The position numbers and the translations under genes were made by a program. From Paludibaculum sp. (lineage in GTDB: Bacteria; Acidobacteriota; Terriglobia; Bryobacterales; Bryobacteraceae), in contig DASXVP010000001.1 of assembly GCA_036504135.1 (NCBI GenBank), positions 26,216 to 90,215 of the forward strand: a stretch of DNA of 64,000 nt, in the 5' to 3' direction. The notes beneath the pieces are model-generated. The model saw nothing but the letters and a program-made list of their open reading frames with translations. It had not been told where the DNA came from and searched no databases. Shown piece by piece: positions 1-64,000 of this stretch; positions within the stretch are counted from its first letter, which is position 1; every line of letters begins with the position of its first letter.

Positions 1-192
1 GCGAAACCCGCACAAGATCCCCTTCTTCACCCAGCCATTCACGCGCCAGCCCGATTTCGCCGAGGCATCCGGCTCCGCCGCGCGAATCCTGCCCGCATTC
101 AATGCCGCCTTGAACTCCGCGAATAGCGCGAAGTCCGCCGCCGTGTATGGCGCTGGAGGATTGGCAAACAGCGCTTCGATCCGTGCCTGCAT
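1..192 (-). CDS. dapD: tetrahydrodipicolinate N-succinyltransferase, N-terminal fragment running off the left edge
   Basis: Minus-strand translation from the ATG at 192 gives MQARIEALFANPPAPYTAADFALFAEFKAALNAGRIRAAEPDASAKSGWRVNGWVKKGILCGFR, a DapD-like N-terminus. The start overlaps the dapA stop (TAATG). It sits in a DAP operon. Confidence 0.6.
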   Translation of the reverse strand, partial: MQARIEALFANPPAPYTAADFALFAEFKAALNAGRIRAAEPDASAKSGWRVNGWVKKGILCGFR

Positions 193-1073
193 TAAATGAG
201 CCCCGCTTCCGTCAACACCTTCTCAATCCGCGCCGCCGCCGCCGGTTGCGGCGCCACCAGAGGCAGCCGCCACACCGGTTCCAGCAAGCCCATGCTGGCC
301 ATCGCCGCCTTCACCGGACCTGGATTCGATTCCACGAAATTCACTTCCATCAGCGCCAGCCACAGCCTCTGCAGCGCCCGCGCCGCCGCGAAATTCCCGT
401 CCAGGCACAACTGCGCCAACTGCGCCATCTCCGCCGGAATCTCGTTAGATGCCACCGAGATGATGCCCTTGCCGCCCAGCGCCGCCAGCGCGATGGTGAT
501 GGCATCGTCGCCGCTGAGCACGTCAAAACCATCGGGCAGCGTGGAGCAGATATGCGCCATCTGCGCGATGTTCCCGCTCGCCTCTTTGACACCCACGATG
601 TTGTCGATCTCCGCCAGCCGCCGCAGCGTCGCCGGCTCGATGTTCACGCCCGTCCGGCCCATCACGTTATACAGAATAATCGGCAAATGGATCGCGGACG
701 CAATCGCTTTATAGTGCTGGTAGAGGCCCTCCTGTGTCGGCTTGTTGTAGTACGGCGTCACGGAGAGAATGCCGTCCACGCCCAGCGCCTCCACCCTCTG
801 CGCCAGATCGATCACATCCGTGGTCCAGTACCCGCCCGCGCCGGCCAGCACAGGCACTTTGCCCTTCGCTTCTTCCACCGTGATTTCCACCACGCGCAGG
901 TGCTCTTCCAGCGAGAGAGTCGGGCTCTCCCCGGTGGTTCCGCACGGCACCAGGAAGTGAATGCCCGCCTCGATCTGCCGCCGCACCAGCTTGCGCAGCG
1001 TGACCTCGTCGAGCGTTTCATTGGATAGGAATGGCGTCACCATCGCGGTGCCGCAGCCTCGGAAAATCGACAT
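192..1073 (-). CDS. dapA: 4-hydroxy-tetrahydrodipicolinate synthase
   Basis: 293 aa ORF with MVTPF...VPCGTTGESPTLS and the YNVMGRTG motif, typical of DapA. Confidence 0.93.
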   Translation of the reverse strand: MSIFRGCGTAMVTPFLSNETLDEVTLRKLVRRQIEAGIHFLVPCGTTGESPTLSLEEHLRVVEITVEEAKGKVPVLAGAGGYWTTDVIDLAQRVEALGVDGILSVTPYYNKPTQEGLYQHYKAIASAIHLPIILYNVMGRTGVNIEPATLRRLAEIDNIVGVKEASGNIAQMAHICSTLPDGFDVLSGDDAITIALAALGGKGIISVASNEIPAEMAQLAQLCLDGNFAAARALQRLWLALMEVNFVESNPGPVKAAMASMGLLEPVWRLPLVAPQPAAAARIEKVLTEAGLI

Positions 1074-1075
1074 GG

Positions 1076-1777
1076 TCAGACCCCTTCCTCAAATAGGATA
1101 CGGCTAAAATCGTGGCAGCCCTTCTTGCCCCCGGCCAGCCAGCGCGCCGCATGCAACGCACCGCGCGCAAAGCCCTCGCGGCTGCGCGCCGTGTGGCGGA
1201 GCGTGATGGTGTCGGCTGGTGAATCAAATCCAATCTCGTGCGTCCCCGGAATCGATCCCGCGCGGTTGGATCCCACGTCCACCTTACGTTCATAGCCGGC
1301 CTCGCGCATCACGTCCACCAGCTTGATCAGCGTGCCCGACGGCGCGTCTTTCTTCGCGCTGTGGTGAATCTCCCAGGCCCAGCTCTCATAGCCAGGCTGC
1401 TGCTGCATCCATCGTGCCGCCTCGGCCACCACGCGCTGGAATATGTTTACGCCGATCGAGAAATTCGGGCTATACACCAGCCCCGTGTGATTCAACTCAA
1501 ACTGCGCCGTCACTCTTTCCAGCTCGCCAAACCAGCCGGTGGTCCCCGTCACCGTCGGCACCCGCAGCACCGCCAGCTTCTCCAGATTGAACACCGCCGC
1601 TTCCGGCGTCGTGAACTCGATTGCCGCGCTCACGTCCCGAAAGTTCTCCGCCAGAAACCCCTCGCCGTTCGCGTTATTGTTCACGTCCAGCTTCAGCGCC
1701 ACGGTGAAGCCATACTCCGGCGCCAGGCGCTCCAGCATATGCCCCATCTTTCCGTAACCCACCAGTGCGAGCTTCAT
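1076..1777 (-). CDS. dapB: 4-hydroxy-tetrahydrodipicolinate reductase
   Basis: 233 aa ORF with an N-terminal VGYGKMG dinucleotide fold and the EIHHSAKKDAPSGT signature. Confidence 0.9.
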   Translation of the reverse strand: MKLALVGYGKMGHMLERLAPEYGFTVALKLDVNNNANGEGFLAENFRDVSAAIEFTTPEAAVFNLEKLAVLRVPTVTGTTGWFGELERVTAQFELNHTGLVYSPNFSIGVNIFQRVVAEAARWMQQQPGYESWAWEIHHSAKKDAPSGTLIKLVDVMREAGYERKVDVGSNRAGSIPGTHEIGFDSPADTITLRHTARSREGFARGALHAARWLAGGKKGCHDFSRILFEEGV

Positions 1778-3144
1778 TAGAAAACCTCCGGGTCGAGCAC
1801 GGTGAAAAATTCGCGGTGCAGCGCGTCCACCGCGCGCACCAGATCCGCCCCATCCACCACCAGGCTGACATTCATCAGCGACGCCCCCTGGCTGATCATG
1901 CGGATATTGACGTCCTTCATCGCACTGAAGATCCGTTCCGCCACGCCCGACGTCTCGCGCAGCGCATCACCCACCAGGCAGATGATCGCCTGATTCGGCA
2001 GCACAGTCACCTCGGCGATCTTCGATAGCTCGGCCTCGATGTCGCCCAGAAAGCGCGTCTGATCGATGGTGAGCGAGACGCTCACCTCCGAGGTCGAGAC
2101 CATGTCCACCGGAGTCCGGTAGCGGTCGAACACTTCAAAGATCCGCCGCAGAAACCCGTGCGCCATCAGCATCCGCAGAGACCGTATGCTCACCACCGTG
2201 ATGTCTTTCTTGCAGGCAATCGACTTCACGAAATTCGAGCAAGGCACTGGCTCCGAGACGATCAGCGTGCCCTCTACCTCGGGCCGCCGCGAGTTCAGGA
2301 TCCGCACCGGAATGTTCTTCTCAATCGCCGGCAGCACCGTCGCCGGATGCAGCACCTTGGCCCCAAAATACGCCAGCTCCGCCGCCTCGACAAACGAGAT
2401 GTGCCGCACCAGATGCCCGCCCGCCAGAACGCGCGGATCGCACGTTAGCATGCCATCGACATCGGTCCAGATCTGGATCTCTTCCGCACCCAGCCCAGCC
2501 CCCGCGATGGCCGCGGAAAAGTCGCTGCCCCCGCGTCCCAGCGTCGTCGTGACGCCGTCCACCGTGGCGCCGATGAAGCCGCCCATCACCACCACCGAAT
2601 CCTCCACCATCGGCGCCGCTTTTTCGGCAAACCGCTGATACGTCCGGCTGTACAGCGGCAACGCCTGCCCGTGCCGGCTATCGGTCACCAGCACGCTCCG
2701 CGCATCCAGATGACGCGCCGCCACGCCAAACTTCGGAAACGCGAGGGCCACAATCGACGACGACAACCGCTCGCCATAACTGCACACTTCGTCCCACAGC
2801 GTCGCCGTCACCTCGCCCGCTTTGGCGATAGCCTCCAGAGTCGCTTCCAGCTCGCCGAAGTGGGTCTCCAGCAGCGCGTTCAGGGCCCCGAGATTCTCGG
2901 CCGGCACGGCTGCGCCACCCTCCTTCAGGTGAAAGGCCCGCAGCTCTTCGGCATCCCGCAGTGCGTCCTCCACATTGCCCGCCGCGGCCTTGTCAGCCGC
3001 CGCGAGCAATCGGTTCGTCGTCTTGCCCATCGCCGACACCACCACCAGAGGCTTCCGGTGCGCGTAGGATCCGACGATGCCCGCGATCCGTTCAATCGCG
3101 GCGGCACTCTCCACCGAAGTGCCGCCAAACTTCATGACGATCAT
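1777..3144 (-). CDS. lysC: aspartate kinase
   Basis: 455 aa ORF with the MKFGGTSV motif and C-terminal ACT-like repeats. Its stop overlaps the dapB start (TAATG). Confidence 0.93.
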   Translation of the reverse strand: MIVMKFGGTSVESAAAIERIAGIVGSYAHRKPLVVVSAMGKTTNRLLAAADKAAAGNVEDALRDAEELRAFHLKEGGAAVPAENLGALNALLETHFGELEATLEAIAKAGEVTATLWDEVCSYGERLSSSIVALAFPKFGVAARHLDARSVLVTDSRHGQALPLYSRTYQRFAEKAAPMVEDSVVVMGGFIGATVDGVTTTLGRGGSDFSAAIAGAGLGAEEIQIWTDVDGMLTCDPRVLAGGHLVRHISFVEAAELAYFGAKVLHPATVLPAIEKNIPVRILNSRRPEVEGTLIVSEPVPCSNFVKSIACKKDITVVSIRSLRMLMAHGFLRRIFEVFDRYRTPVDMVSTSEVSVSLTIDQTRFLGDIEAELSKIAEVTVLPNQAIICLVGDALRETSGVAERIFSAMKDVNIRMISQGASLMNVSLVVDGADLVRAVDALHREFFTVLDPEVF

Positions 3145-3148
3145 CGCG

Positions 3149-4195
3149 CTAGTCCAGCAAGCCTTCGCTATACATCAGTTCGGCGTTCAACACCGCCGCG
3201 CCCGCCGCGCCGCGCACCGTGTTGTGCCCCAGGCAAACGAATTTGAAGTCCAGCACCGGGCACGTCCGCAGCCGCCCCACCGTCACGCACATCCCGTTCT
3301 CGCGGCCCGCGTCCCGCCGCGGCTGCGGCCGGTTGTCCTCGTGCATGTACAGCACCGGCTTCTTCGGCGCGCTCGGCAGCTTGCGTTGCTGCGGAATCGC
3401 CGTAAAATTCTCGAACGCGTGCAGTACCTGCGCCCGCGTCACCTTCTCGCGCAACCCCACGCTCACTGTGATCGTGTGCCCGTCCACTACCGGCACGCGG
3501 TTGCAGTGCGCGCTCATCCGCGCCGGCAGCGGCTCAATGTGATCGCCCGCCAGCATCCCCAGAATCTTCTGCGTCTCAATCTCCATCTTGGCCTCTTCCC
3601 CGCCAATGTACGGGATCACGTTCGCCATGATGTCCATCGAAGGCACGCCCGGATAGCCCGCCCCGGAGATCGCCTGCATCGTCGTCGCGACAATCGTCTC
3701 GATCCCAAACGGAATCAGCGGCGCCAGCCCCATCGTCAATGCCACAGTGGAGCAGTTCGGATTCGTGGCAATCGCGCCCTTCCACCCGCGCGCCTTCTGC
3801 ACCGCCAGCAGTTTCAGGTGATCCGGATTGATCTCCGGCACCAGCAGCGGCACATCGCTCTCCATCCGGTGGTTCTTCGAATTCGACACCACAAAGTGCC
3901 CCGCCTCGGCAAACGCCCGCTCAATCTCAGTGGCGACGTCGGCATCCATCGCGGAGAAGACCAGCTTCGGCGTACCGGCGCCCGGTACGCAGTCTGACAC
4001 GATCAGCCCTGCCACACGCTCCGGCATCGAGCCATCCAGTCGCCACGAAGTCGCGTCCTTATACTTCTTCCCGGCCGAGCGCGAGCTCGCCCCCACGAAG
4101 GTCAGTTCAAACCAGGGATGGCCTTCGAGAAACTTCACAAAGCTCTGCCCCACCATGCCGGTGGCGCCCAGGACTCCAACTTCGATCTTCTTCAT
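3149..4195 (-). CDS. asd: aspartate-semialdehyde dehydrogenase
   Basis: 348 aa ORF with [11 protein letters not shown]-binding motif and NPNCSTV active-site Cys. Confidence 0.93.
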
Positions 4196-4244
4196 GACTT
4201 CTTTCCTTCTCTCAATTCGTCGGTGTTCGTGAATTCGCCCGCTC

Positions 4245-4272
4245 GTTCCGAGCCGCGGCCGTCAGGAAGCGG
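4245..4272. repeat. degenerate copy of the dispersed REP-like element (reverse orientation)
   Basis: GTTCCGAGCCGCGGCCGTCAGGAAGCGG resembles the CCGAGCCGCGACCGTTAGGGAGCGGTC arm seen at 15659-15685. It is intergenic between the M20 gene and asd. Confidence 0.4.
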
Positions 4273-4293
4273 CGGCAATCCGCTCCCAGCCTT

Positions 4294-5301
4294 CTAAGCC
4301 GTGAGCAGCCGCCGCACCATAGTCTGGTAAATGGTGACGGCCTCCAGCAGTTGCGCCTTCGGCACCCGCTCCTCACTGGTGTGCGCGACATGGATTGTGC
4401 CGGGGCCCATCAGATAAGGCTTGCCCCAGGCGCCTTGGAACGCCGGGATATCCGTGGTGTAAGCCACCACTGTCGTCTCAAATCCTGCCAGCGCCCCCAT
4501 ATGAAGCGCCGGAATGCAAAGTATCTCGTGGGCGTCCGCCAACCCGGCCGCGGCCGCTGCCACGTCCTCCCGCAGCTGCGCGGGGTCGTCCACCAGACGG
4601 AACATCAGCGCCGCCTCGGCTGCATCCGGGATCACGTTCGGCGCCCGCCCCCCGCTAAGAAGCCCGATATTCAAAGTGGACGCACCCAGCAACGGATGCA
4701 CCGGCAGCTCGATTGCCCGAATCCGCCCCAGCGCGTCCAGCAACTTGTTGATTGCCGATTCGCCCAGCTCCGGATAGGCCGAATGCGCCATCCGGCCCGA
4801 CGCCTTCAGCTCATACCGCAGCGCGCCCTTGCTGCCCAGCGCCAGCTTGTTTTCCGTCGGCTCGCCGTTGATGATGAAGCGCGATCCGCGCGGAGTGGTC
4901 GCCGCATGATACGCGCCCGCGCTGTTCTTCTCTTCGCCCACTACGAACAGCAACCCGAAATTCCGCGTCCCGCCCGCTAGCAACTGCTCCACCGCGCACA
5001 GCATCGCGGCAATGATCCCCTTCACATCGCACGCCCCGCGGCCCCAGATGAACGTCTCGTCCTCCCGCGCCGGAAAGAACGGCGGCACGGTGTCCAGATG
5101 CGTCGAGAGCGTCACCACCGGCTCGCCGAAACAGGCGAATACGTTGTGCCGCCGCGGCTCCACTTCCATCGTCTCCACGTGCCCGTCATACTGGCGCGCC
5201 AGATCGCCCAGCAGCGAAAGCAGGTACTCTCCGACCCGCTCCTCATTGCCGGTGATGGATTCGATATCCACCAAAGTGCGCGTGAGTGAGAAAACGTCCA
5301 T
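4294..5301 (-). CDS. M20 family metallopeptidase (DapE/ArgE-like; plausible succinyl-DAP desuccinylase of this operon)
   Basis: 335 aa ORF with the M20 motifs HLDTVP and GRGACDVKG. It is the first gene of the lysine operon. Confidence 0.8.
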   Translation of the reverse strand: MDVFSLTRTLVDIESITGNEERVGEYLLSLLGDLARQYDGHVETMEVEPRRHNVFACFGEPVVTLSTHLDTVPPFFPAREDETFIWGRGACDVKGIIAAMLCAVEQLLAGGTRNFGLLFVVGEEKNSAGAYHAATTPRGSRFIINGEPTENKLALGSKGALRYELKASGRMAHSAYPELGESAINKLLDALGRIRAIELPVHPLLGASTLNIGLLSGGRAPNVIPDAAEAALMFRLVDDPAQLREDVAAAAAGLADAHEILCIPALHMGALAGFETTVVAYTTDIPAFQGAWGKPYLMGPGTIHVAHTSEERVPKAQLLEAVTIYQTMVRRLLTA

Positions 5302-5429
5302 GGTTGAAAGGGAAACCTTTACGATATCGAACCTGAGGGTCCGGGATCAACAGAATCCCCCGCCCCGTTACAATGTGGGCACCCGCAACCTGTCCGGTAG
5401 GTAACCTATCCAACAAAGGAGCATCTGGG

Positions 5430-5795
5430 ATGAACCGTGTGACTCACTTCGAAATTCCAGCCACCAACCCCGAAGTGGTGGCTGCTTTCTATACCGAGCT
5501 GTTCGGCTGGAAGATCAGCAGTTGGGACGGCCCCGTCGATTATTGGATCGTCGATACCGGCAATGACGGCCCCGGCATCCACGGTGGCATCCTCCGCCGC
5601 CAGCACCCCGAACAGCCCGTCGTCAACACCGTCCAGGTAGCCGATCTCGACGCCTCCATGGCCAAGGTCGCCGCAGCCGGCGGCCAAATCGTTGTCCCGA
5701 AAATGCCCATCCCCACTGTTGGCTGGCTGTGCTACGCCAAGGACCCCGACGGCAACATTTTCGGCATCATGCAAAACGACCCAGCCGCCAAATAG
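5430..5795 (+). CDS. VOC (glyoxalase/bleomycin-resistance) family protein
   Basis: Internal ATG at 5430 is preceded by AAAGGA. MNRVTHFEIPATNPE...FYTELFGW...DPDGNIFGI is typical of VOC proteins. Confidence 0.8.
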   Translation: MNRVTHFEIPATNPEVVAAFYTELFGWKISSWDGPVDYWIVDTGNDGPGIHGGILRRQHPEQPVVNTVQVADLDASMAKVAAAGGQIVVPKMPIPTVGWLCYAKDPDGNIFGIMQNDPAAK

Positions 5796-5892
5796 CGCCC
5801 CCGGCGCGGACGCTCAAACTTGCCCGCGCCATCCCGCCCCCACCAGGACTCGGTACGATCCTCACCCGCTCCTGCGCTAGCATATCCATGTC

Positions 5893-8322
5893 GTGAAAAC
5901 CATCGGCATCCTACTCCTGGCCATCACTATTGCCTTCAGTCAGCAACCCGCCGGCCCAGCCCTCCCAGCAAAAGACACCCCCCTCCGCAAGTCCTCCCTG
6001 CTCCTCCGCGAAGGCAAAACCGACGAGGCCCGCATCGAGCTCCAGCGCCTCCTCAAAGCCAATCCCAACGACGCCGAAATCTGGTACCAACTCGCCCGCG
6101 CCTACCTCCTCGATTTCTACCAGGGCCTCGATTACCAGAAACGCCGTGTCTCCCTAGCCCTCGCCATGGAGTCCCTAGATGGCGCCATCAAACGCAACCC
6201 GGACCACATCCCCTCCCTCCGCGCCAAGGCCGTCATCCACGCCCGCGCCGAGCTCCTCTACTACGACCCCAACAAGTCCTACGAACTCGCCCAGCGCGTC
6301 GCCAAGCTCGAACCCCACGCCAACGGCTTCCTCATCAATCTCTCCGAGTGGCTCTCCGGCGAGGTCCGCTTCACCACCGAAAGCGGACACCGCGTCCCCC
6401 ACGATCCCCTCGTCGGCCTCGACCGCTCCATCGAACTCCTCGACCACGTCATCGACACCGCCCTGCCCTTCAGCACTGAAGAGAGCGCCGCCCTCTTCAT
6501 CATGGCCAACGCCCTCACCCGCCGCGGCAACTTCGCCGATTCCATCCTCTATTACAAACAGGCCATGGCCCGCACACAGGACCTCGAGCAGCGCCTCGGC
6601 TGCCTGCGCGAAATGGGAGCCAGCTTTTACCGCATGGGCGATTTCCCCGAGGCGGCCCGCTGCTTCTATCAGGCCCTGCAACTGCGCCTGAACACCGTCG
6701 ATCAATGGCTCCTGAAAGTCGCCATGGATCAGATGAAAGGCCCCAAGCCCGACCTCCCGAAAAATGTCATCTTCCCCGCCGCCGAGCCCGTCATCGACAA
6801 GACCAACCCGCCGCTGCTCGCCTTCAAGGACATCGCGCCCGAGCTCGGCGTCAACCGCTACGACGGCAACGGCACCGCCTCCTGGGGCGACTACGACGGC
6901 GACGGCGATCTCGATCTCTTCGAGTGCGGTAGCGGCTCGTTCATGAAAGTCTTTCGCAACGACGGCGGCAAGTTCACCGACGTCACCGACGAAATCGGCC
7001 TCGCCAAAGTCCCCTCCGGCTATAGCCTCAACCTGGTCGACTACGACAACGACGGCCGCGTCGATCTCTACATCTCCCTTAACGGCTGGAGCGGGCCCAT
7101 GAAGAACCGGCTCTACCACAACACCGGCGGGCACTTTGAGGACGTCTCCGCCAAGAGCGGCGCAGACGACCCCGGCTCCGGCTTCAGCGCCATGTGGGGC
7201 GACCTCGATAACGACGGCTGGCTCGATTTCGTCGTCGCCAACGGCGTCATCAAGGACGGCTCCACCCCGCAGATTTACCGCAATAATCGCGACGGCACTT
7301 TCACCAACATGACCCTCGCCGCCGGCATCAAGGAGCCGCCGTCCTACGGCGCCATCGGCATCGCTCTCGGCGATTACGATAAGGATGGCCGCCTCGACAT
7401 CCTCATCAACGGCCTCGACCCCGCCCCCACGCGCCTCTATCACAACGAGGGCAACTGGAAGTTCAAAGAGGTCTCCCATAAGGCCGGCGTCGTCCATCCC
7501 CTCCACAACGGCTTCGTCTGCCTCTTCTTCGACTACAACAACGACGGCTGGCCCGATATCCTCACCACCTCCCTCGCCCACTGGGACTCCGCCGTCGAGG
7601 CCCTCAAGGCCGGCTTCTCCCGCCCCAACGCCCGCGCCATGCACCCCGACGTCTGCCGCCTCTTCAGGAACAACCAGGACGGCACCTTCACCGACGTCAC
7701 TTTCGAGGCCAAACTCTTCTACCCCATGGGCGTCATGGGCGGCGGTGTGGCCGATCTCGACAACGACGGTTATCTCGATCTCTACTTCGGTACCGGCGAC
7801 CCCCAGATGAGCCGCCTGGAGCCCAATCACTTCTTTCGCAACAACGGCAACGGCACCTTCACCGATCTCACCAGCTACGTCGGCTTCGCCCGCCCCGGCA
7901 ACAAAGGCCACGGCGTCACATTTGTCGATATCGATGACGACGGCGATCTCGACATCTACGCCCAACTCGGAGGCCATTACCCGGGCGATCAGGCCTACAA
8001 CGCCTTCTACCGCAATCTCAAAGGCAATCAGAACCACTGGCTGGAAGTGCAACTGGAGGGTGTCAAGAGCAATCGCTTCGGCGTCGGCGCCCAACTCACC
8101 CTGAAGTCCGGCGATCTCCTCGTCTACCGCGAAGTCAAGGGTAGCGAGGGCTTCGGTTCCACCAACCCCTACCGCCAGCACTTCGGACTCGGCCAGCGCA
8201 CCAGGATCGATTCACTCGAGATCCGCTGGCCCAGCGGCGTCAGGCAGGTGTTCAAGGACCTCGAACATAACCACATCATCGCCATCCGCGAGGACAACGA
8301 CCAATCGAAACGCCTGAAATAG
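5893..8322 (+). CDS. CRTAC1-family protein (TPR + FG-GAP/VCBS repeats + ASPIC/UnbV C-terminal domain)
   Basis: GTG start and signal peptide. Repeated DxDxDG motifs (DYDGDGDLD, DYDNDGRVD, DLDNDGWLD, DYDKDGRLD, DYNNDGWPD, DLDNDGYLD, DIDDDGDLD). C-terminal RFGVGAQL...GSEGFGSTNPYRQHFGLG...IRWPSG. Confidence 0.85.
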   Translation: MKTIGILLLAITIAFSQQPAGPALPAKDTPLRKSSLLLREGKTDEARIELQRLLKANPNDAEIWYQLARAYLLDFYQGLDYQKRRVSLALAMESLDGAIKRNPDHIPSLRAKAVIHARAELLYYDPNKSYELAQRVAKLEPHANGFLINLSEWLSGEVRFTTESGHRVPHDPLVGLDRSIELLDHVIDTALPFSTEESAALFIMANALTRRGNFADSILYYKQAMARTQDLEQRLGCLREMGASFYRMGDFPEAARCFYQALQLRLNTVDQWLLKVAMDQMKGPKPDLPKNVIFPAAEPVIDKTNPPLLAFKDIAPELGVNRYDGNGTASWGDYDGDGDLDLFECGSGSFMKVFRNDGGKFTDVTDEIGLAKVPSGYSLNLVDYDNDGRVDLYISLNGWSGPMKNRLYHNTGGHFEDVSAKSGADDPGSGFSAMWGDLDNDGWLDFVVANGVIKDGSTPQIYRNNRDGTFTNMTLAAGIKEPPSYGAIGIALGDYDKDGRLDILINGLDPAPTRLYHNEGNWKFKEVSHKAGVVHPLHNGFVCLFFDYNNDGWPDILTTSLAHWDSAVEALKAGFSRPNARAMHPDVCRLFRNNQDGTFTDVTFEAKLFYPMGVMGGGVADLDNDGYLDLYFGTGDPQMSRLEPNHFFRNNGNGTFTDLTSYVGFARPGNKGHGVTFVDIDDDGDLDIYAQLGGHYPGDQAYNAFYRNLKGNQNHWLEVQLEGVKSNRFGVGAQLTLKSGDLLVYREVKGSEGFGSTNPYRQHFGLGQRTRIDSLEIRWPSGVRQVFKDLEHNHIIAIREDNDQSKRLK

Positions 8323-8353
8323 AAACGGCGGCGCCGGTTGGGCGCCGCCGTTT
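8323..8353. terminator. bidirectional intrinsic-terminator-like hairpin
   Basis: Perfect 13-bp stem AAACGGCGGCGCC / GGCGCCGCCGTTT with a 5-nt loop, between convergent genes. Confidence 0.7.
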
Positions 8354-8379
8354 CCCCATCTGAACAGGTCAGCAGGTTT

Positions 8380-11300
8380 CTACCAGAACGCCTTGACGCC
8401 GATCTGGATCTGACGCGGGAAGATGTTCTGATTGGACGCGAGGTTCGGGAACTGGGTGCCGAAGTTGGAATTGTTCGGATCGGTAGTGAACGTGTCACGG
8501 CCGTAGTAGTTGTGGTTGAACAGGTTGAAGGCTTCCAGTCGGAACTGTACCTTCAGCCGCTCGGTGATGTTGGTCATCTTGTTCAGCGATGCGTCCATCG
8601 TGAACGCATGATGCTTGCGAACTTGGCCCGAGCGCGACGGTGTATACCGCGGAGCATATCCCGCCGTCATAAGCCACGCTGCGTTCGAGATGTCGGTGCC
8701 GCAGCCCTTCTGGACTGAGTACGGCTGCATCACAACCGAGCCGTCGTTGAACTGGCGCGCGACGCAAGGATTCCAGGCGCGAACCTGGTGGGCCTTCCAG
8801 TCGATGTTGCCGCTGAAGTCGCCGCCTGGTGTCTTCGGATCCTTAAGCTGGATCACGTTACCAGGCAGATCAGCCGGCTCGCCCGAGCTGTTGTTGTAAT
8901 ACGTCGAGAACTGCCAGCCGCTGATCAGCCGGTTGGCAAAGCCGCCGGCATTCCCGCCGATCGAGTGTCCCTTGCCGAACGGCAATTCGTAAACGGCCGT
9001 CAGTTTGAGAATGTGCGGGCGGTCATTGAAGTACAGGCCCTGCTGCTGAACGTTGGCATATGCATCGTTGAAGCCCCACCGCTCCACCATCTTGGAGAAG
9101 GTGTAGTTGCCGAGCAGGTTGAGTCCCTTACCCACGCGCTGGTTGTAATTGACCTGCGCCGAGTTGTACCAGATATTGGAGTCGTTCCGGCCCTGCTCCA
9201 GCAGATCGCCGTTGAACTGCGGGAACGGGCGAGCCATCTGGAAGCGAGACACGGTATTGGCCGTATAGAAACCCGTGTTAATGAACGGCGCCAGTCCCTT
9301 GAATGGATTTGGAATCTGGGCGTCGCAATAAGTTGGGCTGCCGCCTTCGGCCAGGTTGCAGGTCTTGCGGAACGCTAGCGAGGGGATGTTGTAGTTCCGC
9401 TCGGAGTTGGCGCCGATCGTCCGGCTGCCCACGTAAGACACGTCCAACGTGGCAGAGCTCGAAACCATGTACTGGACGCCGACGGAGAACTGGTGCACGT
9501 ACGGTGTCCAGAAGGTCGGATTGAACCAGTTGTTGTTGCGGCCCGCAAACGTCAGCGCGCCCGCCGAGGCTCCTGTGGGAACCGAAACGCCCGTCGGGTA
9601 CGGATTGCTGAGGACGTTCGCTAGCGGCGTGCGATCGCCGTCGATGCTGTTCACCAGAGGCGTGTTGGTGGCGAAACCGGCGGTCTGCTGGTAGTTGTTG
9701 TTGGGGTTCATGTAATAGAGTCCCCAGCCGCCCCGCAACACGGCCTTGTCAGCCATCTGGTACGCCATGCCGGCGCGGGGCTGCCAGTTTTTCCAGACGT
9801 TATCGCCCGCGATGGTCGGATTGCCGTTCACCCCGGCGAAATTGAAACCGCCGGTGAGATTGGCCAGTTGCGGGTAAAGCGCAAGAGTATCAGGCGAGAA
9901 CATCTTGGCCAGCGGGTTAGCCACGGCCGCGTTGAAGCCGCGATTCATGCGGTTGTATTTCTCATCCGGCGCTTGGTTGAAGTCCCAACGCAGGCCAAGA
10001 TTCAAGGTCAGGCGGCGCGATATTTTCCAGTCGTCCTGGACGTAAGGCGCGAAGTACCACTGCCGGAAGAACGGATATAGCGGATAGTTCGAACTGCTGT
10101 CGCCGTGAGTCGTCGGCGTGCCCAGAAGGAACGTGGCGTAGCCGTCACCCGAGGTCGTATCACCCTGGTTGAATATCTTCTGCGTCCAGTTCTTGTCGCT
10201 GCGGAACCGCAGGATGTGCCCGGAGTTCTGCGTGATGTAGTGGATCCTGCGAAGATCCACTCCAAACTTCAGCGTGTGAGCGCCCGCAATCTTCGTGACG
10301 CTGCCCATGATGTTGTAGTTGTTAGTGATGTTGATGCCCTGGTCGCGGCCCAGCGAAGCATAACCCACCGTGTCCCAACGCCCGAAATACGCCGGACCCG
10401 GAATGCTCTTTACCAGCGCACTAGGCAGGCCGAGCGATGTCAGGTCGAAACCGGCGTTGGCTTGGCCGCGGCCCGTCTCGATGAAGCGGTTGTAAGATCC
10501 GCGTATGTTGGCGACGAGAGTGGGCGTCAGGCTGCCGACCCAGTCGATTACGTACGCATCATTGATGCGCTGGAACGGCTGCTGGCCGTCCGTCCCGGGC
10601 TTGTTGTCGATGCCGTTGACAGCGCGGTCTTCTGTGCGGTCGTTGGACGCATGGCGGAAGAACGCACGGTGCTTGTCGCCGAAGTTGAAGTCAAACTTCA
10701 AAATCAGGTTGTAGAACTTGTCGTTGTTCACATAGTCCGGGATCAGGAAGTTGTTCGTCGAATACTGAAGTCCCGGAGCCGTCGCGCGATTCGGCAGCGG
10801 CATGTACGTCGTCACGTTCTTTGCCACAGGATTAATCCGGCTGCCCGGTATGATATTTCCGGCAAACGGATTCCGAATCGGGTTGTTGTTGGCATCCAGC
10901 GTGTAGCTCGTCGGATCATAGATGGTGATCGGAGCGTTCGCAGCATTCTTCAACTTGGAGAAATCGCCGGTCCGCATCTCTGGCTCGGGGTACGAGTTGG
11001 TCAACGGATTCGGGGTCTTCTCCCGATAGTTCTCAAAGCTGCCCAGGTAGAAGAGCTTTGTCTTCGAGGACTTGGTCAACAGCTTCGGGAAGTAGAGCGG
11101 CCCTTCCAACTGGAAGCCGTACTGATCCAGCAAATGGTCGGCGCGCTTCGCACCTACCGCGTTGCCCTGGAACGTATTCGCATCCAGCCATTTCCGCCGC
11201 AGGAACTCCCAGCCGGTCGCGTGGAAGTCGTTGGTCCCGGACTTCAGAACGACGTTGAAAACGCCGCCGCCGGTCTTACCGTACGCCGCGTCGTAGGAGT

Positions 11301-11976
11301 TCGATTGCACCGAAAACTCCTGCACCGCGTCCACGATCGGCACATACGCCACGTTGTTCGTACCGGCCTGTCCGTTGTTCGGCGCGCCGTCCATCATGAA
11401 CTCGTTATTGGACTGGCGTCCGCCATTCACCGACCATTCGGCGATGGCGCCATTGTCAAACGGGCGCTGCCAGATGGCCGCTCCGCGGAACGTTACGCCC
11501 GACATCATCGCGCCGAGCATAAACGGATTGCGCGAGTTGAGCGGAAGCTCCGATACCTGCTGCTGGTTGACCACCGCGCCGCGGCTTGCCGTCTGCGTTT
11601 CCAGCAGCGCGGCTTCCGCTGTGACGTTGATCGAATCCGTCACCGCACCGACCTCAAGCGTGATGTCGATGCCAGCGATCTGACCAACCTGCAGCGTCAG
11701 GTTTTCGCGATTGTATTGTTTAAACCCGGCCGCGACTACGCTCAGTTTGTAGCCGCCCGGCCGCAGGAACGGCACCGAGTAGGAACCGGACGAGTCAGTC
11801 GTTGCCGTATTGCTTTCATTGTTCGCCACATTGGTGGCCTGCACTTTCGCACCTGGGACAGCACCACCGCTCGCATCGTAAACGTGACCCGAGATGGTGG
11901 CGCGGAATTCTTGTGCCGGCGCCAACGAGGCGACCAGACACAGCAGAGCTAGCACTAACACCAGTCTTGCTTTCAT
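8380..11976 (-). CDS. TonB-dependent receptor with N-terminal carboxypeptidase-regulatory-like domain
   Basis: ATG at 11976 is preceded by AGGGGG (the ORF-track start at 11991 is TTG). Signal peptide, then ISGHVYDASGGAVPGAKV...SGSYSVPFLRPGGYKLSV. About 1200 aa, ending ...IGVKAFW. Confidence 0.88.
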   Translation of the reverse strand: MKARLVLVLALLCLVASLAPAQEFRATISGHVYDASGGAVPGAKVQATNVANNESNTATTDSSGSYSVPFLRPGGYKLSVVAAGFKQYNRENLTLQVGQIAGIDITLEVGAVTDSINVTAEAALLETQTASRGAVVNQQQVSELPLNSRNPFMLGAMMSGVTFRGAAIWQRPFDNGAIAEWSVNGGRQSNNEFMMDGAPNNGQAGTNNVAYVPIVDAVQEFSVQSNSYDAAYGKTGGGVFNVVLKSGTNDFHATGWEFLRRKWLDANTFQGNAVGAKRADHLLDQYGFQLEGPLYFPKLLTKSSKTKLFYLGSFENYREKTPNPLTNSYPEPEMRTGDFSKLKNAANAPITIYDPTSYTLDANNNPIRNPFAGNIIPGSRINPVAKNVTTYMPLPNRATAPGLQYSTNNFLIPDYVNNDKFYNLILKFDFNFGDKHRAFFRHASNDRTEDRAVNGIDNKPGTDGQQPFQRINDAYVIDWVGSLTPTLVANIRGSYNRFIETGRGQANAGFDLTSLGLPSALVKSIPGPAYFGRWDTVGYASLGRDQGINITNNYNIMGSVTKIAGAHTLKFGVDLRRIHYITQNSGHILRFRSDKNWTQKIFNQGDTTSGDGYATFLLGTPTTHGDSSSNYPLYPFFRQWYFAPYVQDDWKISRRLTLNLGLRWDFNQAPDEKYNRMNRGFNAAVANPLAKMFSPDTLALYPQLANLTGGFNFAGVNGNPTIAGDNVWKNWQPRAGMAYQMADKAVLRGGWGLYYMNPNNNYQQTAGFATNTPLVNSIDGDRTPLANVLSNPYPTGVSVPTGASAGALTFAGRNNNWFNPTFWTPYVHQFSVGVQYMVSSSATLDVSYVGSRTIGANSERNYNIPSLAFRKTCNLAEGGSPTYCDAQIPNPFKGLAPFINTGFYTANTVSRFQMARPFPQFNGDLLEQGRNDSNIWYNSAQVNYNQRVGKGLNLLGNYTFSKMVERWGFNDAYANVQQQGLYFNDRPHILKLTAVYELPFGKGHSIGGNAGGFANRLISGWQFSTYYNNSSGEPADLPGNVIQLKDPKTPGGDFSGNIDWKAHQVRAWNPCVARQFNDGSVVMQPYSVQKGCGTDISNAAWLMTAGYAPRYTPSRSGQVRKHHAFTMDASLNKMTNITERLKVQFRLEAFNLFNHNYYGRDTFTTDPNNSNFGTQFPNLASNQNIFPRQIQIGVKAFW

Positions 11977-12052
11977 TGAGACCCCCTGCAATCTTCAGAA
12001 CAAAGTCCACTAGCGACGAGGGTAGGGACTTCGGGGATAATATCACAAGCAC

Positions 12053-13672
12053 ATGACAAAGTGGAGCCCAGTTGTAATCGCTTACGCCTCCCTGCTCGCG
12101 TTCGCGCAGCAGCCATTCGTCCCGATGCCAGCCGGTATTGACGTCGTCTTGAGAAACTCATCCACGGTAGAGAAGCACCAGCCCGAAACCATGCCCGGCG
12201 GCGTCGCCATCCTCGATTACGACAACGACGGCAAACCCGACCTCTTCTTCGTCAATGGCGCCGCCCAACCATCCCTCAAAAAGCCCAATGAACAGTGGCA
12301 CAATCGCCTCTACCGCAATCTCGGCAATTGGAAGTTCGAAGACGTCACCGCCCACGCCGGCCTGAGTGGAGAAGGCTACGGCATGGGCGCCGCCGCCGCC
12401 GATTTCGATAACGACGGCTTTGCCGATCTCCTCGTCACCTCCCTCGGAGCCAGCCGCCTTTACCGCAATCGCGGCGACGGCACCTTTCAGGACGTCACGG
12501 CAAAGAGTGGCATCCCGCCAACGCCTTGGCCAATATCAGCTGGCTGGTTTGACTACGATAACGATGGATATTTGGATGTTTTCATTGTCAATTACTGCCG
12601 CTGGAACCCCCTCACCGAGCCCTCCTGCGGCGACCTCAAGGCCGGCTACCGCACCTACTGCCATCCCAGATACTACGAGGGCCTCCCCAACACCCTCCTC
12701 CACAACAACGGCGACGGCACCTTCACCGACGTCTCCGCCGCCTCCGGCATCGCCGCCAAGATCGGCAAAGGCATGGCCGTCGCCTTCGCCGATTACAACC
12801 TCGACGGCCGCCCCGATATCTTCGTCACCAACGACACCACACCCAACTTCCTCTTCCGCAACGAGGGCAACGGCCGCTTCACCGAGGTCGCCCTCACCGC
12901 CGGCGTCGCCATCGCCGACGACGGCAAGACTCTCTCCTCCATGGGCACAGATTTCAAAGACATCGACAACGACGGCCGCCCCGATCTCTTCCTCACCGCC
13001 CTCGCCAACGAGACCTTCCCCTACTACCGCAACCTTGGCAACGGCCTTTTCGAAGACCGCACCTACCGCAGCCGCATCGGCGCCGCTTCCCTCCCCCACA
13101 GCGGCTGGGGCCTCGGCGTCTTCGATTTCGACAACGACGGCTGGAAGGATATCTTCACCGCCAACGGCGACGTCCAGGACAACACCGAGCTCTTCTCCAG
13201 CCGCGCGTCAAAACAGCAAAATCAGATGTTCCTCAACAACGCCAACGGCACGTTCTCATCCACACTCTTCGGAGAGCCCGCCCAGCACCGCGGAGCCGCC
13301 TTTGCCGATCTCGACGGCGACGGCCGCATCGATGCCGTGGTGACCCGCCTCGGCGCCCCGCCCATCCTCCTCCGCAACATGCTGGGCCAGGGCAACCACT
13401 GGCTCGCCATCAATCTCAAGGGCAGCAAAAGCAATCGCGACGGCCTCGGCGCCCGCATCCGCATCGTCGCCGCCGGCAAGGCGCAGTACTGGCAGGTCTC
13501 CACCGCCGTCGGCTATCTCAGTTCCAGCGAGAAGACCGCCCGCTTCGGCCTCGCCAAGTCCACCACCGTGGAGCTCATCGAGATCACCTGGCCCTCAGGC
13601 CACACCCAGGTTCTGAAAGACGTCCCCGCCGATCAGATCCTTACGGTCGAGGAGCCGCCAGCCGCGCCCTGA
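12053..13672 (+). CDS. CRTAC1-family FG-GAP / ASPIC-UnbV protein
   Basis: 539 aa ORF with signal peptide, DYDNDGKPD, DFDNDGFAD, DYDNDGYLD, DIDNDGRPD, DFDNDGWKD and DLDGDGRID repeats. C-terminal SNRDGLGARIRI...ITWPSG. Confidence 0.85.
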   Translation: MTKWSPVVIAYASLLAFAQQPFVPMPAGIDVVLRNSSTVEKHQPETMPGGVAILDYDNDGKPDLFFVNGAAQPSLKKPNEQWHNRLYRNLGNWKFEDVTAHAGLSGEGYGMGAAAADFDNDGFADLLVTSLGASRLYRNRGDGTFQDVTAKSGIPPTPWPISAGWFDYDNDGYLDVFIVNYCRWNPLTEPSCGDLKAGYRTYCHPRYYEGLPNTLLHNNGDGTFTDVSAASGIAAKIGKGMAVAFADYNLDGRPDIFVTNDTTPNFLFRNEGNGRFTEVALTAGVAIADDGKTLSSMGTDFKDIDNDGRPDLFLTALANETFPYYRNLGNGLFEDRTYRSRIGAASLPHSGWGLGVFDFDNDGWKDIFTANGDVQDNTELFSSRASKQQNQMFLNNANGTFSSTLFGEPAQHRGAAFADLDGDGRIDAVVTRLGAPPILLRNMLGQGNHWLAINLKGSKSNRDGLGARIRIVAAGKAQYWQVSTAVGYLSSSEKTARFGLAKSTTVELIEITWPSGHTQVLKDVPADQILTVEEPPAAP

Positions 13673-14219
13673 GCTTGCTCAGCAGCAGCCGCGCCGCCTC
13701 GTGCGCCGGAGCCCGCTCCAACTCACGCACCGCTTCCGCCAGCCGGTCGCACTGCGACAAAGCCAGCCCCAGCTCATAGCGAGCCTCAGCAGATTCCGGC
13801 GTCTGCGCCGCCTCCAGCACCGTCACCGCCTCGCCCGCCCGCCCCTGCCGCACCAGGAACAACCCATACGCCAGCCGCGCCCCCTGCGCGAATCCGTCCC
13901 CGCGCCCCACCGCCGCGCGGAACATCCGCTCCGCCTCCGTCGCTTCCCCCAGCGCCTCATGACACTGCCCGATTGCTGCCTCCGCCCGCCCCTTCACGGA
14001 ATCCACCGCCAGCGCCGTCCGCAGCGGCGTCAGCGCGGCCCGGTATTGATCCGCCGCATACAGGGCGCGCCCATGGTAGTAACAGGCGTCCAGCAGCTTC
14101 GGATCCAACCCGCACGCCCGCCCAAACGGCTCCGCGGCGCCGCGATAATCCCCCTGCTTCGCCAGCCCGACACCGATCTCCTTCCAGTGCTGAGCGCTGC
14201 CCTCCGGAGGAGCCAACAA
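13641..14219 (-). CDS. TPR-repeat protein
   Basis: 192 aa Ala/Leu/Gly/Arg-rich ORF with repeated 34-residue-like units. The track start is TTG inside a hydrophobic stretch. An in-frame CTG at 14252 would give a signal-peptide-like MRALELLIALLLLAPPEGSAQ. Confidence 0.6.
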   Translation of the reverse strand: MLAPPEGSAQHWKEIGVGLAKQGDYRGAAEPFGRACGLDPKLLDACYYHGRALYAADQYRAALTPLRTALAVDSVKGRAEAAIGQCHEALGEATEAERMFRAAVGRGDGFAQGARLAYGLFLVRQGRAGEAVTVLEAAQTPESAEARYELGLALSQCDRLAEAVRELERAPAHEAARLLLSKLRARLAAPRP

Positions 14220-14253
14220 CAGTAGTGCGATCAGGAGTTCCAGAGCCCTCAGT

Positions 14254-15507
14254 TTACTCCGTCCGTAGCGCCTCCGACGGATCCAGTCGCGCCGCCCGCA
14301 CTGCCGGAATCAGCCCGCTGCACACCCCCACCACCAACAGCACCACCGACGAGATCAGCACCGTCTGCACCTGCACCCGCAGCACCAAATCACCCTGGCC
14401 CGACTTGTCATCAAACAACGCGCTCAGCATCGGCATCGGCGGGATGATCCACGTCACAAAATAGCTCAGCGCCACCCCCACCACTCCCCCCGCGAACGTG
14501 ATTAACAGCGCCTCCGCCAGAAACTGCATCGCAATGTGCCACCGCTTCGCCCCCAGCGCCCGCCTCAGCCCGATCTCCCGCGTCCGCTCATTCACCGATA
14601 CCAGCAAGATGTTCATCAGCCCGATCCCGCCAATCGCCAGCGTCAGCATCCCGATGAACAACAGCAGCATCTGCAAGCCAACCGTCAACCCGTCGATGAT
14701 CGGCCTCATGTTCGACGTCCCAAACCCCGTCACCGCCCGTTTGTCCGACGCCGGATACCCAAACCGCTTCGCCATCGCCGCCCGGAACTGCTCCTCCGCT
14801 TTCAGTTCGAAAATCGGCGCCACCGGCAGGATCACCGCCGTCGACGGATACCGCGTATTCCACAAATCGCCAGCCGAAGAGTAGGGCAGAAATGCCGAGC
14901 GGTCATCCGGCCCAAAGTAGTTCCCGAACGACAGTTTCTTATCCATCACCCCGATCACTAGAAACCGCACGCCCTGGATCGTCACCGTCTCGCCAATCGC
15001 CGGCCGCCCCGAAAACAGCTTCTCCTTCGTCCACTCCCCCAGAAAGACCACACGCCGTCTCTCCCCGTAATCCTCCGGCGAGAGCCACCGCCCCTCCTTC
15101 GCCACCTCGCTCCGGATCTCGCCATACTCCACGCAAACGCCGCGCACAATAATCGTCGCCGTCCGCTCCTGATACGACATCGGCAGCCGCCGGATCGTCT
15201 CAGGGCAGATCTTCCTAATTAGTGGCGATTCCGCCTGCGCCGCCACCAGATCCTCCAGCTCAAACCGGATCCGCCGCCCCGCCCGCTCGCCGCCCGCCTG
15301 CGCGCTCGTCTGCCCCGGGAACATGATCACTGCCGTCTTCGCAAAGTTGTTGAACGTCCGCATCATCAGCCCGCGGAATCCCGAGCCATACGCCATCAGC
15401 AGCGTCACCGCCGCTATGCCCCACACGATCCCCAGCATCGTCAGCAGACTCCGCGTCGGGCTCCGGCGCAGTGCGTCCCACGCCTGCAAGAGGATCTCTT
15501 TCAGCAT
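14254..15507 (-). CDS. ABC transporter permease, MacB/FtsX type, no fused ATPase
   Basis: 417 aa ORF with an N-terminal TM, a large extracytoplasmic domain and a C-terminal FtsX module carrying REIGLRRALGA. Confidence 0.88.
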   Translation of the reverse strand: MLKEILLQAWDALRRSPTRSLLTMLGIVWGIAAVTLLMAYGSGFRGLMMRTFNNFAKTAVIMFPGQTSAQAGGERAGRRIRFELEDLVAAQAESPLIRKICPETIRRLPMSYQERTATIIVRGVCVEYGEIRSEVAKEGRWLSPEDYGERRRVVFLGEWTKEKLFSGRPAIGETVTIQGVRFLVIGVMDKKLSFGNYFGPDDRSAFLPYSSAGDLWNTRYPSTAVILPVAPIFELKAEEQFRAAMAKRFGYPASDKRAVTGFGTSNMRPIIDGLTVGLQMLLLFIGMLTLAIGGIGLMNILLVSVNERTREIGLRRALGAKRWHIAMQFLAEALLITFAGGVVGVALSYFVTWIIPPMPMLSALFDDKSGQGDLVLRVQVQTVLISSVVLLVVGVCSGLIPAVRAARLDPSEALRTE

Positions 15508-15526
15508 CCGGCCCCCGCCACGGAAT

Positions 15527-15685
15527 GACCGCTCCCTGACGGTCGCGGCTCGGTAACACCACCCATGTCCACGCCGCCCATGCCCACGCCACCCATTTCC
15601 ACGCCGCCCATTTCCACGCCGCCCATTTCCACGCCGCCCGTTTCCACGCCGCCCGTTTCCGAGCCGCGACCGTTAGGGAGCGGTC
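15527..15685. repeat. MITE/REP-like unit: 27-nt inverted arms flanking seven 15-bp tandem repeats
   Basis: GACCGCTCCCTGACGGTCGCGGCTCGG (15527-15553) is 26/27 complementary to CCGAGCCGCGACCGTTAGGGAGCGGTC (15659-15685). The 105 nt between them are 7 x CCACGCCGCCCATTT-like units. Confidence 0.65.
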
Positions 15686-15706
15686 CTCCAACCTGATACC
15701 GCACCC

Positions 15707-16966
15707 TCATCCCCCCGCCTCAAACCGCAATGCCTCGATCGGATCAATCGACGCCGCCTTCCGCGCCGGATACAGCGCCGACAAAAACGCCACTGCCCCC
15801 AGCAATCCCACGCACACCGCGCCCACCTGCCACGTCGCCCACAGCCCCGCAAAAAACTGCGGCATCGGCAGCTTGTTCACAAAATGGCACACCGTGTGCG
15901 CAAACGCCATCCCCAGCCCGCCGCTCACAAATACAATAATCGCCGTCTCCAGAAAAAACATTGTCAGGATCTCGCGGCTCGTCGCCCCCACCGCCTTCCG
16001 CAACCCGATCTCCCGCGTCCGCTCCCGCACCGCCACCAGCATCACATTCATCGTCCCGATCCCGCCCAGCAGCAGCGTCACCACGCCCATCGCCCCCAGA
16101 AAGTACTTCATCCCGTCCGCCATCGTGCCAAATGCGCGGGACTCCTTCACCGTGTCCCAGATCGCCGCCGCCTCTTTGTCCTCCGGGTCAAATCCATGCA
16201 GCCGTCCTAACCCGCGCCGCACCTCGGCAATACACGCCTCATGCCGGTCCAGCGACCACGCCTTCACCAGCAACTGATCCACCGTGCCCGCCGGCAGCGG
16301 TGGCGGCTGTGGCAGATCCCGGATCATCGCCCCAAACGGAATGAATACTTTGTTCACGTCCCGCCCGTCGTAACTCGAATCTTGCTCCTTTTCCTCCATT
16401 ACCCCAATCACCTGAAACGGCCGCCCCGCAATGGTGATCGTCTGTCCCACTGCCACCCGCGCCGCAAATAGCTGCTTCCGCGCATCGCTCCCTAGAAACG
16501 CCACCCGCCGCCCGGCCCGGTCGTCCTCCCACGAGAAATACCGCCCCTCCGCCACCGGCAGATACCGCAGCCGCTGATACGGCGGTTGCGACCCGCTCAC
16601 CAGCAGTGTCGCGTTGTTGAAGTCGCTCCGCACCGCTACCGACCCGCGCGTCAATTCCGGCAGCACAAACTCGCACGAGGGACACTGCGGAGCAAGCAAT
16701 TCGTGATCGTAGATCGTCCACATCTGCCGCTTCCCCGCGCGCTCCCCGCCCGCCTGCAACGAAGTCCGGCCCGGAAACACAATCGCGATGTTTTCGCCAA
16801 ACTGCCGCGCCACCTTCGCCTGTCCCTCGCGCAGCCCGTCGCCCGCCGCCGTCATCAGCGTGATCGACACCACGCCCCACATCAGTCCAAACATGGTTAA
16901 CCCTGCCCGCATCTTGTGTGCGAGCAGGGTCTGTATGGTATCCGCGATGAGGTCGCGAAACGTCAT
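15707..16966 (-). CDS. ABC transporter permease, MacB/FtsX type, no fused ATPase
   Basis: 419 aa ORF with the same architecture as 14254-15507 and the REIGLRKAVGA motif. Confidence 0.88.
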   Translation of the reverse strand: MTFRDLIADTIQTLLAHKMRAGLTMFGLMWGVVSITLMTAAGDGLREGQAKVARQFGENIAIVFPGRTSLQAGGERAGKRQMWTIYDHELLAPQCPSCEFVLPELTRGSVAVRSDFNNATLLVSGSQPPYQRLRYLPVAEGRYFSWEDDRAGRRVAFLGSDARKQLFAARVAVGQTITIAGRPFQVIGVMEEKEQDSSYDGRDVNKVFIPFGAMIRDLPQPPPLPAGTVDQLLVKAWSLDRHEACIAEVRRGLGRLHGFDPEDKEAAAIWDTVKESRAFGTMADGMKYFLGAMGVVTLLLGGIGTMNVMLVAVRERTREIGLRKAVGATSREILTMFFLETAIIVFVSGGLGMAFAHTVCHFVNKLPMPQFFAGLWATWQVGAVCVGLLGAVAFLSALYPARKAASIDPIEALRFEAGG

Positions 16967-16969
16967 CCG

Positions 16970-18178
16970 CTATTGCAGGATCACCTTGGCGTCCTTCTCC
17001 AGTCCGGCCACCAGTTCCGTCTTCACGCCGTTCGAAATCCCCAACTTCACACCGATCTTCTTGCGGCCCTTCTCCGCCGTCGCGTCCGGCACCTCTACCG
17101 AAGCCTTCCGCTCCTTGTCGTAAACCACCGCCGCCTCCGGCACCAGCAGCACGTTCAGCTTCTCTTCCAGAATGATCTCGGCGTTAGCGCTCATGTTCGC
17201 CTTCAGCTCCCGTCCCGGATTGTGGATCGAGACCTGCACCTCAAACGTCGTCACGTTCTCCTTTTCCACCCCGTACGGCGAGATCCGGTAGACCTTGCCC
17301 TCGAACTTCCGGTCCCGAAAACTCTCCACTACAATCCGCGCCGGTTGATTGATGTAAACCTTGCCGATGTCCGCCTGGTCCACCTTGCCCCGCACAAAGA
17401 CGTCCCCGATATCCCCCAACGTGAATAGCAGAGTCGATTGCGACCCCATCACCAGAATCGAGCTCACCGCATTGCCCACTTCCACATTCCGCGACAGCAC
17501 CAGGCCGTCGATCGGGCTCACAATCGTCGAGTTCCGCAGATCCTCGTCCGCCCGCTCCAGCATCGCCGTCGCCTGCGCTACCTGCGCCTTGGCCCGCGTG
17601 ATCTCGGCCCGGCTCACCGCCAGAGTCCGCGTCGCGCTGCTCTGCTTGTTCAGCGCCATCTGATAGATCTTCTCGGCGTCTTCAACCTGCGTCTTGGCGA
17701 TCAGCCCTTCTTTATTCAATCCCTTCGCCCGCTCATACGCGGATTTCAGAAACGGCACGTCCGTCCCCTCCGCGTCCACCTTGTTCCGCTCCAGCGCCGC
17801 CACGGCCGATTCCTCCGTCGCCTGCGCCGCCTGCAGGTTCGCCTTGGATTCGCGCACCCGCGCCTGCAACTCTTCCTTATCCAATTCCGCCAGGATCTGG
17901 CCCTGCGTCACGCTATCGCCATAGTTGACGAAGATCTTCTTCACCAGCCCGCTCGCCTTCGATTTCACCTCCACCGTCGCCCGCGGCTCGATCTTGCCCG
18001 TCGCCACGACGCTTCGGGCGATGTTGCCGCGCTCCACGGAAGAGAGCTTCGAGGGATCAATCACGTTAGTCGGCTTCAGCGCCGCGCGCACCCCAAAGCC
18101 CGCGCCCGCCAGCCCAATCAGGATCACCGCCGCCCAGATCCAGCGGCGCATCGTTTTCTTTTTGCCGTTTACTGCCAT
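16970..18178 (-). CDS. efflux periplasmic adaptor subunit (HlyD/MacA family)
   Basis: Start moved to MAVNGKKKTMRRWIWAAVILIGLAG (ATG at 18178). Signal anchor, long coiled-coil region and a beta-barrel C-terminus. Confidence 0.88.
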   Translation of the reverse strand: MAVNGKKKTMRRWIWAAVILIGLAGAGFGVRAALKPTNVIDPSKLSSVERGNIARSVVATGKIEPRATVEVKSKASGLVKKIFVNYGDSVTQGQILAELDKEELQARVRESKANLQAAQATEESAVAALERNKVDAEGTDVPFLKSAYERAKGLNKEGLIAKTQVEDAEKIYQMALNKQSSATRTLAVSRAEITRAKAQVAQATAMLERADEDLRNSTIVSPIDGLVLSRNVEVGNAVSSILVMGSQSTLLFTLGDIGDVFVRGKVDQADIGKVYINQPARIVVESFRDRKFEGKVYRISPYGVEKENVTTFEVQVSIHNPGRELKANMSANAEIILEEKLNVLLVPEAAVVYDKERKASVEVPDATAEKGRKKIGVKLGISNGVKTELVAGLEKDAKVILQ

Positions 18179-18266
18179 ATGAATGACTCCAAACCCTTCA
18201 GACGTAAACCGAGCCCCGGTTGTTCGCAAAAACTCCACACGCAAATCTGGCGCTACACTACACCGT

Positions 18267-19820
18267 ATGACCATTGCCCGCTTCGCCGCGTTCCTGCCTC
18301 TGCTCGCCCTCGCCGCTCAAACCCCCAACCCCGACGTCCTCAAGCAGGCCGCCCGCGAAATGGTCGAGGGCCGCCGCACGCTCACGCAGCAGATGGTCGA
18401 TTCCATCTTCTCATTCAGCGAGCTCGGCTACCAGGAATTCGAGACCTCAAAGTACGTCACTGGCATCCTCGAAAAGAACGGCTTCCGCATTACCCGCGGC
18501 GTCGCCGGCCTCCCCACCGCATGGGTCGCCGAATACGGTAAAGGCTCGCCCGTCATCGCCTTCATCGCCGATATCGACGGCCTCCCCGAAACCTCCCAAA
18601 CCCCAGGCGTCGCCTTCCACAAGCCCCTCATCGCCAACGGCCCCGGCCATGGCGAGGGCCACAACGCCGGCCAGGCCGTCAATGTCACCGCCGCCCTCGT
18701 CGTCAAGGAATTGATGCAGCGCCACAACATCCCGGGCACCCTCCGCGTCTACCCCGGAGTCGCCGAAGAGCTCCTCGGCAGCCGAACCTGGATGGTCAAC
18801 GCCGGCCTCTTCAAAGACCTCGACGCCATGCTCTCCACCCACATCTCCTCCGATTTCGGCACCGGCTACGGCGCCATCGGCAGCGGCCTGGTTTCCGTCG
18901 AATACACCTTCACCGGCAAGAGCGCCCACTCCGCCGGTTCCCCGTGGGCCGGCCGTAGCGCCCTTGACGCCGTCGAGCTCATGGACACCGGTTGGAACTT
19001 CCGCCGCGAGCACCTCCGCACCGAGCAGCGCTCCCACTACGTCATCACGCACGGCGGCGATCAACCCAACGTCGTCCCCCCGCTCGCCAAGGTCTGGTAC
19101 TACTTCCGCGAGTGGGACTATCAGCGCATCCAGGACCTCCATAATCTCGGCTCCCAGATCGCCAAGGGCGCCACCCTCATGACCGATACCGAGGTCACCG
19201 AGCGCGTCCTCGGCGCCGCCTGGCCCGGCCACTTCAACAAGCCCATGGCCGAGGCCCTCACCGCCAACATCACCAAGGTCGGCATGCCCCAGTGGTCCCA
19301 CGCCGATCAGGCCCTCGCCAAAGCAGCCCAGGCCGAACTAAAAGCCGAGCAGTCCGGCCTGAAAACCACCCCCACCGCGCTCGTGCCGCCCGATCAGACA
19401 CCCCGCATGTACGGCTCCGACGACATCGCCGAGGTCGCCTGGAACGTCCCCACCGTCGTTCTCCGCTTCCCCGCCAACATCCCCGGCATGATCGGCCACC
19501 ACTGGTCCTCCGGCATCGCCATGGCCACCCCCATCGCCCACAAGGGCTCCACCGCCGGCGCCATCGCCCACGCCATGACCGCCCTCGATCTCCTCCTCAA
19601 ACCCGAGCTCCTCACCGCCGCCAAAGCCTACTTCGACGAGCAGACCAAATCCACCAAATGGCAGTCCCTCGTCCCCGCCGGCAACCCGCCCCCCATCTAC
19701 CTCAATAAGGAGAAGATGGAGCGAGTCCGCCCCGAGCTCGAAAAGCTCTACTTCAACCCCGCCAAATACGCCACCTACCTGGAACAACTCGGCGTGCAAT
19801 ACCCCACCGTGAAACAATGA
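18267..19820 (+). CDS. M20D-type amidohydrolase (AbgB-like)
   Basis: Start at MTIARFAAFLPLLALAAQ (signal peptide). SELGYQEFETS...IADIDGLPE...GHGEGHNAG motifs. Confidence 0.82.
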   Translation: MTIARFAAFLPLLALAAQTPNPDVLKQAAREMVEGRRTLTQQMVDSIFSFSELGYQEFETSKYVTGILEKNGFRITRGVAGLPTAWVAEYGKGSPVIAFIADIDGLPETSQTPGVAFHKPLIANGPGHGEGHNAGQAVNVTAALVVKELMQRHNIPGTLRVYPGVAEELLGSRTWMVNAGLFKDLDAMLSTHISSDFGTGYGAIGSGLVSVEYTFTGKSAHSAGSPWAGRSALDAVELMDTGWNFRREHLRTEQRSHYVITHGGDQPNVVPPLAKVWYYFREWDYQRIQDLHNLGSQIAKGATLMTDTEVTERVLGAAWPGHFNKPMAEALTANITKVGMPQWSHADQALAKAAQAELKAEQSGLKTTPTALVPPDQTPRMYGSDDIAEVAWNVPTVVLRFPANIPGMIGHHWSSGIAMATPIAHKGSTAGAIAHAMTALDLLLKPELLTAAKAYFDEQTKSTKWQSLVPAGNPPPIYLNKEKMERVRPELEKLYFNPAKYATYLEQLGVQYPTVKQ

Positions 19821-20950
19821 CGCCAACCCGCCGTCTCAACTCGCTCGACGCCCTTCGCGGCCTCATCATGATCCTCATGGCGATGGATCACGCCAGCTAC
19901 TACATCGCCCACGTCCATCCCTTTGAGTTCTGGACCGGCCCCCTGCCCGGCTATGGAGACCCCGGCTGGTTCCTCACCCGCGAGCTCACCCACCTTTGCG
20001 CCCCCGGCTTCTTCTTCCTAATGGGAGCCGGCATGAGCCTCTTCGCCGCCGCCCGCCACGACCTCGGCTGGTCTCACTCCCGCATCACCCGCGCCCTTGT
20101 CACCCGCGGCCTCCTCCTCATCCCCGTCTTCTACTTCATCGAGGCGCCCATCTGGGTGGTGCCCTCTCTCATCCTGAAACAGCCCCTGATGGGCGGCGAC
20201 GGCGCCTTCATCGTCCTCATGGTCCTGGTCACCCTCGGCCTCTCCATGGCCGTCACCGCCCCACTCCTTCGCCTCAGCGTCCGCTCCTGGCTAGCCATCG
20301 CCTTCATCGCCATCCTCGCCGCGGATTTCTACCTGCCCACCCTCAAGCCCACGGACCCCGTCAACCCCCTGCTCCGCATCCTCCTCGTCCCCGGAGCCAC
20401 ACCCCCCGTCATGGCCGGCTACCCCCTCCTCCCCTGGTCCGGCATCTGCGCCCTCGGCATCGCCTTCGGCAAACTCCTCCAACGCAACCAGGACAAAGCC
20501 CTCCGCGCCATGCTCCCCATGGGCCTCGCCTATCTCATCGGGTTCTTAGGTGTCCGCATCGGAGGCGGCTTCGGCAACCTCCAACTCGCCGCCGGCCCCG
20601 GCCTCATCCCCTTCCTGACCGTAGTGAAGTACCCGCCCTCCCTCGCCTTCATCCTCCTCACCCTGGGCATCAACTTCACCCTGCTCTCGTTCTTCCACCG
20701 CGCCGGCGCCTGGCTCGACACCGCCCGCCGCATCCTCTCCGTCTACGGTCAGGCCCCCCTCTTCTACTACCTCGCGCACCTCTACCTCTACGGGGCCCTC
20801 GGCCTCCTCTTCTTCCGCACCGACGGCGCCCCCCGCTGGCTCTTCCTGCTGACTTGGATCGCCGGAGTGGCCGTGCTCTACCCGGCCTGCCTGCGCTACC
20901 GCCGCTTTAAGGAAAGCCGCCCACCCGAGTCGCTGTGGCGGATGTTCTGA
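19817..20950 (+). CDS. DUF1624 / heparan-alpha-glucosaminide N-acetyltransferase-like membrane protein
   Basis: 377 aa polytopic ORF with N-terminal LDALRGLIMILMAMDHA. ATGA overlap with the upstream gene. Confidence 0.7.
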   Translation: MTPTRRLNSLDALRGLIMILMAMDHASYYIAHVHPFEFWTGPLPGYGDPGWFLTRELTHLCAPGFFFLMGAGMSLFAAARHDLGWSHSRITRALVTRGLLLIPVFYFIEAPIWVVPSLILKQPLMGGDGAFIVLMVLVTLGLSMAVTAPLLRLSVRSWLAIAFIAILAADFYLPTLKPTDPVNPLLRILLVPGATPPVMAGYPLLPWSGICALGIAFGKLLQRNQDKALRAMLPMGLAYLIGFLGVRIGGGFGNLQLAAGPGLIPFLTVVKYPPSLAFILLTLGINFTLLSFFHRAGAWLDTARRILSVYGQAPLFYYLAHLYLYGALGLLFFRTDGAPRWLFLLTWIAGVAVLYPACLRYRRFKESRPPESLWRMF

Positions 20951-21008
20951 TCGCGTTCCTTCACGCTCGATCCGGGTCCGCCGGCAGTAGAGCTAAGAGA
21001 GGATCTCG

Positions 21009-21695
21009 CTAAAGATCTCTTCTCAGGTGGCCCGCGTCAGACAGCTTACTCTGAAGTGCAGCTACATCGATGCGGGGCCATTTCCGATAGATGTCAGTTA
21101 CGCGGTCTCTGCTGGTGATGATCCCGCTATCCTCGATCGCCTGCCTGAAGTCAAGGAACAGTTGGTCGGTGCGCACATACAGTGAAAGGTCCCCGTCGAC
21201 CGAGATCTTGAAGCCGAGATGCTCCGGTGGTCTTGTTCGGCCGTAGTAGTTCAGTCCACGGAACGACGCCGCGCCGGTGATATCGATGTCTATGCACTTG
21301 TCGTTAGCAAGACCCGCAATCGCGGATTGGTATTGATGAGCCTTTCCATTCCGAACCAGCTCAAACAACAGCCCCAGTAACGTGGGGTTAGGCTTGGCGC
21401 CGGGCAAAGTGAACTCACCGTTATTGTTTTTGATGGGCGGCGTCCCGAGTTCGGTGAAGTAGCGGGGGTCAATGGCTTTCAGGGCGTTAGTCAGCTCCTG
21501 CAGCTTTTCTCCGGACTTGTCCTTGAAACATACCCGGCAGGCAAATTCAAGGAGGATCATCGACATCAGGGCAAACATGAAGTTGCCGCCGCCCTCTTGG
21601 TACCCCGGCCGCGCCACAAGTGAATTCCAAGCCGACTCGAAATCGTCGACAATGTATCCGAATACCACTTCGGCAGGCTGACTCTTAATCGCCAT
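21009..21695 (-). CDS. hypothetical protein with foreign-looking composition
   Basis: Start moved to MAIKSQPAEVV (ATG at 21695) because the longer ORF overlaps vapC. Many A/T-ending codons (att, agt, gta, tta, aga, aca), unlike the neighbouring genes. I recognise no family. Confidence 0.5.
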   Translation of the reverse strand: MAIKSQPAEVVFGYIVDDFESAWNSLVARPGYQEGGGNFMFALMSMILLEFACRVCFKDKSGEKLQELTNALKAIDPRYFTELGTPPIKNNNGEFTLPGAKPNPTLLGLLFELVRNGKAHQYQSAIAGLANDKCIDIDITGAASFRGLNYYGRTRPPEHLGFKISVDGDLSLYVRTDQLFLDFRQAIEDSGIITSRDRVTDIYRKWPRIDVAALQSKLSDAGHLRRDL

Positions 21696-21805
21696 GGAAT
21701 CGATGCTATCACTCGCGATTGCCTGCGAACCAACGCTGAGCGCCCCTGCAATCGCGCATGCCCAATCACACGGCGCAGGGCTGATCGGGTCGACTACTTC
21801 ATTGC

Positions 21806-22198
21806 CTACCCCCGCACCCGCTCCACATCCGTAGCCCCGAAATCCGCCCCCTTGAACAACAACGGCTCCCCCGAACACTGTGCCAGCGCATACGCGGCGC
21901 AGTCTCCAAAGTTCAGCCCCGCCGGGTGCCGCCCCTTGCCAAACCGCCGAAACGCCCGGCGGGCCACAACCAACTGTTCCTCATCAAAGGCCACCGTCTC
22001 AATGGAGGCCCTTATCAAAAACTGATCCAGTTGCGCTCCCGCGTTCTCACCTCGTCGACTATCCAAGACCATTGCCGCCTCCAGCACCGAAACCGCTGAA
22101 ATCAATCGACGCGGCGCCTCCTCGATCAACGCCACGAACTCAGCCCTCTCGGGCTCATCCTGAAAGATCGCCACAATCGCGGAAGTGTCCAACGTCAT
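21806..22198 (-). CDS. vapC: type II toxin VapC (PIN domain)
   Basis: 130 aa ORF with MTLDTSAIVAI... and acidic PIN residues, ending ...NFGDCAAYALA. ATGA-type overlap with the antitoxin gene. Confidence 0.9.
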   Translation of the reverse strand: MTLDTSAIVAIFQDEPERAEFVALIEEAPRRLISAVSVLEAAMVLDSRRGENAGAQLDQFLIRASIETVAFDEEQLVVARRAFRRFGKGRHPAGLNFGDCAAYALAQCSGEPLLFKGADFGATDVERVRG

Positions 22199-22452
22199 CT
22201 TGTGGGAATTCCAAGCTCATCGTAACCAAGAATCTCGTCGTCAGTCATATCCGAGATCACCGGCAGCCGGGCGCAACGCAAAGCGATCTCGTTCAACTCA
22301 TCACGAAGAGCTTGCCCCCCCCGGCTCCGCCGCACCCGGTCATACCGCTCCGCCACCGCGATCCGAATGGCCACGGTAATCGTTTCCCCAGTCAACTCCG
22401 CCAACTGCCGGGTCAACTTCTCAGTCTCCTCGTTCTTGATGCTGATCGGCAT
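22195..22452 (-). CDS. vapB: type II antitoxin VapB (FitA/Rv0623-like)
   Basis: Start at MPISIKNEETEKLTRQLAELTGETIT, the typical N-terminus of this antitoxin family. It is directly upstream of vapC. Confidence 0.8.
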   Translation of the reverse strand: MPISIKNEETEKLTRQLAELTGETITVAIRIAVAERYDRVRRSRGGQALRDELNEIALRCARLPVISDMTDDEILGYDELGIPTR

Positions 22453-22455
22453 AGT

Positions 22456-22501
22456 GTTTCTACCTATCATGAATTCTATCATGATAGGTAGAAACGTTCA
22501 A
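22456..22501 (-). promoter_or_regulatory. sigma-70-like promoter with overlapping operator palindrome for vapBC
   Basis: Minus strand reads TTGAAC-17 nt-TAGAAT (22501-22473). A perfect 16-bp inverted repeat GTTTCTACCTATCATG / CATGATAGGTAGAAAC (22456-22495) fills the promoter spacer and the 5' UTR, and the -10 hexamer lies in its 8-nt centre. Confidence 0.6.
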
Positions 22502-22504
22502 TGC

Positions 22505-23290
22505 CTACTCGTACCTCAACTCACTCCCGAACGCACTGTGCGGAATCCCAAACACCACCAGCGTCACCACCGCCGCCCCCACCACCCACTGCCACGCCCC
22601 CGCATTCCGCCTCATCTTAAACCACGCAATCACCCACGCCAGCCACGCCACCGCCGTCTTGTTGTCCGTCAAATCCGTCCCAAACGGCCACCCCGTCCAA
22701 TACGCGTCAAACGCATACTTCTGCACCACCGGCCCCAGAACCAGCCCACCCACACTGAGCAGCAAAACCGTCACCAGAATCAGCCACGAATAGTTAGGCG
22801 CCGGGCCGAAGAACTCCAGCGCCGCCCGCGTCGAAAACAGCATCCCCCCAAACATGCAGATTACGTGCACAATCAGCACCGGCAACGGCACCTCACCCTT
22901 GAACCGGATCACCACCGGCGCGCCCCCCAGCGACACCCGCTCCATCTCCTGCTGCAAAACCACCCGGTACATGAGCTTCCCCGCCGGCGGTTGATGCGGC
23001 AACCGCGCCACCAGATCCCCACCCTCCCGCGCCATCGCCAAGGTCGCCCACGCGTCCTTCGTCTTGTACCGCTTCCACACCACCTGCCCCGTCACCGCCG
23101 CTTCCGTCACCGGCACGCGCACCTCCGCGTCGCCATCGCCCTGAGTCCGCGGTAGCTTGTACGCCACCTCGCCCGCCCCCAGCTTCACCCTCCCCCGCGA
23201 CGGGTACGAAGGCCCCGTCATCCGTTGATAAACAGCCGAAGCGAGCGTAATAATCAGTGCAAATATCCACAACGAAACGGGTCGGCGCAT
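22505..23290 (-). CDS. hypothetical membrane protein
   Basis: 261 aa ORF with an N-terminal TM, a soluble segment of about 120 aa and several C-terminal TM helices. Codon usage is host-like. Confidence 0.6.
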   Translation of the reverse strand: MRRPVSLWIFALIITLASAVYQRMTGPSYPSRGRVKLGAGEVAYKLPRTQGDGDAEVRVPVTEAAVTGQVVWKRYKTKDAWATLAMAREGGDLVARLPHQPPAGKLMYRVVLQQEMERVSLGGAPVVIRFKGEVPLPVLIVHVICMFGGMLFSTRAALEFFGPAPNYSWLILVTVLLLSVGGLVLGPVVQKYAFDAYWTGWPFGTDLTDNKTAVAWLAWVIAWFKMRRNAGAWQWVVGAAVVTLVVFGIPHSAFGSELRYE

Positions 23291-23297
23291 GGGGCGA

Positions 23298-23750
23298 TTA
23301 TGTCACGTCCCCTTCCCGCCATTCCACCTCGTTTTCCTCGCACCAATCTAGCGCCACCGCCCGCAACTGCTGATCCCGGAACTGGTGCCATCCATCGATC
23401 TCTCCCAACTCCTGCGCCACATCCTTGAACCGCCGGAACGGATGCGGCCGGTCCGTCGCGTCCATCAATTTGTTCCCCACGCGCCGGTCCTTCACCCCCA
23501 GTGCATACTCGCGCATCCAGTCCAACTCGTCATAGTCACTCTGATCCGGCAGCGCCAGATACCGCTCGCCCATCGCGCCGTCAATCTCCTCGCACATCTC
23601 CTCATAGTCATCCATCATCGGGCTCACCGACACCACTTCACCGCTCTCCACGTCGAGAAAGCTCCGCCCCTCATCCATATGCCACCCAATCGCATCAGCT
23701 ACATCGCGAAGTAACACTGGCTTGCCCATGGGCGATAAAATATCAGACAT
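23298..23750 (-). CDS. UPF0158-family protein
   Basis: Start at MSDILSPM. Acidic protein with RPHPFRRFKDV...W..F......A..WC motifs, recalled from UPF0158. Confidence 0.6.
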   Translation of the reverse strand: MSDILSPMGKPVLLRDVADAIGWHMDEGRSFLDVESGEVVSVSPMMDDYEEMCEEIDGAMGERYLALPDQSDYDELDWMREYALGVKDRRVGNKLMDATDRPHPFRRFKDVAQELGEIDGWHQFRDQQLRAVALDWCEENEVEWREGDVT

Positions 23751-23801
23751 TGCACCCAACCGGCACAACAAACTGAATCCGGGTATCATATTTCAGTCAT
23801 C

Positions 23802-24953
23802 ATGACCCGCCGCACCCTCCTCCTCGCCGCCCTCGCCCCCTCCCAGAGCCCGCCTATCACCCGCATCGAGGTCTTCCCCCTCGCCTACCCCGTCAGCGGC
23901 TACTTCAAATTCTTCACCAAGCCCGAGCGCCCCGCCATCTTCGTCAAGGTCACCTGCGAGGACGGCACCACCGGCTGGGGCCAGTCCGTCCCCATCCCCA
24001 CCTGGTCCTACGAGACGCTCGAATCCGCCACCCACACTCTCCGCAACTACCTCGCCCCAGTCCTCATCGGCAAAAGCCCCACCGATCTCCCCGCCGTCCA
24101 CGCCGCCATGAACAAGGCGATCGCCCCCTCGTTCTCCACCGGCATGCCCATCGCCAAGGCCGGCCTCGATCTCGCGCTCCACGACATCGCCGGAAAGCTC
24201 GCCAAACAGTCCCTGCCCGCCCTTTGGAATCGCAAACCAATCCCGCGCATCGCCCTCAGTTGGACAGTCAACGTCAAGACCATCGCCGAGGCCGAAACAA
24301 TCCTGGAAGACGGCCGCAAACAGGGCTACCGCCACTTCAACATCAAGGTCTCCCCCGATCCCAAGTTCGATCTGGAGCTCGCCAAAACCGTCCGCCGCTT
24401 CTCCCCCGATTGCTTCCTCTGGGCCGACGCCAACGGCGGCTACGATCTCGACACCGCTCTCACCGTCATCCCCGAGCTCCGCGACGCCGGTGTCAACGTC
24501 ATGGAGCAACCCGTCCCGCCCAACCACCTCACCGGCCTCATCGCCATCCGCAAACAGGGCGCCCTGCCCATCGTCCTCGACGAAGGCCTCGTCAACGTGC
24601 GCGATCTCGAAGAGTTCCACAAGCTCGGCTGCCTCGACGGCGCAGCCATGAAGCCCGCCCGCACCGCCGGCCTGCACGACGCCCGCCGCCAGGTCGAATA
24701 CCTCGAACGCAACAAGCTCATGTTCCTAGGCTCCGGCCTCACCGATCCCGACGTGGCCCTCGCCGCCGCCCTCGTTCTCTACAGCGCCTACGGCCTGAAA
24801 TACCCCGCCGCCCTCAACGGCCTCCAGTTCCTCGCCGGCTCGTTCCTGAAAACCCCCTTCACCCTCCAGGATGGAGCCATCACCGTCCCCACCGGCCACG
24901 GCCTCGGCGTCGAAGTCGACGAAACCAAAGTCAGGAATGCCTCCCATGCTTAA
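23802..24953 (+). CDS. enolase-superfamily enzyme (mandelate racemase / muconate lactonizing / dipeptide epimerase-like)
   Basis: 383 aa ORF with ...GWGQS...KVSPD...WADANGGY...MEQPV...LDEGL..., the metal-ligand pattern of this family. Confidence 0.85.
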   Translation: MTRRTLLLAALAPSQSPPITRIEVFPLAYPVSGYFKFFTKPERPAIFVKVTCEDGTTGWGQSVPIPTWSYETLESATHTLRNYLAPVLIGKSPTDLPAVHAAMNKAIAPSFSTGMPIAKAGLDLALHDIAGKLAKQSLPALWNRKPIPRIALSWTVNVKTIAEAETILEDGRKQGYRHFNIKVSPDPKFDLELAKTVRRFSPDCFLWADANGGYDLDTALTVIPELRDAGVNVMEQPVPPNHLTGLIAIRKQGALPIVLDEGLVNVRDLEEFHKLGCLDGAAMKPARTAGLHDARRQVEYLERNKLMFLGSGLTDPDVALAAALVLYSAYGLKYPAALNGLQFLAGSFLKTPFTLQDGAITVPTGHGLGVEVDETKVRNASHA

Positions 24954-25752
24954 TCTCCTCCTCGCACTCGCCCTGTTCTCCTGGACCGATCACAAAGACG
25001 GCCGCGTCGAGCTCACCGAAAACGGCAAGTCCGTCCTCACCTACAACTACGGCCCCCAGCTCAAAAACAACGCCCCGGAGGATCGCCGCGCCTGCTGCTA
25101 CATCTACCCCGCTCTCACGCCCGCCGGCGTCTCCCCCCTCGACGATTTCCCCAAGGACCACTTCCACCACCACGGCCTCTTCTGGGCGTGGCCCGTCGTC
25201 AAAACACCCGACACCCAGTACGACCTCTGGATGTACAAGGGCATCCAGCACCGTGGCGAGAAATTCACAGTCCGCGACTCCAACCTCACCGCCGAAAACG
25301 GTTGGTACGCCGGCGACACCAAGCTCGTCAAAGAGACCTTCCGCCTCACCGCCCACCCCGCCAACGGCAAGTCGCGCGAGCTCGACATCGAGCTCACCCT
25401 CGAAGCCCTCACCGTCCCCGTCACCCTGGAAGGCTCCGCCGAAAAGGGCAAGAGCTACGGCGGCCTCTCCGCCCGCTTTGCCCCCCGCACCGAGACCGCC
25501 ATCACCGCCGACACCGGCCCCGTCGCCAAAGATGAGGACCTCGTCTTCCACAAATGGGCGGAAATGCGCGCCCTCTACGACGGCAAGCCGGCCACCCTCC
25601 GCATCACGGCCGAATCTCCCACCCAGTGGTGCCTCCGCAACTACGGCTTCGTCGGCTCCTCGTGGCCCGGCCGCGATGGCTCCACCCAGTCCTTCACCCT
25701 CCAGCCTGGCAAGCCCCTGAAGCTGAAATACCGGGTTTCGCTCTCAGACTAA
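24946..25752 (+). CDS. DUF6807 (PmoA-family) protein
   Basis: ATG at 24946 follows AGGAA and overlaps the upstream stop (ATGCTTAA). Contains HHHGLFWAWP and KSYGGLSARF motifs. Confidence 0.6.
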   Translation: MLNLLLALALFSWTDHKDGRVELTENGKSVLTYNYGPQLKNNAPEDRRACCYIYPALTPAGVSPLDDFPKDHFHHHGLFWAWPVVKTPDTQYDLWMYKGIQHRGEKFTVRDSNLTAENGWYAGDTKLVKETFRLTAHPANGKSRELDIELTLEALTVPVTLEGSAEKGKSYGGLSARFAPRTETAITADTGPVAKDEDLVFHKWAEMRALYDGKPATLRITAESPTQWCLRNYGFVGSSWPGRDGSTQSFTLQPGKPLKLKYRVSLSD

Positions 25753-25981
25753 AAGCTGGTCACAGGGGTTAATTCTGCTATTTTTCAACAACATAGCCCT
25801 AAATGCTATTGACACCCCGCGCTAGACTGATCTACAGGGTGACCCAACGCTGGCCAGCTTGACCCTATCGCCGACAATAGAGCGGCAGCAGGCACTTGTG
25901 CTCGCTGCATCCATTGCGGGCCGCCGTCTTCGGATGGCGCGAATACCGGTATTTGACCCGATCAGCTCGCGTCCAAATTCG

Positions 25982-26004
25982 GGGGGAGACTAGAGACCTC
26001 CCCC
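25982..26004. terminator. hairpin in a convergent spacer (possible terminator)
   Basis: GGGGGAG-9 nt-CTCCCCC, 50 nt downstream of the ADOP gene stop. U-tracts are weak. Confidence 0.35.
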
Positions 26005-26054
26005 TGGGCGATCCTCCCCAAAAGACGCCTTCCGCGAGGCCGTAGTGCGTCTGC

Positions 26055-28754
26055 TCACTCGCAGCGCAACGTCTTCGCCGGATCCACCTTCGCCGCGCTC
26101 CGCGCCGGCAGCCACGCCGCCGCCCCAGCCACCGCCAGCATCGCCGCGCCCGCCGCCACGAAGTTCAACGGGTCTGCCGGCTCCACCCCATACAGCAGCT
26201 TCTTGACTAAGCCCGACAGCGCAAACGCCGCCGGCACCCCCACCGCCAACCCGGCGATTGCCATGATCAGGCTGTCCCGCACCACCATCCACTGCACCCC
26301 AAACTGCCCCGCGCCCAGCGCCAGCCGGATCGCAATCTCCGCCTTCCGACGCGCCACCGCATACGCCAGCAACCCATACAAACCAATCGCCGCCAGCAGC
26401 GCCGCAGTAACGCCGAAGCCCCCCACCAGGCTCGCAAACATCCGCTCCATCCCCAACGAAAGCCGGATCTGCTCCTCCTGAGACCGCAAATCCGCCACCG
26501 GCACGTTCCTATCGATCCCCGCTACCACAGCCCGCACAGCCCCGGCCAGCGAGCCCACCGGCATCGCCGATCTCACCTCAAACGTCGCCTCTCTCATCCT
26601 CGTCGGATCCTGCAGAAATGGCACATAAAACGTCGCCGGCGCCTCCCGCTTCAAGTTGTCGTACTTGGCATTCCCACACACGCCGACAATTTCAATCGGA
26701 GGTTCTGGTTTGTCCTTTCCAGGCGTGGCTGTAGTGAACTGCTTCCCGATTGCGCTCCGCCCGCCGAAGAACTCCTTCACAAACGCCTCGTTCACTACCG
26801 CCGTCCTCGGGCTGGTCGGCGTGTCCCGTTCACTGATGTCGCGCCCCTCCAACAAGCGAATTCCCATCACCGAGAGGAAGTTGCTGCCCACGTGCATCTG
26901 GTAGGCGCCGCGTTCCTTGCCCGCCACGTACTTCTCCCCCGGCAGGTAAACCGAACTATTGCTCATGCTGTTCGAAATCAGCGCGGTCGAGGAAAGCGTC
27001 ACCGCTTGCACTCCAGGAATCTCACCCAGCTTCAGGCGGATTCGCTCGTAGAGACCCGTCAGCCGAGCCTCTTCATATCCGCTGCGGGAAGCATCCACGC
27101 TGAAGATCAGCAACTGCCGCGGGTTGAACCCCGGATTCAGATTTGTCAGATTCGACAACGTCCGCATGAACAGTCCCGCGCCCGTCAGCAGCATCACACA
27201 CAGCGCCACCTGCGACATCACTAGCGCCCGGCTCAGCCGCGTGTGCCCGCCCAGACCGCGCGCGCCATTCCCGCCGTCCTTCAACGCCGGCGTCAGATCC
27301 ACGCGCGTCGCACGCAGCGCCGGCGCCAGCCCAAATAGCATCGCCGTCAGCACTGTCGCCACAGCCGTAAACAGCAGCGCCCGTCCATCCACCGTGGGCG
27401 TGATCGGCAGCGGCTCATTCCCGGCTGACAACGAAAGACACGCACGCGCCAATGGAGCCGCCAGAAACAACCCCAGCACCGCGCCCGCCGAGGCCAGCAT
27501 CAGACTCTCCGTCAGAAACTGCCGGATCAGCCGCCACCGTCCCGCTCCGATGGAGAGCCGCACCGCCACTTCCCGCCGGCGTGCCGCGCCGCGTGCCAAC
27601 AGCAGATTCGCGATATTCGCACACGCGATCAGCAACACCAGCCCCACCACCGCGCCCAGCACCAGCATCGGCGTCTCCGCCTGCATTCGCATCAGCGGGA
27701 TGCCGCCTGCGCCCTCTTCCACCACCGGCTTCCACGGCGCCTTTCCTCGTTCCCGCTTGTCCGGATACGATTGATCGATCTGCGTCATCAACGCTTCCAA
27801 CGCGGAACGTGCACTCTCCGGGCTCACTCCCGGGCGCAATCGCGCCAGCATCTGCACCCACCAGCGCTCCGCATTCGGCATCTCATAAAACTTAGGACCG
27901 AATGCCGGAATCTGCGAGATCGCCAGCACGAAATCGTTGCCGTAGCCCGGATCCAATCCCGTGAACCCGCGCGGCAGCACACCCACTACAGTCACCCGCT
28001 GCCCGTTCATCGTCACGTCGCGCCCCACGACATTCGGATCCAGGCCGAACCGCCGCTCCCAGTAAGCATGAGTGACCAACGCCACCGGCGGCGCGCCAAC
28101 GCGGTCGTCGTCGCGCGAAAGCAGCCGGCCCGCCTGCGGCGTCACGCCCAGCACAGTACTCATGTTGCCCGAAGTAAACAGTGCGCTCGCATAGTGGCTT
28201 TCGCCGCCGGCAAGCACCGTAACCTGGCCTCGCGCAAAACCCATCAGATCGTACTGGTCCTTCATCCGACCGGCTAACAACTCATACAGCGGGTACGAAA
28301 CCGAACTGTCAACTCGTATGCCGCGCATCTTCGTCGAATAGCCGGAGCGCCCCTTCATCGGCACGCGCGGATTGCCAGTCCACAGCACTAGACGCAAATC
28401 CTGGGGATCCGGCACCGGCAGCGACTTCAGCATCACCGCGTTCACCAGGCTGAAGATCGCCGTGTTCGCGCCGATCCCGATCGCCAGAGAACCCACCGCC
28501 ACCAACGTGAACAGCGGGCTCCGCCACAGCATCCGCGCCGCATACCGCACGTCCTGCCAGAATGTCTCCACGCCTTGAAACGTCCACATGTCGCGCAGAT
28601 CCTCTTTCACCCGCGCGGGATTCCCAAAGTTCCGCGTGTCCCCTTCCCGCATCGCCACATGAAACGCGATCTCGTCGGCCAGGTCTTGCTCCAACTGCCG
28701 CCGCTTCCACAGCGCCCGCCACCGCAACCGCAGGTTCGTCCACAACTCGCTCAT
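26055..28754 (-). CDS. ADOP-family duplicated orphan permease (two MacB/FtsX modules)
   Basis: Start at [32 protein letters not shown], with ATGA overlap to padR. Two FtsX modules carry [11 protein letters not shown] and [11 protein letters not shown]. Confidence 0.88.
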
Positions 28755-29092
28755 GACGCCTCCATCACGCGCCCCACCGCGCCGCTCATGCGCGCCCAGT
28801 TGGTGGATTCCACCGCCAGTTGTCTGCGCCCCGCCGCCGTCAGTTTGTAGAACTTCGCCCGCCGGTTGTTCGTCGAGACGCCCCACTCGCCCTCGATCCA
28901 TCCGCGCAACTCCAGCCTATGCAGCGCTGGATACAGTGCGCCCTCTTCCACCCGCAGCACGTCGCCCGAGCGCGCCAGAATATACTCCGCCACGTCGTAG
29001 CCGTGCAAAGGCCCGCGCACCAGCGCCTTCAGCACCAGCATGTCCAGCGTCCCCTGCAGTACGCCCGAGGTTGTCTCTTGCTTGCTTCCCAT
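28751..29092 (-). CDS. PadR family transcriptional regulator
   Basis: 113 aa ORF with [13 protein letters not shown]...LHGYDV...[17 protein letters not shown]. Confidence 0.92.
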
Positions 29093-29142
29093 AAAATGCT
29101 TATGGGAATCCTACACCCGCCCCGCGCCACCGGCAAGTAAAC

Positions 29143-30222
29143 TTATTTGCGGAAGTTCTTCACGCGGTGAAAGGTCAGAAAGTTGGCGTCATGCCCGCGC
29201 GGCGCGCCGCCCTCGTCATCGTCAAATGCAGTCCGCGACGCCACCACCAGATCATTCTTCTCGAACTGCCAGTCCACATACTGGAACGCGTGCTTCTCCG
29301 CATCGGGATGCGTCAACACAGTGCGCCTGATCTGCCACGTCATCAGATCCGCCGACGACATCAGCACCAGCGTATTACGCATCGACGCCGGATCCTTCGC
29401 ACCCGCCGGCGCCGGATTCGAAAGCGTCCAATACAGCTTGCTCTTCGGATCAAACCGGATGCTGAACTTCTTCGCCCCACCTGGAAAATCGATCAGCCGG
29501 TCAAACTCCAGCTTGTCGCCCCTTACGCGCACCACCGCCGCCTTCTCCACATTCGCTACGCGCAGAATGTTGACGAGCCCGCCATCGGGCGCCACCACCA
29601 CATTGCCCTCCAGCCAGTGCTGACCCGCGACAGCGTTGGCCGGATACGCTAACCGGCCGACTGGCGACCAACTCTTCGCGTCCATCAGATCCGCATCCAC
29701 CGGTGCCGAAACAACGAACGACTCGAAGAAGCCCCACTTCCCTTCCGGGTGCCATTCGAACGCCCGCCAGATCCGGCCATCCTTCACCGCCATGGGCACC
29801 GGCGCGGTGTGGCAGCCCTTGCCCTCCGCCAGATAAGCCTGCTTGCTCCACGTCTTCCCGCCATCGCCCGAGCGCCGGATCACCGGCCGCCCATATTCAT
29901 AGGAGCACCCCATCAGGTAAAGCGCGCCCTTGTGCAGGAACAGGTTCCCCCACGTCATCTCGGAAAACTCAGCCGTCTTTTCCCAGCTCTTGCCCTTGTT
30001 TTTCGAGCGAAACACGCGCGTCACCGCCGAGGTGGTCTGGGTGGAGCCCTTCCCGAACAGATCGTGCGTCGCCACGTACTCGCCCTTCGGCAGGATCACG
30101 ATGGACGGCGAGCCCACGTACTGCCGCCCCGCCGCCGTCACATGATCGATCACCACACCAGGCGGCGCCGGCGTCGCCTGCATCCACATCCGTGCCAGCA
30201 AAACCAGCATCACGCTACGCAT
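29143..30222 (-). CDS. exo-alpha-sialidase-like BNR (Asp-box) glycosidase
   Basis: Start at MRSVMLVLLARMW (signal peptide); the 625-aa track ORF is an artefactual extension. Asp-boxes SKNKGKSWE and SGDGGKTWS. Confidence 0.7.
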   Translation of the reverse strand: MRSVMLVLLARMWMQATPAPPGVVIDHVTAAGRQYVGSPSIVILPKGEYVATHDLFGKGSTQTTSAVTRVFRSKNKGKSWEKTAEFSEMTWGNLFLHKGALYLMGCSYEYGRPVIRRSGDGGKTWSKQAYLAEGKGCHTAPVPMAVKDGRIWRAFEWHPEGKWGFFESFVVSAPVDADLMDAKSWSPVGRLAYPANAVAGQHWLEGNVVVAPDGGLVNILRVANVEKAAVVRVRGDKLEFDRLIDFPGGAKKFSIRFDPKSKLYWTLSNPAPAGAKDPASMRNTLVLMSSADLMTWQIRRTVLTHPDAEKHAFQYVDWQFEKNDLVVASRTAFDDDEGGAPRGHDANFLTFHRVKNFRK

Positions 30223-30273
30223 GGCGCCTATCTTATCGAGATCCAGAGCCCCTTTGATACAATCCCCACAGCC

Positions 30274-31557
30274 ATGCCTGAACGCAGAGATTTCCTCAAA
30301 GCCGCGGCCGCCGCCGGCCTCACCACCAACATCTTTCCGCGCCTTGCGCTCGGCGCCAACGACAAAGTCCGCATGGGGTTCATCGGCATGGGCGCGATGG
30401 GCAGCGGCAATCTCAAGATCGCGATGCGGCAGGAAAACCTCGTACCCGCCGCCGTGTGTGATGTCTATCAGCCCTACCTCGAGCGCGCCGTCGCCACCAC
30501 CAACGGCAACGCCAAGGGCGTTCGCGATTTCCGCGAGATCCTGGCCGATAAATCCATCGACGCGGTCTGCATCTCCACGCCCGATCACTGGCACGCCTAC
30601 ATGACCGTCGAGGCCTGCAAGGCCGGCAAGGATGTCTACGTGGAGAAGCCCATCTCCGTCACCATCGAAGAGGGCCAGCTCATGGTGAAGGCCGCCCGCA
30701 AGTACAACCGCGTCGTGCAGGCCGGCACCATGCAGCGCTCCGCGCCCAACTTTATCGAGGCCTGCAACATCGTCCGCTCCGGCCAACTCGGCGACGTCAC
30801 CTACTGCCGCACCTGGAACTACGCCTCCAGCAAGCCCGAAGGCTGGGGCACGCCCGCCAACTCCGAGCCGCCCAGGGACCTCGATTGGGATATGTGGCTC
30901 GGGCCCGCGCCCAAACGCGATTTCAACACCAACCGCTGGGGCATCGATCCCAAACGCTGGTCCACGTTCCGCTACTTCTGGGATTACGCCGGCGGCTGGA
31001 TGACGGACTGGTGCGTCCATCTCCTCGACATCGTGCAGATGGCGTTTGACGAAACCATGCCCACGTCGGTGACCGCGCTGGGCGACCGCTACATCCTGAA
31101 AGACAACACCGAGATGCCCGACACGCTCCAGGTGTCGTTCCAGTATCCAAAGTTCGTGGCCGTTTACGAAAACCGGCAGTACAACTCCAATTCACTGATC
31201 AAACACGGCTACGGGATTCTGTTTCACGGAGCCAAGGCTACAATGTTCGTCGATCGCGCCGGTTATCAGATCTGGCCGGAGCAGGGCTCGGACGTGCTCC
31301 CGGTGGAATCCAAGGCCAGCGGCCCCGGAAATATGGAGCACTGGGCCAACTTCCTGGATTGCATTAAGACTCGCAAGCGCCCCAACGCCGACGTCGAACT
31401 GAATCACAAAACGGCGACGTCGTGCCATCTGGGCAACATCGCCTACCGCTCGAAGCTCCGCCTGGATTTCGACCCCGCCACCGAGCGCATCGCCCAGGCC
31501 GAGGCGCGCAAGTACGCCTCCCGCGAGAATCGCAAACCCTGGAAAATCGTGGTGTAG
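30274..31557 (+). CDS. Gfo/Idh/MocA family oxidoreductase with Tat signal
   Basis: Start at MPERRDFLKAAAAAGL (twin-arginine motif). Rossmann motif MGFIGMGAMG and EKP motif. Confidence 0.9.
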   Translation: MPERRDFLKAAAAAGLTTNIFPRLALGANDKVRMGFIGMGAMGSGNLKIAMRQENLVPAAVCDVYQPYLERAVATTNGNAKGVRDFREILADKSIDAVCISTPDHWHAYMTVEACKAGKDVYVEKPISVTIEEGQLMVKAARKYNRVVQAGTMQRSAPNFIEACNIVRSGQLGDVTYCRTWNYASSKPEGWGTPANSEPPRDLDWDMWLGPAPKRDFNTNRWGIDPKRWSTFRYFWDYAGGWMTDWCVHLLDIVQMAFDETMPTSVTALGDRYILKDNTEMPDTLQVSFQYPKFVAVYENRQYNSNSLIKHGYGILFHGAKATMFVDRAGYQIWPEQGSDVLPVESKASGPGNMEHWANFLDCIKTRKRPNADVELNHKTATSCHLGNIAYRSKLRLDFDPATERIAQAEARKYASRENRKPWKIVV

Positions 31558-31558
31558 C

Positions 31559-31834
31559 TCACTTGCCGGCTTTCGGCGCCGGGCACTCCGGCGCCGGAGC
31601 CTTGATCATTCCGGAATCCATCTCCGGTGGCACGATGATCCCCAACTGAAACTTCACGTCCTTTGGGATCGCCATGCGCGGCATATGGACCGAGCAACGC
31701 CCCGCGAGCGCGTCGGGCTTCGCCAGGGAGGCAATTGCGGGCGCGGCGAAGGGCTTCGGAAACAGCGTCAACTTCGGCAGGTGCGTATACGCCCCGCCAG
31801 CCTGCATCAGTACAGCGAGTAGCACAGGAATCAT
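31559..31834 (-). CDS. small hypothetical exported protein
   Basis: 91 aa ORF with a hydrophobic N-terminus and high GC3. It lies downstream of the rhodanese gene on the same strand. I recognise no family. Confidence 0.35.
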   Translation of the reverse strand: MIPVLLAVLMQAGGAYTHLPKLTLFPKPFAAPAIASLAKPDALAGRCSVHMPRMAIPKDVKFQLGIIVPPEMDSGMIKAPAPECPAPKAGK

Positions 31835-31946
31835 GACCGGATCATAACCTCCGCCAGAGATTTCTTTCCCGTCTCTAGTAGTGATTTACTTTTCTGCCGG
31901 CGTCAAGCCCACCATCCTGCCGGAAAATCACAATCGGCCTCGGCGT

Positions 31947-32357
31947 TCACTTCTTTTCCGGCGGCCTCTCGGTCACCAGTTTGTCTCCACCCTGCCGCTT
32001 CACTTTTTCCAGACCGCATGAGCCCAACGTCTTGAATCCCTTTTCTTCGAGCATGGCCGCCGCACGGGCAGCCCTTCCACCGCTGCTTCAAAGGGTGACG
32101 ATCACTTTATCCCTGGGGATCTCCTTCAGCCGCCCTTCCAACTGGCTCACCGGGATGTTGACATAGCCCTTCAGCGTGCCCAGCTTGGAGATCTCCGACG
32201 GCTCCCGCACATCCAGGAAAAAGATGTTCTCAGGCTTCTCCAGGAGTTTCGCCAACTCCTCTGGATTCAGCTCTTTCACGGGCTTTGCGCTCTGCCCGCA
32301 AGCGATGCCAAACAGCATGGCCGCGCCTAGCGCGCACGCACCAAAGAAGGTCCTCAT
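31947..32357 (-). CDS. exported single-domain rhodanese with in-frame TGA at the catalytic position (candidate selenocysteine; otherwise a pseudogene)
   Basis: The track ORF stops at TGA 32088-32090 after ...RDKVIVTL. The same frame continues SSGGRAARAAAMLEEKGFKTLG...PPEKK to TGA at 31947. That reconstitutes the rhodanese loop [C]xxGxR with the stop in place of Cys. Confidence 0.6.
32055..32073 (-). promoter_or_regulatory. SECIS-like stem-loop downstream of the in-frame UGA
   Basis: The mRNA reads GGCUGCC-CGUGC-GGCGGCC: 7 bp including one G-U pair, and a 5-nt loop containing GU. The stem starts 14 nt after the UGA. Confidence 0.4.
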
Positions 32358-32382
32358 GGCCGGAAGTGTAACATAGACAGAT

Positions 32383-33579
32383 ATGAGTCCTTTGCCAGAC
32401 GAGTTTTACCGCATCTCCAAGTTGCCCCCTTACGTGTTCGCGACGGTCAATGAAATGAAGGCAAAGCTGCGCGCAGCGCAGTATGACGTCGTGGATTTCG
32501 GCATGGGCAACCCGGATGGAGCCACGCCGCGCGCGATCGTTTCGAAACTGGCAGAGGCAGCACGCAACCCCAAGAACCACCGCTACTCCGTCTCGCGGGG
32601 CATCCCGAACCTGCGTCACGAGATCTGCAAACGGTACCACCGGAACTATGGCATCCAGCTCGATCCGGAATCGGAGGCCATCGTCACCATCGGCTCCAAG
32701 GACGCCCTGGCGCACCTGATGTTCGCGGTCATCGGCCCCGGCGATCAGGTGGTGACGCCCGCGCCCTGCTACCCCATCCACCAGTGGGGCGTGATCATGG
32801 CCGAGGGCGAATCCGTGCCGTTGCCGGCCGACAAGCCGTCCGAATTTCTCAACGGCCTGGAGCACCTCTACCGCAAGTCCATCAAGCCGCCGAAGCTCAT
32901 CCTGATCAACTACCCGCACAACCCCACCACGACGTGCGTGGATCTGGATTTCTTCAAAGAAATCGTGCGGATGGCCAGCCTGCACGGCACCATGGTGCTG
33001 CATGATTTCGCCTACGCCGACCTCTGCTTTGACGGCTACAAAGCCCCCAGCATTCTCGAAGTGGACGGCGCCAAGGAAGTGGCCGTCGAGATGTTCTCGA
33101 TGACCAAGAGCTACAACATGGCAGGCTGGCGCGTCGGCTTCTGCCTGGGCAATCCGAAGATGATCAAGGCGCTGTCGCGCATCAAGAGCTACCTGGATTA
33201 CGGAATCTTCCAGCCCATCCAGATCGCCGCCATCATCGGCCTCCGCGAGTGCGAGGAGGACGTCCACAAGATCTGCAACCTCTATCAGCGCCGGCGCGAC
33301 CTGCTGGTGGACGGCCTCAATGCCGCCGGTTGGCCCGTGGAAAAGCCCAAGGCATCCATGTTCGTGTGGGCTCCCATCCCGGAGAGCTTCCGCGGCATCG
33401 GCTCGCTGGAGTTCAGCAAACTGCTGCTCGAAAAGGCGTTGGTGGCCATCTCGCCCGGCATCGGCTTCGGCCCGGCAGGTGACGGCCATGTGCGCTTCGC
33501 GCTGATCGAGAATCACCACCGCTCGCGCCAGGCGCTGCGCTGCATCAAACAGTTCCTGAAAGACGAGAAGGTGGGGTAG
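32383..33579 (+). CDS. alaC: class I/II PLP aminotransferase, AlaC (glutamate-pyruvate aminotransferase)-like
   Basis: 398 aa ORF that is near-colinear with my recollection of E. coli AlaC: RISKLPPYVF, DFGMGNPDGATP, SRGIP.LR, DPESEAIVTIGSK, SKSYNMAGWR, HVRFALIEN. Confidence 0.88.
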   Translation: MSPLPDEFYRISKLPPYVFATVNEMKAKLRAAQYDVVDFGMGNPDGATPRAIVSKLAEAARNPKNHRYSVSRGIPNLRHEICKRYHRNYGIQLDPESEAIVTIGSKDALAHLMFAVIGPGDQVVTPAPCYPIHQWGVIMAEGESVPLPADKPSEFLNGLEHLYRKSIKPPKLILINYPHNPTTTCVDLDFFKEIVRMASLHGTMVLHDFAYADLCFDGYKAPSILEVDGAKEVAVEMFSMTKSYNMAGWRVGFCLGNPKMIKALSRIKSYLDYGIFQPIQIAAIIGLRECEEDVHKICNLYQRRRDLLVDGLNAAGWPVEKPKASMFVWAPIPESFRGIGSLEFSKLLLEKALVAISPGIGFGPAGDGHVRFALIENHHRSRQALRCIKQFLKDEKVG

Positions 33580-33599
33580 TTTGCTGGTATTATCGCGTC

Positions 33600-34571
33600 A
33601 TGGCTGCGCGTGAGCAGATCCGCCCGCTGCGCTTGGACGACCTGCGATCGGTGTCGCCGGCCATACTCGATCCCATCCTGACGGAGGAGCGCGGGCGCTG
33701 GCGCGCGCTCCTCCATTGGGACTTCACGCCCGCCTCCAACCTGGTGCTGCGCTATGTGCAGATGCAGGCACTGGACGGCTTTGTGCTCTTCGACGGCGAC
33801 GAGCCGGCCGGCTACATCTACTGGGTCTCCGAGGATCACAAGGGCCTCGTTGGCGATCTGTACCTGCGCGACGCGTGGCGCTCGCCGGCGAACGAGAATA
33901 CGCTGCTTTCGGCCGCGCTCACGCAGTTGCGCCGCAACCCATGGGTGCGCCGTGTGGAGGCGCAGTTGATGCAGCTCACCGCGCGCGGCTCCCAGGTTTT
34001 TCCCGCCGGGCTGCGGCCCAGGGTATTCCCGCGCTATTTCATGCTCTCCTCGTTGGATGGGCTGGAAAGCCGCCGTCCGCTCATTACGCTGCCCGCCCTG
34101 CGGCTGGAGCCGTGGGGGCCGCGCTGGATGGACGATGCCGCCGCGCTGATCGGCGCGGTCTATTCGGCGCACGTCGATAGCGAGATCAATGACCAGTATC
34201 ACTCCGCGCAGGGCGCGCGGCGGTTTCTGCAGAACATCGTGCAATATCCAGGCTGCGGCGAGTTCTCGCACGAGTGCTCCTATGTCGCGCTGGATCAGCA
34301 GGGCCGCGTGCGCGGGCTCTCGCTCGCCAGCACCGTGGCGCCGGAGGTGGGCCACATCGCCCAGATCTGTCTCGCTCGCGAGTACCAGGGCACCGGCGCA
34401 GGCTATGAATTGATGCGCCTGAGCCTGGCCTCACTGAGGGCCAAAGGCGCGGTGGAGGCATCGCTCACCGTGACGGCGTCGAATGACCGGGCGGTGCGGT
34501 TGTATGAGCGGTTTGGGTTTCGCGTCATCCTTCAGTTTGAGGCGCTGGTGTGGGAGAACCTCTGGGCGTAA
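33600..34571 (+). CDS. GNAT family N-acetyltransferase (two-lobed)
   Basis: 323 aa ORF with C-terminal REYQGTGAGYELM...NDRAVRLYERFGFR. Confidence 0.8.
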   Translation: MAAREQIRPLRLDDLRSVSPAILDPILTEERGRWRALLHWDFTPASNLVLRYVQMQALDGFVLFDGDEPAGYIYWVSEDHKGLVGDLYLRDAWRSPANENTLLSAALTQLRRNPWVRRVEAQLMQLTARGSQVFPAGLRPRVFPRYFMLSSLDGLESRRPLITLPALRLEPWGPRWMDDAAALIGAVYSAHVDSEINDQYHSAQGARRFLQNIVQYPGCGEFSHECSYVALDQQGRVRGLSLASTVAPEVGHIAQICLAREYQGTGAGYELMRLSLASLRAKGAVEASLTVTASNDRAVRLYERFGFRVILQFEALVWENLWA

Positions 34572-34794
34572 GGGGCGGGATACCTACAGGCCCAGCGACG
34601 GCGCCAGGGCCTCGCTACGGACCCGGGCGCGGTAGAGGCATCGCTCACCATAACGGCGTCGAATGACCGGGCGGTGCGGTTGTATGAGCGGTTTGGGTTT
34701 CGCGTCATCCTTCAGTTTGAGGCGCTTGTGTCGGAGAACCTCTGGGCATAAGGGGCGGGATACCTACAGCCCCAGCGACGGCGCCAAGGCCTCG
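34446..34794. repeat. tandem duplication (169 bp twice, period 180 bp) covering the 3' ends of two convergent genes
   Basis: 34446-34614 and 34626-34794 align without gaps with 8 mismatches. Confidence 0.9.
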
Positions 34795-35678
34795 TAGAAC
34801 GTCAACACGGCCGGCCCCAGAGTGATGACGAAGATCGCGGGCATGATGAGGAAGAAGACCGGGAAGATCAGCTTGACGCTCAGCTTGCGGGCGGACTCCT
34901 GCGCCTCATGCCGCCGCCGCGTGCGCAGATAGCGGGCATGGGTGCGCAGGGCAGGTCCCAGGCTAGTGCCGAAACGATCGCTATCGATCAGCACCGTTGC
35001 CAGCTTCTTCATCTCCTTGGAGCTTGTGCGCTGGCCCATGGAGTAGAGCACATCGGTCCTGGACCGTCCGGCGCGCAACTCCATTTGCACCTGCGCAAAC
35101 TCATTGGACAATTCCGGGTAGAGCACCCGCAACTCACGGCTGGTGTCGACAAGCGCGCTATCGAGAGACTGGCCGGCCTCCACGCTGAGCACCATCAGAT
35201 CCAGCGCGTTGGGCAGAGCGCGCTCCACCTTCAAGGCGCGGGCGCTGACCTGCGCATCCAACACGCGATCCGGCAGGAGATAGCCAAAGCCTGCGCCACA
35301 CGCCACCAGCACCATGGCGATCAACGGGCTTTCCTGGTAGAGCAGCCCAACCCAGCCGAGGATCAGCGCCAGCACCAGCAACGACGCCACCTTGACGCCC
35401 TCATAAATCACCGGCGCCGCCGGCGAGCGGTAGCCGGCTGAAATGAGACGGCCGCGAACCGGGTCGCGCCGCACCTTGGGCCCCGGCGCGAGTTCGCCGA
35501 TGACGAACATCGATTGCAGCAGGCTGGCCCACGCGCCCTTGGCTTTGCCGGACGCAAACTCCACGTCGCCGTGCGCCAGGCGCTCCGCGGCGCGCCAGCG
35601 GAAGATCAGCAGGATGGCGCCCACCGAGGCCATGACGAACAGGAAGAAGCAAACGCCGAGGAGTGTTTCCGTCATCAC
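34764..35678 (-). CDS. tadC: type II secretion system F-family protein (TadC-like)
   Basis: 304 aa ORF with LPNALDLMVLSVEAGQSL and a C-terminal TM pair. Confidence 0.82.
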   Translation of the reverse strand: MMTETLLGVCFFLFVMASVGAILLIFRWRAAERLAHGDVEFASGKAKGAWASLLQSMFVIGELAPGPKVRRDPVRGRLISAGYRSPAAPVIYEGVKVASLLVLALILGWVGLLYQESPLIAMVLVACGAGFGYLLPDRVLDAQVSARALKVERALPNALDLMVLSVEAGQSLDSALVDTSRELRVLYPELSNEFAQVQMELRAGRSRTDVLYSMGQRTSSKEMKKLATVLIDSDRFGTSLGPALRTHARYLRTRRRHEAQESARKLSVKLIFPVFFLIMPAIFVITLGPAVLTFYEALAPSLGL

Positions 35679-35682
35679 GTCC

Positions 35683-36648
35683 TCACATCTTCACCTGTGC
35701 CGCGCGGCGGATGACAAAGTGCGCCACGATGTTGCCTAGCACCACGCAGCCGAGCATGGTGCGCCCCTCGCTGCGGCGCAGCATCACGCCCATGTATTCG
35801 GGACTCATCACGAACATGAGGATGGCGATGATCCAGGGCAACACGGTGAGCACCAGGCCGGTGATCTTGCTGTGCGCCGCGATGGCCCGCACTTCGGATT
35901 CCAGTGACGCGTTGTCGCGCATCGTCTCGCTGAGCCGCGCCAGCACGTCGTTGAGCCGCCCGCCCACCTTATTCTGGAGCTTGACGGCCGCCACGAACAT
36001 AAACACCTCGGGCAGCGGAATCCGTTCGGCCAGACCGTCCAGCGCGTGATCCCAACTCACGCCCAGGTTCCATTCTTCGCGGGTGCGGCGCAACTCCGAC
36101 GCCAGCGGCTCGGGCTGCTCCATCGCCAGCATCTCCATCGCCGGCCCCAGCGGGTAGCCCGATTTCAGCGCGCGCGTGAGGGAATCGAGGGCCTCTGGAA
36201 ACTGGCTGGCAAAAGCGTCGAAGCGCTTGCGCCGCATCCGGTTGATATAGAGATAAGGAGCGAAGACGGCCAGTGCCACGATGGGGACACAGACCATCAG
36301 CGGGATCACCTGCACCTGCCAGAGGATGGTAGACATCGCCGTGCCGAGGAACAGCATCGTCAACGTGACGCGTCCGACGGACCATCTCAGATTGGCCTCG
36401 TCGATCATGCGCCGCAGGACCTCGACATGGCTGAAGCGCTCCAGCAGGACGGCCCACACGCGGATGGTGCTGAGATCCTCATCGCGCAGCACCGCGCTTT
36501 GTCCCGCCTGCTCCGTGCCTTCCAGCACGAGTTCGGCGCCGGCCTGGCGGGCGCGGACGTGCAGTGACGCCCAGTAGAACGACGCCGCCAGCAGCGCCGT
36601 GAGAAATGCACCGCCGAACATCAGCACAAATATCAGAAGTCCCTGCAT
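35683..36648 (-). CDS. tadB: type II secretion system F-family protein (TadB-like)
   Basis: 321 aa ORF with FPEALDSLTRALKSGYPL and a TM pattern typical of TadB. Confidence 0.82.
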   Translation of the reverse strand: MQGLLIFVLMFGGAFLTALLAASFYWASLHVRARQAGAELVLEGTEQAGQSAVLRDEDLSTIRVWAVLLERFSHVEVLRRMIDEANLRWSVGRVTLTMLFLGTAMSTILWQVQVIPLMVCVPIVALAVFAPYLYINRMRRKRFDAFASQFPEALDSLTRALKSGYPLGPAMEMLAMEQPEPLASELRRTREEWNLGVSWDHALDGLAERIPLPEVFMFVAAVKLQNKVGGRLNDVLARLSETMRDNASLESEVRAIAAHSKITGLVLTVLPWIIAILMFVMSPEYMGVMLRRSEGRTMLGCVVLGNIVAHFVIRRAAQVKM

Positions 36649-36654
36649 AAGGCT

Positions 36655-37338
36655 CTAGGGCCGCGCCGCCGCCACGTTGGCCGGGGCCAACGTCTTCTGC
36701 CCTTCCACCGCACGGTCATTCGGATTCCGCAGGATGAGGCGCAACTGCATGGACGCATCGGCCAGGCTGAGCCGGTCCGCATCGGGCGGCGCCACCAGCA
36801 GAGTGACCACCGGCTTGGGATTCTCGACGCCGGCCACGCTGAGCACTTCCACGTCTTCCAGCAAGCGCCGCAAGACCAATCCCTGGCCGCTGGGCTGCAA
36901 CACCTGAATATCGATGCGGCTGCCGGAGCGCATCAATGCCACCACGCCGGACGATTCCACCGGATGGATGGAGACGGCGCGCTTGCCGGATGGGATGGCC
37001 AGCGAGGCGCCGCCGGCCGCACCGCGCCGCGCCATCAGCGGCTCCGTGATGGGCTGATTGGCGGAAACAGGCTCCAGCAGCGTGAGGCCAACGGCCTGTT
37101 CCATGCCGGGCACGGAATGAGGCGGCATGGCCGCGGCATCCCATTCCACCACGCGCACATCTTCGGCCCGCAGCACCGCGCCGCGGTCCAATGCCTTGGT
37201 GGAGACCACCACGGTGCGCGGCGTATCGGCCGATGCGGTGCCCCGCAGTTTCGGGATCAGCAATCCGTAAAAGATGCCGGTGGCCACAATCGCGGCGACG
37301 AAGGCCACTCCGAGCAGAGGCATGAGGTTGCGCTTCAT
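36655..37338 (-). CDS. cpaB: Flp pilus assembly protein CpaB/RcpC
   Basis: Start at MKRNLMPLLGVAFVAAIVATG (signal anchor), followed by SAF-like and RcpC-like segments. Confidence 0.78.
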   Translation of the reverse strand: MKRNLMPLLGVAFVAAIVATGIFYGLLIPKLRGTASADTPRTVVVSTKALDRGAVLRAEDVRVVEWDAAAMPPHSVPGMEQAVGLTLLEPVSANQPITEPLMARRGAAGGASLAIPSGKRAVSIHPVESSGVVALMRSGSRIDIQVLQPSGQGLVLRRLLEDVEVLSVAGVENPKPVVTLLVAPPDADRLSLADASMQLRLILRNPNDRAVEGQKTLAPANVAAARP

Positions 37339-37427
37339 ATTATTACCCAGCCTCAGTACAACACGGGGACAATTTGGCACAAATCAGCGATTGGCCTTAG
37401 TACTCTCTCCGAACACCCTTAGAGCTC

Positions 37428-38270
37428 ATGCCGCCCTCGACGGGTACAATGGAATCAGTGGAAAAACGCCGCATGTGCCCGCATTGCCGGGCCTTTATCA
37501 CCACCAGCGACAAGGTCTGTCCGTATTGCGACACGCCCGTTGGTCCCAAAGCAATTGATCTTCGAAGCCCCGGCGACCTGCTGGGCGGTCTGATCCCTGG
37601 TGGGCAGTTTGTCACGGTTGTGATCCTGACGGCCAACGTGGGGCTGTTCCTGGTGACGATGCTGGCCTCGGCCAAGATGGGCGAGATGGCGGCGCTGACG
37701 TTGTATGGCGCGGCACGGCCGGACATGGTGTTCGCCGGGCAGTGGTGGCGCCTGATCACGGCCGGGTTTCTGCATGGCGGCTTCATGCACATCCTGTTCA
37801 ACTCGTGGGCGCTGATGGACGTGGGGCGGCACGCGGAGGAGATATACGGCGCGCGGCGCATGGTGGTGATCTATTTGCTCTCCACGGTGGGCGGGTTTTT
37901 GGCCAGCATGTTCTGGACCCGCAGCGTGTCTGTTGGCGCGTCGGCGGGCCTGTTTGGCTTGATCGGCGCGATGATTACCGTGGGAATTCTGCACCGCGGC
38001 TCGTATGAAGCGGCGGCGATCAAGGAGTTCTATATTCGCTGGGCGGTGTACGGATTGCTGTGGGGCCTGCTGCCGTTTTTCCGCGTGGACAATGCAGCGC
38101 ACGTGGGCGGGCTGGTGACGGGATTTCTGACCGCGTGGGTAACGGGCACGCCGCGGAAGTTTTCGGTTGTGAAGGAGCAGTTCTGGGGCGTGGTCTGCTG
38201 GGTACTGGTAGCGCTGACGGCGTACGCGTTCCTGCAGATGTTCCTGTGGAACCGGTCCGTGGTGGGATAA
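37428..38270 (+). CDS. rhomboid family intramembrane serine protease with N-terminal zinc ribbon
   Basis: CPHC...CPYC, then WWRLITAGFLHGGFMHILFN, GASAGLFGLIGA (catalytic Ser) and AHVGGLVTG (catalytic His). Confidence 0.88.
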   Translation: MPPSTGTMESVEKRRMCPHCRAFITTSDKVCPYCDTPVGPKAIDLRSPGDLLGGLIPGGQFVTVVILTANVGLFLVTMLASAKMGEMAALTLYGAARPDMVFAGQWWRLITAGFLHGGFMHILFNSWALMDVGRHAEEIYGARRMVVIYLLSTVGGFLASMFWTRSVSVGASAGLFGLIGAMITVGILHRGSYEAAAIKEFYIRWAVYGLLWGLLPFFRVDNAAHVGGLVTGFLTAWVTGTPRKFSVVKEQFWGVVCWVLVALTAYAFLQMFLWNRSVVG

Positions 38271-38296
38271 ACACAGCGTCCCAGGCTCCTCGGCAT

Positions 38297-38348
38297 CCGC
38301 TCCCTCACGGTCGCGGCTCGGAACGGACGGTCGCGGCTCGGAACGGAG
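38297..38348. repeat. REP-like element with a duplicated 20-nt core
   Basis: CCGCTCCCTCACGGTCGCGGCTCGGAACGG is followed by a second ACGGTCGCGGCTCGGAACGG. It lies in a convergent spacer. Confidence 0.6.
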
Positions 38349-38367
38349 GGTGGCGCCGGCGGATCGG

Positions 38368-40122
38368 CTATTTCTTCTCTTCCAGCAGGTCGTCGCGGCG
38401 TACGCGCTCGCCTTTGAACAGCACGTTCCAGATGCGCTCGGTGACGGTGATGTCTTCGAGCGGGTTGCCCTCGACGATCAGGAGAGTTGCTTCCGCGCCG
38501 GGCTGGATGACGCCCAGACGGCCTGAGGCGCCGATGGCCTGCGCGGCGCGGGCGGTGGCATCCAACAGCACATCCTTGGGCTTTGCACCGGCCGCCACGC
38601 GGAGCTTCATTTCGCGATGAATGGCGGGCCCGTGGGGCAAGCCGGGCAGGCCGGACAGAGTCATCATCGGTCCGGGCGGTGGTAGTTGTGGAGTGGCGCC
38701 GGACTTGGGCGGATGGGTGGCTGCCCAGGCGCGGAGCTTCTCCAGAGCGGCGGGCTTCACTACCTGCTGGGTGAGCGTGTCTTTGAGCAGATCGTGATTG
38801 CCGGCGACGGAATCGAGAAGCACCAGCGAGCGGCTGCCCTGCGGCGGCGCTTCGCCGAGAATCACTTCAGCTCCGGCCATTTCGCCGGCGCCCACGCGGC
38901 GCTGCAACTCCTTGGCGATCTTCATGGGGTCGGGCGTGGTGCGGATGGCGGTGACGCCGCAATAGAGATACGCTCCGAGCGCGCGCTGCATGGCTCGGGT
39001 CTGCCTGACGCCATCGGGATCGGGCGCACCGGTGCCGGGCAGGAAGAGATTGACGTTGGTATCGATGAGGCCGGGCAGCACGGTCTTGCCCGAGGCTTCC
39101 AGAGTCTCGGCCTTCAGAGACTTGGCGTCCGGCGCCGAGCCTTCGAAGATGGCCTCGATGCGGCCTCCCTTGACCAGGACGGAGCCGCGCTCGATCACGC
39201 GGCCGTCGCCGGTGCCGGTGAAGATGCGCGCGTCCTTGATGAGCCAGGTCTGGCCGCGGCGCATCTGGCGGGCGAGGATCTGAGTCTCTTTGAGGTTGTC
39301 CTTGGAGTACGTCTGATACATGCCGATAGCCACGAACGGCGCGAGCACGCCGAGGAGCCAGAGCTTGGCGCCGGGCTTGAGCACGTCGCCCTTTTCCCAG
39401 CGGAAGAGCTTCACGGAGAGCAGCAGCGCGATCAGCATGGTGGCGACCAGCGCGCAGAGCGGCACCCAGTTCTGGGCCAGCGACTGCTCGCGCACGAGGA
39501 TGTTCTGCATGCCCATGTAGAGGTGAGTGGAGGGCAGGAACTGGGCGACCGATTGCAGCCAATCCGGCAGGATGTTGAGCGGGATGGTGGCGCCGGAGAG
39601 CATCAGCATGGGCAGGTAGAGAAGCTGAATGACCACCTGGCTCTCGGCCATGGAGTTGACCACCGAGGCGATGATGAGGCCGATGCCGCGGAAGGCCAGC
39701 ACACCGGCGCTGACCATTACGAGAAGCGAGAGCGAATGCTCGGGCACGGGCATGCCGTAGCGCAAGCGGGCGATGACGAGAAAGAAGATGACGGTGGGCA
39801 GGAAGACGATCCAGCCTGTGAAGAGCGAGCCGACGAGAATGGGCGCCGGGGTGATTGGCGCCACCTTGAAGCGGCGTAGGATGCCGGCCTCGCGCTCAGC
39901 GGTGGCGCGCATGCCGCCTCCGAAGAAGCCGGTGCCCAACACGCCCAGCATCAGCACCATGGTCACCACCTGAGCCATGGCGCCAGTGGACGTGGAGGCT
40001 CCGAAGCCCTCGCCGAAGGCGATGAAGAACACCAGCGGCATCAGGTAGTTGAAGAAGAGCACCAGGCGGTCCCGGATGGTCAGTTGCAGCGTGCTCTTGA
40101 TGTAAGCGAGATAAGCCTTCAT
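38368..40122 (-). CDS. ABC-2 type permease fused to a degenerate amidohydrolase-like C-terminal domain
   Basis: 584 aa ORF. The N-terminal ~250 aa form an ABC-2 permease, followed by an extra hydrophobic helix. Then IKDARIF...GRIEAI...LPGLIDTNVNL and C-terminal GVIQPGAEATLLIVEGNPLEDI, typical amidohydrolase flanks. Confidence 0.8.
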   Translation of the reverse strand: MKAYLAYIKSTLQLTIRDRLVLFFNYLMPLVFFIAFGEGFGASTSTGAMAQVVTMVLMLGVLGTGFFGGGMRATAEREAGILRRFKVAPITPAPILVGSLFTGWIVFLPTVIFFLVIARLRYGMPVPEHSLSLLVMVSAGVLAFRGIGLIIASVVNSMAESQVVIQLLYLPMLMLSGATIPLNILPDWLQSVAQFLPSTHLYMGMQNILVREQSLAQNWVPLCALVATMLIALLLSVKLFRWEKGDVLKPGAKLWLLGVLAPFVAIGMYQTYSKDNLKETQILARQMRRGQTWLIKDARIFTGTGDGRVIERGSVLVKGGRIEAIFEGSAPDAKSLKAETLEASGKTVLPGLIDTNVNLFLPGTGAPDPDGVRQTRAMQRALGAYLYCGVTAIRTTPDPMKIAKELQRRVGAGEMAGAEVILGEAPPQGSRSLVLLDSVAGNHDLLKDTLTQQVVKPAALEKLRAWAATHPPKSGATPQLPPPGPMMTLSGLPGLPHGPAIHREMKLRVAAGAKPKDVLLDATARAAQAIGASGRLGVIQPGAEATLLIVEGNPLEDITVTERIWNVLFKGERVRRDDLLEEKK

Positions 40123-40137
40123 GGGATTGGCGGTGAT

Positions 40138-41052
<915 letters not shown>

Positions 41053-41580
41053 TTATTGTTGCGCCGCGAGGACGGCGATGCAGGCCCGCATGAAGGCGGG
41101 GAGGTCGGCTGGCTTGCGAGAGGAGACGAGGTTCTTGTCGATGACAACTTCGGAATCTTCCCAGACTCCGCCGGCGTTGACGACATCGTCCTTGATGGCG
41201 AAGAAGGAGGTGACGTGCTTGCCGCGCAGAACGTCGGCCGAGCAGCAGCACCACAGGCCATGACAGATGGCGGCGACGAGTTTGCCCTGGGCGTCAATCT
41301 CGTGCATGAAGTGGCTGGACTGCGGATGGCGGCGGATGAAATCGGGCGCGAAGCCGCCGGGGGCGATGAGGCCGTCGTAATCGTCGGGGATGACGGCGTC
41401 GTAGGATTTATCGGATGTGCAGGGGTAGCCGAGTTTGGAGGGGTAGGTTTTGCCGGCCTCGGCGGCGATGAGGTGGACCTCGGCGCCCTCTTCGAGGAGG
41501 CGGTAGTAGGGGTACCAGACTTCCATTTCCTGGTAGAGCTGGTCGACGAAAATCGCGATTTTCTTACCCTTCAGAGTCAT
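41053..41580 (-). CDS. DJ-1/PfpI family protein
   Basis: 175 aa ORF with KKIAIFV...GLIAPGG...AAICHG nucleophile elbow. Confidence 0.9.
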   Translation of the reverse strand: MTLKGKKIAIFVDQLYQEMEVWYPYYRLLEEGAEVHLIAAEAGKTYPSKLGYPCTSDKSYDAVIPDDYDGLIAPGGFAPDFIRRHPQSSHFMHEIDAQGKLVAAICHGLWCCCSADVLRGKHVTSFFAIKDDVVNAGGVWEDSEVVIDKNLVSSRKPADLPAFMRACIAVLAAQQ

Positions 41581-41610
41581 GGATACAGTGTCGCAGATTC
41601 GGGGGAGGGG

Positions 41611-41683
41611 GACCGCTCCCTAACGGTCGCGGCTCGGAACGGACGGTGGACAGACCAGCGGACAGACCGGCGGACAGACCGGC
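41611..41683. repeat. REP-like element followed by three 12-bp tandem repeats
   Basis: GACCGCTCCCTAACGGTCGCGGCTCGGAACGGACGG is followed by GGACAGACCAGC, GGACAGACCGGC and GGACAGACCGGC (41648-41683). Confidence 0.6.
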
Positions 41684-41734
41684 GGGCGAGCGGATGGGTG
41701 GGTGGCAGCGGACTGGGGGCCGGATGCGGACCGG

Positions 41735-43120
41735 CTACTCGACCGGCTCGTCGTTGAAGGTCTCGGCGGCGTTTTCGAACTTGGTGTAGTTGTGGAGGAA
41801 GACGAGGGGGATCTTGCCGGTGGGACCGTTGCGCTGTTTGGCGAGGATGAGCTCGGCGACGCCGCGGAGGTCTTCGCGATCCTTGGCATAGACCTCGGGA
41901 CGGAAGATGAAGGCGACCATATCGGCGTCCTGTTCGATGGAGCCGGATTCGCGGAGGTCGGCGAGTTGGGGGCGGTGGTCGCCGATGCGCTGCTCAGGGG
42001 CGCGGCTCAACTGAGAGAGGACGAGGAAGGGGATGTCGAGATCCTTGGAAAGGAGCTTGAGACCGCGGGAGAGGGCGCCGACTTCGGTGGTGCGGTTGGA
42101 ATTGCGGCCGGAATTGGGGACGGGCATCAACTGGAGATAATCGACGACGGCGAGGCCGAGATCGGCGATGGCGCGGAGCTTGCGGAGCTTGGCGTTGATG
42201 TCCATCAACGTGGTGGCGGAGGTGTCGTCGATATAGAGGGGCGCTTCGTAGAGATCGGCGGCGGCGATGCCGAGGCGGCCACGTTCGTCGCGATCGAGAT
42301 AGCCAGAGCGGAAGCGCTGCTGATCCACTCGGCCGAGCGAGCAGATGAGACGGGTGAGCAGCGACTGCTTGGACATTTCGAGCGAGAAGACGGCGACGGC
42401 CTTGGGGTTCTTCTTATTGGTAGCGACGTGGAGAGCGATGTTAAGGGCAAGGGCAGTTTTGCCCATGGCGGGGCGGGCGGCGACGATGATGAGTTCCCCG
42501 CCCCGGAAGCCGCCGGTCATCTCGTCGAGCTTCATGAAGCCGGTGCCGATGCCGTGGACGCGGCGGGCGGGATCGAGGAAGTCGTTGATGCCGCCGGGTT
42601 CCTGATCGAAGACGTCCCTGGCGCTGAGTAGGGAGTCTTTAGCACGGGCCTCGCCGAGCTTGAGGAGGTTGTCCTCCATGGAGGCGAGGATGCGCTCGGG
42701 GGCGTCCTCGGCCAGCATGGCCTTTTGGATGGTCTCCTGGGAGGCGAAGATCAACTGGCGCAGCATGGACTTGTCGCGCAGAATCTGGACGTAGCTTTCG
42801 AGGTTGTAGAGCTCGGGGAGGCCCTCGTCGAGGGAGGAGAGGTAGGTGAGGCCGTCGACGGATTCGAGCTCGCCGCGGCGCATGAGCTCGTTGGCGATGG
42901 TGACGCGATCGATGCGTTCGGCTCGTTCGTTGAGATCGAGCATGCGCTGGAAGATCTTGCGGTGTTTTTCGAGGGAGAAGTCTTCGGGGACGAGGCCGGC
43001 GGCGACGGTGACGAAGGCGGAATCGTTCAGCAGGATGGAGCCCAGCACCATGCGTTCGGCGTAGACGTTGGACGGCAGGCCGCGCTCAAAATTCGAGTCG
43101 TTATTCGGGGGCGGGGGCAT
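41735..43120 (-). CDS. dnaB: replicative DNA helicase
   Basis: 461 aa ORF with ERMVLGSILL, Walker A ARPAMGKTALALN and SQLSRAPEQR. Confidence 0.95.
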   Translation of the reverse strand: MPPPPNNDSNFERGLPSNVYAERMVLGSILLNDSAFVTVAAGLVPEDFSLEKHRKIFQRMLDLNERAERIDRVTIANELMRRGELESVDGLTYLSSLDEGLPELYNLESYVQILRDKSMLRQLIFASQETIQKAMLAEDAPERILASMEDNLLKLGEARAKDSLLSARDVFDQEPGGINDFLDPARRVHGIGTGFMKLDEMTGGFRGGELIIVAARPAMGKTALALNIALHVATNKKNPKAVAVFSLEMSKQSLLTRLICSLGRVDQQRFRSGYLDRDERGRLGIAAADLYEAPLYIDDTSATTLMDINAKLRKLRAIADLGLAVVDYLQLMPVPNSGRNSNRTTEVGALSRGLKLLSKDLDIPFLVLSQLSRAPEQRIGDHRPQLADLRESGSIEQDADMVAFIFRPEVYAKDREDLRGVAELILAKQRNGPTGKIPLVFLHNYTKFENAAETFNDEPVE

Positions 43121-43227
43121 TACTGGAGACGTTATCCAATGTCGCAGGAGCGGGCGGTGTTATCAAGTGGCATTTCGAGGACTTGGCGGGCCAACGGGTT
43201 GGCCTGTGGATCTCATGTGAATCTACT

Positions 43228-44679
43228 CTACTTGAACTCCACGCGGACGGGTTCGGCGAGGTCGCCCGCCATCTTCTGGGGCAGGCGGAAGGCGCGGCCG
43301 TCGGAGGTGCAGAAGTAGAGGGCGGACTCAGAGGGCTTGAGCGGGTTGCCATCGGCCCAGATGGCGTAGAACTCAGGATTGGCGTTGAGCACTTTTCGCA
43401 GGTAGGTGTGGTTGTAGTAGGAATTGTGGGTGATGGCGCCCATGCGATTCCAATCCTTGCCCTGATTGCCGCTGATCCAGAGGACGAGCTCGCCGCCGGT
43501 GGCGTTCGGCTGGGGGCCGGGATCGGTGGGGGCCATGATGCGCCAATCGTTCTCGGATTCGATGAAGAGCGAGCCGTGATCGTAGTTGTGATCGGACGTG
43601 GTGAAGGGGCGAATGGTCCAGCCGCGGCCGGTCCAGCGGGCGGTCTGCCATTCGTAGGGGCCGCTCTTGGGGCCGGGCTCGAAACCCTTGGAGGTGAGGA
43701 AGAGGATGACAGGTTTGCCGTCCTTCTGGAAGGCGATGTCCTTGACATATACGTTGCGGTCTTCGCTGAGGTAGTCATGGACGAGGGCGGCGTTCTGGAC
43801 GGTGGTGAGGGGGAGAGTGACGGCGCGGCCGGCGGCATTGGTCCAGGTTTTGCCGGCATCGCGGGTTTCCAGGTAGTAGAGATTGGTGCGGTAGTTGAGA
43901 CCCTTGCCGGCGCGGCCGGCGGAGGGGTGCATATCGAAGGCGGTGCCGACGCGGCCGGTGGCGGAGTCGCGCCAGGAGATTTGGTAATCACCCATCTGGA
44001 TGTGGGCGAGAAGGGTGGGCTCGGTCCAAGTTCTGGCGTCGGGCGAGGTCTTGAAGTTCAGCGTGCGTTCGCCGTTCTTGTAGAGGGTATGGAGGAAGAG
44101 GAACTGCTTGGAATCGGGCAGGTACCAGGGCTGGGTGTAGGAGAAGTTGGTGGTCTGGAGGAGGTCCCAGGCGGTGATGTCGTACGGCTTGCGAGAGCGG
44201 TGGATGTAGCTGGGCCGGGTGGTGCCGTGGGCGCTGGAGAAGACGTAGAGGTAGCCCTCGGCATCGATGGAGAGGGTGGGATTGTCGTGGGCGTCTTCGG
44301 TGCGTTTTTGGACGATGCGGACGGGCCGGGGGACGGTGCCGGAGCGGTGATCGTAGTAGCCGATCATGTGCTGGAGCTCGTCTTTATCAACGGAAACGTT
44401 GCCGGCGGAGCCGCCGTAGACGAAGAAGGTTTTGCGGACGGCGGGGGCGTAGATGGCGATGGGCGCGTGCTGCTGCGGGTAGGTGCCGAAGCCGCCGCTG
44501 TACTTATAGACGTACTCATCGGCGGTGGGCTGATTCATGTACCAAATGCCGCGGTAGCCATCGGCGGTTTGCGGGGCGAAATCGTCCTTGTTCGCGATTG
44601 GGGCGGCGGGCGTCTGGGCAGCGAGGAGGCCAGCGGCGGCCAGGATGGAAAAGTGCAACTTGCAAGTGATTTGCATCAT
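43228..44679 (-). CDS. BNR-4 repeat-containing secreted protein
   Basis: 483 aa ORF with signal peptide and Asp-boxes TRDAGKTWT and SGNQGKDWN. Overall pattern recalled from the BNR_4 family. Confidence 0.6.
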   Translation of the reverse strand: MMQITCKLHFSILAAAGLLAAQTPAAPIANKDDFAPQTADGYRGIWYMNQPTADEYVYKYSGGFGTYPQQHAPIAIYAPAVRKTFFVYGGSAGNVSVDKDELQHMIGYYDHRSGTVPRPVRIVQKRTEDAHDNPTLSIDAEGYLYVFSSAHGTTRPSYIHRSRKPYDITAWDLLQTTNFSYTQPWYLPDSKQFLFLHTLYKNGERTLNFKTSPDARTWTEPTLLAHIQMGDYQISWRDSATGRVGTAFDMHPSAGRAGKGLNYRTNLYYLETRDAGKTWTNAAGRAVTLPLTTVQNAALVHDYLSEDRNVYVKDIAFQKDGKPVILFLTSKGFEPGPKSGPYEWQTARWTGRGWTIRPFTTSDHNYDHGSLFIESENDWRIMAPTDPGPQPNATGGELVLWISGNQGKDWNRMGAITHNSYYNHTYLRKVLNANPEFYAIWADGNPLKPSESALYFCTSDGRAFRLPQKMAGDLAEPVRVEFK

Positions 44680-44682
44680 CGG

Positions 44683-45102
44683 ATGGATATGGAAAAGCGA
44701 ATTAAGACCCTGAATGCTATTGTCTCAGACGAGCTCGGCCTGTTGCTGGAAACGTGGAACTATCACTGGAACGTGGAGGGCGCGAATTTCCCGAGTCTGC
44801 ACAAGCTGTTTGAGGATCAGTACGACGGGTTGCAGGAGTTGATCGACGAGCTGGCGGAGCGCGTGCGGGCGCTGGGCGGCGTGGCGGAGACGAAGGTGTC
44901 TGTGGAGTTTTCGTCCGGGACTCCGGTGGCGAAGATGCTGAGTGGGCTGGCGGAGCGGCATGAAGGGCTGAGCGCCAAGATGGGGAAGAAGTGGATTCCG
45001 GCGCTGGACAAAGAGGGGGACGTGGGGAGCGTGGATCTGCTGACGCGGGCGTTGCAGTTGCACGACAAGATGGCGTGGATGCTGCGGGCGACGGCGAAGT
45101 AG
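44683..45102 (+). CDS. dps: Dps family DNA-protection/ferritin-like protein
   Basis: Only the last 139 codons of the long track ORF are used: MDMEKRI...NYHWNVEGANFPSLHKLFEDQYD.... Confidence 0.85.
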   Translation: MDMEKRIKTLNAIVSDELGLLLETWNYHWNVEGANFPSLHKLFEDQYDGLQELIDELAERVRALGGVAETKVSVEFSSGTPVAKMLSGLAERHEGLSAKMGKKWIPALDKEGDVGSVDLLTRALQLHDKMAWMLRATAK

Positions 45103-45119
45103 GGCCAAGGCTGCGGCGC

Positions 45120-46559
45120 TCACGCCGCGTTCAGCGGGCGGGGTCCGGGTATGGGCGGGGCTAGCAGTTGTTTGCGGCGGGCCTTCTCGCGATCATAGGC
45201 GGGGTTCTCGGCTGCGGCCGGGGCGGCGTTCACGGGCAGATCGGGCGCCGTGCCTCGATAGACGCAGGCGTCGGCTACGTCATCCATGGTGATGCCGGAC
45301 GGAAACATGCGGAAGGGGAGGTTGAATGGACCTGACACGAATTCGTTCGGGTCCAAGGCTCCAATCGGCGAGCCTTTCAGAATTAGCAGGATTGGGCGCT
45401 GAGCGGAGGTGGGCGCGCTCTCCAGGCGGCCGCTGTTGGGATAGCTGCCTCCGCGAATCGGCAGGACTGTATAGATGCGGCCGCGGTACTGGCGATCCAG
45501 GAGCGGGACGAGTGTCGATCCGGCGGGAATCGGACCGCCGGCGGCGTTTCGCCAGATGTGTCCGGCGCCGAAGATGACGAGCGCCTTTTCGCCTTTTTCC
45601 AATACCTCGCGACTGAGCAGGCCGGCAGCGAACGCGTCTCGCGTGGAGGCGACGCGGCGCCAGTCTTCGCGGGTCTTCACCACGCTCCAATCGAGTGGCG
45701 GGTCGCCGGCAAGGACACGCAACTTGAGGTTGTCCGGGAGTCTCAGATTGACGGCGCGGACTTCGTCGAAAAACTGCGCATAGACCGGCGAATCCGCGCC
45801 GCCGGGTGTGGTGATGTCGCGCCAGACCTTCTGGATCTCCGCCGGTTGGACGTCGCCGCCCTGGATGTATCGGTTGAGGATGTCCTGGTGCAAGGAGTTG
45901 GCGAACTCCACCATGACGTAGCGGACCTTCTTCGGGAAATCCGGGTGGTGGAGCAGACTTTGCCTGAGGGCGGCATCTTCGAGCGAGCCGTGGAATTCGC
46001 CCAGGGCGACGACGTCGGCGATATCGAAAAGGCCGACCAGATCGTCGAGGATTGACGACCGGGAACCTGCCGGCGTTTGCTCGGATGCTGGTGACGATCC
46101 CAAGCCCGAGGCAGGCAGTGAGGCCAAGCCCCCTCCGGACAGGCGAGGTGCAGCCGACGCGGAGGTGTAGAGATCGCCGCGCCAATTGGGTCCGCGCCAG
46201 TGTTCCATCGCGACGACAGCCATACCGAACAATGCGATTGAGGCGACTGCTCCGGCAGCCAAAGATTTCGGGCCTGGCGTCTGATCGCCGAGGAGAGTGA
46301 AATGGAAATCGGCGGCGATGACGGGCTGGGGATCAGGCTGGAGAGAGTCGATCGACTCCCGGAGGACCGCCCACACCAGATCCGTGAGGAGCTGCGCGGC
46401 AAAGCGAATCAGGCCGATGGATCCCGAAGACTGAACGATTGAGCTGTAACGGTCGTCGAACAACTGCATCATCTCGGGGCCGAAGCGTTCGCGAAAGCGC
46501 GGCGGGTAGGCCCAAAGGGAGGCCTCGTAGAGAGCCCGAAACAGGGGTCGGTATTTCAT
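45120..46559 (-). CDS. hypothetical membrane-anchored protein with ChaN/Tiki-like (GExHG) domain
   Basis: Start at MKYRPLFRALYEASLWAYPPRFRERFGPEM, a prefix domain common next to Acidobacterial permeases. One TM, then ALGEFHGSLED. Confidence 0.5.
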   Translation of the reverse strand: MKYRPLFRALYEASLWAYPPRFRERFGPEMMQLFDDRYSSIVQSSGSIGLIRFAAQLLTDLVWAVLRESIDSLQPDPQPVIAADFHFTLLGDQTPGPKSLAAGAVASIALFGMAVVAMEHWRGPNWRGDLYTSASAAPRLSGGGLASLPASGLGSSPASEQTPAGSRSSILDDLVGLFDIADVVALGEFHGSLEDAALRQSLLHHPDFPKKVRYVMVEFANSLHQDILNRYIQGGDVQPAEIQKVWRDITTPGGADSPVYAQFFDEVRAVNLRLPDNLKLRVLAGDPPLDWSVVKTREDWRRVASTRDAFAAGLLSREVLEKGEKALVIFGAGHIWRNAAGGPIPAGSTLVPLLDRQYRGRIYTVLPIRGGSYPNSGRLESAPTSAQRPILLILKGSPIGALDPNEFVSGPFNLPFRMFPSGITMDDVADACVYRGTAPDLPVNAAPAAAENPAYDREKARRKQLLAPPIPGPRPLNAA

Positions 46560-46710
46560 CGTACAAACACCCGCTGCATTTTGGCGGCGGCGAGCTGGAT
46601 CATTCGGGTTGCCATCTCTACATCCGTTACGGATATATTGCCGGTTGTCATTTCGCATGTCAAGGGAAAAGCGGCAGGCAACGAAGCGGCGCGATGCGGG
46701 TCTATATGGC

Positions 46711-48156
46711 ATGGAAAACCAGACTCAGCATTTAACAGGCGATCAGGCATTGAAGAAGGTATGGGAACTGTTGAAGAGCACGATGATGGTCACCCAGAAC
46801 GGCGGCCATGTGAACTCGCGCCCGATGGGGTTGCAGAGCGATGCCGACTACTTTGCGGGCGAGTTGTGGTTCATCACGGATCGGATGAGCCAGAAGGTGG
46901 ACGAGATAGGGGGAGACTCCCCGGTGCCGCTGGTTCTTCAGGACGACGGCGACAGCGCATATATGCAGCTCAACGGCCGTGCGAAGGCGGTGGAGGACCG
47001 CGGGAAGTTGAGGCAATTGTACTCGCCGGTTTTGAAGACGTGGTTCCCTGAGGGGTTGGACGATCCGCGCATGACGCTACTCCGTTTTGAGGCGGAGGAG
47101 GGCAAGTTCTGGGACAGCCCGGACGGCATGTTACAGGTGGTGGCGGCGTTCACCAAAGCCGTGGTCACGTGCAAGCCGGCCCGGGGCGGCGAGATGGGCG
47201 AGGTCACGTTTTATCAAAACCAGAACTGCTTACGTTTGTGGGGCGCCGTTCTTAGCCACGAGCACGGAGCAATGGGCATTGGCCACTACGCTCTGAGACA
47301 CGCTGCCGACGAAGAACTTCTCCACACGGCCTTTGTCGCAGGAGCCGACGACGACAAGGTCCGCGCCCCATTCCTCGGCATATTCGGCGATCCTGCTTTT
47401 GGGATCGCCCTCCAGTGTAACGCCATCGGCAGCAAATCCTTTGTCTTTCAACCGGGCCACGGTGCTGGCCACAATGTCGGCGGCGACACTGTCCACGGTG
47501 GCCTGGACGTCAGAGGCGTTCCGAGCACCTTCGAGCAACTGCAGGAGCGGCGGGTGTACGTTTTCGGCGACCGTGAGGATGCGGACCAACGTGCCTTCCG
47601 GCCAGGGGATGGAGGCCGCCGCGGCCACCGGATCGGATGCCCCATCGTTACCGGCACTGACAGCGATGAGTATTCGCATAGGTGCTTGCAGTCTAGCAGG
47701 AGCGCGCGGCTTCGGTTTGGTAGTGGCGGGCGAAGGTCGGGAGGTTCAGATGACGAGGGGGACGCCGTCGAGGCCCAGATGACGGTCCGAGGACCAGCAG
47801 GCGCCAGTGCGAAGTTCGCGCATGATGGCGAGGCCGTGCGCGTCGGCGAGGGTGAGAGACTGGTCGGCGAACTTCTTCACGAGGCGAGCGGTCGTGGTCA
47901 ACTCGGATTCGTCAAAACTACGGATCGTCAGCCCGGGCAGAGCGTCCACGAAGGCGAGGAATTGAATGGCTCTCTGGTGATCGTAGCGGCGAAGAAACCA
48001 CCCGTGGCCTTCGGCTATCACGAGTGCAGACGTTACAAGGGGCGGAGGCGCGGCGAACAGGCGGCGGAACAGCGAGTGATAGCTATCGGAGCGGTCGAGG
48101 AAGGCGATGAACGCCGACGTATCAACGTAGGCGTTAGTCTTTTTGGCCATATATGA
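46711..48156 (+). CDS. pyridoxamine 5'-phosphate oxidase / general stress protein 26 family ORF with no stop at the expected end
   Basis: MENQTQ...NSRPMG...GELWFITDRMSQKV...EEGKFWDSPDG...GGEMGEVTF covers about 170 codons of family-like sequence. The frame then stays open to 48156, antisense to two well-supported genes. Confidence 0.5.
   Translation: MENQTQHLTGDQALKKVWELLKSTMMVTQNGGHVNSRPMGLQSDADYFAGELWFITDRMSQKVDEIGGDSPVPLVLQDDGDSAYMQLNGRAKAVEDRGKLRQLYSPVLKTWFPEGLDDPRMTLLRFEAEEGKFWDSPDGMLQVVAAFTKAVVTCKPARGGEMGEVTFYQNQNCLRLWGAVLSHEHGAMGIGHYALRHAADEELLHTAFVAGADDDKVRAPFLGIFGDPAFGIALQCNAIGSKSFVFQPGHGAGHNVGGDTVHGGLDVRGVPSTFEQLQERRVYVFGDREDADQRAFRPGDGGRRGHRIGCPIVTGTDSDEYSHRCLQSSRSARLRFGSGGRRSGGSDDEGDAVEAQMTVRGPAGASAKFAHDGEAVRVGEGERLVGELLHEASGRGQLGFVKTTDRQPGQSVHEGEELNGSLVIVAAKKPPVAFGYHECRRYKGRRRGEQAAEQRVIAIGAVEEGDERRRINVGVSLFGHI
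47230..47679 (-). CDS. universal stress protein (UspA family)
   Basis: 149 aa ORF with MRILIAV...ADLVVVGS...GSVSQSVVANAHCSVLV. Confidence 0.85.
   Translation of the reverse strand: MRILIAVSAGNDGASDPVAAAASIPWPEGTLVRILTVAENVHPPLLQLLEGARNASDVQATVDSVAADIVASTVARLKDKGFAADGVTLEGDPKSRIAEYAEEWGADLVVVGSCDKGRVEKFFVGSVSQSVVANAHCSVLVAKNGAPQT
47746..48150 (-). CDS. PIN-domain toxin (VapC-like)
   Basis: 134 aa ORF with YVDTSAFIAFLD... and ...LADAHGLAIM. It is preceded by an overlapping small antitoxin gene. Confidence 0.85.
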   Translation of the reverse strand: MAKKTNAYVDTSAFIAFLDRSDSYHSLFRRLFAAPPPLVTSALVIAEGHGWFLRRYDHQRAIQFLAFVDALPGLTIRSFDESELTTTARLVKKFADQSLTLADAHGLAIMRELRTGACWSSDRHLGLDGVPLVI

Positions 48157-48358
48157 GCTCGTCGATGGACTGGCTGGAGCGACGGTCGCCGGTTTCTACG
48201 AATCCTGCGTACTTCATCCACGGGCTGGTTCCCTGGGCGGGAAGGGCGTCGCGGACGGCGCGGCGGACGAACTCTGCTACGGAGATGCCCAGTGCGCTGG
48301 CTGCCAGTTTCGCGAGTGCGTATTCCTGTTTGTCGAGGCTGATCTGAGTCCGGATCAT
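48134..48358 (-). CDS. ribbon-helix-helix (CopG-like) antitoxin
   Basis: Start at MIRTQISLDKQEYALAKLAASALGISVAEFVRRAV, 74 aa. It overlaps the PIN gene start by 17 nt. Confidence 0.75.
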   Translation of the reverse strand: MIRTQISLDKQEYALAKLAASALGISVAEFVRRAVRDALPAQGTSPWMKYAGFVETGDRRSSQSIDELIYGQKD

Positions 48359-48386
48359 GTTATCACCGTACACTAAAGATGATAAC
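48359..48386. promoter_or_regulatory. inverted repeat abutting the RHH antitoxin start (candidate operator)
   Basis: GTTATCA-14 nt-TGATAAC lies immediately upstream of the ATG at 48358. Confidence 0.35.
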
Positions 48387-48502
48387 ACTCGGAGCGGGTC
48401 CGAGCTTGGAGTCTGACGGGGACGAGGGCGGCTGTTCGGAGGTCTGGTATGTGCGGGTGACGTCGGAGATGCATCAAGTGCGATCTGTGGCATCATGAGG
48501 AC

Positions 48503-48727
48503 ATGAGGACGACATTGCACATTGATGATGACGCGTACAAGATTGTGGTGCGGTACGCGAAGCTGCGGAAGATCCGGGTGGGGCAAGCGGTCTCGGACCT
48601 GATCGTCCGAGGTTCGCAGGCGGAGGTGCCGGTGAAAGAGATGGGCGGATTGCTCATATTCGATCCGCCGAAGGATTTTCCAAAGATCACGACGGAACAG
48701 GTGAAGCGGTTGGCAGAGGAGTGGTGA
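48503..48727 (+). CDS. type II antitoxin (VapB-like)
   Basis: 74 aa ORF starting MRTTLHIDDDAYKIVVRYAKL.... Its stop overlaps the downstream PIN gene. Confidence 0.7.
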   Translation: MRTTLHIDDDAYKIVVRYAKLRKIRVGQAVSDLIVRGSQAEVPVKEMGGLLIFDPPKDFPKITTEQVKRLAEEW

Positions 48728-48729
48728 GC

Positions 48730-49149
48730 ATGCAGAGCCTGCTAGACGTGAATGTGCTGGTCGCGCTGTTTTGGCCGCAGCACGCGAAGCACCAGGCCGC
48801 GAAGGAGTGGTTTCAGCAACAAGCTGGCGTGCGGGGCGGTTGGGCGACTTGCGCCATCACGCAGGCGGGGTTTGTGCGGGTGCTCTCCAATCCGGTTGTG
48901 AATCAAGGCGCCTTGTCGGTGCTGAGAACGACTTTGATCCTGGAAGAGAATCTGAAGCGGCCGGGGCACAGTCTCTGGTGCATGGACGTGAACTGGCCGG
49001 AGGCGCTGCGATTGTCCGGGGCGGCGATTGACGGATTCCAGCAGGTGACGGACCTGTACCTGATCGGGCTGGCGGTGAAGCACAAGGGGCGACTGGTGAC
49101 ATTTGACCGCGCCTTGGGGAGGCTGAGCGAGAGAGTGGTGGTGATTTAG
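48730..49149 (+). CDS. vapC: PIN-domain toxin VapC
   Basis: MQSLLDVNVLVALFWPQH...VTDLYLIGLAVKHKGRLVTFD. An alternative GTG start lies at 48721. Confidence 0.85.
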   Translation: MQSLLDVNVLVALFWPQHAKHQAAKEWFQQQAGVRGGWATCAITQAGFVRVLSNPVVNQGALSVLRTTLILEENLKRPGHSLWCMDVNWPEALRLSGAAIDGFQQVTDLYLIGLAVKHKGRLVTFDRALGRLSERVVVI

Positions 49150-49155
49150 TTAGCG

Positions 49156-49193
49156 GCCGGACCAGGGGGTCCGGCGCGGACGAGGGCGTCCGC
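49156..49193. terminator. two adjacent GC-rich hairpins sharing an AGGG loop, in a convergent spacer
   Basis: GCCGGACC-AGGG-GGTCCGGC is immediately followed by GCGGACG-AGGG-CGTCCGC. Confidence 0.5.
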
Positions 49194-49248
49194 CCCCCGA
49201 AGAGACTGCGCTAATGGAGGCTGGTTTTGCTGGCTTGCAGGGACTGAG

Positions 49249-52200
49249 TCACTGGAGGCTGATTTTGTTGGCTTCCAGGGTGGTGCCTAGGACGCGTTGG
49301 ACTTGGGCGATGGCTTTGTTCTGGAGGAGGTAGGCGCCTACGAGACGGCGGCGGGAATCTACCAGTTCGTTCTGGCGGGTGAGGACCAGGAAGTTGGTGC
49401 TCTCGCCGGTGGAGAAGAGGCGGATTTCGCTTTCGAGTTTTTCGAGGGAGGCTTTTTCGCTGGCTCGGGCGGCGGTGATGCGCTGGCGGGCGGTCTCTAG
49501 GGCCTGGAGGGCGGTGCGGACCTCGGCGTTGATGCCTTGTTCGAGTTGGAGGCGGGCGAGTTTCAGGCGGCGCTCGTTGATGGCGACCTGATCGAGCTGG
49601 GCCTCGGCCGCGCGGTTGCGGGGGTTCCATTCGATGGCGAGGCCGGCCTGGACGGATTGGGAGCCGAAGCCGAACATATTATTGAGGGCCTGGCCGTAGC
49701 CGCCGATGTAGGACGTGGGGATGGAGCCGCCGCCGATGCTGATGGGGGGAAGCGGAGGCAGGCCGGCCAGGGTGGAGAGATCGTTGACGCGACCGAACAG
49801 CGGGCCGAAGGCGGCGGCGAAACCGCCACTGCTGCTGGATTGCGGCTGGGTGCCGGCGAGTCCGGCGCTGGAGTAGTTGGCTGTGAGATTGACTTGGGGC
49901 TTGGTGGCGCTGCGAGCCAGGTTCTTCTGCACTTCATTCTGCTCGACGCGGAGTTCCAGGGAGCGCAGCTCGGGCCGTTTCTGAATGGCGATGGTGGTGG
50001 CCTCGCGCACGTCCTCGGTGGGGAGATCGGAGGGGCGGCGATCTGTAGGGACCAGACGCTCGTTCCAGAGGGCGTCTTCGCGATCGGGCGTGAGGATGAC
50101 CTTGAGCTGATTTTCAGCAGCGGTGACGAGACCGATGGCGGAGGAGTAGGAATCGATGCGGCGCTGAAGTTCAGCCTCGGAGGCGGACGATTCGATGGGG
50201 GCGAGCGTGCCGGCCGAGATCTGGCGCAGGTTGCGATCATGCTGTTCCTGGGCGAGGCGAACGCCATCGCTGGCGACGACCGCATCTTCGATGGCGGCGG
50301 CGAGATCCCAGTAGGCGCTGACGGCGCGGGTGATGACATCGCTGACGCGGGTCTCGAAATCTGAGCGGGATTGCTGATTCTGCTTCATGCGGATCTTGAG
50401 CGTGGCTCGATCCAGATCCTCCTGGCGGTAGCGCCAGAGGGGGAGCGCGAAGCCGGCAGTGAGGCGCGAGGTGAAGGTGGGGTTGAGGGCGGCGAAGGGG
50501 CTGTTGGTGGAGGTGCGGTTGTTGTCGAAATCGACGTGGAACGACATGCCCTGCCAGGGGGTGCGCTGGCGGAGAGAGACGTTGTTATTGGCGAGATGCT
50601 CGACAAGTTTTCCGTTGGCGCCAGCGAGGGTGTTGGAAACGGGCGTGTTGCGGGTCTCGATGGAGGGGTTGTAGAGCACGACGGCGTCGAAAGAGCCACG
50701 GGCGCCCTGAATGGCCGAGAGGGCGGTGGCCATGTTGGTGCGCTCGACCTCGATTTCGAGGTTGTTCTTGAGGGCCAGTTGCAGGGCCTCGTCGAGGGCG
50801 ATCTTCTTTTCGAGAGCGGTGACGCCGACTCTTTTGGCCTGGGAGACGGACTCGCGCGCCTTGGCCATTTCGGGCGTATCGGGGCGCAGATCCTGGGCTC
50901 GGCCAGGCCACGTGAGGAACAGTCCTAGGAGGAGGAGCGGGACAACGATGGCGTTGACGGTCTTCTTGCGGCGGCCGAGGGGATCGATGATTCTCCTCCA
51001 GCGGGGGGAGTTGGCGAGGTCGTCGAAGATCGAGTAGGCCACGGGCGTGACAAGCAGCGTCAGGATCAGGGCCATGGACTGGCCGCCGATGACGACGATG
51101 GCCACGGTGCGGCGGCTGCCAGCGCCGGCGCCTGTGCCGAAGGCGAGCGGCGACATACCCGCGACAAGCGCGGCTGTGGTCATCAGGATGGGGCGTAGAC
51201 GATCGTCGCAGCCCTGATAGATGGCTTCGAGGCGCGACATGCCCTCCCGGCGCAGGCCCTTGATGTGATCGATCTGAAGAATGGAGTTCTTCTTGACGAT
51301 GCCGAAGAGGACCAGGACGCCGAGCGACGTATAGACGATGGAGAAGTTCTCGCCGACCAGGAAGAGGCTCAGAAGCGCGAAGGGGATGGAGAGCGGGAGG
51401 CTGAGCAGAATGGTGACGGGATCGATGAAGCTCTCATAGTTGGCGGCGAGGATCATGTACATGAACACAACCGAGAGGATGAAGGCGAAGAGGAAGTTCT
51501 GGACGGCGCGGCCGAGTTCCTTGGAGCGGCCGATGGCGCCGTAGCGATAGTCGGGTGGCAGATCCAGCGCCTCCATTTCGGCGGCGGCGATGGTGAGGAG
51601 GTCACCGAGAGCGAGGCCCTTGTTGATGTTGGCGCTGATCATGATGCGCCGCTGGCGGTTCCAGCGGTCGATGGAGGTCGGTCCGGTGCCGGCCGACAAG
51701 GAGGCGACGTTGGCGATGGGCACGTTGCCGAGGGTGCCGGAGGGTACATAGAGGCGCTCGAGAGCGGCGGACGAATTGCGGAAGGGTTTGCTGACACGGA
51801 GCAGAACGTCATAGCGATCGTCACCTTCCTTGTAAGTGGTGACCTGATCGTCGCCACCGACGAGGATGCGCATGGCGTTGGCGACCTGGGCAACGTTGAC
51901 GTTGAGATCGGCTGCCTTGTCGCGATTGATGGTGACGCGCACTTCGGGCTTGCCGGACTCGTAAGACATATCGAGATCGTTGACACCGTTGACTTGGCGC
52001 AGCTTGGCCATGAGGCGGTTGGAATAAACCTCGAGCTTGGCGAGGTCGGGGCCCTGGATGGAGTATTGGAAGTCGCGGTCGGCGGCGCCGCTGATGAGCG
52101 CGGGGAGTTGCACGCCGACGGTGAGGTCCTTGTATTTGGCGAGGCGCTCGCGGGCCATGTCCATGAGCTGGCGCTGTGTCTCTTTGCGATGTTTGACATC

Positions 52201-54042
52201 GACGAGCTCGACGAGCACGGCGGCGCGATCGACCTGGCGGCGCTGATCGGCTCCGATGGTGGTGAGGAGATCGCGGACACCGGGAAGGGTTTTCAGATCA
52301 TTTTCGACCTGGGCGATAACTTCGGTGGTGCCTTCGAGCGAGCTGCCGACGGGCATGCGGACGGAGACTTCGAACTCGCTCTGGTCCTCGACGGGCAGGA
52401 AATCGACGCCCATGTTCTGGACCATAGGGACGGTGGTCATGACGACGAGGATGGAGATGGTGACGATGACCCAGCGGTGGGCCATTGACCATTCGAGCAG
52501 CTTGCGGTAGGGCACGGAGGTGAGCTTGTGGAAGAGGCCGGCCTTGGTGTCTTCAGCCTCTTTGCCGAGCTTGAGGAAGCGCGAGCAGAGCATGGGCGTG
52601 AGGGTGAAGCTGACCAGGAGGGAGACAGCGATGGCGAAGGCTGCGGTGTACCCGAAGCTCGACATGAAGCGGCCGACGATGCCGGGCATGATGGCAATGG
52701 GGATGAAGATGATGATGAGGGAGAGCGTGGTGGCGAGGACGGCGAGACCGATCTCGCGGGTGCCCTCGGCGGCTGCTTCCATCGCGGTCATGTGCTTCTC
52801 TTCCATGTGGCGGAAGATGTTTTCCAGCACGACGATGGCGTCGTCGATCACGATGCCCACCACAAGGGTGAGACCCAACATGGTGATCTGATTGAGCGTG
52901 AAGCCCATCATGTTAAGCAGCGTGAATGTGGAGATGATGGACGTGGGGATGGCGATGGCGGCGATGACGGTGGAGCGCCAATTGCGGATAAAGAGCAGCA
53001 CTATAATACCGGCGAAGACGCCGCCTAGGATGAGGTGCTCCTGGACTGCTTCAAAGGCGGCCTCGATAAAGCCGGACTGATCGCGGGCGTAGGTGATTTC
53101 GAAATCAGGCGGGAGCGAGGACTTGAGCTCGTTGAGACGGTTCTTGACGTTGGCGATGACATCGAGCGAGTTGGTGCCGGCCTGCTTGCGGACGGCGAGG
53201 ACGACGGCGGACTTGCCGTTCAGGCGGGCGGCGGAGCGGGGCTCCTCGTAGCCGTCGACGACCTGGGCGATATCGCCGATGCGGATGGGGGCGCCGTTGA
53301 GGTTGCCGACGACGACGCGTTCAAAATCGATGGGGCGTTCCACGCGGCCGAGCGTACGGAGGGAGAGCTCGCGATGGCCCTGATCGATGCGGCCGCCGGG
53401 GATTTCGATATTCTGGGCGGCGAGGGCGCCGCGAACCTGCTCGATATTGAGATTGTAGGAGTAGAGCTTGTCGCCATCGAGGACGACCTGGATCTGGCGT
53501 TTGCGATCGCCGACGAAGCGGACCTGGCCGACGCCGGCGAGGGACTCGATATTCTTCTTCAGGCGGTCGTCGACGAGCTTGGTAATCTCGCGCAGATCCC
53601 GTTTGGCGGAGACGACGACGTTGAGTACGGGGGCGGCATCGGTGGCCACCTTCTCGACAACGGGCTGCTTGACGTCCTTGGGCAGGGTGCCGAGGACGGT
53701 GGATATCTTGTCACGGACTTCCTGGGCGGCGACCTCGGGGTCCTTTTCCAGCATGAAGCCGATGGTGATGATGGAGATGCCTTCGGCGGAGGTGGAGTTG
53801 AGATCGTCGATGCCGCTGATGGTATTGATGACCTCTTCGAGGGGCTTGGTGACCTGCGATTCCACCTCTTCGGGCGAGGCGCCGGGGAGGACGGTCTGGA
53901 TATTGACGAACGGGAATTCGACTTTAGGGAAGTAGTCGACGCCGAGCTTGCGGTAGCTGGCCAGGCCGATGACGACCAGGGCCAGGATGAGCATGGTGGC
54001 AAAGACGGGGCGGCGGATGCAGAGTTGAGCTAGTTTTTGCAT
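49249..54042 (-). CDS. RND (AcrB-type) efflux permease fused in frame to a TolC-type outer membrane factor
   Basis: Single 1597-codon ORF. The N-terminal ~1015 aa are AcrB-like (MQKLAQLCIRRPVFATMLIL... with 12 TM helices). Then RRKKTVNAIVVPLLLLGLFLTWPGRAQD, then a two-repeat TolC/OEP domain running to ...LGTTLEANKISLQ. Confidence 0.85.
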   Translation of the reverse strand: MQKLAQLCIRRPVFATMLILALVVIGLASYRKLGVDYFPKVEFPFVNIQTVLPGASPEEVESQVTKPLEEVINTISGIDDLNSTSAEGISIITIGFMLEKDPEVAAQEVRDKISTVLGTLPKDVKQPVVEKVATDAAPVLNVVVSAKRDLREITKLVDDRLKKNIESLAGVGQVRFVGDRKRQIQVVLDGDKLYSYNLNIEQVRGALAAQNIEIPGGRIDQGHRELSLRTLGRVERPIDFERVVVGNLNGAPIRIGDIAQVVDGYEEPRSAARLNGKSAVVLAVRKQAGTNSLDVIANVKNRLNELKSSLPPDFEITYARDQSGFIEAAFEAVQEHLILGGVFAGIIVLLFIRNWRSTVIAAIAIPTSIISTFTLLNMMGFTLNQITMLGLTLVVGIVIDDAIVVLENIFRHMEEKHMTAMEAAAEGTREIGLAVLATTLSLIIIFIPIAIMPGIVGRFMSSFGYTAAFAIAVSLLVSFTLTPMLCSRFLKLGKEAEDTKAGLFHKLTSVPYRKLLEWSMAHRWVIVTISILVVMTTVPMVQNMGVDFLPVEDQSEFEVSVRMPVGSSLEGTTEVIAQVENDLKTLPGVRDLLTTIGADQRRQVDRAAVLVELVDVKHRKETQRQLMDMARERLAKYKDLTVGVQLPALISGAADRDFQYSIQGPDLAKLEVYSNRLMAKLRQVNGVNDLDMSYESGKPEVRVTINRDKAADLNVNVAQVANAMRILVGGDDQVTTYKEGDDRYDVLLRVSKPFRNSSAALERLYVPSGTLGNVPIANVASLSAGTGPTSIDRWNRQRRIMISANINKGLALGDLLTIAAAEMEALDLPPDYRYGAIGRSKELGRAVQNFLFAFILSVVFMYMILAANYESFIDPVTILLSLPLSIPFALLSLFLVGENFSIVYTSLGVLVLFGIVKKNSILQIDHIKGLRREGMSRLEAIYQGCDDRLRPILMTTAALVAGMSPLAFGTGAGAGSRRTVAIVVIGGQSMALILTLLVTPVAYSIFDDLANSPRWRRIIDPLGRRKKTVNAIVVPLLLLGLFLTWPGRAQDLRPDTPEMAKARESVSQAKRVGVTALEKKIALDEALQLALKNNLEIEVERTNMATALSAIQGARGSFDAVVLYNPSIETRNTPVSNTLAGANGKLVEHLANNNVSLRQRTPWQGMSFHVDFDNNRTSTNSPFAALNPTFTSRLTAGFALPLWRYRQEDLDRATLKIRMKQNQQSRSDFETRVSDVITRAVSAYWDLAAAIEDAVVASDGVRLAQEQHDRNLRQISAGTLAPIESSASEAELQRRIDSYSSAIGLVTAAENQLKVILTPDREDALWNERLVPTDRRPSDLPTEDVREATTIAIQKRPELRSLELRVEQNEVQKNLARSATKPQVNLTANYSSAGLAGTQPQSSSSGGFAAAFGPLFGRVNDLSTLAGLPPLPPISIGGGSIPTSYIGGYGQALNNMFGFGSQSVQAGLAIEWNPRNRAAEAQLDQVAINERRLKLARLQLEQGINAEVRTALQALETARQRITAARASEKASLEKLESEIRLFSTGESTNFLVLTRQNELVDSRRRLVGAYLLQNKAIAQVQRVLGTTLEANKISLQ

Positions 54043-54059
54043 GGTGTGGGCGCCTTGAA

Positions 54060-55277
54060 CTAGCTGCGGCCCGCCACCTTGACGGGCGCTCCGTTGGTGA
54101 GCAGCGGGATGGAGGAGATGGCGACGGTGGCGCCGGCGGGGATGGTGCCCTCCGGCATTTCGATGAAGCCGTTGGCGCCGAGAATCTCGGGCACCTTATG
54201 CTCGACGGCCTTGCCGTTTTCGATGGTGAAGAACTTGTTGAGGCCGGCTACGGTGTAGACGGCGGCACGGGGCACGGCGACAACGGCGAATGCCTTGTTG
54301 GTGACGAGGCGAACCTGGACGAACGAGCCGGGCTTGAGGCGGGCGTCGTTGGTGAGCAGGCGGGCTTCGGCGGTGAGAGTGCGGTTGCGATTATCTAGCG
54401 ACGGATTCAACTCGCGTACGACCGCCTGGAACTGGGCATTGGGGACGGCCTCGGTGGTGAAGACCAGGGTGGTGCCGATCTTGACGTCGGCGACGACGGA
54501 TTCGGGGACATCCGCGCGGAGGCGCAACGGGTAGGCTTTGACGATGGTGTAGATCGGCACGTTTTCCTTGATGTACTGGCCGGGGGAGACGTGCTTGACC
54601 TGGACGATGCCATCGAAGGGGGCGAGGACGGAGGCGTCTTTGAGGCGTTTTTCGGCGAGCTTAACGTCGGCCTTGAGCTGGCGGATGACGGCGAGCTGGG
54701 TGCGGAGGTCGTCCTGAGTGGCTTCGACGGCGGCGAGACGGGCGCGGTAGAGCTTATCGAGCTCGTTGAATCGCTCCTGGCTGATGTCGCCGGTCTTGAT
54801 GAGCTTGGCGGCGTTATCGTACTTGGACTTCGCGTCCTCCATCTGGGCCTTGGCCTGGCGCATCATGGCGGTGGAGCCGGGGGTAGCTTCCTGGCCGGGG
54901 TCCATGCCGACGCGGGCGAGAGCCTGGGCGAGGGTGGCGCGGGAGCGCTCAACCTGGAGGGCGAGCTCTTGAGTATCGAGCTCGGCGACGATCTCGCCTT
55001 TGCGGACGAACTGGCCGAAATCGGCAGCGAGGGTGGTGATGCGACCGGGCACCTCGGAGCTGACGGTGGTGGTCTCATCGGGCTGGAGCGAGCCGGTGAC
55101 CATGATGGAGCGCTCCACCGTGCGGGCCTCAGAGAGCGCGGTCTTGACGGAGATGGGCTCCGGCGGGCGGGCGGCGGCGGCTTTGGCAGCGGCCTGGGCG
55201 GCTGCTTCTTTGTTTCCGCAGCCGGCGAGGAGAAAGGCGGTCAGGACCAGCAGGAGAAGGGCTATGGATCGGTGCAT
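54060..55277 (-). CDS. RND efflux periplasmic adaptor subunit (lipoprotein)
   Basis: Start at MHRSIALLLLVLTAFLLAGCGNKE (lipobox). HlyD_D23-like coiled coil and beta-barrel. Confidence 0.9.
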   Translation of the reverse strand: MHRSIALLLLVLTAFLLAGCGNKEAAAQAAAKAAAARPPEPISVKTALSEARTVERSIMVTGSLQPDETTTVSSEVPGRITTLAADFGQFVRKGEIVAELDTQELALQVERSRATLAQALARVGMDPGQEATPGSTAMMRQAKAQMEDAKSKYDNAAKLIKTGDISQERFNELDKLYRARLAAVEATQDDLRTQLAVIRQLKADVKLAEKRLKDASVLAPFDGIVQVKHVSPGQYIKENVPIYTIVKAYPLRLRADVPESVVADVKIGTTLVFTTEAVPNAQFQAVVRELNPSLDNRNRTLTAEARLLTNDARLKPGSFVQVRLVTNKAFAVVAVPRAAVYTVAGLNKFFTIENGKAVEHKVPEILGANGFIEMPEGTIPAGATVAISSIPLLTNGAPVKVAGRS

Positions 55278-55282
55278 GGTAA

Positions 55283-55957
55283 TTAGCGAGCTCCAGGTTT
55301 GGAATCCGGACAGATTCCGTTTAGAAAGATGTCTACAAACTGACTTACGACTTCCTCGCGGGAAAGTTCCGATGCAGGGCGTTGATATATGGCGCTGACC
55401 TGGCCGTATTGGCACATCATGCCGAGAAAGGCGCGGGCGATGATGACATGATTCTGACCCTTGAATGCGCCCTCAGCCATGCGGCGTTGGACGTACTCTT
55501 CCAGGACCTGAATGAACTGGACGGTGCAGCGGTTGTACCAGATGTCGGCGAGGTCGTGGCCCTCGAGGGCGCTGAAGAGGAGTAGCCGGATGTGATTGGT
55601 TTCGTCGAGGTACCAGTTGACCACTTCGAGGCCGAACCATTGGAAGAAAGAGCGATCGTCGGAGGTGCCGTGAAACTGGCAGAGAGCGGCGTCACCCACG
55701 GCGGCGCGTTCCCCTACCATTTGATCGACAATGGCAGTGTAAAGGTCCCGTTTGGTGGCAAAGTGCTGATAGAGAACGGGTTCGCTGACACCGACGGCGA
55801 GAGCAAGCTCGCGGGTGGTGGTGCCGCGGAAGCCGCGTTTGGCGAAGAGATCGATGGCGGTGCGGACAATGGCGGCCCGCCGCTCCACACTGGAGAGGCG
55901 CTGGCGGGCGGGAGCGGCTTCCCCGCCGGAACTAGCATCCACTAACATAGTATTCAC
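55283..55957 (-). CDS. TetR/AcrR family transcriptional regulator
   Basis: HTH segment FRGTTTRELALAVGVSEPVLYQHF. GTG at 55957 or ATG at 55948. Confidence 0.9.
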   Translation of the reverse strand: MNTMLVDASSGGEAAPARQRLSSVERRAAIVRTAIDLFAKRGFRGTTTRELALAVGVSEPVLYQHFATKRDLYTAIVDQMVGERAAVGDAALCQFHGTSDDRSFFQWFGLEVVNWYLDETNHIRLLLFSALEGHDLADIWYNRCTVQFIQVLEEYVQRRMAEGAFKGQNHVIIARAFLGMMCQYGQVSAIYQRPASELSREEVVSQFVDIFLNGICPDSKPGAR

Positions 55958-55958
55958 T

Positions 55959-55988
55959 AATGTAGCAGGACCAGCTGGGATTGGTCAA
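55959..55988 (-). promoter_or_regulatory. candidate sigma-70 promoter of the tetR-MFP-RND operon
   Basis: Minus strand reads TTGACC-18 nt-TACATT. The -10 ends 1 nt before the GTG, which would favour the ATG at 55948 on a very short leader. Confidence 0.3.
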
Positions 55989-56178
55989 TCACCGAGGCGG
56001 CGGGCAGCCATTGGGCTCATCTTGTTTGCAGTGCCCGCGGGTGGTGGATTCCATTGGCGACAGTCTATGCGCGGCGTACCGCCGTGGGGCGCAGTTGCGG
56101 GGCCAGGCGCAATCGGTTTGGGGCTCTGCGCCGATGGAGCGGCCGGCGGCGGTGGTGGTGGATGGGCGCGCGGCCGGC

Positions 56179-56994
56179 TCAGCCGGCGTAGAGGGTCATG
56201 CCGCCGTCGACACGGATGATCTGGCCGTTGACGAAGCGGGCGGCGGGGCCGGCGAGGAAGGCGACGACATCGGCGATCTCGGCCGGATCACCGTAGCGAT
56301 TGAGGGAGGCGCCGGCATCCATCATGGCGGGATCGACTTTGCGGGTGGCGACGAAGCGGGCGGTTTTGGTGGGGCCGGGGCTGACGGCGTTGACTCTGAC
56401 GCCCTGGGTGCGGAGCTCAGCGGCAAGGCAGCGGGTGTAGTGGACGACGGCGGCTTTGAGGGTGGAGTAGACGACCTCGGGCGAGGTGCCGAAGTGGGCG
56501 GCGGCGGAGGCGATGTTGATGACGGCGCCGCCGCCGGCGGCGATCATGGCGGGGCAGAAGGCCTGGCACATCAGCATTGTGCCGATGAGGTTGTTGTTGA
56601 TGAGCGTCTGGATATCGAGGAGGGAGATATCAAGGGCGTTGTTGGGATTGGGCTTGCCTCCCTGGGCACCGATGTCGCCGCCGGCGCAGTTTACGAGCAC
56701 GTTCACGGGGCCGAGCTTGGCGGTGATCTCTTCGGCCATGCGGCGGACGGCGGCCTGATCGCCGATATTGCCGGTGACGGCCATGGTGCGGGTGCCGTAG
56801 CGCTCCAGTTCTTTGGCGACGGCGCCGAGATCGGGGGCCTCGCCGTATTTGGCGGGGGCGTTCCGATCGAGGTCATGGATGATGACGTCGGCTCCGAGTT
56901 CGGCGAGGCGTTCGGCGATGGCGCGGCCGAGACCGCGGCCGGAGCCGGTGACGAAGGCGACTTTTCCGGACAGGGGGGGATTCACATTGCTCAT
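56179..56994 (-). CDS. SDR family oxidoreductase
   Basis: TGSGRGLGRAIA glycine motif and YSTLKAAV catalytic YxxxK. Confidence 0.92.
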   Translation of the reverse strand: MSNVNPPLSGKVAFVTGSGRGLGRAIAERLAELGADVIIHDLDRNAPAKYGEAPDLGAVAKELERYGTRTMAVTGNIGDQAAVRRMAEEITAKLGPVNVLVNCAGGDIGAQGGKPNPNNALDISLLDIQTLINNNLIGTMLMCQAFCPAMIAAGGGAVINIASAAAHFGTSPEVVYSTLKAAVVHYTRCLAAELRTQGVRVNAVSPGPTKTARFVATRKVDPAMMDAGASLNRYGDPAEIADVVAFLAGPAARFVNGQIIRVDGGMTLYAG

Positions 56995-57004
56995 TGAGGT
57001 ACTC

Positions 57005-57988
57005 CTACATCCAACCGAGGGATTTCATATTTTCGGCGCTGCGGCGAATCATATCCAACTCATATTGCACGATGGTGGCGGCATCGTCGCCGCGTTCCCA
57101 GGGTGTGCGGTAATCGGCGTCATCGGGGAGGCGGCGGAGGCGGGCGGCGGCGAGGCAGGGGCCGAGCTCGGCCGCGGTTTTGGGTGCGTAACCGTTCCAC
57201 CACTCGGGGCGAAAGAGGCGGACGTGGCGGGCCTCCAGGGCACCGGGTTCGAGGGAGGCGGTGAGGGTGGGGTGGTGCTGGGCCAGGATGGTGGCGAGCT
57301 CCTGAAAGGGCACTGCGCCGTCGCCGATGGCGCAGCGGACGAGGCGGTAGCCCTCATCGGTCCACTGGGCGTTGTAGTCCTTGAGGTGGACGTGGCGGAC
57401 GAGCGGGGCGACGCGGCGGGCAAACTCGAGGGGCGCCTCGCCGACGGCGAGGGGGTTGCCGGTGTCGATGCAGATGCCGACGTTGGGACCGGACTCGACG
57501 CAGAAATCGAGCAGCTCCTGACTGCCGAAATCCTGATGGTTTTCGATGGCGAGGACGAGGCCCAAGGCGGCGGCGTGGGGGGCGTAGGCGTGGAGGTTGC
57601 GGCGGGCGTTGGCGATGAACTCGAGCCATTGGGGGCCACAGGCGTTGCGATCGCCGCAAAGGACGGGGCTGAGGCCGAGGCGGATGGTTTTGGCTCCAAC
57701 TGCCAGGGCGGATTGAATGGCGGTATCGAGACCTTCGAGCGGAGGACCGAGGCTGATGACGGGCGTCATGCCGAGGGCTGCGATGTGCTCGCGAACGGAC
57801 TGTGCGGCGGGTGGGGTGAGCCCGGTAATCCAGGAGTTGTGGAACTCGATGGTTTTGGCGTTGAGCTGGCAGGCGATCTCGATGAAGCCCTCCATGCCGC
57901 GGCCGGCGGGGTTGACGCGCGGGGTGCCACGGCCCTGGAGGCCGAGGTAGTAGGTGAGGCCGTAGGGGTTGAGTCCAATGCGGAGCAT
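57005..57988 (-). CDS. sugar phosphate isomerase/epimerase (xylose isomerase-like TIM barrel)
   Basis: 327 aa ORF whose overall pattern (IEFHN..., LAIENH, VHLKD) matches this family. Confidence 0.82.
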   Translation of the reverse strand: MLRIGLNPYGLTYYLGLQGRGTPRVNPAGRGMEGFIEIACQLNAKTIEFHNSWITGLTPPAAQSVREHIAALGMTPVISLGPPLEGLDTAIQSALAVGAKTIRLGLSPVLCGDRNACGPQWLEFIANARRNLHAYAPHAAALGLVLAIENHQDFGSQELLDFCVESGPNVGICIDTGNPLAVGEAPLEFARRVAPLVRHVHLKDYNAQWTDEGYRLVRCAIGDGAVPFQELATILAQHHPTLTASLEPGALEARHVRLFRPEWWNGYAPKTAAELGPCLAAARLRRLPDDADYRTPWERGDDAATIVQYELDMIRRSAENMKSLGWM

Positions 57989-57991
57989 GTC

Positions 57992-59161
<1,170 letters not shown>

Positions 59162-60511
59162 TTAGGCGAGGCCGTATTCCTTGAGGCGGTACTGGAGGGT
59201 GCGGAGACTGATGCCGAGCTCGCGGGCAGCGTGGGTACGGTTGCCTTGATGGCGCTGGAGGGCCTCCTTGATCGCGCGGCGCTCGAGGTCCCGCATATTG
59301 AGGGTGCCGGCGGCAGCGCTGAGGGGATCTCCGTTGGCGCCGGCGAAAGGGAGGTGCTCCGGGAGGATGGATTCGTCGGCGAGGATGGCGGCGCGTTCGA
59401 TGGCATTTTCGAGTTCACGGACATTCCCGGGCCAGGGGTGAGCGCGGAGGGCGTAGCGGGCCTCGTCGCTGAGGCGGAGGTTGGGTTTCTCGAAGTGGCG
59501 GGCGGCGCGGCCGAGGAAGAGCTCGGCCAGGGCGTCGATATCGGCGGGGCGCTCGCGGAGCGGGGGGATCTCGATGGGGAAGGTGCTGAGGCGGAAGTAG
59601 AGATCGGCGCGGAAGCGGCCTTGCTGAACGTTGCGTTGCAGATCCTGGTTGGTAGCGGCGATGATGCGGACATCCACGGGGATGGGCTGGCCGCCGCCGA
59701 CGCGTTCCAGGACGCGCTCCTGGAGCACGCGGAGGAGCTTCGACTGGAGAGCGGCGTCGAGCTCGCCGATTTCATCGAGGAAGAGGGTGCCGCCGCCGGC
59801 GCGTTCAAAGACGCCGCTGTGGCGATCCGTGGCGCCGGTGAAGGAGCCGCGCTCGTGGCCGAAGAGTTCACTTTCGATGAGCGTGGGTGACAGGGCGGCG
59901 CAGTTGATGGCAGTGAAGGACTTGGAGGCGCGGCGGCTGTGGGCATGGAGGCAGCGGGCGATCACCTCTTTGCCGACACCGCTTTCGCCGAGGAGGAGGA
60001 CGGTGGCGGGCGTGGGCGCGACGCGCTGGAGGAGGCCGAGGATGTGGATCATGCGCTGATCGCGGGCGACCATGGCTCCGCACATGCCTGGATTCTCGGG
60101 CGTGGGCGGCGGGGCGGGTTCAGGCGAGGCGGTGTTGAGGGCGAGGGTGCGGCGGACGAGACGGCGGAGCTCGTCGGGGCTGCGGAGGGGCTTTTCGAGG
60201 TAGTCGAGCGCGCCGCGCTTCATGGCGTCGACGGCGGTGGAGACGGTGCCGAAGCCGGTGATGAGGACGAAGGGAGTTTGGGGGGCGTGTTCGGAGAACC
60301 ATTTCTGCACGTCGAGGCCATCGCCGTCGGGGAGCTTGAGGTCTGAGATCACGAGCGAGAAGGATTGGTTTCCGCAGAGGCGCCGGGCGTCGGCAACTTT
60401 GGCGGCGGTCTCGACGGGATAGGCTTCGCCGGCGAGGATGGTTTCCAGCAGTTTGCGGAAGCCGGGATCGTCATCGACGACCAGAATGGGATTGATCATT
60501 TCGTGCTCCAT
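59162..60511 (-). CDS. sigma-54-dependent response regulator (NtrC/ZraR-like)
   Basis: REC domain (ILVVDDD...SDLKLPDGDG), AAA+ domain (GESGVGKE, GSFTGA, ESELFGHERG) and C-terminal HTH. An alternative start at 60499 makes an ATGA overlap with the kinase stop. Confidence 0.93.
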   Translation of the reverse strand: MEHEMINPILVVDDDPGFRKLLETILAGEAYPVETAAKVADARRLCGNQSFSLVISDLKLPDGDGLDVQKWFSEHAPQTPFVLITGFGTVSTAVDAMKRGALDYLEKPLRSPDELRRLVRRTLALNTASPEPAPPPTPENPGMCGAMVARDQRMIHILGLLQRVAPTPATVLLLGESGVGKEVIARCLHAHSRRASKSFTAINCAALSPTLIESELFGHERGSFTGATDRHSGVFERAGGGTLFLDEIGELDAALQSKLLRVLQERVLERVGGGQPIPVDVRIIAATNQDLQRNVQQGRFRADLYFRLSTFPIEIPPLRERPADIDALAELFLGRAARHFEKPNLRLSDEARYALRAHPWPGNVRELENAIERAAILADESILPEHLPFAGANGDPLSAAAGTLNMRDLERRAIKEALQRHQGNRTHAARELGISLRTLQYRLKEYGLA

Positions 60512-61599
60512 CGAATCTCGGCGCGGGCGCCAGTGGGCTGCGCACCGGTGAGCTCAACATTTCCGTTTAGTGCCCGCACCAGATTGCGGACGATGGCGAG
60601 GCCTAGGCCGGTACCCTGGGCCTTGGTGGTGACGAAAGGCTGGAAGAGTTTCGGGCGCAGATCCGGGGGGATGCCGGGGCCGTTGTCGGTGACTCGGATG
60701 AGCCCCGGCTCAGCATGCAGGCTCACCTGATCACCGGCTTCCATGGCGTTGCGGAGGAGATTAAGGACGGCCTGTTCGAGCATGTCAGGATCGGTGCGGA
60801 GCTGGAAATCGGCAGTGTGGAAGACGACACCGGGGGCGTGGGGACGAAGGCGCGTTTCCATTTCACGCCAGGAGATGACGCGCCATTTTGGCTGGGGAGC
60901 GCGGGCATAGGCGAGGAGGTCCTTGACGAGCTGCTCCAGGCGGCTGGTCTGTTCGAGAGAGGTGTCGAGCCAGAGACGGATGTCTCCGGTGGCGCGTTCC
61001 TGGGCGAGCTGGAGGAAGCCCTTGAGGGCGCCGAGCGGATTGCGGATCTCGTGGGCGAGGACGGCCGACAACTGGCCCAGCTCGGCGAGGCGGGCGAGGC
61101 GCGCCTGTTTCTCGCGAGCCCAGACGGCGTAGGCCATGAGGAGGGCCATCATGAGGGCGACGGCGATGGAGAGGTAGAGGTTCTGGCGGGGACGGGCGGT
61201 GAGGAAATCGGCGGCGGCGGGGTTGAGGTCGAGGCGCGCCAGACGGGGACCGGCATCGGTGTGATAGGGGACCCAGGCGCGGAATCCGGCTGGGGAGGAC
61301 GCTTCCAGACGGAAGAGCTCCTGGCCATCGAAGAAGGGACGGATGGAGGGCTCGGTGACCGAATCGGATGCGCCGTAGCTGCGCACGTCGAGCAGGGCGG
61401 GTTCCTCGTCGATGACCTGCTGGATGGAGACCTGCTCGAGGCGGGCGGCGATTTCGGCGGCCTTGTTGCGCAGGAAGGCGCCGCGGGCCTGTTCGAGCTC
61501 GCGCAGCATGAGCAGCGCGTTGACGAGGAGGATGAGCGGCAGGACCAGGAGCAGAACGGCCACGACCCGCCAGATCAGCCTGGATGGAATCGGAGACAT
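60496..61599 (-). CDS. sensor histidine kinase with a periplasmic loop between two TM helices
   Basis: H-box LAHEIRNPL, N-box LLRNAMEA and G-boxes DNGPGI / GTGLGLAIV. Confidence 0.9.
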   Translation of the reverse strand: MSPIPSRLIWRVVAVLLLVLPLILLVNALLMLRELEQARGAFLRNKAAEIAARLEQVSIQQVIDEEPALLDVRSYGASDSVTEPSIRPFFDGQELFRLEASSPAGFRAWVPYHTDAGPRLARLDLNPAAADFLTARPRQNLYLSIAVALMMALLMAYAVWAREKQARLARLAELGQLSAVLAHEIRNPLGALKGFLQLAQERATGDIRLWLDTSLEQTSRLEQLVKDLLAYARAPQPKWRVISWREMETRLRPHAPGVVFHTADFQLRTDPDMLEQAVLNLLRNAMEAGDQVSLHAEPGLIRVTDNGPGIPPDLRPKLFQPFVTTKAQGTGLGLAIVRNLVRALNGNVELTGAQPTGARAEIRWSTK

Positions 61600-61644
61600 A
61601 CGTCTGAATGTGGGGATGCAGAAACTGCGCGGAAGGTGACCGGG

Positions 61645-62040
61645 CTATTCGCGGGGTACGGCGCCCTGGCGCATGCCGCCCATCCACAGGGGCCAGCCAT
61701 TGTCGTCGCGGAGCCTGAGGACCTTTTTGGTTGTGGGCAGTTCGACGCGAATCGCCACGACGTTTTCGCCCATTTTGTAGCCCTTGGCTTCCAGCAGGTC
61801 ACCGGCCTTGGGTGTGAAGTTTTCCTGGACGAGGTAGCGCATGGCGCCGAGATAGAGTTTTACGGAGCCCTTGGCCGTGTTGACTTCGAGGAACGGCATG
61901 CCCTGCCCCATGGCGATCTGGACGCGGGTGATGGTACCGCGGACTTCAACGACAGGATTCTCCGCGATGGGCGGCTTGGGCTCGTCGCCGGCCCAGACCG
62001 GCGACGAGATCAGGAACATGGCGAGCAGCCAGTTCTTCAT
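61645..62040 (-). CDS. secreted hypothetical protein (resembles MamS/MamX-domain periplasmic proteins)
   Basis: 131 aa ORF with signal peptide. ...GMPFLEVNTAKGSVKLYLGAMRYL...GDLLEAKGYK...LRLRDDNGWPLW pattern recalled from that family. Confidence 0.55.
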   Translation of the reverse strand: MKNWLLAMFLISSPVWAGDEPKPPIAENPVVEVRGTITRVQIAMGQGMPFLEVNTAKGSVKLYLGAMRYLVQENFTPKAGDLLEAKGYKMGENVVAIRVELPTTKKVLRLRDDNGWPLWMGGMRQGAVPRE

Positions 62041-62062
62041 GGCACTAGTCTCCAGCTCCAGC

Positions 62063-62296
62063 TTACTTCTTCACTTGAGCGCGCGGGCAGGAGGCGGCGT
62101 TGGGACAGTTCTGGCATTGGGTTTTGTCGCACTGGCCGGTACACTTCTGGCCGTCACGTTTGCATTGGCCCTGGCCTTGCCGCTGGCACTGACCCTGGCC
62201 GCGGCCCTGACCTTGGCCCTGACCACCAGCTTGGCCCGCAGCGAGCGGCGCGGCGAGGGCGACACAAAACACCATCATGGTAACGAACGTCTTCAT
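62063..62296 (-). CDS. small secreted GQ-repeat / Cys-rich protein (77 aa)
   Basis: ATG at 62296 follows GAGGTG. MKTFVTMMVFCVALAAPLAAGQAGGQGQGQGRGQGQCQRQGQGQCKRDGQKCTGQCDKTQCQNCPNAASCPRAQVKK: a signal peptide, then 7 Cys in about 35 residues. Confidence 0.55.
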   Translation of the reverse strand: MKTFVTMMVFCVALAAPLAAGQAGGQGQGQGRGQGQCQRQGQGQCKRDGQKCTGQCDKTQCQNCPNAASCPRAQVKK

Positions 62297-62320
62297 GGAA
62301 TCACCTCTGCGGGGTGTTGT

Positions 62321-62336
62321 TGCAGTTGGCGGGCCA
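62321..62336 (-). promoter_or_regulatory. sigma-54 (-24/-12) promoter
   Basis: Minus strand TGGCCCGCCAACTGCA against the consensus TGGCACG-N4-TTGCW, with exact GG-to-GC spacing. The predicted transcription start is about 14 nt upstream of the ATG at 62296. Confidence 0.55.
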
Positions 62337-62379
62337 ACGAGAAACCGCAGTGAAATCAGCGGAAAGGGTGAGGAGACGG

Positions 62380-62412
62380 GCGGCAAATGCGCAGCTGGTG
62401 CATGCTTGCCGC
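62380..62412. promoter_or_regulatory. dyad symmetry upstream of the sigma-54 promoter (candidate activator binding site)
   Basis: GCGGCAA-19 nt-TTGCCGC, with internal GCATGC and CAGCTG palindromes. It is centred roughly 85 nt upstream of the predicted transcription start. Confidence 0.35.
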
Positions 62413-62432
62413 GCAGAGCTTGCATAGCGATG

Positions 62433-64000
62433 TCAGCGGATGGCGTAGTCGCTATCGAGGCGCACGGTCTCGCCGGGTTGGAGTAAGCGCTTCTTCGACC
62501 AGAGGCCGAGGATGACGCGCCGCTGGCTTTTCGCGGACCAGTTGAGCACGCCGCGATCGGCCTGCTCAGGCGGGAACCGGTTGATGATTTCCAGGGACGC
62601 GCCGGGGTTGAGGATGCGCCACTCGCCGTTGGGGTTTCGGTCGGCGGCGTAGGTTTCGGTGCCGGTGGGCTGCTGGGCCGGCTCGACCATGCGGCGTTTG
62701 ACGGGCGAGCCGGCGGCGGGCTTGAACTCGACGGACGCGTCTTCCATGGGGCCGGCGTCGGAGTCGAACTGCGACTGGATGACGGCATCGAGGGGCGTGG
62801 TGGAGGCGTTGCCGGCGATGGTCTCGGTATGGAAGCTCGGCTCGGCGGCGTCGAGGCGGATAGTGCGGCGGAGCGTGAGCCCTTGGGGGGTGATGCCGGT
62901 GAGGATGGCCTCGTGTTTGTCTGGCGAAAGCTCCACGGCCCATCGCACGGTGTAGGCGGGGGCGTTGACGAAATCGGGATAGACGGACGCGCTGAGGCCG
63001 GTGCGGTTGGGATAGGCGGTCTCTTCGGCGGCGGGCTGATTGAGGAGCTCGCGGCCGCTGCGTTTGTCGATGATGTGGACGACACGCGCATTGAGCTCGG
63101 GGACGAGATCGAGGCGGAGAGTGGAGCTTTCGAGAGTGACGACGCGGTAGGCGCGGAGGGTGGCGGTGAAGTTGGCGTCGTCCTTGGCGAGCTCGGCCTC
63201 CTCGCTGAGGCGGGTGACGCCGAGGGCTTTGGCGTCGGTGACAAAGGCGGGCCACTCGGTCTTGAGACGATCCAGTCCGGCGGGCGCGTACCAGCCATCG
63301 CGGATGGTGAACGCCTGGAGCTTGCGGAGCTCGAGGTAGCGCAGGGAGAGTTCAGCCTGGCGGATGCGACGGCGGATGGTGTCGTCGGTGGCCTGGGCGA
63401 GGGCGGCGCGGATCAACTGTTTGGCCTGGTTGAGGCGGGTGTCGCTCATGCGCGGCGCGCGGCAGCACCACCAGTGCTGGGCCTCGCCCTGGGGCTCGGG
63501 GCGGACGAGGCTGTGGAGCAGATCGAGGTAGGCGCGCATGGAGGGCGCGGCGGGGCCGTAGTAGATCTCGTGGAACTCGTCGACGGTCTTCCAAAAATCT
63601 GTGCGCGGATCCCAGAGCATGCGGGCGATGACGTAGGCGCGGAGAGGCGCCTCCGAACCGCCGGCAGGGGTGCTGCCCTGCATGAAGAGGCCGGCGACTC
63701 CGTTGCGGTGGTACATGGGGATATCGGCGGCGAGCTCGTCGAAATCGGGCACGGGGAGGAGGTAGTGAGAGAAGTTTGCGTTGTAGTGCCAGACGTAGAT
63801 GTTGCTTGTGATTTTGGCCCAGGCCTTGAGGTTTTTGACGATGTAGGCGTTGTGGGGGCACTGTTCGTAGGGGTGGGCATTGCAGGCGCCGATGGGACAC
63901 ATGCGGATGCGGACATTGGGGCGGGGGCGGGTGAGGGAGGGCGGGGCCTCGGAGTAGAAGTAGGCGAGAGTGTCGATGAGCTTACCGGGGTGAGACTGGG
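62433..64000 (-). CDS. DUF4838-domain glycoside-hydrolase-like protein, C-terminal part (gene continues past the right edge)
   Basis: The frame is open to the window end (...LIDTLAYFYSEAPPSLTRPRPNVRIRMCPIGACNAHPY...YVWHYNANF...), a pattern recalled from DUF4838. Confidence 0.65.
   Translation of the reverse strand, partial: QSHPGKLIDTLAYFYSEAPPSLTRPRPNVRIRMCPIGACNAHPYEQCPHNAYIVKNLKAWAKITSNIYVWHYNANFSHYLLPVPDFDELAADIPMYHRNGVAGLFMQGSTPAGGSEAPLRAYVIARMLWDPRTDFWKTVDEFHEIYYGPAAPSMRAYLDLLHSLVRPEPQGEAQHWWCCRAPRMSDTRLNQAKQLIRAALAQATDDTIRRRIRQAELSLRYLELRKLQAFTIRDGWYAPAGLDRLKTEWPAFVTDAKALGVTRLSEEAELAKDDANFTATLRAYRVVTLESSTLRLDLVPELNARVVHIIDKRSGRELLNQPAAEETAYPNRTGLSASVYPDFVNAPAYTVRWAVELSPDKHEAILTGITPQGLTLRRTIRLDAAEPSFHTETIAGNASTTPLDAVIQSQFDSDAGPMEDASVEFKPAAGSPVKRRMVEPAQQPTGTETYAADRNPNGEWRILNPGASLEIINRFPPEQADRGVLNWSAKSQRRVILGLWSKKRLLQPGETVRLDSDYAIR

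Follow-up and report, generated by a model that had tools for sequence, protein, structure and literature searches.

On the minus strand of the window (the whole 64,000-nucleotide stretch of DNA that was analysed), an open reading frame from 32357 to 32088 encodes 89 amino acids with the C-terminal end ...IPRDKVIVTL and then reaches a TGA at 32090-32088. Past this TGA, the unshifted frame reads SSGGRAARAAAMLEEKGFKTLGSCGLEKVKRQGGDKLVTERPPEKK, up to a second TGA at 31949-31947; the read-through extension amounts to 46 codons in the window gene and completes a rhodanese domain. An earlier sequence-only reading of the locus had placed the in-frame TGA at the position of the rhodanese catalytic cysteine, a placement that was borne out by translation and alignment. 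The features of the locus are as follows.

31947..32357, minus strand: complete read-through coding sequence, 136 codons including Sec90, plus the true stop TGA at 31949-31947 (translation; open frame in homologues)
32298..32357, minus strand: signal-like segment, residues 1-20 (MRTFFGACALGAAMLFGIAC), with a lipobox-like FGIAC ending at Cys20 (pattern only)
32091..32093, minus strand: codon preceding the UGA (CTT, Leu89), giving a U-UGA-A context (T in 63/64 Sec forms)
32088..32090, minus strand: UGA predicted to be read as Sec, residue 90, at the catalytic position in the loop U-S-S-G-G-R (TGA/Cys alignment column)
32055..32073, minus strand: SECIS-like hairpin (covariation, UGA-form specificity, RNAalifold)
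32073-32067, minus strand: 5' arm of the hairpin, GGCUGCC
32066-32062, minus strand: loop of the hairpin, CGUGC
32061-32055, minus strand: 3' arm of the hairpin, GGCGGCC
32028..32264, minus strand: rhodanese domain, residues 32-110, spanning the TGA (Pfam PF00581)
32016..32018, minus strand: Cys114, the second conserved cysteine (motif G-S-C-G-L), 24 residues past Sec (alignment)

Gene annotation and use of TGA

Every public source that was examined lists the family either as "hypothetical" or "rhodanese-like" fragments of 76-97 residues or as two genes, as in the JGI annotation, which has genes of 76 aa and 35 aa (MLEEK... ORF). The corresponding locus on the source contig (L082) is identical in sequence to the window gene, and a locus from an independent MAG (L001) shares 97% protein identity with it. 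The JADKID01 MAG, as an independent assembly, has TGA at the same codon, and the four substitutions by which it differs from the window gene in the stretch from the UGA to the true stop are all synonymous (4/4). TGA is the terminator of 12 of the 36 long ORFs in the window, on which ground a genetic-code reassignment of UGA was rejected; additionally, 21 genes of the rhodanese family themselves terminate with TGA. A GC3-based scan of the window for further in-frame TGA genes was too noisy, because antisense frames passed as well; Pfam found neither a split selenoprotein nor a sel gene among the 49 major window ORFs searched.

Conservation of the TGA codon and the downstream frame

The alignment comprised 78 copies, relatives of distinct species, of which 77 came from 80 fetched loci and one was the window gene. 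The column of codon 90 holds TGA in 64/78 copies, TGC in 12/78 and TGT in 2/78, and neither TAA nor TAG occurs there in any of the 78 aligned copies. Past the TGA, all homologues whose sequence does not run into a contig end have 41-67 further open codons in the read-through frame. Divergence in this downstream part at codon positions 1, 2 and 3 is 0.29, 0.28 and 0.58, respectively. The flanks are conserved on both sides of the codon (...IVT[LA]-U/C-x-x-G-x-R-A...), with a downstream consensus of U-n-x-G-g-R-A-A-R-A-A...C-G-L. The same picture emerged from database proteins: most of the at least 120 homologues, ranging from 98% to about 50% identity, are 76-97 aa long, all of the aligned short proteins terminate at the UGA column (31/31), and all of the full-length homologues have Cys there (9/9).

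The base preceding the TGA is T in 63/64 Sec forms versus 2/14 Cys forms (p = 2.6e-11), and the T-ending codons used before the TGA are GCT or CTT, both of which are rare here. This U-UGA-A context is not known to be part of the bacterial SECIS model.

No gene neighbour is conserved family-wide across the 80 loci, and there is no operon partner hinting at a substrate; an aminotransferase neighbour is common to close relatives only (17/80 loci).

A SECIS-like hairpin at synonymous sites

The sequence-only reading had described a hairpin, GGCUGCC-CGUGC-GGCGGCC, beginning 14 nt past the UGA, and this was confirmed at 32073-32055. It folds with a 7-bp stem and a 5-nt loop at -13.7 kcal/mol, with a UGA-to-loop spacing of 21 nt and G-U at loop positions 2 and 3. 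Published limits for bacterial SECIS elements are a loop of 3-9 nt, a stem of 4-16 bp, an MFE <= -7.5 kcal/mol, a G in the first two loop positions and a spacing of 16-37 nt (PMC13188914). The window hairpin agrees with 4/4 published constraints by the criteria of that source, in keeping with the earlier suggestion that its position and shape were SECIS-compatible.

Folding of the window sequence by itself does not set the hairpin apart from chance (z = -0.56, with 56/200 shuffles folding equally well); the evidence that it exceeds chance comes from the cross-species comparison and not from the single-sequence fold. The covariation score across the family was 0.294 versus 0.138 in shuffles and was reached by 0/500 shuffles, and controls at slid positions scored 0.08 or lower. 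Because four of the seven stem pairs come free from Ala codons (GC paired with GC), only the third-position pairs are informative. Three such pairs covary, namely 33-39 (GC 29 / CG 27), 30-42 (CG 38 / UA 14 / UG 7) and 27-45 (GC 20 / CG 10 / AU 2), each connecting third codon positions; the compensatory changes are synonymous only. Covariation of the hairpin in orthologues had been named beforehand as a check on the selenoprotein idea, and it was found, at synonymous sites. RNAalifold predicted the same helix across the family; a lower stem, CCCUUU/AAAGGG, in the MFE fold of the window was absent from the family prediction and was set aside.

The inner 5 bp of the hairpin are intact in 55/64 TGA copies, whereas only 1/14 of the Cys copies has them (p = 2.8e-8). 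For the Arg in the loop, 54/64 TGA copies use CGT; this codon accounts for 7.3% of the window's Arg codons, and another conserved Arg in the same gene is encoded by CGT in 3/64. The loop GU is maintained through the retention of a rare Arg codon. A minority of TGA copies (L043, L045, L069, L078, L079 and L048) have a shifted or differing hairpin. No Rfam family matched the hairpin at gathering or permissive thresholds; the Rfam searches yielded neither a SECIS nor a tRNA-Sec match, and an lncRNA match with E = 9.8 was considered spurious.

Combined, the alignment and the hairpin strongly support reading the gene as a predicted selenoprotein, as the sequence-only reading had proposed: TGA in 64/78 copies is accompanied by Cys in 14/78, a conserved downstream frame and a covarying hairpin. 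That reading had also specified what would speak against it, namely that all close relatives carry TGC without a conserved hairpin; instead, TGA prevails in 64/78.

Rhodanese domain, fold and second cysteine

The read-through product matches the rhodanese profile PF00581 with 50.6 bits against a cut-off of 22.2 (E = 2.9e-13), covering profile positions 2-88 of 102. In a profile search of 1.84 billion representative proteins, mostly multi-repeat rhodanese proteins were matched. The fold was modelled with AlphaFold on a full-length Cys homologue (P0020) as a stand-in for the window protein. The model (mean pLDDT 83) shows a complete alpha/beta rhodanese domain that superimposes on the single-domain rhodanese 3GK5 with a target-normalised TM-score of 0.90 and an rmsd of 1.1 A. 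In it, strand 77-82 ends with the catalytic Cys82, and helix 86-97 comes next, suggesting that Sec90 of the window protein would start the six-residue active-site loop U90-S-S-G-G-R directly after the central beta-strand.

In the P0020 model, strand 101-107 has the second conserved cysteine at its C-terminal end. The Cys114 column holds Cys in 61/63 Sec forms and in 13/14 Cys forms.

N-terminus and predicted export

Going by pattern only, the segment MRTFFGACALGAAMLFGIAC combines a charged n-region with a hydrophobic core and the FGIAC site, and the maximum 12-residue Kyte-Doolittle average of the core is 2.1. Signal-like N-termini were seen, again by pattern, in nearly all family members; the window's subclade has the lipobox-like site, and other members have A-x-A/Q sites or an RRLFLK motif. 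The export that the sequence-only reading had proposed on the basis of an N-terminal signal or lipoprotein-like peptide fits these patterns. These patterns suggest that the window protein is exported and that it is probably a lipoprotein in the window's subclade.

Selenocysteine-decoding machinery in the lineage

Of the 627-kb source contig, the 64-kb window was covered; it contains no selA, selB, selC or selD, and ARAGORN detected no tRNA-Sec there or in loci L001-L082; a 97-nt "tRNA-Thr" that it called in L020 had no Rfam match and was dropped. The order Bryobacterales has Sec-decoding machinery at the lineage level, which at that level contradicts the other objection named in the sequence-only reading, a lack of Sec-decoding genes. 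Ca. Solibacter usitatus Ellin6076, which belongs to this order, is recorded as SelD+, SelA+ and SelB+ with 8 selenoproteins (PMC5029168, Tables S1 and S2). The SelB clusters listed, at least 120 in number, are all >=75% identical to the SelB of this organism, and the named organisms among them are mostly Solibacter, Bryobacteraceae or other Acidobacteriota. SelB of the ordinary four-domain type, with winged-helix domains, is abundant in the lineage.

Interpretation and alternative explanations

The locus is very probably one intact gene that encodes a 136-residue single-domain rhodanese precursor, with the catalytic Sec specified by the UGA at 32090-32088. The sequence-only reading had kept a nonsense pseudogene as its alternative, in which a TGC/TGT-to-TGA mutation killed a Cys-rhodanese and left the downstream frame to decay. 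Cys-containing homologues are indeed known, and gene annotation stops short at the 76- to 89-aa fragment, yet the TGA is shared by 64 species-level copies, the frame is open in all copies without a contig-end cut, divergence peaks at third codon positions, and the differences downstream of the codon from an independent MAG are synonymous (4/4). This alternative was rejected, and we regard it as highly improbable. There is a negligible chance that the TGA reflects a mistake in the sequencing or assembly of this contig: some MAG contigs do contain apparently split genes (e.g., priA in L083, called in four pieces), but the same base is present in L082, in the JADKID01 assembly and in 62 further assemblies, which were produced by different technologies.

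Two further explanations accept the UGA and differ from the selenoprotein reading in what happens there. Translation could truly terminate at the UGA, yielding an 89-aa fragment and possibly a separate 35-aa peptide, with the downstream conservation otherwise caused; TGA serves as an ordinary stop codon in this genome, and the JGI annotation splits the locus into genes of 76 aa and 35 aa. However, the 89-aa product would be without the catalytic loop, helix 86-97 and strand 101-107 (P0020 model numbering), conservation does not extend to the ATG of the 35-aa ORF (AAAIL or AADML stands there in most relatives), the stop is always TGA and never TAA/TAG, and the hairpin covariation is confined to TGA forms, which together leave true termination very unlikely. 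Recoding of the UGA to a residue other than Sec, through a tRNA-Sec-like tRNA(Cys) with a UCA anticodon and a SelB paralogue, a suppressor allo-tRNA or hairpin-stimulated near-cognate read-through, appears somewhat less remote, though still improbable. The identity of the inserted residue is beyond the reach of sequence data alone, and SelC*-type tRNA(Cys) and stop-suppressing acidobacterial allo-tRNAs have been described (PMC5389517). Against this, selC* was placed in Firmicutes, Thermodesulfobacteria, Nitrospirae and Proteobacteria, not in Acidobacteria (PMC5389517); moreover, the spacing and loop G-U match SelB-dependent SECIS elements, ordinary four-domain SelB is abundant in the lineage, and a UGA-to-Cys scheme offers no advantage over a TGC codon.

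Relationship to known systems

The statement in the sequence-only reading that rhodanese-like selenoproteins have been reported in bacteria is correct: UxxG rhodanese-like selenoproteins are catalogued as "rhodanese-related sulfurtransferase" forms 2 and 4 (PMC13188914), a COG0607/PspE rhodanese selenoprotein as form 1 (PMC9312934), and a rhodanese-related selenoprotein family is known from the Sargasso Sea (PMC1088965). As in the catalogued UxxG proteins, Sec would replace the catalytic Cys of the window protein within the motif U-x-x-G-x-R-A-A, and the SECIS-like hairpin lies in the codons directly past the active-site loop. The window family differs from these forms in being Acidobacteriota-centred, in its putative signal peptide and in the conservation of a second Cys. 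Form 2 (COG0607/PspE type, UxxG; MBM9537886.1) was compared by motif and COG0607-like character, both of which are shared, and the window family may or may not coincide with it. The Sargasso form (form 4, COG2897; ...YTYuQAGVRAAH...DGSMGEW) aligns with the window protein over 25 residues only, at 48% identity, and has D-G-S-M-G-E-W where the window family has G-S-C-G-L; without full-length similarity and with D-G-S-x-x-E-W missing, the window protein does not belong to form 4. NF041203 (rhodanese_LYCAU; form 3, CxU) is likewise a small single-domain rhodanese able to contain Sec, but membership was ruled out by a score of 28.6 bits against a cut-off of 115 and by T-L-U-S-S-G-G-R in place of L-Y-C-A-U.

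Among Cys-containing proteins, E. coli PspE and Wolinella succinogenes Sud (1QXN), which are periplasmic, have a signal peptide and one rhodanese domain of ~100 residues, the layout that is predicted for the window protein, and the proposed role, an extracytoplasmic sulfane sulfur carrier, is alike; these proteins use Cys where the window protein would use Sec. The sequence matches are weak (PspE NF007627, E = 3.7e-5; 1QXN, E = 2.6e-4), and the protein is not a PspE equivalog, with 23.9 bits versus 102 for NF007627 and 19.1 bits versus 126 for TIGR02981. PspE has a single Cys, unlike the window family with its second conserved Cys. By profile and fold, the nearest solved structures are Bacillus anthracis CoADR-RHD (3ICR), the Shewanella persulfide reductase Npsr (3NTD) and a persulfide dioxygenase-rhodanese fusion (5VE3), a group matched with a profile E of 2.9e-11 and a Foldseek E of 1e-8 at 33-38% identity. 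In these three, the rhodanese domain is cytoplasmic and fused to a catalytic partner, whereas the window protein is stand-alone, with a predicted signal peptide and Sec.

With respect to the recoding signal, the comparison was made with the fdhF/fdnG-type consensus in the Zhang and Gladyshev 2005 model, as summarised in PMC13188914. The window hairpin resembles the E. coli fdhF/fdnG SECIS in lying within the coding sequence right past the UGA and in its small apical loop with G-U; the primary sequence is unrelated, and no bulged U was identified in the window stem. Alongside its fdhF/fdnG-like hairpin, the window family shows the conserved U-UGA-A context.

Proposed mechanism

In the selenoprotein reading, the hairpin at 32073-32055, which lies within the R-A-A-R-A-A-A codons and presents G-U in its 5-nt loop, would serve as a bacterial SECIS. 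Following the standard bacterial pathway, it would draw SelB, GTP and Sec-tRNA(Sec) to a ribosome paused at the UGA, and Sec insertion would replace RF2-mediated termination. The signal-like N-terminal peptide would, going by its sequence pattern, direct the protein out of the cytoplasm. We infer the chemistry from the fold and from the nearest structures, which are rhodanese domains of persulfide-handling enzymes: the Sec90 selenolate would take sulfane sulfur from thiosulfate, polysulfide or a persulfide, and a Se-S intermediate would form on Sec90 before the sulfur is handed to an acceptor. Cys114, which in the model ends a further strand of the sheet that also holds the catalytic strand, may pair with Sec90 in a selenenylsulfide and thereby resolve or protect it.

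A more far-reaching and rather doubtful extension would be that the family represents uncatalogued exported selenoenzymes throughout the Acidobacteriota, carrying Sec, Tat or lipoprotein signals, in which Sec90 and Cys114 act as a selenenylsulfide redox pair. Such a protein would be an extracytoplasmic oxidoreductase or a persulfide/polysulfide-handling enzyme, and not a plain sulfurtransferase, in largely aerobic soil bacteria, and the U-UGA-A context with its rare codons would be an extra recoding determinant beyond the SECIS.

Implications

Rhodanese selenoproteins with the UxxG motif are already catalogued, and the family described here was hitherto unannotated; its own features are the second conserved Cys and a signal peptide predicted from sequence patterns. 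Current understanding is not overturned, as both rhodanese selenoproteins and Sec use in Acidobacteria are documented already. Dozens of soil acidobacteria carry the gene, and its recognition would correct the annotation of a gene present in many Bryobacterales species. For SECIS evolution, the family offers a natural experiment: nearly the whole hairpin consists of Ala and Arg codons, the compensatory changes are all synonymous, and the Cys-form relatives without the hairpin provide an internal control. A predicted exported Sec-rhodanese with a second Cys would also be a tractable model for the contribution of selenium to extracytoplasmic persulfide chemistry. Overall, the family would be a widespread addition to the small known selenoproteome of the Acidobacteria, a dominant soil phylum.

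The UGA codon and its conservation

The rhodanese gene and its hairpin comprise four features:

32357..32088, minus strand, rhodanese open reading frame (ORF) with an ATG start, 89 residues, C-terminal ...IPRDKVIVTL
32090-32088, minus strand, in-frame TGA at the catalytic codon, directly after residue 89
31949-31947, minus strand, second TGA, end of the read-through frame (translation)
32073-32055, minus strand, hairpin GGCUGCC / CGUGC / GGCGGCC, starting 14 nt past the UGA, -13.7 kcal/mol

Translation confirmed the ORF end and the in-frame continuation described in the sequence-only reading at TGA 32090-32088; past this codon the same frame encodes SSGGRAARAAAMLEEKGFKTLGSCGLEKVKRQGGDKLVTERPPEKK, up to the second TGA. 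With Cys substituted for the stop, the Pfam Rhodanese match to the read-through protein spans the TGA (residues 32-110, 50.6 bits, cut-off 22.2), and the stop therefore occupies the catalytic Cys position of the C-x-x-G-x-R loop, as had been proposed. Reassignment of TGA in the source genome was rejected because TGA terminates 12 of the 36 long ORFs of the window and also 21 of the rhodanese-family genes themselves.

Among 5.8 billion protein clusters searched, 169 relatives were identified, most of the 120 listed being 76-97 residues long (identity 98% to about 50%). All 31 short proteins aligned end at one column, immediately before the catalytic position, where the nine full-length relatives (121-137 aa) carry T-[AL]-C-x-x-G-x-R-A. 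At the DNA level, scanning GTDB release 232 with a single genome for each species gave 484 encoded relatives, of which the 80 best-scoring loci were used, nearly all from metagenome-assembled genomes (MAGs) of Bryobacterales, an order that takes in Solibacteraceae and Bryobacteraceae, or of other Acidobacteriota. The codon comparison among orthologues, suggested along with the original reading, gave TGA in 64 copies, TGC in 12, TGT in 2, and TAA or TAG in none.

The alternative put forward at the outset, a TGC/TGT-to-TGA nonsense mutation leaving a pseudogene, was rejected given the 64 TGA copies and the state of the downstream frame, which runs on without a stop for 41-67 codons in all copies uninterrupted by a contig end. 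Divergence at codon positions 1/2/3 was 0.29/0.28/0.58 downstream and 0.27/0.14/0.52 upstream, indicating that the region past the TGA evolves as translated sequence, with the consensus U-n-x-G-g-R-A-A-R-A-A-a-x-L...G-y-k-v-x-g-s-C-G-L. From the UGA to the true stop, the nearest genome, Bryobacterales MAG JADKID01 (protein identity 97%), differs from the window at four nucleotides, all four synonymous. Sequencing error was likewise rejected because the same TGA recurs across copies, including JADKID01, an independent assembly.

The bases flanking the UGA (window 32087-32093, minus strand; L001-L080, the relatives' loci) were also conserved. The 5' base is U in 63/64 TGA forms vs. 2/14 Cys forms (p = 2.6e-11), the preceding codon being GCT or CTT, rare in the GC-rich source genome (GCT is 5.4% of Ala codons), and the 3' base is A in 59/64, giving the context U-UGA-A. 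One Bryobacterales MAG holds a tandem gene pair about 400 nt apart (L045:2585-2659 and L045:2984-3058), both copies with TGA at the catalytic codon and a hairpin a few nt closer to it.

Annotation of the family

Relatives are named "hypothetical protein" or "rhodanese-like domain-containing protein" at NCBI, and no full-length family protein with U was present in any source examined. The misannotation is systematic: MBL0158118.1, HEY3439144.1, MBA3972993.1 and NWF82261.1 are 85- to 90-aa "hypothetical" or "rhodanese-like" entries. JGI metagenome 3300035523 contig Ga0376481_000020 (627,278 bp) is identical to the window, and there the locus (L082:10001-10372, window 31947-32318) is split into 76-aa and 35-aa genes, with a start at Met14 that drops the conserved MR... 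N-terminus. A typical acidobacterial copy (62% identity, TGA and hairpin) is labelled "Arcobacter sp." (L008, DYJN01000086.1, isolate tag ..._66_22); this bin is probably mislabelled or contaminated.

The SECIS-like hairpin

The hairpin noticed 14 nt after the UGA, with GU in its loop, is present, its 5-nt loop closing a 7-bp stem in which one pair is G-U. It lies within all four constraints on bacterial selenocysteine insertion sequences (SECIS) listed in PMC13188914: a loop of 3-9 nt on a stem of 4-16 bp (here 5 nt and 7 bp), a G at loop position 1 or 2, as a rule with G or U next (here G at position 2, then U), a UGA-to-loop distance of 16-37 nt (here 21 nt) and an MFE of -7.5 kcal/mol or lower (here -13.7). 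No Rfam model matches it. Taken by itself, the window sequence folds no better than shuffles (z = -0.56, 56/200 equal), so the meaning of the hairpin had to come from cross-species comparison.

In a gap-free alignment of 63 TGA-bearing sequences (A2; helix columns 27-33 with 39-45), 82% of helix cells were standard pairs vs. 71.5% in shuffles, and the covariation score was 0.294 vs. 0.138, a value reached by 0/500 shuffles, with all slid registers at or below 0.08. The hairpin thus covaries among the orthologues, the question raised with the original reading, and RNAalifold predicted the same helix without a supplied structure.

Pair composition in alignment A2
Pair 33-39: GC 29, CG 27
Pair 30-42: CG 38, UA 14, UG 7
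Pair 27-45: GC 20, CG 10, AU 2

The varying pairs all link third positions of Ala/Arg codons, and each compensatory change is thus synonymous. Pairs 29-43 (CG 61/63) and 31-41 (GC 57/63) link positions 1 and 2 of Ala codons and are uninformative because the peptide A-A-R-A-A-A gives them for free; also uninformative is pair 32-40, where the changes are all from C-G to U-G. The Cys forms provided a decisive within-family control, as the inner five pairs all form in 55/64 TGA copies vs. 1/14 Cys copies (Fisher p = 2.8e-8). Of the 64 TGA copies, 52 have the loop CGUGC and 54 use CGT as the Arg codon giving the loop G-U, vs. 3/64 at the gene's other conserved Arg and 7.3% of Arg codons in window genes. 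The hairpin is shifted or different in a few TGA copies (L043, L045, L069, L078, L079, L048).

A rhodanese selenoprotein unrelated to the family (uQAGVRAAH), encoded on contig AACY01016424 from the Sargasso Sea (PMC1088965, supplement), has a possible hairpin, GUGCG-UGCGG-CGCAC, judged by eye on the printed sequence and placed, like the family hairpin, in the G-V-R-A-A codons just past the UGA. A SECIS element may be easy to build in the codons of the active-site peptide G-x-R-A-A.

Decoding machinery

Neither a tRNA gene within the 64-kb window nor selA, selB or selD among its 49 major ORFs (Pfam) was found, and no tRNA-Sec was found in L001-L082. Ca. Solibacter usitatus Ellin6076 has 8 known selenoproteins and is entered as SelA+, SelB+ and SelD+ in Tables S1 and S2 of Peng et al. 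2016 (PMC5029168). With its SelB (supplement of PMC1794560) as query, all 120 of the matching clusters listed had at least 75% identity and the SelB-specific winged-helix PF09107, most also PF09106; those named by organism were mostly Solibacter, Bryobacteraceae, Sulfopaludibacter or other Acidobacteriota. Sec-decoding genes thus exist at the level of the lineage, the search of the source genome itself having covered the 64-kb window. In a long-contig MAG, priA adjoining selB is called as four pieces (L083:11006-13435), which look like frameshift errors of assembly.

Fold and predicted export

The model of P0020, a full-length Cys homologue, is a complete single rhodanese domain (mean pLDDT 83.4) in which strand 77-82 closes with the catalytic Cys, and helix 86-97, strand 101-107 and helix 108-113 come after it; an 89-residue product would thus be without the catalytic loop and all later fold elements. 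It superposes on 3GK5, a 100-residue rhodanese, with rmsd 1.1 A and a target-normalised TM-score of 0.90, and its best matches are rhodanese domains of persulfide-handling enzymes (CoADR-RHD, NADH-dependent persulfide reductase, a persulfide dioxygenase-rhodanese fusion). A second Cys, in the motif G-S-C-G-L 24 residues past Sec, is shared by 61/63 of the Sec forms and 13/14 of the Cys forms. The model places this Cys where strand 101-107 ends on its C-terminal side, plausibly near the catalytic residue.

Nearly all N-termini have a charged residue and then a hydrophobic segment, from which the family proteins are predicted to be exported. The route appears to differ between subclades (twin-arginine, Sec-type or lipoprotein-type signals), with FGIAC lipobox-like sites in the window's subclade and A-x-A/Q sites in others. 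L017, L020, L055, L057 and L066 start MRRLFLK..., in agreement with the RRxFLK motif of twin-arginine export. The family as a whole shares no conserved gene neighbour. Proteins from the profile search (P0260-P0266) consist of many tandem rhodanese domains; in one, of 2327 residues, as many as 16 stretches matched.

Relation to known rhodanese selenoproteins

As the initial reading stated, selenoproteins of rhodanese type have been reported, and as a predicted kind they are well established: a 2026 review (PMC13188914) gives five forms, two of them with a UxxG motif ("rhodanese-related sulfurtransferase" forms 2 and 4), and earlier surveys reported genes from the Sargasso Sea and deltaproteobacterial symbionts. 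Only 25 residues of the window protein align with form 4 (Sargasso; ...YTYuQAGVRAAH...DGSMGEW), so it is not form 4; it scores 28.6 bits against form 3 (NF041203, cut-off 115) and falls below the PspE equivalog cut-offs. With form 2, a COG0607/PspE type, it shares the UxxG motif and a COG0607-like character. A signal peptide, predicted from pattern, and the second Cys distinguish the window protein, which we file as a previously unannotated, Acidobacteriota-centred rhodanese selenoprotein of a kind already known.

Other features of the window

32383-33579, plus strand, class I/II aminotransferase gene
49249-54042, minus strand, 1597-residue ORF, AcrB/RND (residues 5-1006) and outer-membrane efflux protein (OEP) domain (residues 1347-1586)
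38368-40122, minus strand, 584-residue ORF, ABC-2 permease (residues 5-237) and C-terminal amidohydrolase fragment (residues 503-574)
192-5301, minus strand, lysine/diaminopimelate biosynthesis cluster (DHDPS, DapB, aspartate kinase, aspartate-semialdehyde dehydrogenase, M20 peptidase)
22195-22482, toxin-antitoxin-like pair with Rv0623-like antitoxin (PSK_trans_fac)
48503-49149, toxin-antitoxin-like pair, small ORF then PIN-domain protein

The divergent starts of the rhodanese and aminotransferase genes are 25 nt apart (32357-32383), so either one of the starts is miscalled or the two promoters each lie within the opposite gene; a pattern scan found no sigma-70-like promoter. The 1597-residue ORF represents an unusual fusion or, alternatively, two genes run together by a missing stop.

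Conclusions

A conserved UGA at the catalytic codon alternates with Cys, the extension past it is translated, and a covarying SECIS-type hairpin is confined to the UGA forms. Combined, these results support the selenoprotein reading: the UGA very probably encodes Sec in a functional gene, the residual doubt lying mostly with the decoding genes of the source genome and with a possible insertion of another residue. By the established bacterial pathway, SelB with GTP and Sec-tRNA(Sec) would bind the hairpin and, competing with RF2, bring Sec to the UGA. Judging from fold and homology, Sec90 of the exported protein would take sulfane sulfur on its selenolate and hand it on, and Cys114 may resolve or protect Sec90 through a selenenylsulfide. 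Systematic misannotation of the family is matched by comparative evidence of unusual clarity, but a specialist in selenoproteins would find nothing surprising here.

Follow-up and report, generated by a model that had tools for sequence, protein, structure and literature searches.

In the 64,000-nucleotide stretch of Paludibaculum sp. DNA that was analyzed (the window), a single open reading frame (ORF) at positions 49249 to 54042 of the minus strand encodes both the RND permease and the TolC-like outer-membrane channel (OMF) of a tripartite pump. This RND::OMF fusion is real and conserved. The observation on which the original prediction rested was confirmed, and the interpretation given with it was supported in every part that could be computed. 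The sequence evidence makes it probable that the product is a polyprotein precursor of two pump subunits, in which an internal Sec signal would direct export of the channel moiety and signal peptidase I would release it.

Gene organization of the locus

All features described here lie on the minus strand. The first gene of the operon (55283 to 55957) encodes a 224-aa TetR-family regulator (Pfam TetR_N, E 6.6e-15, and TetR_C_7), and it occupies the same place in nearly all related loci with the upstream flank present. It is followed by the gene for a periplasmic adaptor (membrane fusion protein; 54060 to 55277; HlyD_D23, E 3.3e-27), which scored 171.8 bits with TIGR01730 RND_mfp against a cut-off of 94.9, and then by the fusion ORF. 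The likely true start of the adaptor is M47 of the long ORF, which gives a lipoprotein signal, MHRSIALLLLVLTAFLLAGC, with the lipobox LLAGC in the translation. Its P. fermentans orthologue has 400 aa and starts 4 nt past the TetR gene. The order TetR-adaptor-fusion on the same strand bears out the proposal that, with the adaptor and TetR genes upstream, a tripartite pump is encoded by two structural genes.

A sigma-70-like promoter candidate (TTGACC-18-TACATT with TG) is located upstream of the TetR gene at 55959 to 55988. It is the sole promoter-like match between positions 48500 and 56500, and it constitutes weak evidence because the number of matches is no higher than in shuffled sequences. 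In the scan of the same interval, no internal promoter was found near the junction and no terminator was found on the minus strand.

Domains of the fusion protein

The fusion ORF starts with ATG and encodes 1597 aa before its stop codon. The ORF listing and the translation revealed no internal stop across the 1597 codons, hence nothing interrupts the reading frame between the AcrB-like and TolC-like parts, as had been claimed. The protein is identical to HEY3439163.1, whose record reads 'MAG TPA: Paludibaculum sp.'. When the 1597-aa protein was searched against Pfam, ACR_tran was found at residues 5–1006 (E 8e-276), and OEP matched in two stretches that reach residue 1586 (E 1.5e-20).

The RND (HAE1-type) permease moiety spans residues 1–1008 (51019 to 54042), as judged by ACR_tran, hydropathy and AF2. 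PF00873 scored 918 bits against a cut-off of 28 and covered profile positions 2–1020 of 1021. The NCBIfam models RND_permease_2 (842 vs. a cut-off of 1250) and TIGR00915 (586 vs. 940) both scored below their cut-offs, so that this is an RND permease outside those curated subfamilies. Hydropathy and AF2 secondary structure gave 12 TM helices and two large periplasmic loops (1+6+1+... pattern), and in the AF2 model of residues 1–1049 (mean pLDDT 76.5) TM and periplasmic segments alternate as expected. The proton-relay residues DD (400/401) in TM4, KK (917/918) in TM10 and RLRP (948–951, R948/R950) in TM11 are invariant in 50 homologues. By motif comparison, we take D400/D401, K917/K918 and R948/R950 to be the equivalents of AcrB D407/D408/K940/R971. 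The moiety is closed, after TM12, by a conserved ...PVAYSIFDD. RND permeases have their C-terminus shortly after TM12, whereas 591 further residues lie past the FDD motif in this protein.

The predicted mature OMF, a TolC-like protomer, comprises residues 1050–1597 (49252 to 50895). OEP (PF02321) scored 74.3 bits against a cut-off of 22 over its two stretches, whereas TIGR01844 (40 vs. a cut-off of 225) and TIGR01845 NodT (25 vs. 210) were far below threshold. In a profile search against solved structures, the matches to OprM, CmeC and TolC were weak (E 3e-10 and above). Because sequence matches to solved OMFs are weak, a fold comparison was needed. The AF2 monomer model of the 592-residue C-terminal part, including the linker, reached a mean pLDDT of 86.2 and a pTM of 0.73, and Foldseek matched it to TolC, ST50, OprM, CmeC, OprN and CusC with E-values of 1e-14 to 1e-17 (probability 1.00 for TolC, OprM, CmeC, OprN and CusC) and TM-scores, normalized to the target, of 0.65–0.74. 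As modelled, the OMF moiety adopts a TolC/OprM fold, in which long alpha-helical hairpins are combined with beta-strands. It opens with a clade-specific short helix, followed by a conserved RVGV strand.

Fused and two-gene operons in Acidobacteriota

The full-length architecture is present in at least 120 protein clusters, with 58–100% identity and 99–100% coverage (family A). The fused ORF occurs in two cultured Paludibaculum fermentans strains, including the complete genome CP063849.1, and in an independent re-assembly of Logan reads. WP_194448647.1 is a P. fermentans form of the fusion protein. Two further fused families (B and C), found in Solibacter/Sulfopaludibacter (UniProt Q025G5) and in Blastocatellia, follow the same junction logic. 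Sequence comparison thus indicates that the fusion is common in Acidobacteriota and arose repeatedly, in three families and two classes.

Among 72 cleanly assembled related operons (TetR-adaptor-RND-OMF) from 80 species-representative reference genomes, 48 are fused and 24 consist of two genes. Assignment to the fused class required both moieties in the same frame; 51 loci were classed as fused before refinement and 48 were clean after it. These 48 are labelled Bryobacterales, Solibacter or Acidobacteriota, except two labelled Arcobacter. The TetR-MFP-RND-OMF synteny is preserved in almost all fused loci with flanks present. The original prediction would have been contradicted if orthologues were always two genes with a normal start; about one third of the related operons have this form, and two thirds are fused.

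The two-gene Bryobacterales relatives (L044 on chromosome OY764903.1, L051, L037 and L021) share synteny and the RND and OMF subfamilies with the fused loci, with an OMF identity of 50–57%. They differ by a stop codon and, in most loci, an ATG shortly after it. In 17 of the 21 loci with a placeable OMF start, the gap between the RND stop and the OMF ATG is 3–13 nt, and in the rest it is −4 (overlap), 30, 38 and 48 nt. The two-gene junction often reads ...G-D-stop, with GGAGAT also serving as the ribosome-binding site.

On the gene tree, whole clades are uniformly fused. The fused or split state switches 8–10 times (100/100 bootstraps), compared with at least 12 times when labels are shuffled. 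These switches took place without operon loss, therefore the fused and split states interconvert, as would be expected if both gave rise to a free OMF.

Anatomy of the junction

The junction peptide, ...PVAYSIFDDLANSPRWRRIIDPLGRRKKTVNAIVVPLLLLGLFLTWPGRAQDLRPDTPEMAKARE..., corresponds letter for letter to the one originally described. It can be divided into three segments. A cytoplasmic linker equivalent to an n-region (residues 1009–1027, LANSPRWRRIIDPLGRRKK; 50962 to 51018) contains seven K/R and one D. It leads to a hydrophobic core (residues 1028–1045, TVNAIVVPLLLLGLFLTW; 50908 to 50961), a putative h-region or 13th TM helix in N-in/C-out orientation, whose best 12-residue window has a mean Kyte-Doolittle value of 3.04. 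The c-region, P-G-R-A (50896 to 50907), ends at a predicted signal peptidase I site, A1049/Q1050 (alignment column 'AQ'), with Gly at −3, Ala at −1 and Gln at +1. The positively charged stretch, the hydrophobic core and the AxA-like motif of the original prediction (here G-R-A, then Q) are all present and are kept in homologues. No Cys or lipobox was found after the core in this protein, so the OMF moiety is not a lipoprotein. A Sec signal is expected at the N-terminus, whereas the signal-like segment here (residues 1009–1049) is internal and begins after 1008 residues.

The same layout recurs in the fused homologues: a K/R-rich, nearly acid-free linker precedes a hydrophobic core and a small-x-small motif, usually followed by Gln and then by the conserved RVGV start of the channel. 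Rule-based scans revealed the n/h/c anatomy of a Sec signal in 119 of 120 family A junctions, in 240/240 junctions of families A and B (second scan) and in 83 of family C. The median numbers of K/R and D/E in the linker are 5 and 0 in family A, 6 and 1 in family B, and 8 and 0 in family C. The family A junctions (119/120) carry 3–8 net positive charges, and their hydrophobic 12-mer has a median Kyte-Doolittle value of 2.67. The letters of the core drift between homologues in the junction alignment, and its hydrophobic property is retained. Cleavage-site positions were assigned by a crude rule rather than by SignalP or DeepTMHMM. By this rule, only A, G or S occur at position −1, and Q or A predominate at +1, like in the N-terminal signals of two-gene relatives. 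Position −3 is often occupied by Leu, a residue less usual at signal peptidase I sites.

At the homologous place, two-gene relatives have a signal peptide of the ordinary N-terminal kind (e.g., MRVLLLSALVMCVHGQ|TSPPRVGVG), which ends with A/G/S before Q and is followed by RVGV. Stand-alone OMF homologues likewise carry an N-terminal signal peptide there. The fused signals are more basic and longer than the N-terminal ones, with 5 vs. 1 K/R and h+c stretches of 18 vs. 13 residues (p = 1.4e-7). Such shifts would be expected for a segment tethered to TM12.

Internal start codons

From F1006 up to the hydrophobic core, this gene lacks any ATG, GTG or TTG in frame, and the first Met past the core is M1059 (PEMAKARE), in agreement with the claim that the first internal ATG follows the segment. 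An independently translated OMF would have its signal at the N-terminus; here, the signal is internal and no start codon precedes it. The OMF could nonetheless derive mainly from internal initiation in the linker, at a non-canonical or an occasional canonical codon, to give an ordinary pre-OMF, with the long fusion as a minor by-product of a lost stop codon. We consider this improbable, even if it is the best of the alternatives.

A Shine-Dalgarno-like motif, GGAGGAGA, is located in the linker at 50992 to 50999, 3–6 nt before the codons ATC ATC. It consists of the only AGG codon of the ORF and one of its two AGA codons, which are its rarest Arg codons (CGC 99, CGT 8, CGG 4, CGA 3, AGA 2, AGG 1). 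Initiation at ATC would yield a textbook signal, M/I-IDPLGRRKK-TVNAIVVPLLLLGLFLTW-PGRA|Q. In two-gene relatives the OMF start is a few nucleotides from the RND stop, and coupling signals may persist in the fused form; the motif may be left over from the ribosome-binding site of the ancestral OMF gene. However, it is missing from the closest relatives (L001–L003), one of which (L003) has an ATG at that spot, and a role as a conserved internal ribosome-binding site was rejected.

Some in-frame ATG, GTG or TTG is present before the core in 44 of the 51 loci classed as fused, but a canonical start is absent here and in 7/51 loci, the candidate positions are not conserved, and GTG is a common Val codon in these GC-rich genomes. 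An in-frame start combined with a Shine-Dalgarno-like motif was detected before the core in 2/51 loci, compared with 10/21 real OMF starts used as control. Furthermore, 5–8 K/R, the purging of acidic residues and a longer h+c stretch are superfluous for an N-terminal signal. These linker features make sense only if the segment works while attached to TM12, which argues against internal initiation as the main source of the OMF. Some internal initiation may still occur, given GGAGGAGA before ATC and the ATG of L003.

Proposed processing of the precursor

The preferred reading is a precursor that is exported and cut. The RND moiety would be inserted co-translationally in the inner membrane with its 12 TM helices, leaving its C-terminal tail in the cytoplasm, and the K/R-rich linker would be kept on the same side by the positive-inside rule. 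The C-terminal tail of AcrB is likewise cytoplasmic after TM12. The core would then enter the Sec translocon in N-in/C-out orientation as an internal signal, and the OMF moiety of ∼550 residues would be threaded into the periplasm. Signal peptidase I would cut past the small-x-small motif (G-R-A1049 | Q1050). In the outer membrane, the released OMF would trimerize into a TolC-like channel, and the signal would stay on the RND subunit as a 13th helix. Together with the gene just upstream, which supplies the lipoprotein adaptor, a complete pump would need no more than two structural genes, and RND and OMF would be made 1:1, matching their use in the 3:6:3 complex.

If signal peptidase did not act, the core would be a permanent 13th TM helix, and the tethered TolC-like moiety would form either a covalent machine spanning two membranes or a non-canonical periplasmic OMF fold. 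Cleavage is a prediction from sequence, and the core together with the c-region of family A (median 18 uncharged residues) is long enough for a stable TM anchor that spans the bilayer. AF2 predicted a helix at the core with low confidence (pLDDT ∼60 or below with or without the RND moiety). In the model of residues 1–1049 the core was not confidently packed on the RND bundle (pLDDT 41–57), a result that does not locate the helix, and in the C-terminal model the c-region (residues 40–47) was disordered.

The N-terminal end of TolC-fold proteins sits at the equatorial domain, a long way from the inner membrane; published AcrAB-TolC structures allow this distance to be estimated at ∼150 Å. In family A, the predicted cut and the conserved RVGV strand are separated by a median of 11 residues (range 2–39; ≤10 in 54/120), a tether far too short for that distance. 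Given the short tether and the equatorial position, the outer membrane would be out of reach for an uncleaved protein. In addition, the full TolC fold with its beta-barrel strands is retained, there were at least 8 interconversions with ordinary secreted OMF genes, and small-x-small and Gln are kept past the core as in free OMFs. The cores of family B, which are Ala/Ser/Thr-rich and moderately hydrophobic (mean Kyte-Doolittle 2.0, h+c 14), are signal-peptide-like rather than anchor-like. A permanently anchored OMF is therefore unlikely, slightly more so than internal initiation.

Finally, the apparent fusion could stem from an error in sequencing or assembly, or from a recent mutation that inactivated the locus, with loss of the stop or start between two genes. 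This reading is very hard to sustain. In its favor, the sequence comes from a MAG, the closest relative (L001, a long-read assembly) lacks 1 nt at the junction, within an AAGAAGA run, and several other MAG loci have multiple frameshifts. Against it, there are hundreds of independent fused clusters in three families, entire clades are fused throughout, both moieties stay in frame across 58–100% identity with invariant functional residues, and complete genomes of cultured isolates share the ORF, so that an assembly artefact was rejected on the strength of the ≥120 clusters, the complete P. fermentans genome and the independent re-assembly.

Discussion

The pump is a known tripartite system, and the RND::OMF fusion is a variant that went unnoticed rather than one absent from public data. 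Like AcrAB-TolC, MexAB-OprM and CmeABC, it has three components, and the order regulator, adaptor, RND and OMF is that of mexAB-oprM-type operons. It also shares with them ACR_tran and the proton-relay residues, the TolC/OprM fold and a lipoprotein adaptor with HlyD-type domains. In contrast to canonical pumps, a single polypeptide contains RND and OMF, the OMF signal is internal and follows a polybasic linker of 20–30 residues, and the RND subunit would keep a 13th helix after cleavage. The OMF itself differs from canonical ones in being a divergent, longer subfamily (∼550 aa; best E to solved OMFs 3e-10) and a non-lipoprotein.

A parallel in layout is the FbcH cytochrome b/c1 precursor of Bradyrhizobium japonicum, which was reportedly found by Thony-Meyer and colleagues in 1991 to be processed into two subunits, with the cleavage demonstrated. 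In both, a polytopic inner-membrane protein ends in the cytoplasm, and the polypeptide continues with an internal signal and a partner subunit that faces the periplasm. In the present protein, the RND C-terminus is cytoplasmic by AcrB homology, and linker, core and OMF follow it, the two moieties being partners of one pump. The protein families are different, however, and cytochrome c1 remains an inner-membrane subunit, whereas the OMF must cross the periplasm to the outer membrane. Cleavage was reportedly demonstrated for FbcH and is inferred here.

SecDF of Thermus thermophilus (PDB 3AQP) is a fused member of the RND superfamily (PMC8277102). As in the RND-OMF case, its subunits are separate in many bacteria and form one polypeptide in some lineages, and the two states are interchangeable in evolution. 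SecD and SecF, however, are both inner-membrane halves of a pseudo-symmetric transporter and stay joined. RND and OMF belong to different membranes and therefore must be separated.

Engineered AcrA-AcrB fusions stabilize AcrAB-TolC for cryo-EM, and covalent linkage enforces stoichiometry in them as in the natural fusion. Unlike the latter, they are artificial and uncleaved, and they link an inner-membrane and a periplasmic partner. To our knowledge, no engineered AcrAB-TolC fusion joins RND to OMF.

In the full-text literature searched, we found no description of a natural RND-OMF fusion and no known pump that encodes RND and OMF together; the search covered papers, and the architecture pages of InterPro, TCDB and UniProt may hold a notice. 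The view that the architecture was undescribed stands as far as the literature searched is concerned. It does not hold for the databases, since such a protein has been in UniProt since 2006 under generic names (Solibacter usitatus Ellin6076, Q025G5). The architecture was unnoticed because annotation pipelines name such proteins 'RND permease'.

The wider proposal is that in Acidobacteriota an inner-membrane transporter and its outer-membrane beta-barrel channel are routinely made as one precursor, with a Sec signal after TM12 that would export the channel co-translationally by the same translocon before signal peptidase acts. This would be the first natural polyprotein with products in both membranes of a diderm. 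The retained 13th helix may have a function, and the arrangement would have arisen several times over, with at least 8 switches within one family and with three families in two classes. We hold the chances of this proposal to be evenly balanced.

If the precursor is processed as proposed, an outer-membrane beta-barrel would be delivered by an internal signal on a polytopic inner-membrane protein. Export of the OMF would be co-translational and spatially coupled to the RND subunit, providing a tractable model for partner finding and for 1:1 RND:OMF stoichiometry. Dozens of fused and split pairs, in which K/R rises from 1 to 5 and h+c from 13 to 18, would also offer a natural test of the features by which a cleavable signal and a TM anchor differ.

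Acidobacteriota are among the most abundant soil phyla. Hundreds of proteins of 1550–1800 aa are labelled only 'efflux RND transporter permease', and with such labels, surveys that count the outer-membrane channels and efflux systems of this phylum would overlook their OMF. The fusion would likewise confirm, in the manner of a Rosetta stone, which RND and OMF are cognate partners in this divergent OMF subfamily.

A single ORF encodes the RND permease and the outer-membrane factor

The minus-strand ORF at window 49249–54042 (1597 aa, ATG start) encodes an RND permease moiety followed by a TolC-like outer-membrane factor (OMF) moiety. As originally predicted, no stop separates the AcrB-like and TolC-like parts: the ORF listing and the translation agree, internal stops number zero, and the junction reads ...TPVAYSIFDDLANSPRWRRIIDPLGRRKKTVNAIVVPLLLLGLFLTWPGRAQDLRPDTPEMAKARESVSQAKRVGVT..., identical to the peptide first proposed. 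Pfam placed ACR_tran at residues 5–1006 (E 8e-276) and OEP in two stretches reaching residue 1586 (E 1.5e-20); NCBIfam RND permease models span residues 4–1016, and the C-terminal part gave weak TolC/NodT matches.

The adaptor (MFP) and TetR genes expected upstream are both on the same strand (Pfam, NCBIfam), with the TetR gene (minus strand; Pfam) upstream of both adaptor and fusion. The adaptor gene matches HlyD_D23, and TIGR01730 above cut-off. As called mechanically, its ORF starts at a GTG at 55415 (minus strand), which puts 133 nt of it inside the TetR gene. The true start is most likely the ATG at 55277 (M47 of the long ORF), 5 nt past the TetR stop; from M47 the protein has a lipoprotein signal ...LLAGC (MHRSIALLLLVLTAFLLAGC), and the upstream extension occupies window 55278–55415 (minus strand). 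The sole promoter-like site lies upstream of the TetR gene.

The fused gene is genuine and no artefact. Among 5.8 billion proteins searched, at least 120 clusters match with 99–100% coverage, measure 1557–1629 aa and carry both Pfam domains; the names they bear are Paludibaculum, Bryobacteraceae, Bryobacterales or Acidobacteriota. The window's own protein, HEY3439163.1, belongs to a Paludibaculum MAG. The isolate Paludibaculum fermentans encodes a fused protein (WP_194448647.1/QOY86978.1) in its complete 9.48-Mb genome (CP063849.1), and this ORF recurs in an independent Logan read assembly and in a second strain (locus L007). In the closest genome (locus L001, JADKID010000012.1; 97% identity to the window protein), a 1-nt deletion in the linker AAGAAGA run (L001:6060–6080) places RND and OMF in different frames. 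Because this is a long-read 'tig' MAG assembly, the deletion is probably an assembly error/indel; no other sign of decay was found in the L001 alignment. The frame break accounts for the NCBI annotation of a separate 539-aa 'TolC family protein' without signal peptide (MBL0158136.1).

The junction has the features of an internal signal peptide

A three-part stretch between the conserved RND end after TM12 (FDD) and the conserved OMF start strand (RVGV) was present in 119 of 120 aligned homologues of the window's own fused family (family A). It comprises a linker of net charge +3 to +8 (medians: 24 residues, 5 K/R, 0 D/E), a hydrophobic core (median Kyte-Doolittle value of the 12-mer, 2.67) and a short c-region, whose last residue before Gln is mostly A/G/S. 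The residues vary and the pattern is kept; drifting residues with a constant pattern are typical of signal peptides. The core forms an extra hydropathy peak beyond the RND's own hydrophobic segments. Since the AcrB-type C-terminus is cytoplasmic, the K/R-rich linker and the N-in/C-out hydrophobic segment provide the topology required for exporting the downstream part. Judged from its sequence, the junction would be a signal peptide in all but position.

In an exhaustive HMMER search, the closest relatives of the C-terminal part were stand-alone OMFs (520–570 aa, 42–48% identity), whose ordinary N-terminal signal peptides end a few residues before RVGV (e.g., MIRSLLILAVPVLLAQMLVAQ-PATVAPRVGVG). 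When one genome for each GTDB species was scanned, 80 loci emerged (the L-numbered loci), labelled Bryobacterales, Solibacter or Acidobacteriota save two labelled Arcobacter. TetR-adaptor-RND-OMF synteny was found in almost all loci with flanks; L070 shows the OMF only. Leaving out five loci with RND frameshifts, two incomplete loci and L001, 72 were counted (48 fused vs. 24 two-gene). In the 21 two-gene loci with a placeable OMF start, the RND stop lies 24–37 residues past FDD; it precedes the OMF ATG by 3–13 nt in 17/21, the remaining gaps being −4 (overlap), 30, 38 and 48 nt. Their OMFs open with a short classical signal, e.g., MRVLLLSALVMCVHGQ/TSPPRVGVG (/, predicted cut), and the fused junction is positionally homologous to these genuine OMF signal peptides.

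The median number of K/R before the core was 5 in fused family A and 1 in the two-gene relatives, and the uncharged hydrophobic plus cleavage-region stretch measured 18 and 13 residues, respectively (median; Mann-Whitney p = 1.4e-7 for length). Such a shift in charge and length would be expected for a segment working while tethered to TM12, and the signal appears adapted to its internal position.

The C-terminal moiety is predicted to adopt a TolC-like fold

Residues 1006–1597 were modelled with AlphaFold2 using 50 homologues (mean pLDDT 86.2, pTM 0.73). Linker and core form a low-confidence helix (model residues 8–38), the segment bearing the proposed cleavage site is disordered (40–47), and the remainder consists of TolC-like long helical hairpins and beta-strands. 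Foldseek matched TolC, ST50, OprM, CmeC, OprN, CusC, MtrE and VceC in the PDB (probability 1.00; target-normalised TM-scores 0.65–0.74), and the model thus indicates a real OMF. By sequence it resembles solved OMFs weakly (best E 3e-10), and it belongs to a divergent OMF subfamily.

Four beta-strands are predicted in the first OMF repeat (model residues 116–196, fusion residues 1121–1201) and two only in the second (378–392 and 457–466; fusion residues 1383–1471), where they flank a ~60-residue low-confidence insertion containing a helix; the strand region covers approximately window 49660–50680 (minus strand). TolC has two strands per repeat, and because the modelled count differs, OMFs of this subfamily, which measure about 550 aa whether fused or free, may form an unusual barrel or extracellular cap.

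Cleavage of a precursor is the likely route to a separate OMF

Between the predicted cut and RVGV there are a median of 11 residues (minimum 2; ≤10 in 54/120 members), and AlphaFold2 places the RVGV strand before the first TolC-type helix. In TolC-fold structures this region belongs to the equatorial domain, which, from published structures, we take to be ~150 Å from the inner membrane in assembled AcrAB-TolC. With a median of 11 residues against ~150 Å, an uncleaved tether cannot span that distance, and geometry would require cleavage. The model of residues 1–1049 gives the core helix a pLDDT of only 41–57, and hence does not predict it to belong integrally to the RND bundle.

We consider it likely that the fusion is a polyprotein precursor with an internal Sec signal, cut by signal peptidase I to send the OMF to the outer membrane. 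The RND moiety would insert first while the linker remains cytoplasmic; the core would then act as the Sec signal for translocating the OMF; signal peptidase I would cut at A1049/Q1050; and the OMF would proceed to the outer membrane, the RND retaining a 13th helix. That the OMF is exported, cut free and assembled is what we infer; the other results come from computation.

Translation starting anew within the linker is an improbable main source of the OMF. The window carries an SD-like GGAGGAGA in the linker (50986–50999, minus strand) before ATC ATC, using the ORF's single AGG and one of its two AGA among 117 Arg codons, and L003 has an ATG at that spot. However, GGAGGAGA is missing from the closest relatives (L001–L003), and the window's ORF indeed has no in-frame ATG/GTG/TTG from the TM12 end to the core, as had been noted. 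Such codons precede the core in 44 of the 51 loci assigned to the fused class before refinement, which is unsurprising because GTG is the usual Val codon here. The positions of these candidates vary between fused loci, and an SD-like motif accompanies one in 2/51 loci vs. 10/21 true OMF starts. As a general route, internal initiation does not hold; GGAGGAGA may act weakly as an internal start or pause site, and is possibly what remains of the ribosome-binding site and start codon of the ancestral OMF gene.

The operon switches between fused and two-gene forms

On a neighbour-joining tree of concatenated RND and OMF sequences (45 fused and 21 split members), Fitch parsimony gave 9–10 state changes (8–10 in 100/100 bootstrap trees), vs. 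a mean of 17.9 (minimum 12) with shuffled labels; fused and split states interconvert. Large clades are wholly fused, among them the window's, in which identities go down to ~77% (RND) and ~58% (OMF). Repeated origin and long retention argue that the fused gene yields a working OMF.

Two-gene RND tails often end ...G-D-stop, coded GGAGAT plus TGA/TAA (L029, L030, L032, L035, L037, L051, L054, L056, L067–L069, L076 and L078), so that the last two RND codons double as the Shine-Dalgarno of the OMF gene. With the OMF gene starting 3–13 nt later, the two genes are so tightly coupled that a small indel can readily fuse them. In other two-gene relatives (L021, L026, L027, L028 and L048) the RND tail ends ...RRALGAITGLVR-stop, resembling the linker and core start of fused forms, and the OMF gene has a second, complete signal peptide; this arrangement hints that some split genes arose from fused ancestors by fission, not the reverse. 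The Bryobacterales-type TetR-MFP-RND::OMF operon also occurs in two 'Arcobacter sp.' MAGs (L018, CAYWJB010000034.1; L025, DYJN01000006.1); both nest among Bryobacteraceae sequences in the tree, and their labels look like mis-binning or mislabelling in public records.

Two further fused families were found. Family B numbers at least 120 clusters of 1522–1635 aa, from Candidatus Solibacter, Sulfopaludibacter, 'Acidoferrales' and Bryobacteraceae; one member is the Solibacter usitatus Ellin6076 protein with UniProt entry Q025G5, which bears the annotation 'Acriflavin resistance protein'. Blastocatellales and Pyrinomonadaceae carry family C, whose members mostly measure about 1600–1720 aa, with a few reaching about 1810. 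The B junction combines 6 K/R with an Ala/Ser-rich core that ends ...SLFGQ/T, the C junction 8 K/R with a core that ends ...A-x-A/Q; the three families share one junction logic. Since B and C are 47–48% identical over their full length, the fusion may date far back in their lineage.

Fused proteins have been public since 2006, and in the full-text literature searched no naturally occurring RND-OMF fusion is described. The closest precedent known to us is B. japonicum FbcH, reportedly a cytochrome b/c1 polyprotein; in contrast to the present case, both its products are said to stay in the inner membrane. In function the system is an ordinary TetR-regulated tripartite RND pump; what is new is the covalent RND::OMF precursor and the signal peptide embedded in it.

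Follow-up and report, generated by a model that had tools for sequence, protein, structure and literature searches.

A four-gene operon of two secreted proteins and a two-component system

The window analyzed here, a 64,000-nucleotide stretch of Paludibaculum sp. DNA, carries four consecutive genes on its minus strand, which encode the precursor of a secreted peptide (hereafter mini), a secreted single-domain protein (p131), a sensor histidine kinase and an NtrC-family sigma-54 activator (Table 1). The identities that a first-pass annotation had given to these four genes were confirmed; the extent of the feature was revised, as the upstream activator sites run to 62423, 11 nt past its original end. 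The short or overlapping junctions noted earlier were also found, with a gap of 22 nt between mini and p131, a gap of 45 nt between p131 and the kinase gene and an overlap of 16 nt between the kinase and regulator genes (+22, +45 and -16 nt). Were the regulator to start at 60499 instead, it would overlap the kinase stop codon by 4 nt, ATGA. Between 58900 and 62600, neither a sigma-70-like promoter nor an intrinsic terminator was predicted, and the four genes are presumably cotranscribed.

Table 1. Positions of the genes and regulatory elements within the window
Feature	Positions	Strand	Basis
Tandem upstream activator sites, two GCA-N5-TGC cores	62423-62413 and 62401-62391	-	Unique in window, conserved
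Sigma-54-type promoter, TGGCCCGCCAACTGCA	62336-62321	-	Motif match, aligned conservation and enrichment
Shine-Dalgarno-like AGAGGTGA before mini start codon	62301-62308	-	Read from sequence
mini, 77-aa precursor of secreted peptide	62296-62063	-	Orthologues, GC3, synonymous/nonsynonymous counts
p131, 131-aa secreted single-domain OB-fold protein	62040-61645	-	AF2 model, Foldseek, homologues
Block GGTCACC..CGCAGTTTCTGCATCC, p131-kinase gap	61614-61641	-	Conserved in 9 loci with same gene order
Sensor histidine kinase, 367 aa	61599-60496	-	Domain hits
NtrC-family sigma-54 activator, 449 aa	60511-59162	-	Domain hits

The kinase, described at first as having a periplasmic loop, indeed contains two transmembrane helices around a periplasmic segment of ~100 aa, followed by HisKA (1.8e-15) and HATPase_c (3.9e-22) domains in the order TM1, periplasmic domain, TM2, HisKA, HATPase_c, with no HAMP domain. 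An AF2 model of residues 1-160 (pLDDT 78.6) consists of a long helix and a four-stranded sheet, for which a fold search returned weak, nonsignificant matches to PDC/PAS-like sensor domains. The sensor domain harbors one conserved His and no Cys and is therefore not an obvious metal site. The assignment of the regulator as an NtrC-type activator was supported by its Response_reg (1.1e-24), Sigma54_activat (4.3e-68) and HTH_8 (4.7e-17) domains, which correspond to a receiver, an AAA+ domain with a GSFTGA loop and a Fis-type HTH. It scores under the curated cut-offs of AtoC, NtrC, ZraR and other equivalogs. Its HTH is nearly invariant across relatives and gene arrangements, although overall identity is merely about 57%.

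A conserved sigma-54-type promoter and tandem activator sites precede the operon

The 3' end of the predicted sigma-54 promoter lies 25 nt upstream of the mini ATG; the -24 GG occupies 62335-62334 and the -12 GC occupies 62323-62322. Two core positions of the element differ from the sigma-54 consensus (TGGCCC, CTGCA), and matches to the motif with at most two mismatches number 16 in the window versus 28 expected; taken alone, it is a chance-level match. The case for the promoter, which the first-pass annotation had already placed before the four genes, comes from comparison: its position aligns across 10 of 10 mini-carrying loci, 20 out of 26 related loci have a GG-N10-GC element 17-51 nt ahead of their first gene versus 5.5% of random background windows, and enhancer sites lie upstream. 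These sites are two GCA-N5-TGC cores, each an 11-bp palindrome, whose centres are 22 bp apart and which lie at about -85 and -107 relative to the inferred transcription start. The pair is matched only once in the 64-kb window, occurs once per related locus at a constant place and aligns in the 10 loci. Analogous pairs precede p131 genes in divergent arrangements. Thus far, the arrangement suggests that the regulator would bind these sites and that the operon would depend on both RpoN and the activator; no rpoN gene is visible within the 64-kb window. At the mini Shine-Dalgarno position, GGAGGTG or AGAGGT is kept in all aligned loci.

A third GCA-N5-TGC core is present at 61628-61618, inside the conserved block in the p131-kinase gap. 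By analogy with glnLp, this block may serve the kinase and regulator genes as an operator or a basal promoter.

mini is a clade-specific, cysteine-rich secreted peptide

As first described, mini is a secreted GQ/Cys-rich protein, with a Sec-type signal peptide (MKTFVTMMVFCVALAAPLAA, followed by GQ). The mature peptide contains 7 Cys and 47% Gly+Gln, carries a net charge of +7 and ends in the conserved tail C-x3-C-x4-C-x2-C-P-x4-C-P-R-A-Q-x-K-K. Orthologues were found in 9 further distinct loci, in which changes in GQ-repeat length remain in frame; GC3 peaks in the mini frame, and synonymous changes equal or exceed nonsynonymous ones in most comparisons. By these measures mini appears to be a genuine gene under purifying selection, and it matched no Pfam or NCBIfam family. 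All orthologues harbor a Sec signal, 4-8 Cys and a mature net charge of +7 to +9. The gene is missing in L013, L014 and L031-33, where a deletion has left a visible scar, as well as in every divergent locus; judged by this distribution, mini is clade-specific and dispensable, and thus unlikely to be a signal.

The latter point bears on the idea that mini is an autocrine or quorum signal read by the kinase, in a peptide autoinduction loop of the Gram-positive kind. A peptide gene does stand first in an operon encoding a putative receptor and activator, with positive feedback built in, but we consider this reading very improbable, as mini is missing from most loci with the conserved kinase sensor domain, its sequence and repeat length vary freely and a 57-aa Sec-exported peptide would remain in the diderm periplasm.

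p131 is a secreted OB-fold protein

The second product was likewise found to be secreted, as had been claimed, with a predicted signal peptide ending in SSPVWA before GD. Its AF2 model (mean pLDDT 78, core >90) is a beta-barrel that gave OB-fold matches in Foldseek searches, with E about 1e-4. Conserved motifs include GQGMP, LG(S/A)MRYL, NF.PKAG and LRD..GWPLW.GG, and residues M47, M66 and W118 are conserved; the window protein contains neither Cys nor His, and its short tail offers just Met, Arg and Gly. A local Pfam scan with the window protein gave no match, BOF, LTXXQ/CpxP and PF26390 included. The lack of an LTXXQ/CpxP-type match, together with the OB fold of p131, bears out the earlier statement that the small proteins are unrelated to ZraP. 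Relatives of p131 do carry precomputed PF26390 (MamS_MamX) hits, an indirect link, via relatives, by which p131 appears distantly related to the MamS/MamX domain family.

Elsewhere, p131 homologues are fused to Cys/His/Met/Gly/Arg-rich tails that are mini-like in make-up, as in P0034 (...HHHHH), P0048 (...CRYCG..GGHHHCGHW), P0054, P0057 and P0060. Some homologues contain N-terminal RGMGACC or GGCCC segments, and the protein at L020 has a GQGQGKG tail resembling the mini repeat. Small secreted Gly/Arg-rich Cys proteins are also recurrent beside p131-family members. Simple electrostatic pairing is unlikely, given the basic charge of both mini (+7) and the core of p131 (+4).

The charge of these proteins raises the possibility of a cationic-peptide module, in which mini would be defensin- or bacteriocin-like with p131 as its carrier or immunity protein, or in which p131 would bind foreign cationic peptides like the BOF proteins YgiW, YdeI and SipA while the two-component system senses peptide-caused envelope damage. 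The charge, Cys content and Sec signal shared by all mini orthologues and the recurrence of the small Gly/Arg-rich Cys proteins fit this proposal, as does the finding that two-component-controlled periplasmic OB-fold proteins of Vibrio cholerae bind cationic antimicrobial peptides (PMC6370654). However, genes for export, maturation or immunity (an ABC transporter or a protease) are absent from the locus, and p131 is basic and has no BOF family match. Moreover, similar low-complexity segments are fused to the OB domain in many homologues, which fits a functional appendage better than cargo or a toxin, and the His-/Cys-rich versions of the tail indicate metals. We therefore regard the module as improbable.

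The locus is conserved in relatives and linked to a second unit

The p131-kinase-activator triad was found at 25 genome loci of Acidobacteriota and also at 31-36% identity in other contexts, one with planctomycete-type neighbours. The cultured species Paludibaculum fermentans carries this locus as well. In more distant Acidobacteriota, p131 is transcribed away from the two-component genes and retains the same sites and promoter in front of it; this layout of sites, promoter and p131 persists at loci whose kinase and regulator genes are either divergent or missing from the flank. The kinase sensor domain is conserved in both arrangements. Loss of the neighbourhood in all relatives had been named beforehand as a finding that would refute the module; the neighbourhood is kept, and this refutation clearly fails. 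On the strength of these comparisons, p131 is the conserved partner of the kinase and activator.

An adjacency that is fortuitous, with a promoter-like element arising by chance and small ORFs unrelated to the two-component system, has next to no likelihood in our view. It would accord with the lack of enrichment of the promoter motif alone in the window and with lone GCA-N5-TGC cores being common in GC-rich DNA. Yet diverged loci keep the gene order, the place of the promoter and the site pair, the linkage survives rearrangement to divergent orientation and holds down to 31% identity, and mini shows the marks of purifying selection; the comparative data already contradict it.

The proposal that the module is self-contained did not hold. 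Nine related loci include a second unit that has the same GCA-N5-TGC site pairs and, everywhere but in L002 (eight loci), a sigma-54-like promoter of its own; it forms part of the same locus. Its products are a tandem OB protein, a NapH-like protein and a small protein rich in Gly, usually together with an ECF sigma factor and a multihaem cytochrome. The cytochrome/NapH unit was not found in the 64-kb window and is missing beside some relatives (L013, L014 and L031-33); in the source genome, it would lie past base 64000.

Comparison with known regulatory systems

The operon shares with ZraPSR of E. coli and Salmonella a periplasm-sensing kinase (ZraS) and an NtrC-type activator (ZraR), a small exported accessory protein (ZraP) behind a sigma-54 promoter under control of the activator (putatively so in the window) and two-component genes that are likewise under a sigma-54-type promoter. 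ZraP carries a tail rich in Gly, Cys, His and Met, a composition like that of the p131-family tails. The proteins themselves differ, as p131 has a beta-barrel OB fold whereas ZraP belongs to the alpha-helical LTXXQ/CpxP family, and the window kinase and regulator score 105 and 358 against the ZraS and ZraR equivalog cut-offs of 479 and 760, respectively. In addition, the window genes form one operon with an extra gene for a Cys-rich peptide. The zraP gene, which encodes a periplasmic Zn-binding chaperone, and zraSR have divergent sigma-54 promoters (PMC4987338). The ZraPSR-like architecture suggested earlier gains support from the distant relatives, in which p131 and the two-component genes diverge exactly like zraP and zraSR (PMC4987338).

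YgiW-QseBC of Aggregatibacter and E. coli and SipA-VC1638/39 of Vibrio cholerae also couple a secreted single-domain OB-fold protein to a two-component system, its gene being either at the head of an autoregulated operon (Aggregatibacter ygiW-qseBC) or a divergent target (E. coli ygiW). The autoregulated ygiW-qseBC operon encodes a periplasmic OB-fold protein (PMC4660874), YgiW and SipA are protective against Cd, H2O2 and cationic peptides (PMC6370654), and both systems act under stress from metals, oxidants or cationic peptides (PMC4660874, PMC6370654). However, QseB and VC1638 are OmpR-type and sigma-70-dependent, whereas the window regulator is a sigma-54 activator; p131 lacks a BOF family match, and YgiW is not among the 50 top-ranked fold matches listed.

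In its layout, the operon resembles glnA-ntrBC (glnALG), where the target gene is first, followed by the kinase and the sigma-54 activator, behind a strong activator-dependent sigma-54 promoter with tandem upstream sites (putative in the window). Both have an extra activator-type site in the gap before the kinase gene, which in glnALG is occupied by the NtrC-repressed glnL promoter; the window element may function similarly. In contrast to glnA-ntrBC, the products of the window genes are exported proteins rather than a cytoplasmic enzyme, and the kinase is a membrane sensor rather than a soluble protein like NtrB.

With the N-terminal domain of the magnetosome proteins MamS and MamX (PF26390), the link is the precomputed hits in p131 relatives. 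Single and tandem copies of the p131 type adjoin c-type cytochromes and redox membrane proteins, and MamX, too, functions together with haem (magnetochrome) and with MamZ, a redox protein. We know of no established function for the PF26390 domain. The p131 locus contains no magnetosome genes, and p131-type proteins are soluble and secreted whereas MamS and MamX are magnetosome-membrane proteins. CusF/CusRS-type metallochaperones, finally, share with p131 a small periplasmic beta-barrel protein under an adjacent two-component system and conserved Met/Trp (p131 M47, M66 and W118), along with the Met/His/Cys-rich tails of p131-family members. They differ in that p131 has no sequence or family match to them, efflux pump genes are absent and the regulator is of the sigma-54-dependent type; p131 is at most a candidate for metal binding.

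A proposed stress-response circuit with p131 as its primary output

With moderate confidence, we propose that the locus is a sigma-54-dependent two-component stress-response operon, in which a kinase-activator circuit with positive feedback controls the exported mini and p131. The kinase would sense a periplasmic cue via its conserved ~100-aa sensor domain and phosphorylate the activator, which would occupy the two GCA-N5-TGC sites ~85 and ~107 bp upstream and open the sigma-54 promoter. A single transcript would then yield the cationic Cys-rich mini and p131 for export to the periplasm and additional kinase and activator for positive feedback, with the third site in the p131-kinase gap perhaps providing a basal, self-limited promoter that matches the glnA-ntrBC design. 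Positive autoregulation, as put forward in the first-pass annotation, is the natural reading, because the activator is encoded inside the operon that it presumably drives, and the regulatory logic as a whole is well supported. As the conserved primary output, p131 is likely to bind damaged targets or the stress agent itself and to feed back on the kinase, by analogy with ZraP, CpxP and YgiW; mini would be a free-standing counterpart of the tails fused to the OB domain in other family members. The circuit design thus resembles ZraPSR and YgiW-QseBC envelope-stress systems but is built with an uncharacterised protein family.

The small proteins had been proposed as the signal, a co-sensor or the effector; p131 stands as the constant two-component partner, whereas the signal role is unlikely for mini. 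A possible but doubtful reading makes p131 a co-sensor rather than chiefly an effector, one that would capture a ligand in the periplasm and hand it to the sensor domain of the kinase, in the manner of TorT with TorS, LuxP with LuxQ and ChvE with VirA. The operon would then simply coexpress a three-part receptor, to which mini is a clade-specific addition. In favour of this reading, the OB fold is a ligand-binding module, the small (~100 aa) sensor domain has no obvious ligand pocket or metal ligands and p131 is strictly linked to the kinase/activator family across arrangements and at 31-36% identity. However, in most loci of the divergent arrangement p131 lies behind a sigma-54 promoter and the kinase and regulator genes lack a consistent one, and it would be unusual for a receptor subunit to appear solely after activation. 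Accessory proteins that are induced, ZraP and CpxP among them, typically act as feedback inhibitors or effectors (PMC4987338). The co-sensor role and the stress-response circuit are not mutually exclusive.

For the stress-response circuit, the cue is most probably a metal or redox stress in the periplasm, given the metal-ligand-like tails and the second unit of the relatives, in which the same sites accompany a multihaem cytochrome and a NapH-type ferredoxin protein. Envelope sensing is likewise putative, as would be any preference for a particular metal.

The Window Encodes a Four-Gene Module Headed by Two Secreted Proteins

The first-pass annotation described four co-directional genes behind a sigma-54-type promoter, an observation that our analyses confirm and strengthen. 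The genes encode a 77-aa secreted Cys-rich peptide (mini), a 131-aa secreted protein (p131), a histidine kinase and a response regulator. The first two junctions measure 22 nt (mini/p131) and 45 nt (p131/kinase), and the kinase and regulator genes overlap by 16 nt; a regulator start at 60499 instead would give an ATGA overlap. The kinase start codon lacks an obvious ribosome-binding site. Neither a sigma-70-type promoter nor an intrinsic terminator was predicted between 58900 and 62600. In the window (63.4% G+C; positions 1 to 64000), no tRNA gene was found and no Rfam family reached the gathering threshold; rpoN is absent, as is any further sigma-54 activator or histidine kinase. The host was placed in the Acidobacteriota, Bryobacterales, near Paludibaculum.

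The upstream neighbor is a DUF4838 gene, whose orthologues in the related loci L005 and L007 encode 835 to 884 aa. The idea that it is a pseudogene was rejected, as the ORF is simply truncated by the right edge of the window. Only 9 nt separate its stop codon (62435-62433) from the first candidate activator site, and with no terminator predicted, transcription might read through into the module. Downstream, a CBM48-plus-esterase gene could be cotranscribed with the module in the window; this neighbor is not conserved in relatives and therefore probably lies outside the system.

Features of the module and its surroundings (window coordinates), and of the second unit in related loci (coordinates of each locus)
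Feature	Coordinates	Strand	Characteristics
DUF4838 gene	62433-64000	minus	upstream of module; runs off right window end
Upstream core GCAAGCTCTGC	62423-62413	minus	palindromic; candidate activator site
Upstream core GCACCAGCTGC	62401-62391	minus	palindromic; candidate activator site
Sigma-54-type promoter TGGCCCGCCAACTGCA	62336-62321	minus	3′ end 25 nt before mini ATG
mini	62296-62063	minus	77 aa; Sec-type signal peptide (MK, hydrophobic core, LAA/G)
p131	62040-61645	minus	131 aa; signal peptide end VWA/G
Conserved block GGTCACC..CGCAGTTTCTGCATCC	61641-61614	minus	third GCA-N5-TGC core; in the 45-nt p131/kinase gap
Kinase	61599-60496	minus	367 aa; HisKA and HATPase_c; no HAMP domain
Regulator	60511-59162	minus	449 aa; receiver, sigma-54 AAA+ with GSFTGA loop, Fis-type HTH
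CBM48-plus-esterase gene	57992-59137	minus	starts 24 nt after regulator stop; no predicted terminator between
Second unit, L001	4701-5782		sites, IHF-like block and promoter
Second unit, L005	4150-5230		sites, IHF-like block and promoter
Second unit, L007	4099-5220		sites, IHF-like block and promoter
Second unit, L006, L008, L009, L011, L012			sites, IHF-like block and promoter

A Generic NtrB/NtrC-Class Pair Carries a Novel Sensor

The regulator is an NtrC-family bacterial enhancer-binding response regulator by its domains, a receiver (Response_reg, 1.1e-24), an AAA+ module (Sigma54_activat, 4.3e-68; AAA_lid_14, 3.6e-21) and a Fis-type HTH (HTH_8, 4.7e-17). The best equivalogs for the kinase and regulator were AtoS/AtoC, NtrC and ZraS/ZraR, all scoring well under the curated cut-offs. 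For the regulator, the best scores were 409 for AtoC (cut-off 714), 387 for NtrC (558.6) and 357.8 for ZraR (760); the kinase scored 105.5 against the ZraS equivalog (479), with the alignment confined to the kinase core (residues 163 to 361). The pair is of the NtrB/NtrC class, generic except for its novel sensor.

The kinase has ∼100 periplasmic residues between two transmembrane helices. A homology search with its sensor region (residues 1 to 175) returned one protein only, and the AF2 model of the sensor consequently rests on two sequences. A fold search with this model gave no significant match, only weak similarity to PDC/PAS-like sensor domains (E of at least 0.06), and the domain presents no obvious metal site.

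p131 Is Predicted to Adopt an OB Fold

No family in the local libraries matched p131, and a PDB sequence search returned no relative of known structure. An AlphaFold (AF2) model derived from 17 homologues (mean pLDDT of 78, core above 90) is a closed barrel of five strands, the third and fourth of which are separated by a helix. Foldseek returned 55 PDB matches to the model at E ≤ 1e-3, and the 50 best are nearly all OB-fold domains, including LysRS/tRNA-synthetase anticodon-binding domains, TiaS, Stn1-Ten1 and CcmE (E of about 1e-4). By structural class, the modeled barrel is an OB fold; the p131 homologue P0026 also gave a weak tRNA_anti-codon match. No Pfam match to the BOF (YgiW/YdeI) profile was found, and the predicted fold is a generic OB.

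Precomputed tables assign PF26390 (MamS_MamX) to many p131 relatives, with grades ranging from "weak" to unmarked. Our local Pfam scan gave no PF26390 match for p131 or for its homologues P0023, P0025 and P0026, an absence that is uninformative, since the local Pfam-A never reports this family, even where the precomputed annotation lacks the "weak" mark. p131 is 26 to 30% identical to the tandem MamS_MamX-annotated neighbors in related loci. Its membership of PF26390 is probable, not confirmed. A full-text literature search found no paper on this accession.

The p131 family comprises 1186 clusters at 50% identity (profile search, E ≤ 1e-3); its members have one, two or three domains and bear no annotation beyond "hypothetical protein." Its conserved motifs are GQGMP, LGSMRYL, NFNPKAG and LRDE.G.PLW.GG. 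The p131 of the window contains neither Cys nor His.

mini Resembles the Low-Complexity Tails of p131-Family Proteins

The GC3 of mini is highest in its own frame, synonymous differences equal or exceed nonsynonymous ones in most orthologue comparisons, the GQ repeat changes length without loss of frame and the aligned loci share a GGAGGTG-type ribosome-binding site. On these grounds, mini is a genuine gene. The mature peptide has 57 aa, of which 7 are Cys and 47% Gly or Gln, and a net charge of +7. Searches of Pfam, NCBIfam and PDB sequences revealed nothing above noise. We rejected the possibility that mini is a lipoprotein, because orthologues have Ser in place of the signal-peptide Cys, which stands in no lipobox context.

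Many p131-family members carry low-complexity tails beside the OB domain, which are Gly/Arg-rich and often contain Cys, His or Met. Examples are RGMGACC, GGCCC and GRRGRGR at the N terminus and ...HHHHHGRG, ...CRYCG...GGHHHCGHW, ...CPECCG...NPCPH and ...GQGQGKGWGGGKG at the C terminus. The composition of mini is that of these tails, but mini is a separate polypeptide, and small secreted Gly/Arg/Cys proteins similar to it adjoin p131-family members in other loci. We infer that mini may be a detached version of the OB-protein tails, which would imply a functional link between mini and p131. Charge pairing of the two was rejected, because the OB core is not acidic enough for the basic mini. On the detached-tail reading, the Cys, His and Met content would point to metal or thiol chemistry.

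Small secreted proteins were also observed in the related loci L001 (2166-2426), L030 (10244-10483 and 8825-9154), L035 (5313-5645) and L037 (7888-8202). They contain (R/K)DG(T/S)GYG or DG.CD..G repeats, after which come stretches rich in Gly, Arg, Gln and Met and a single Cys cluster, and none matched a family. Their resemblance to DUF5320 is limited to its DGTGP motif. A DUF5320-like assignment of the Gly-rich peptides was dropped, as six small proteins gave no match at E ≤ 1 and mini none at E ≤ 0.1.

The Sigma-54-Type Promoter and Candidate Activator Sites Are Conserved among Related Loci

The 136-nt gap between the DUF4838 gene and mini holds no sigma-54-like element other than TGGCCCGCCAACTGCA. 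This element matches 10 of the 12 specified positions of TGGCAC-N5-TTGCW, with GG and GC exactly 10 bp apart. The bare pattern, with 16 matches in the window versus 28 expected, is no better than chance, and therefore the case for a promoter rests on comparison. In ten mini-bearing loci, TGG-N9-TGCA is aligned at the same distance from the ATG, and the adjacent DNA has diverged. More generally, 20 of 26 nonredundant loci have, 17 to 51 nt before the first gene, a GG-N10-GC element that agrees with the consensus at 8 or more of 12 positions; among random windows drawn from this DNA, the figure is 5.5%. The contrast is large and carries no P value because the loci are related. In L012 to L014 and L031 to L033, the aligned element is TGGCGA-N5-(A/G)TGTAA, so that the −12 dinucleotide is GT rather than GC.

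The two upstream cores, GCAAGCTCTGC and GCACCAGCTGC, lie 22 bp apart, with centers ∼85 and ∼107 bp from the inferred start. The tandem GCA-N5-TGC pattern occurs once in the 64-kb window and once per related locus, always in the same place; scanning the window with it yielded no further regulon members. The block in the p131/kinase gap is kept in nine loci and may be a basal promoter or operator.

The Putatively Autoregulated Operon Is One of Several Arrangements

We compared the window with 25 genome loci and several metagenome loci. The window order recurs in nine further distinct loci, including one in Paludibaculum fermentans, a cultured iron reducer (PMC8407742), in which the whole locus is present, mini having been missed by the gene caller. 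In one lineage (L013, L014 and L031 to L033), mini has been deleted, leaving its ribosome-binding-site region and last codons, yet the sites, p131, kinase and regulator are kept.

In ten loci (L015 to L017, L019, L022 to L026 and L030), p131 (38 to 57% identity) is divergent from the kinase and regulator genes, and L037 is arranged likewise. There, a (T/C)GCGCAA-N3-(C/T)TGCGC-type site pair, a GG-N10-GC promoter and the p131 start follow one another in the same order and spacing. No consistent sigma-54 promoter was found before the divergent kinase and regulator genes, which argues that autoregulation occurs only in the co-directional arrangement; nor does any gene consistently follow p131 in these loci. 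The sensor domain and the regulator HTH are conserved in both arrangements, and these are therefore orthologous systems. In L027 and L028, p131 has no kinase or regulator gene in its flank and retains the sites and promoter. Homologues of 31 to 36% identity again adjoin a kinase and a sigma-54 activator; one remote-homologue contig carries planctomycete-type PSCyt/DUF1501 neighbors.

These arrangements point to p131, kinase and activator as the conserved unit, with p131 as the conserved direct target. The single, putatively autoregulated operon of the window is one arrangement among several. The first-pass interpretation was right in outline, but it did not distinguish the universal p131 from the optional mini. 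The uncharacterized p131 family now has a setting, consisting of a dedicated kinase and sigma-54 activator, an enhancer motif and a promoter.

In L037 (6001-6758), a CcmH-like gene (PF03918; thiol/heme-handling periplasmic protein) shares a 4-nt overlap with a p131 homologue; a tandem MamS/MamX-like gene and one for a small Gly/Arg/Met/Cys-rich secreted protein adjoin this region.

A Second Unit with the Same Site Type Accompanies the Module in Nine Related Loci

The module had been described as self-contained, which proved incorrect. In nine loci of the same gene order, a second unit with its own site pair lies divergently upstream or one gene further. The full set comprises a tandem MamS/MamX-like OB protein (246 to 298 aa), an ECF sigma factor, a multiheme c-type cytochrome, a small secreted Gly/Tyr/Arg-rich protein and a NapH/MauN-type ferredoxin membrane protein; in some loci, no gene for the ECF sigma factor, cytochrome or small Gly-rich protein was detectable. 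The unit has its own GCA-N5-TGC core pair and a conserved TTTCAA-N4-TTA block resembling an IHF site. A GG-N10-GC promoter ∼45 nt before the ATG is present in eight loci; in the ninth, L002, none was found.

In L005 and L007, the closest relatives of the window, the DUF4838 gene lies between the p131 module and the second unit, which there has tandem-OB, ECF, small Gly-rich protein and NapH genes and, in L007, a multiheme cytochrome gene. A search of the 64-kb window revealed no cytochrome, NapH or ECF genes; the second unit here, if present, is expected to start past base 64000, in divergent orientation after the remainder of the DUF4838 gene. It is absent beside the module of the mini-less lineage, and thus the link is frequent, not obligatory. 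Through the second unit, MamS/MamX-like OB domains are connected with multiheme cytochrome and NapH genes in Acidobacteriota of soils and wetlands.

Relation to Known Systems and Proposed Mechanism

In logic, the closest known system is ZraPSR, in which divergent sigma-54 promoters serve zraP and zraSR and ZraP is a periplasmic Zn-binding chaperone (PMC4987338). Both place an accessory gene behind a sigma-54 promoter with candidate activator sites, beside two-component genes, and the divergent layout is found in L015 to L026 and L030. However, the kinase and regulator are not ZraS/ZraR equivalogs. The small proteins, moreover, are unrelated to ZraP, as had been proposed from the sequence: neither mini nor p131 has a CpxP/Spy/ZraP (LTXXQ) Pfam or NCBIfam match, and the p131 model is an OB β-barrel. 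Through its coupling to an OB-fold protein, the system is also close to the ygiW-qseBC operon, which regulates itself and begins with the gene for a periplasmic OB-fold protein (PMC4660874), and to SipA and YgiW, proteins that confer protection from Cd, H2O2 and cationic peptides (PMC6370654); the regulator type here, however, is not that of QseB. The system is not a member of any of these kinds, its accessory protein being neither LTXXQ nor BOF and its two-component proteins not equivalogs. It is a known kind of circuit built on an uncharacterized protein family, and the design of ZraPSR, CpxP-CpxAR and YgiW-QseBC would have been reached convergently, with unrelated parts. In the literature on Paludibaculum, sigma-54 and cytochromes, we found the P. 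fermentans genome announcement alone, which does not describe the system.

With gene content, folds and the conservation of gene order and cis-elements established, we propose the following mechanism. The kinase would detect a periplasmic cue, and the phosphorylated activator would bind the tandem cores and activate sigma-54 RNA polymerase. One transcript would then encode mini, p131, kinase and regulator, generating positive feedback. In glnA-ntrBC, the glnL promoter is NtrC-repressed; the third core, in the p131/kinase gap, could play a similar part, marking an operator or a basal promoter ahead of the kinase and regulator genes. With a basal promoter there, an operon that otherwise depends purely on self-activation could start up. 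p131 would be the main output in the periplasm, with mini assisting it, and would probably also modulate the kinase. Metal or redox stress is the likely cue, a view based on the tails and on the partner unit that encodes the cytochrome and NapH-type protein; this reading is weakened by the lack of Cys and His in p131, of an obvious metal site in the sensor and of strong sensor-fold matches.

A wider and rather improbable reading is that the kinase, activator, OB protein and Cys-rich peptides supply the control and the periplasmic part of some larger system, as yet undescribed, for periplasmic electron transfer or metal(loid) transformation. In relatives, that system would comprise the tandem MamS/MamX-like OB protein, ECF sigma factor, multiheme cytochrome and NapH-type quinol-linked ferredoxin protein under the same enhancer sites. 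If true, it would be a nonmagnetotactic counterpart of the MamX/MamZ iron-redox machinery. We know of no established role for MamS/MamX even in magnetosomes. The reading would offer a first testable function for the domain, for example binding of Fe or other metal species or of mineral surfaces in iron-reducing Acidobacteriota such as Paludibaculum. The signature of a GCA-N5-TGC pair followed by GG-N10-GC can be used to map the regulon genome-wide.
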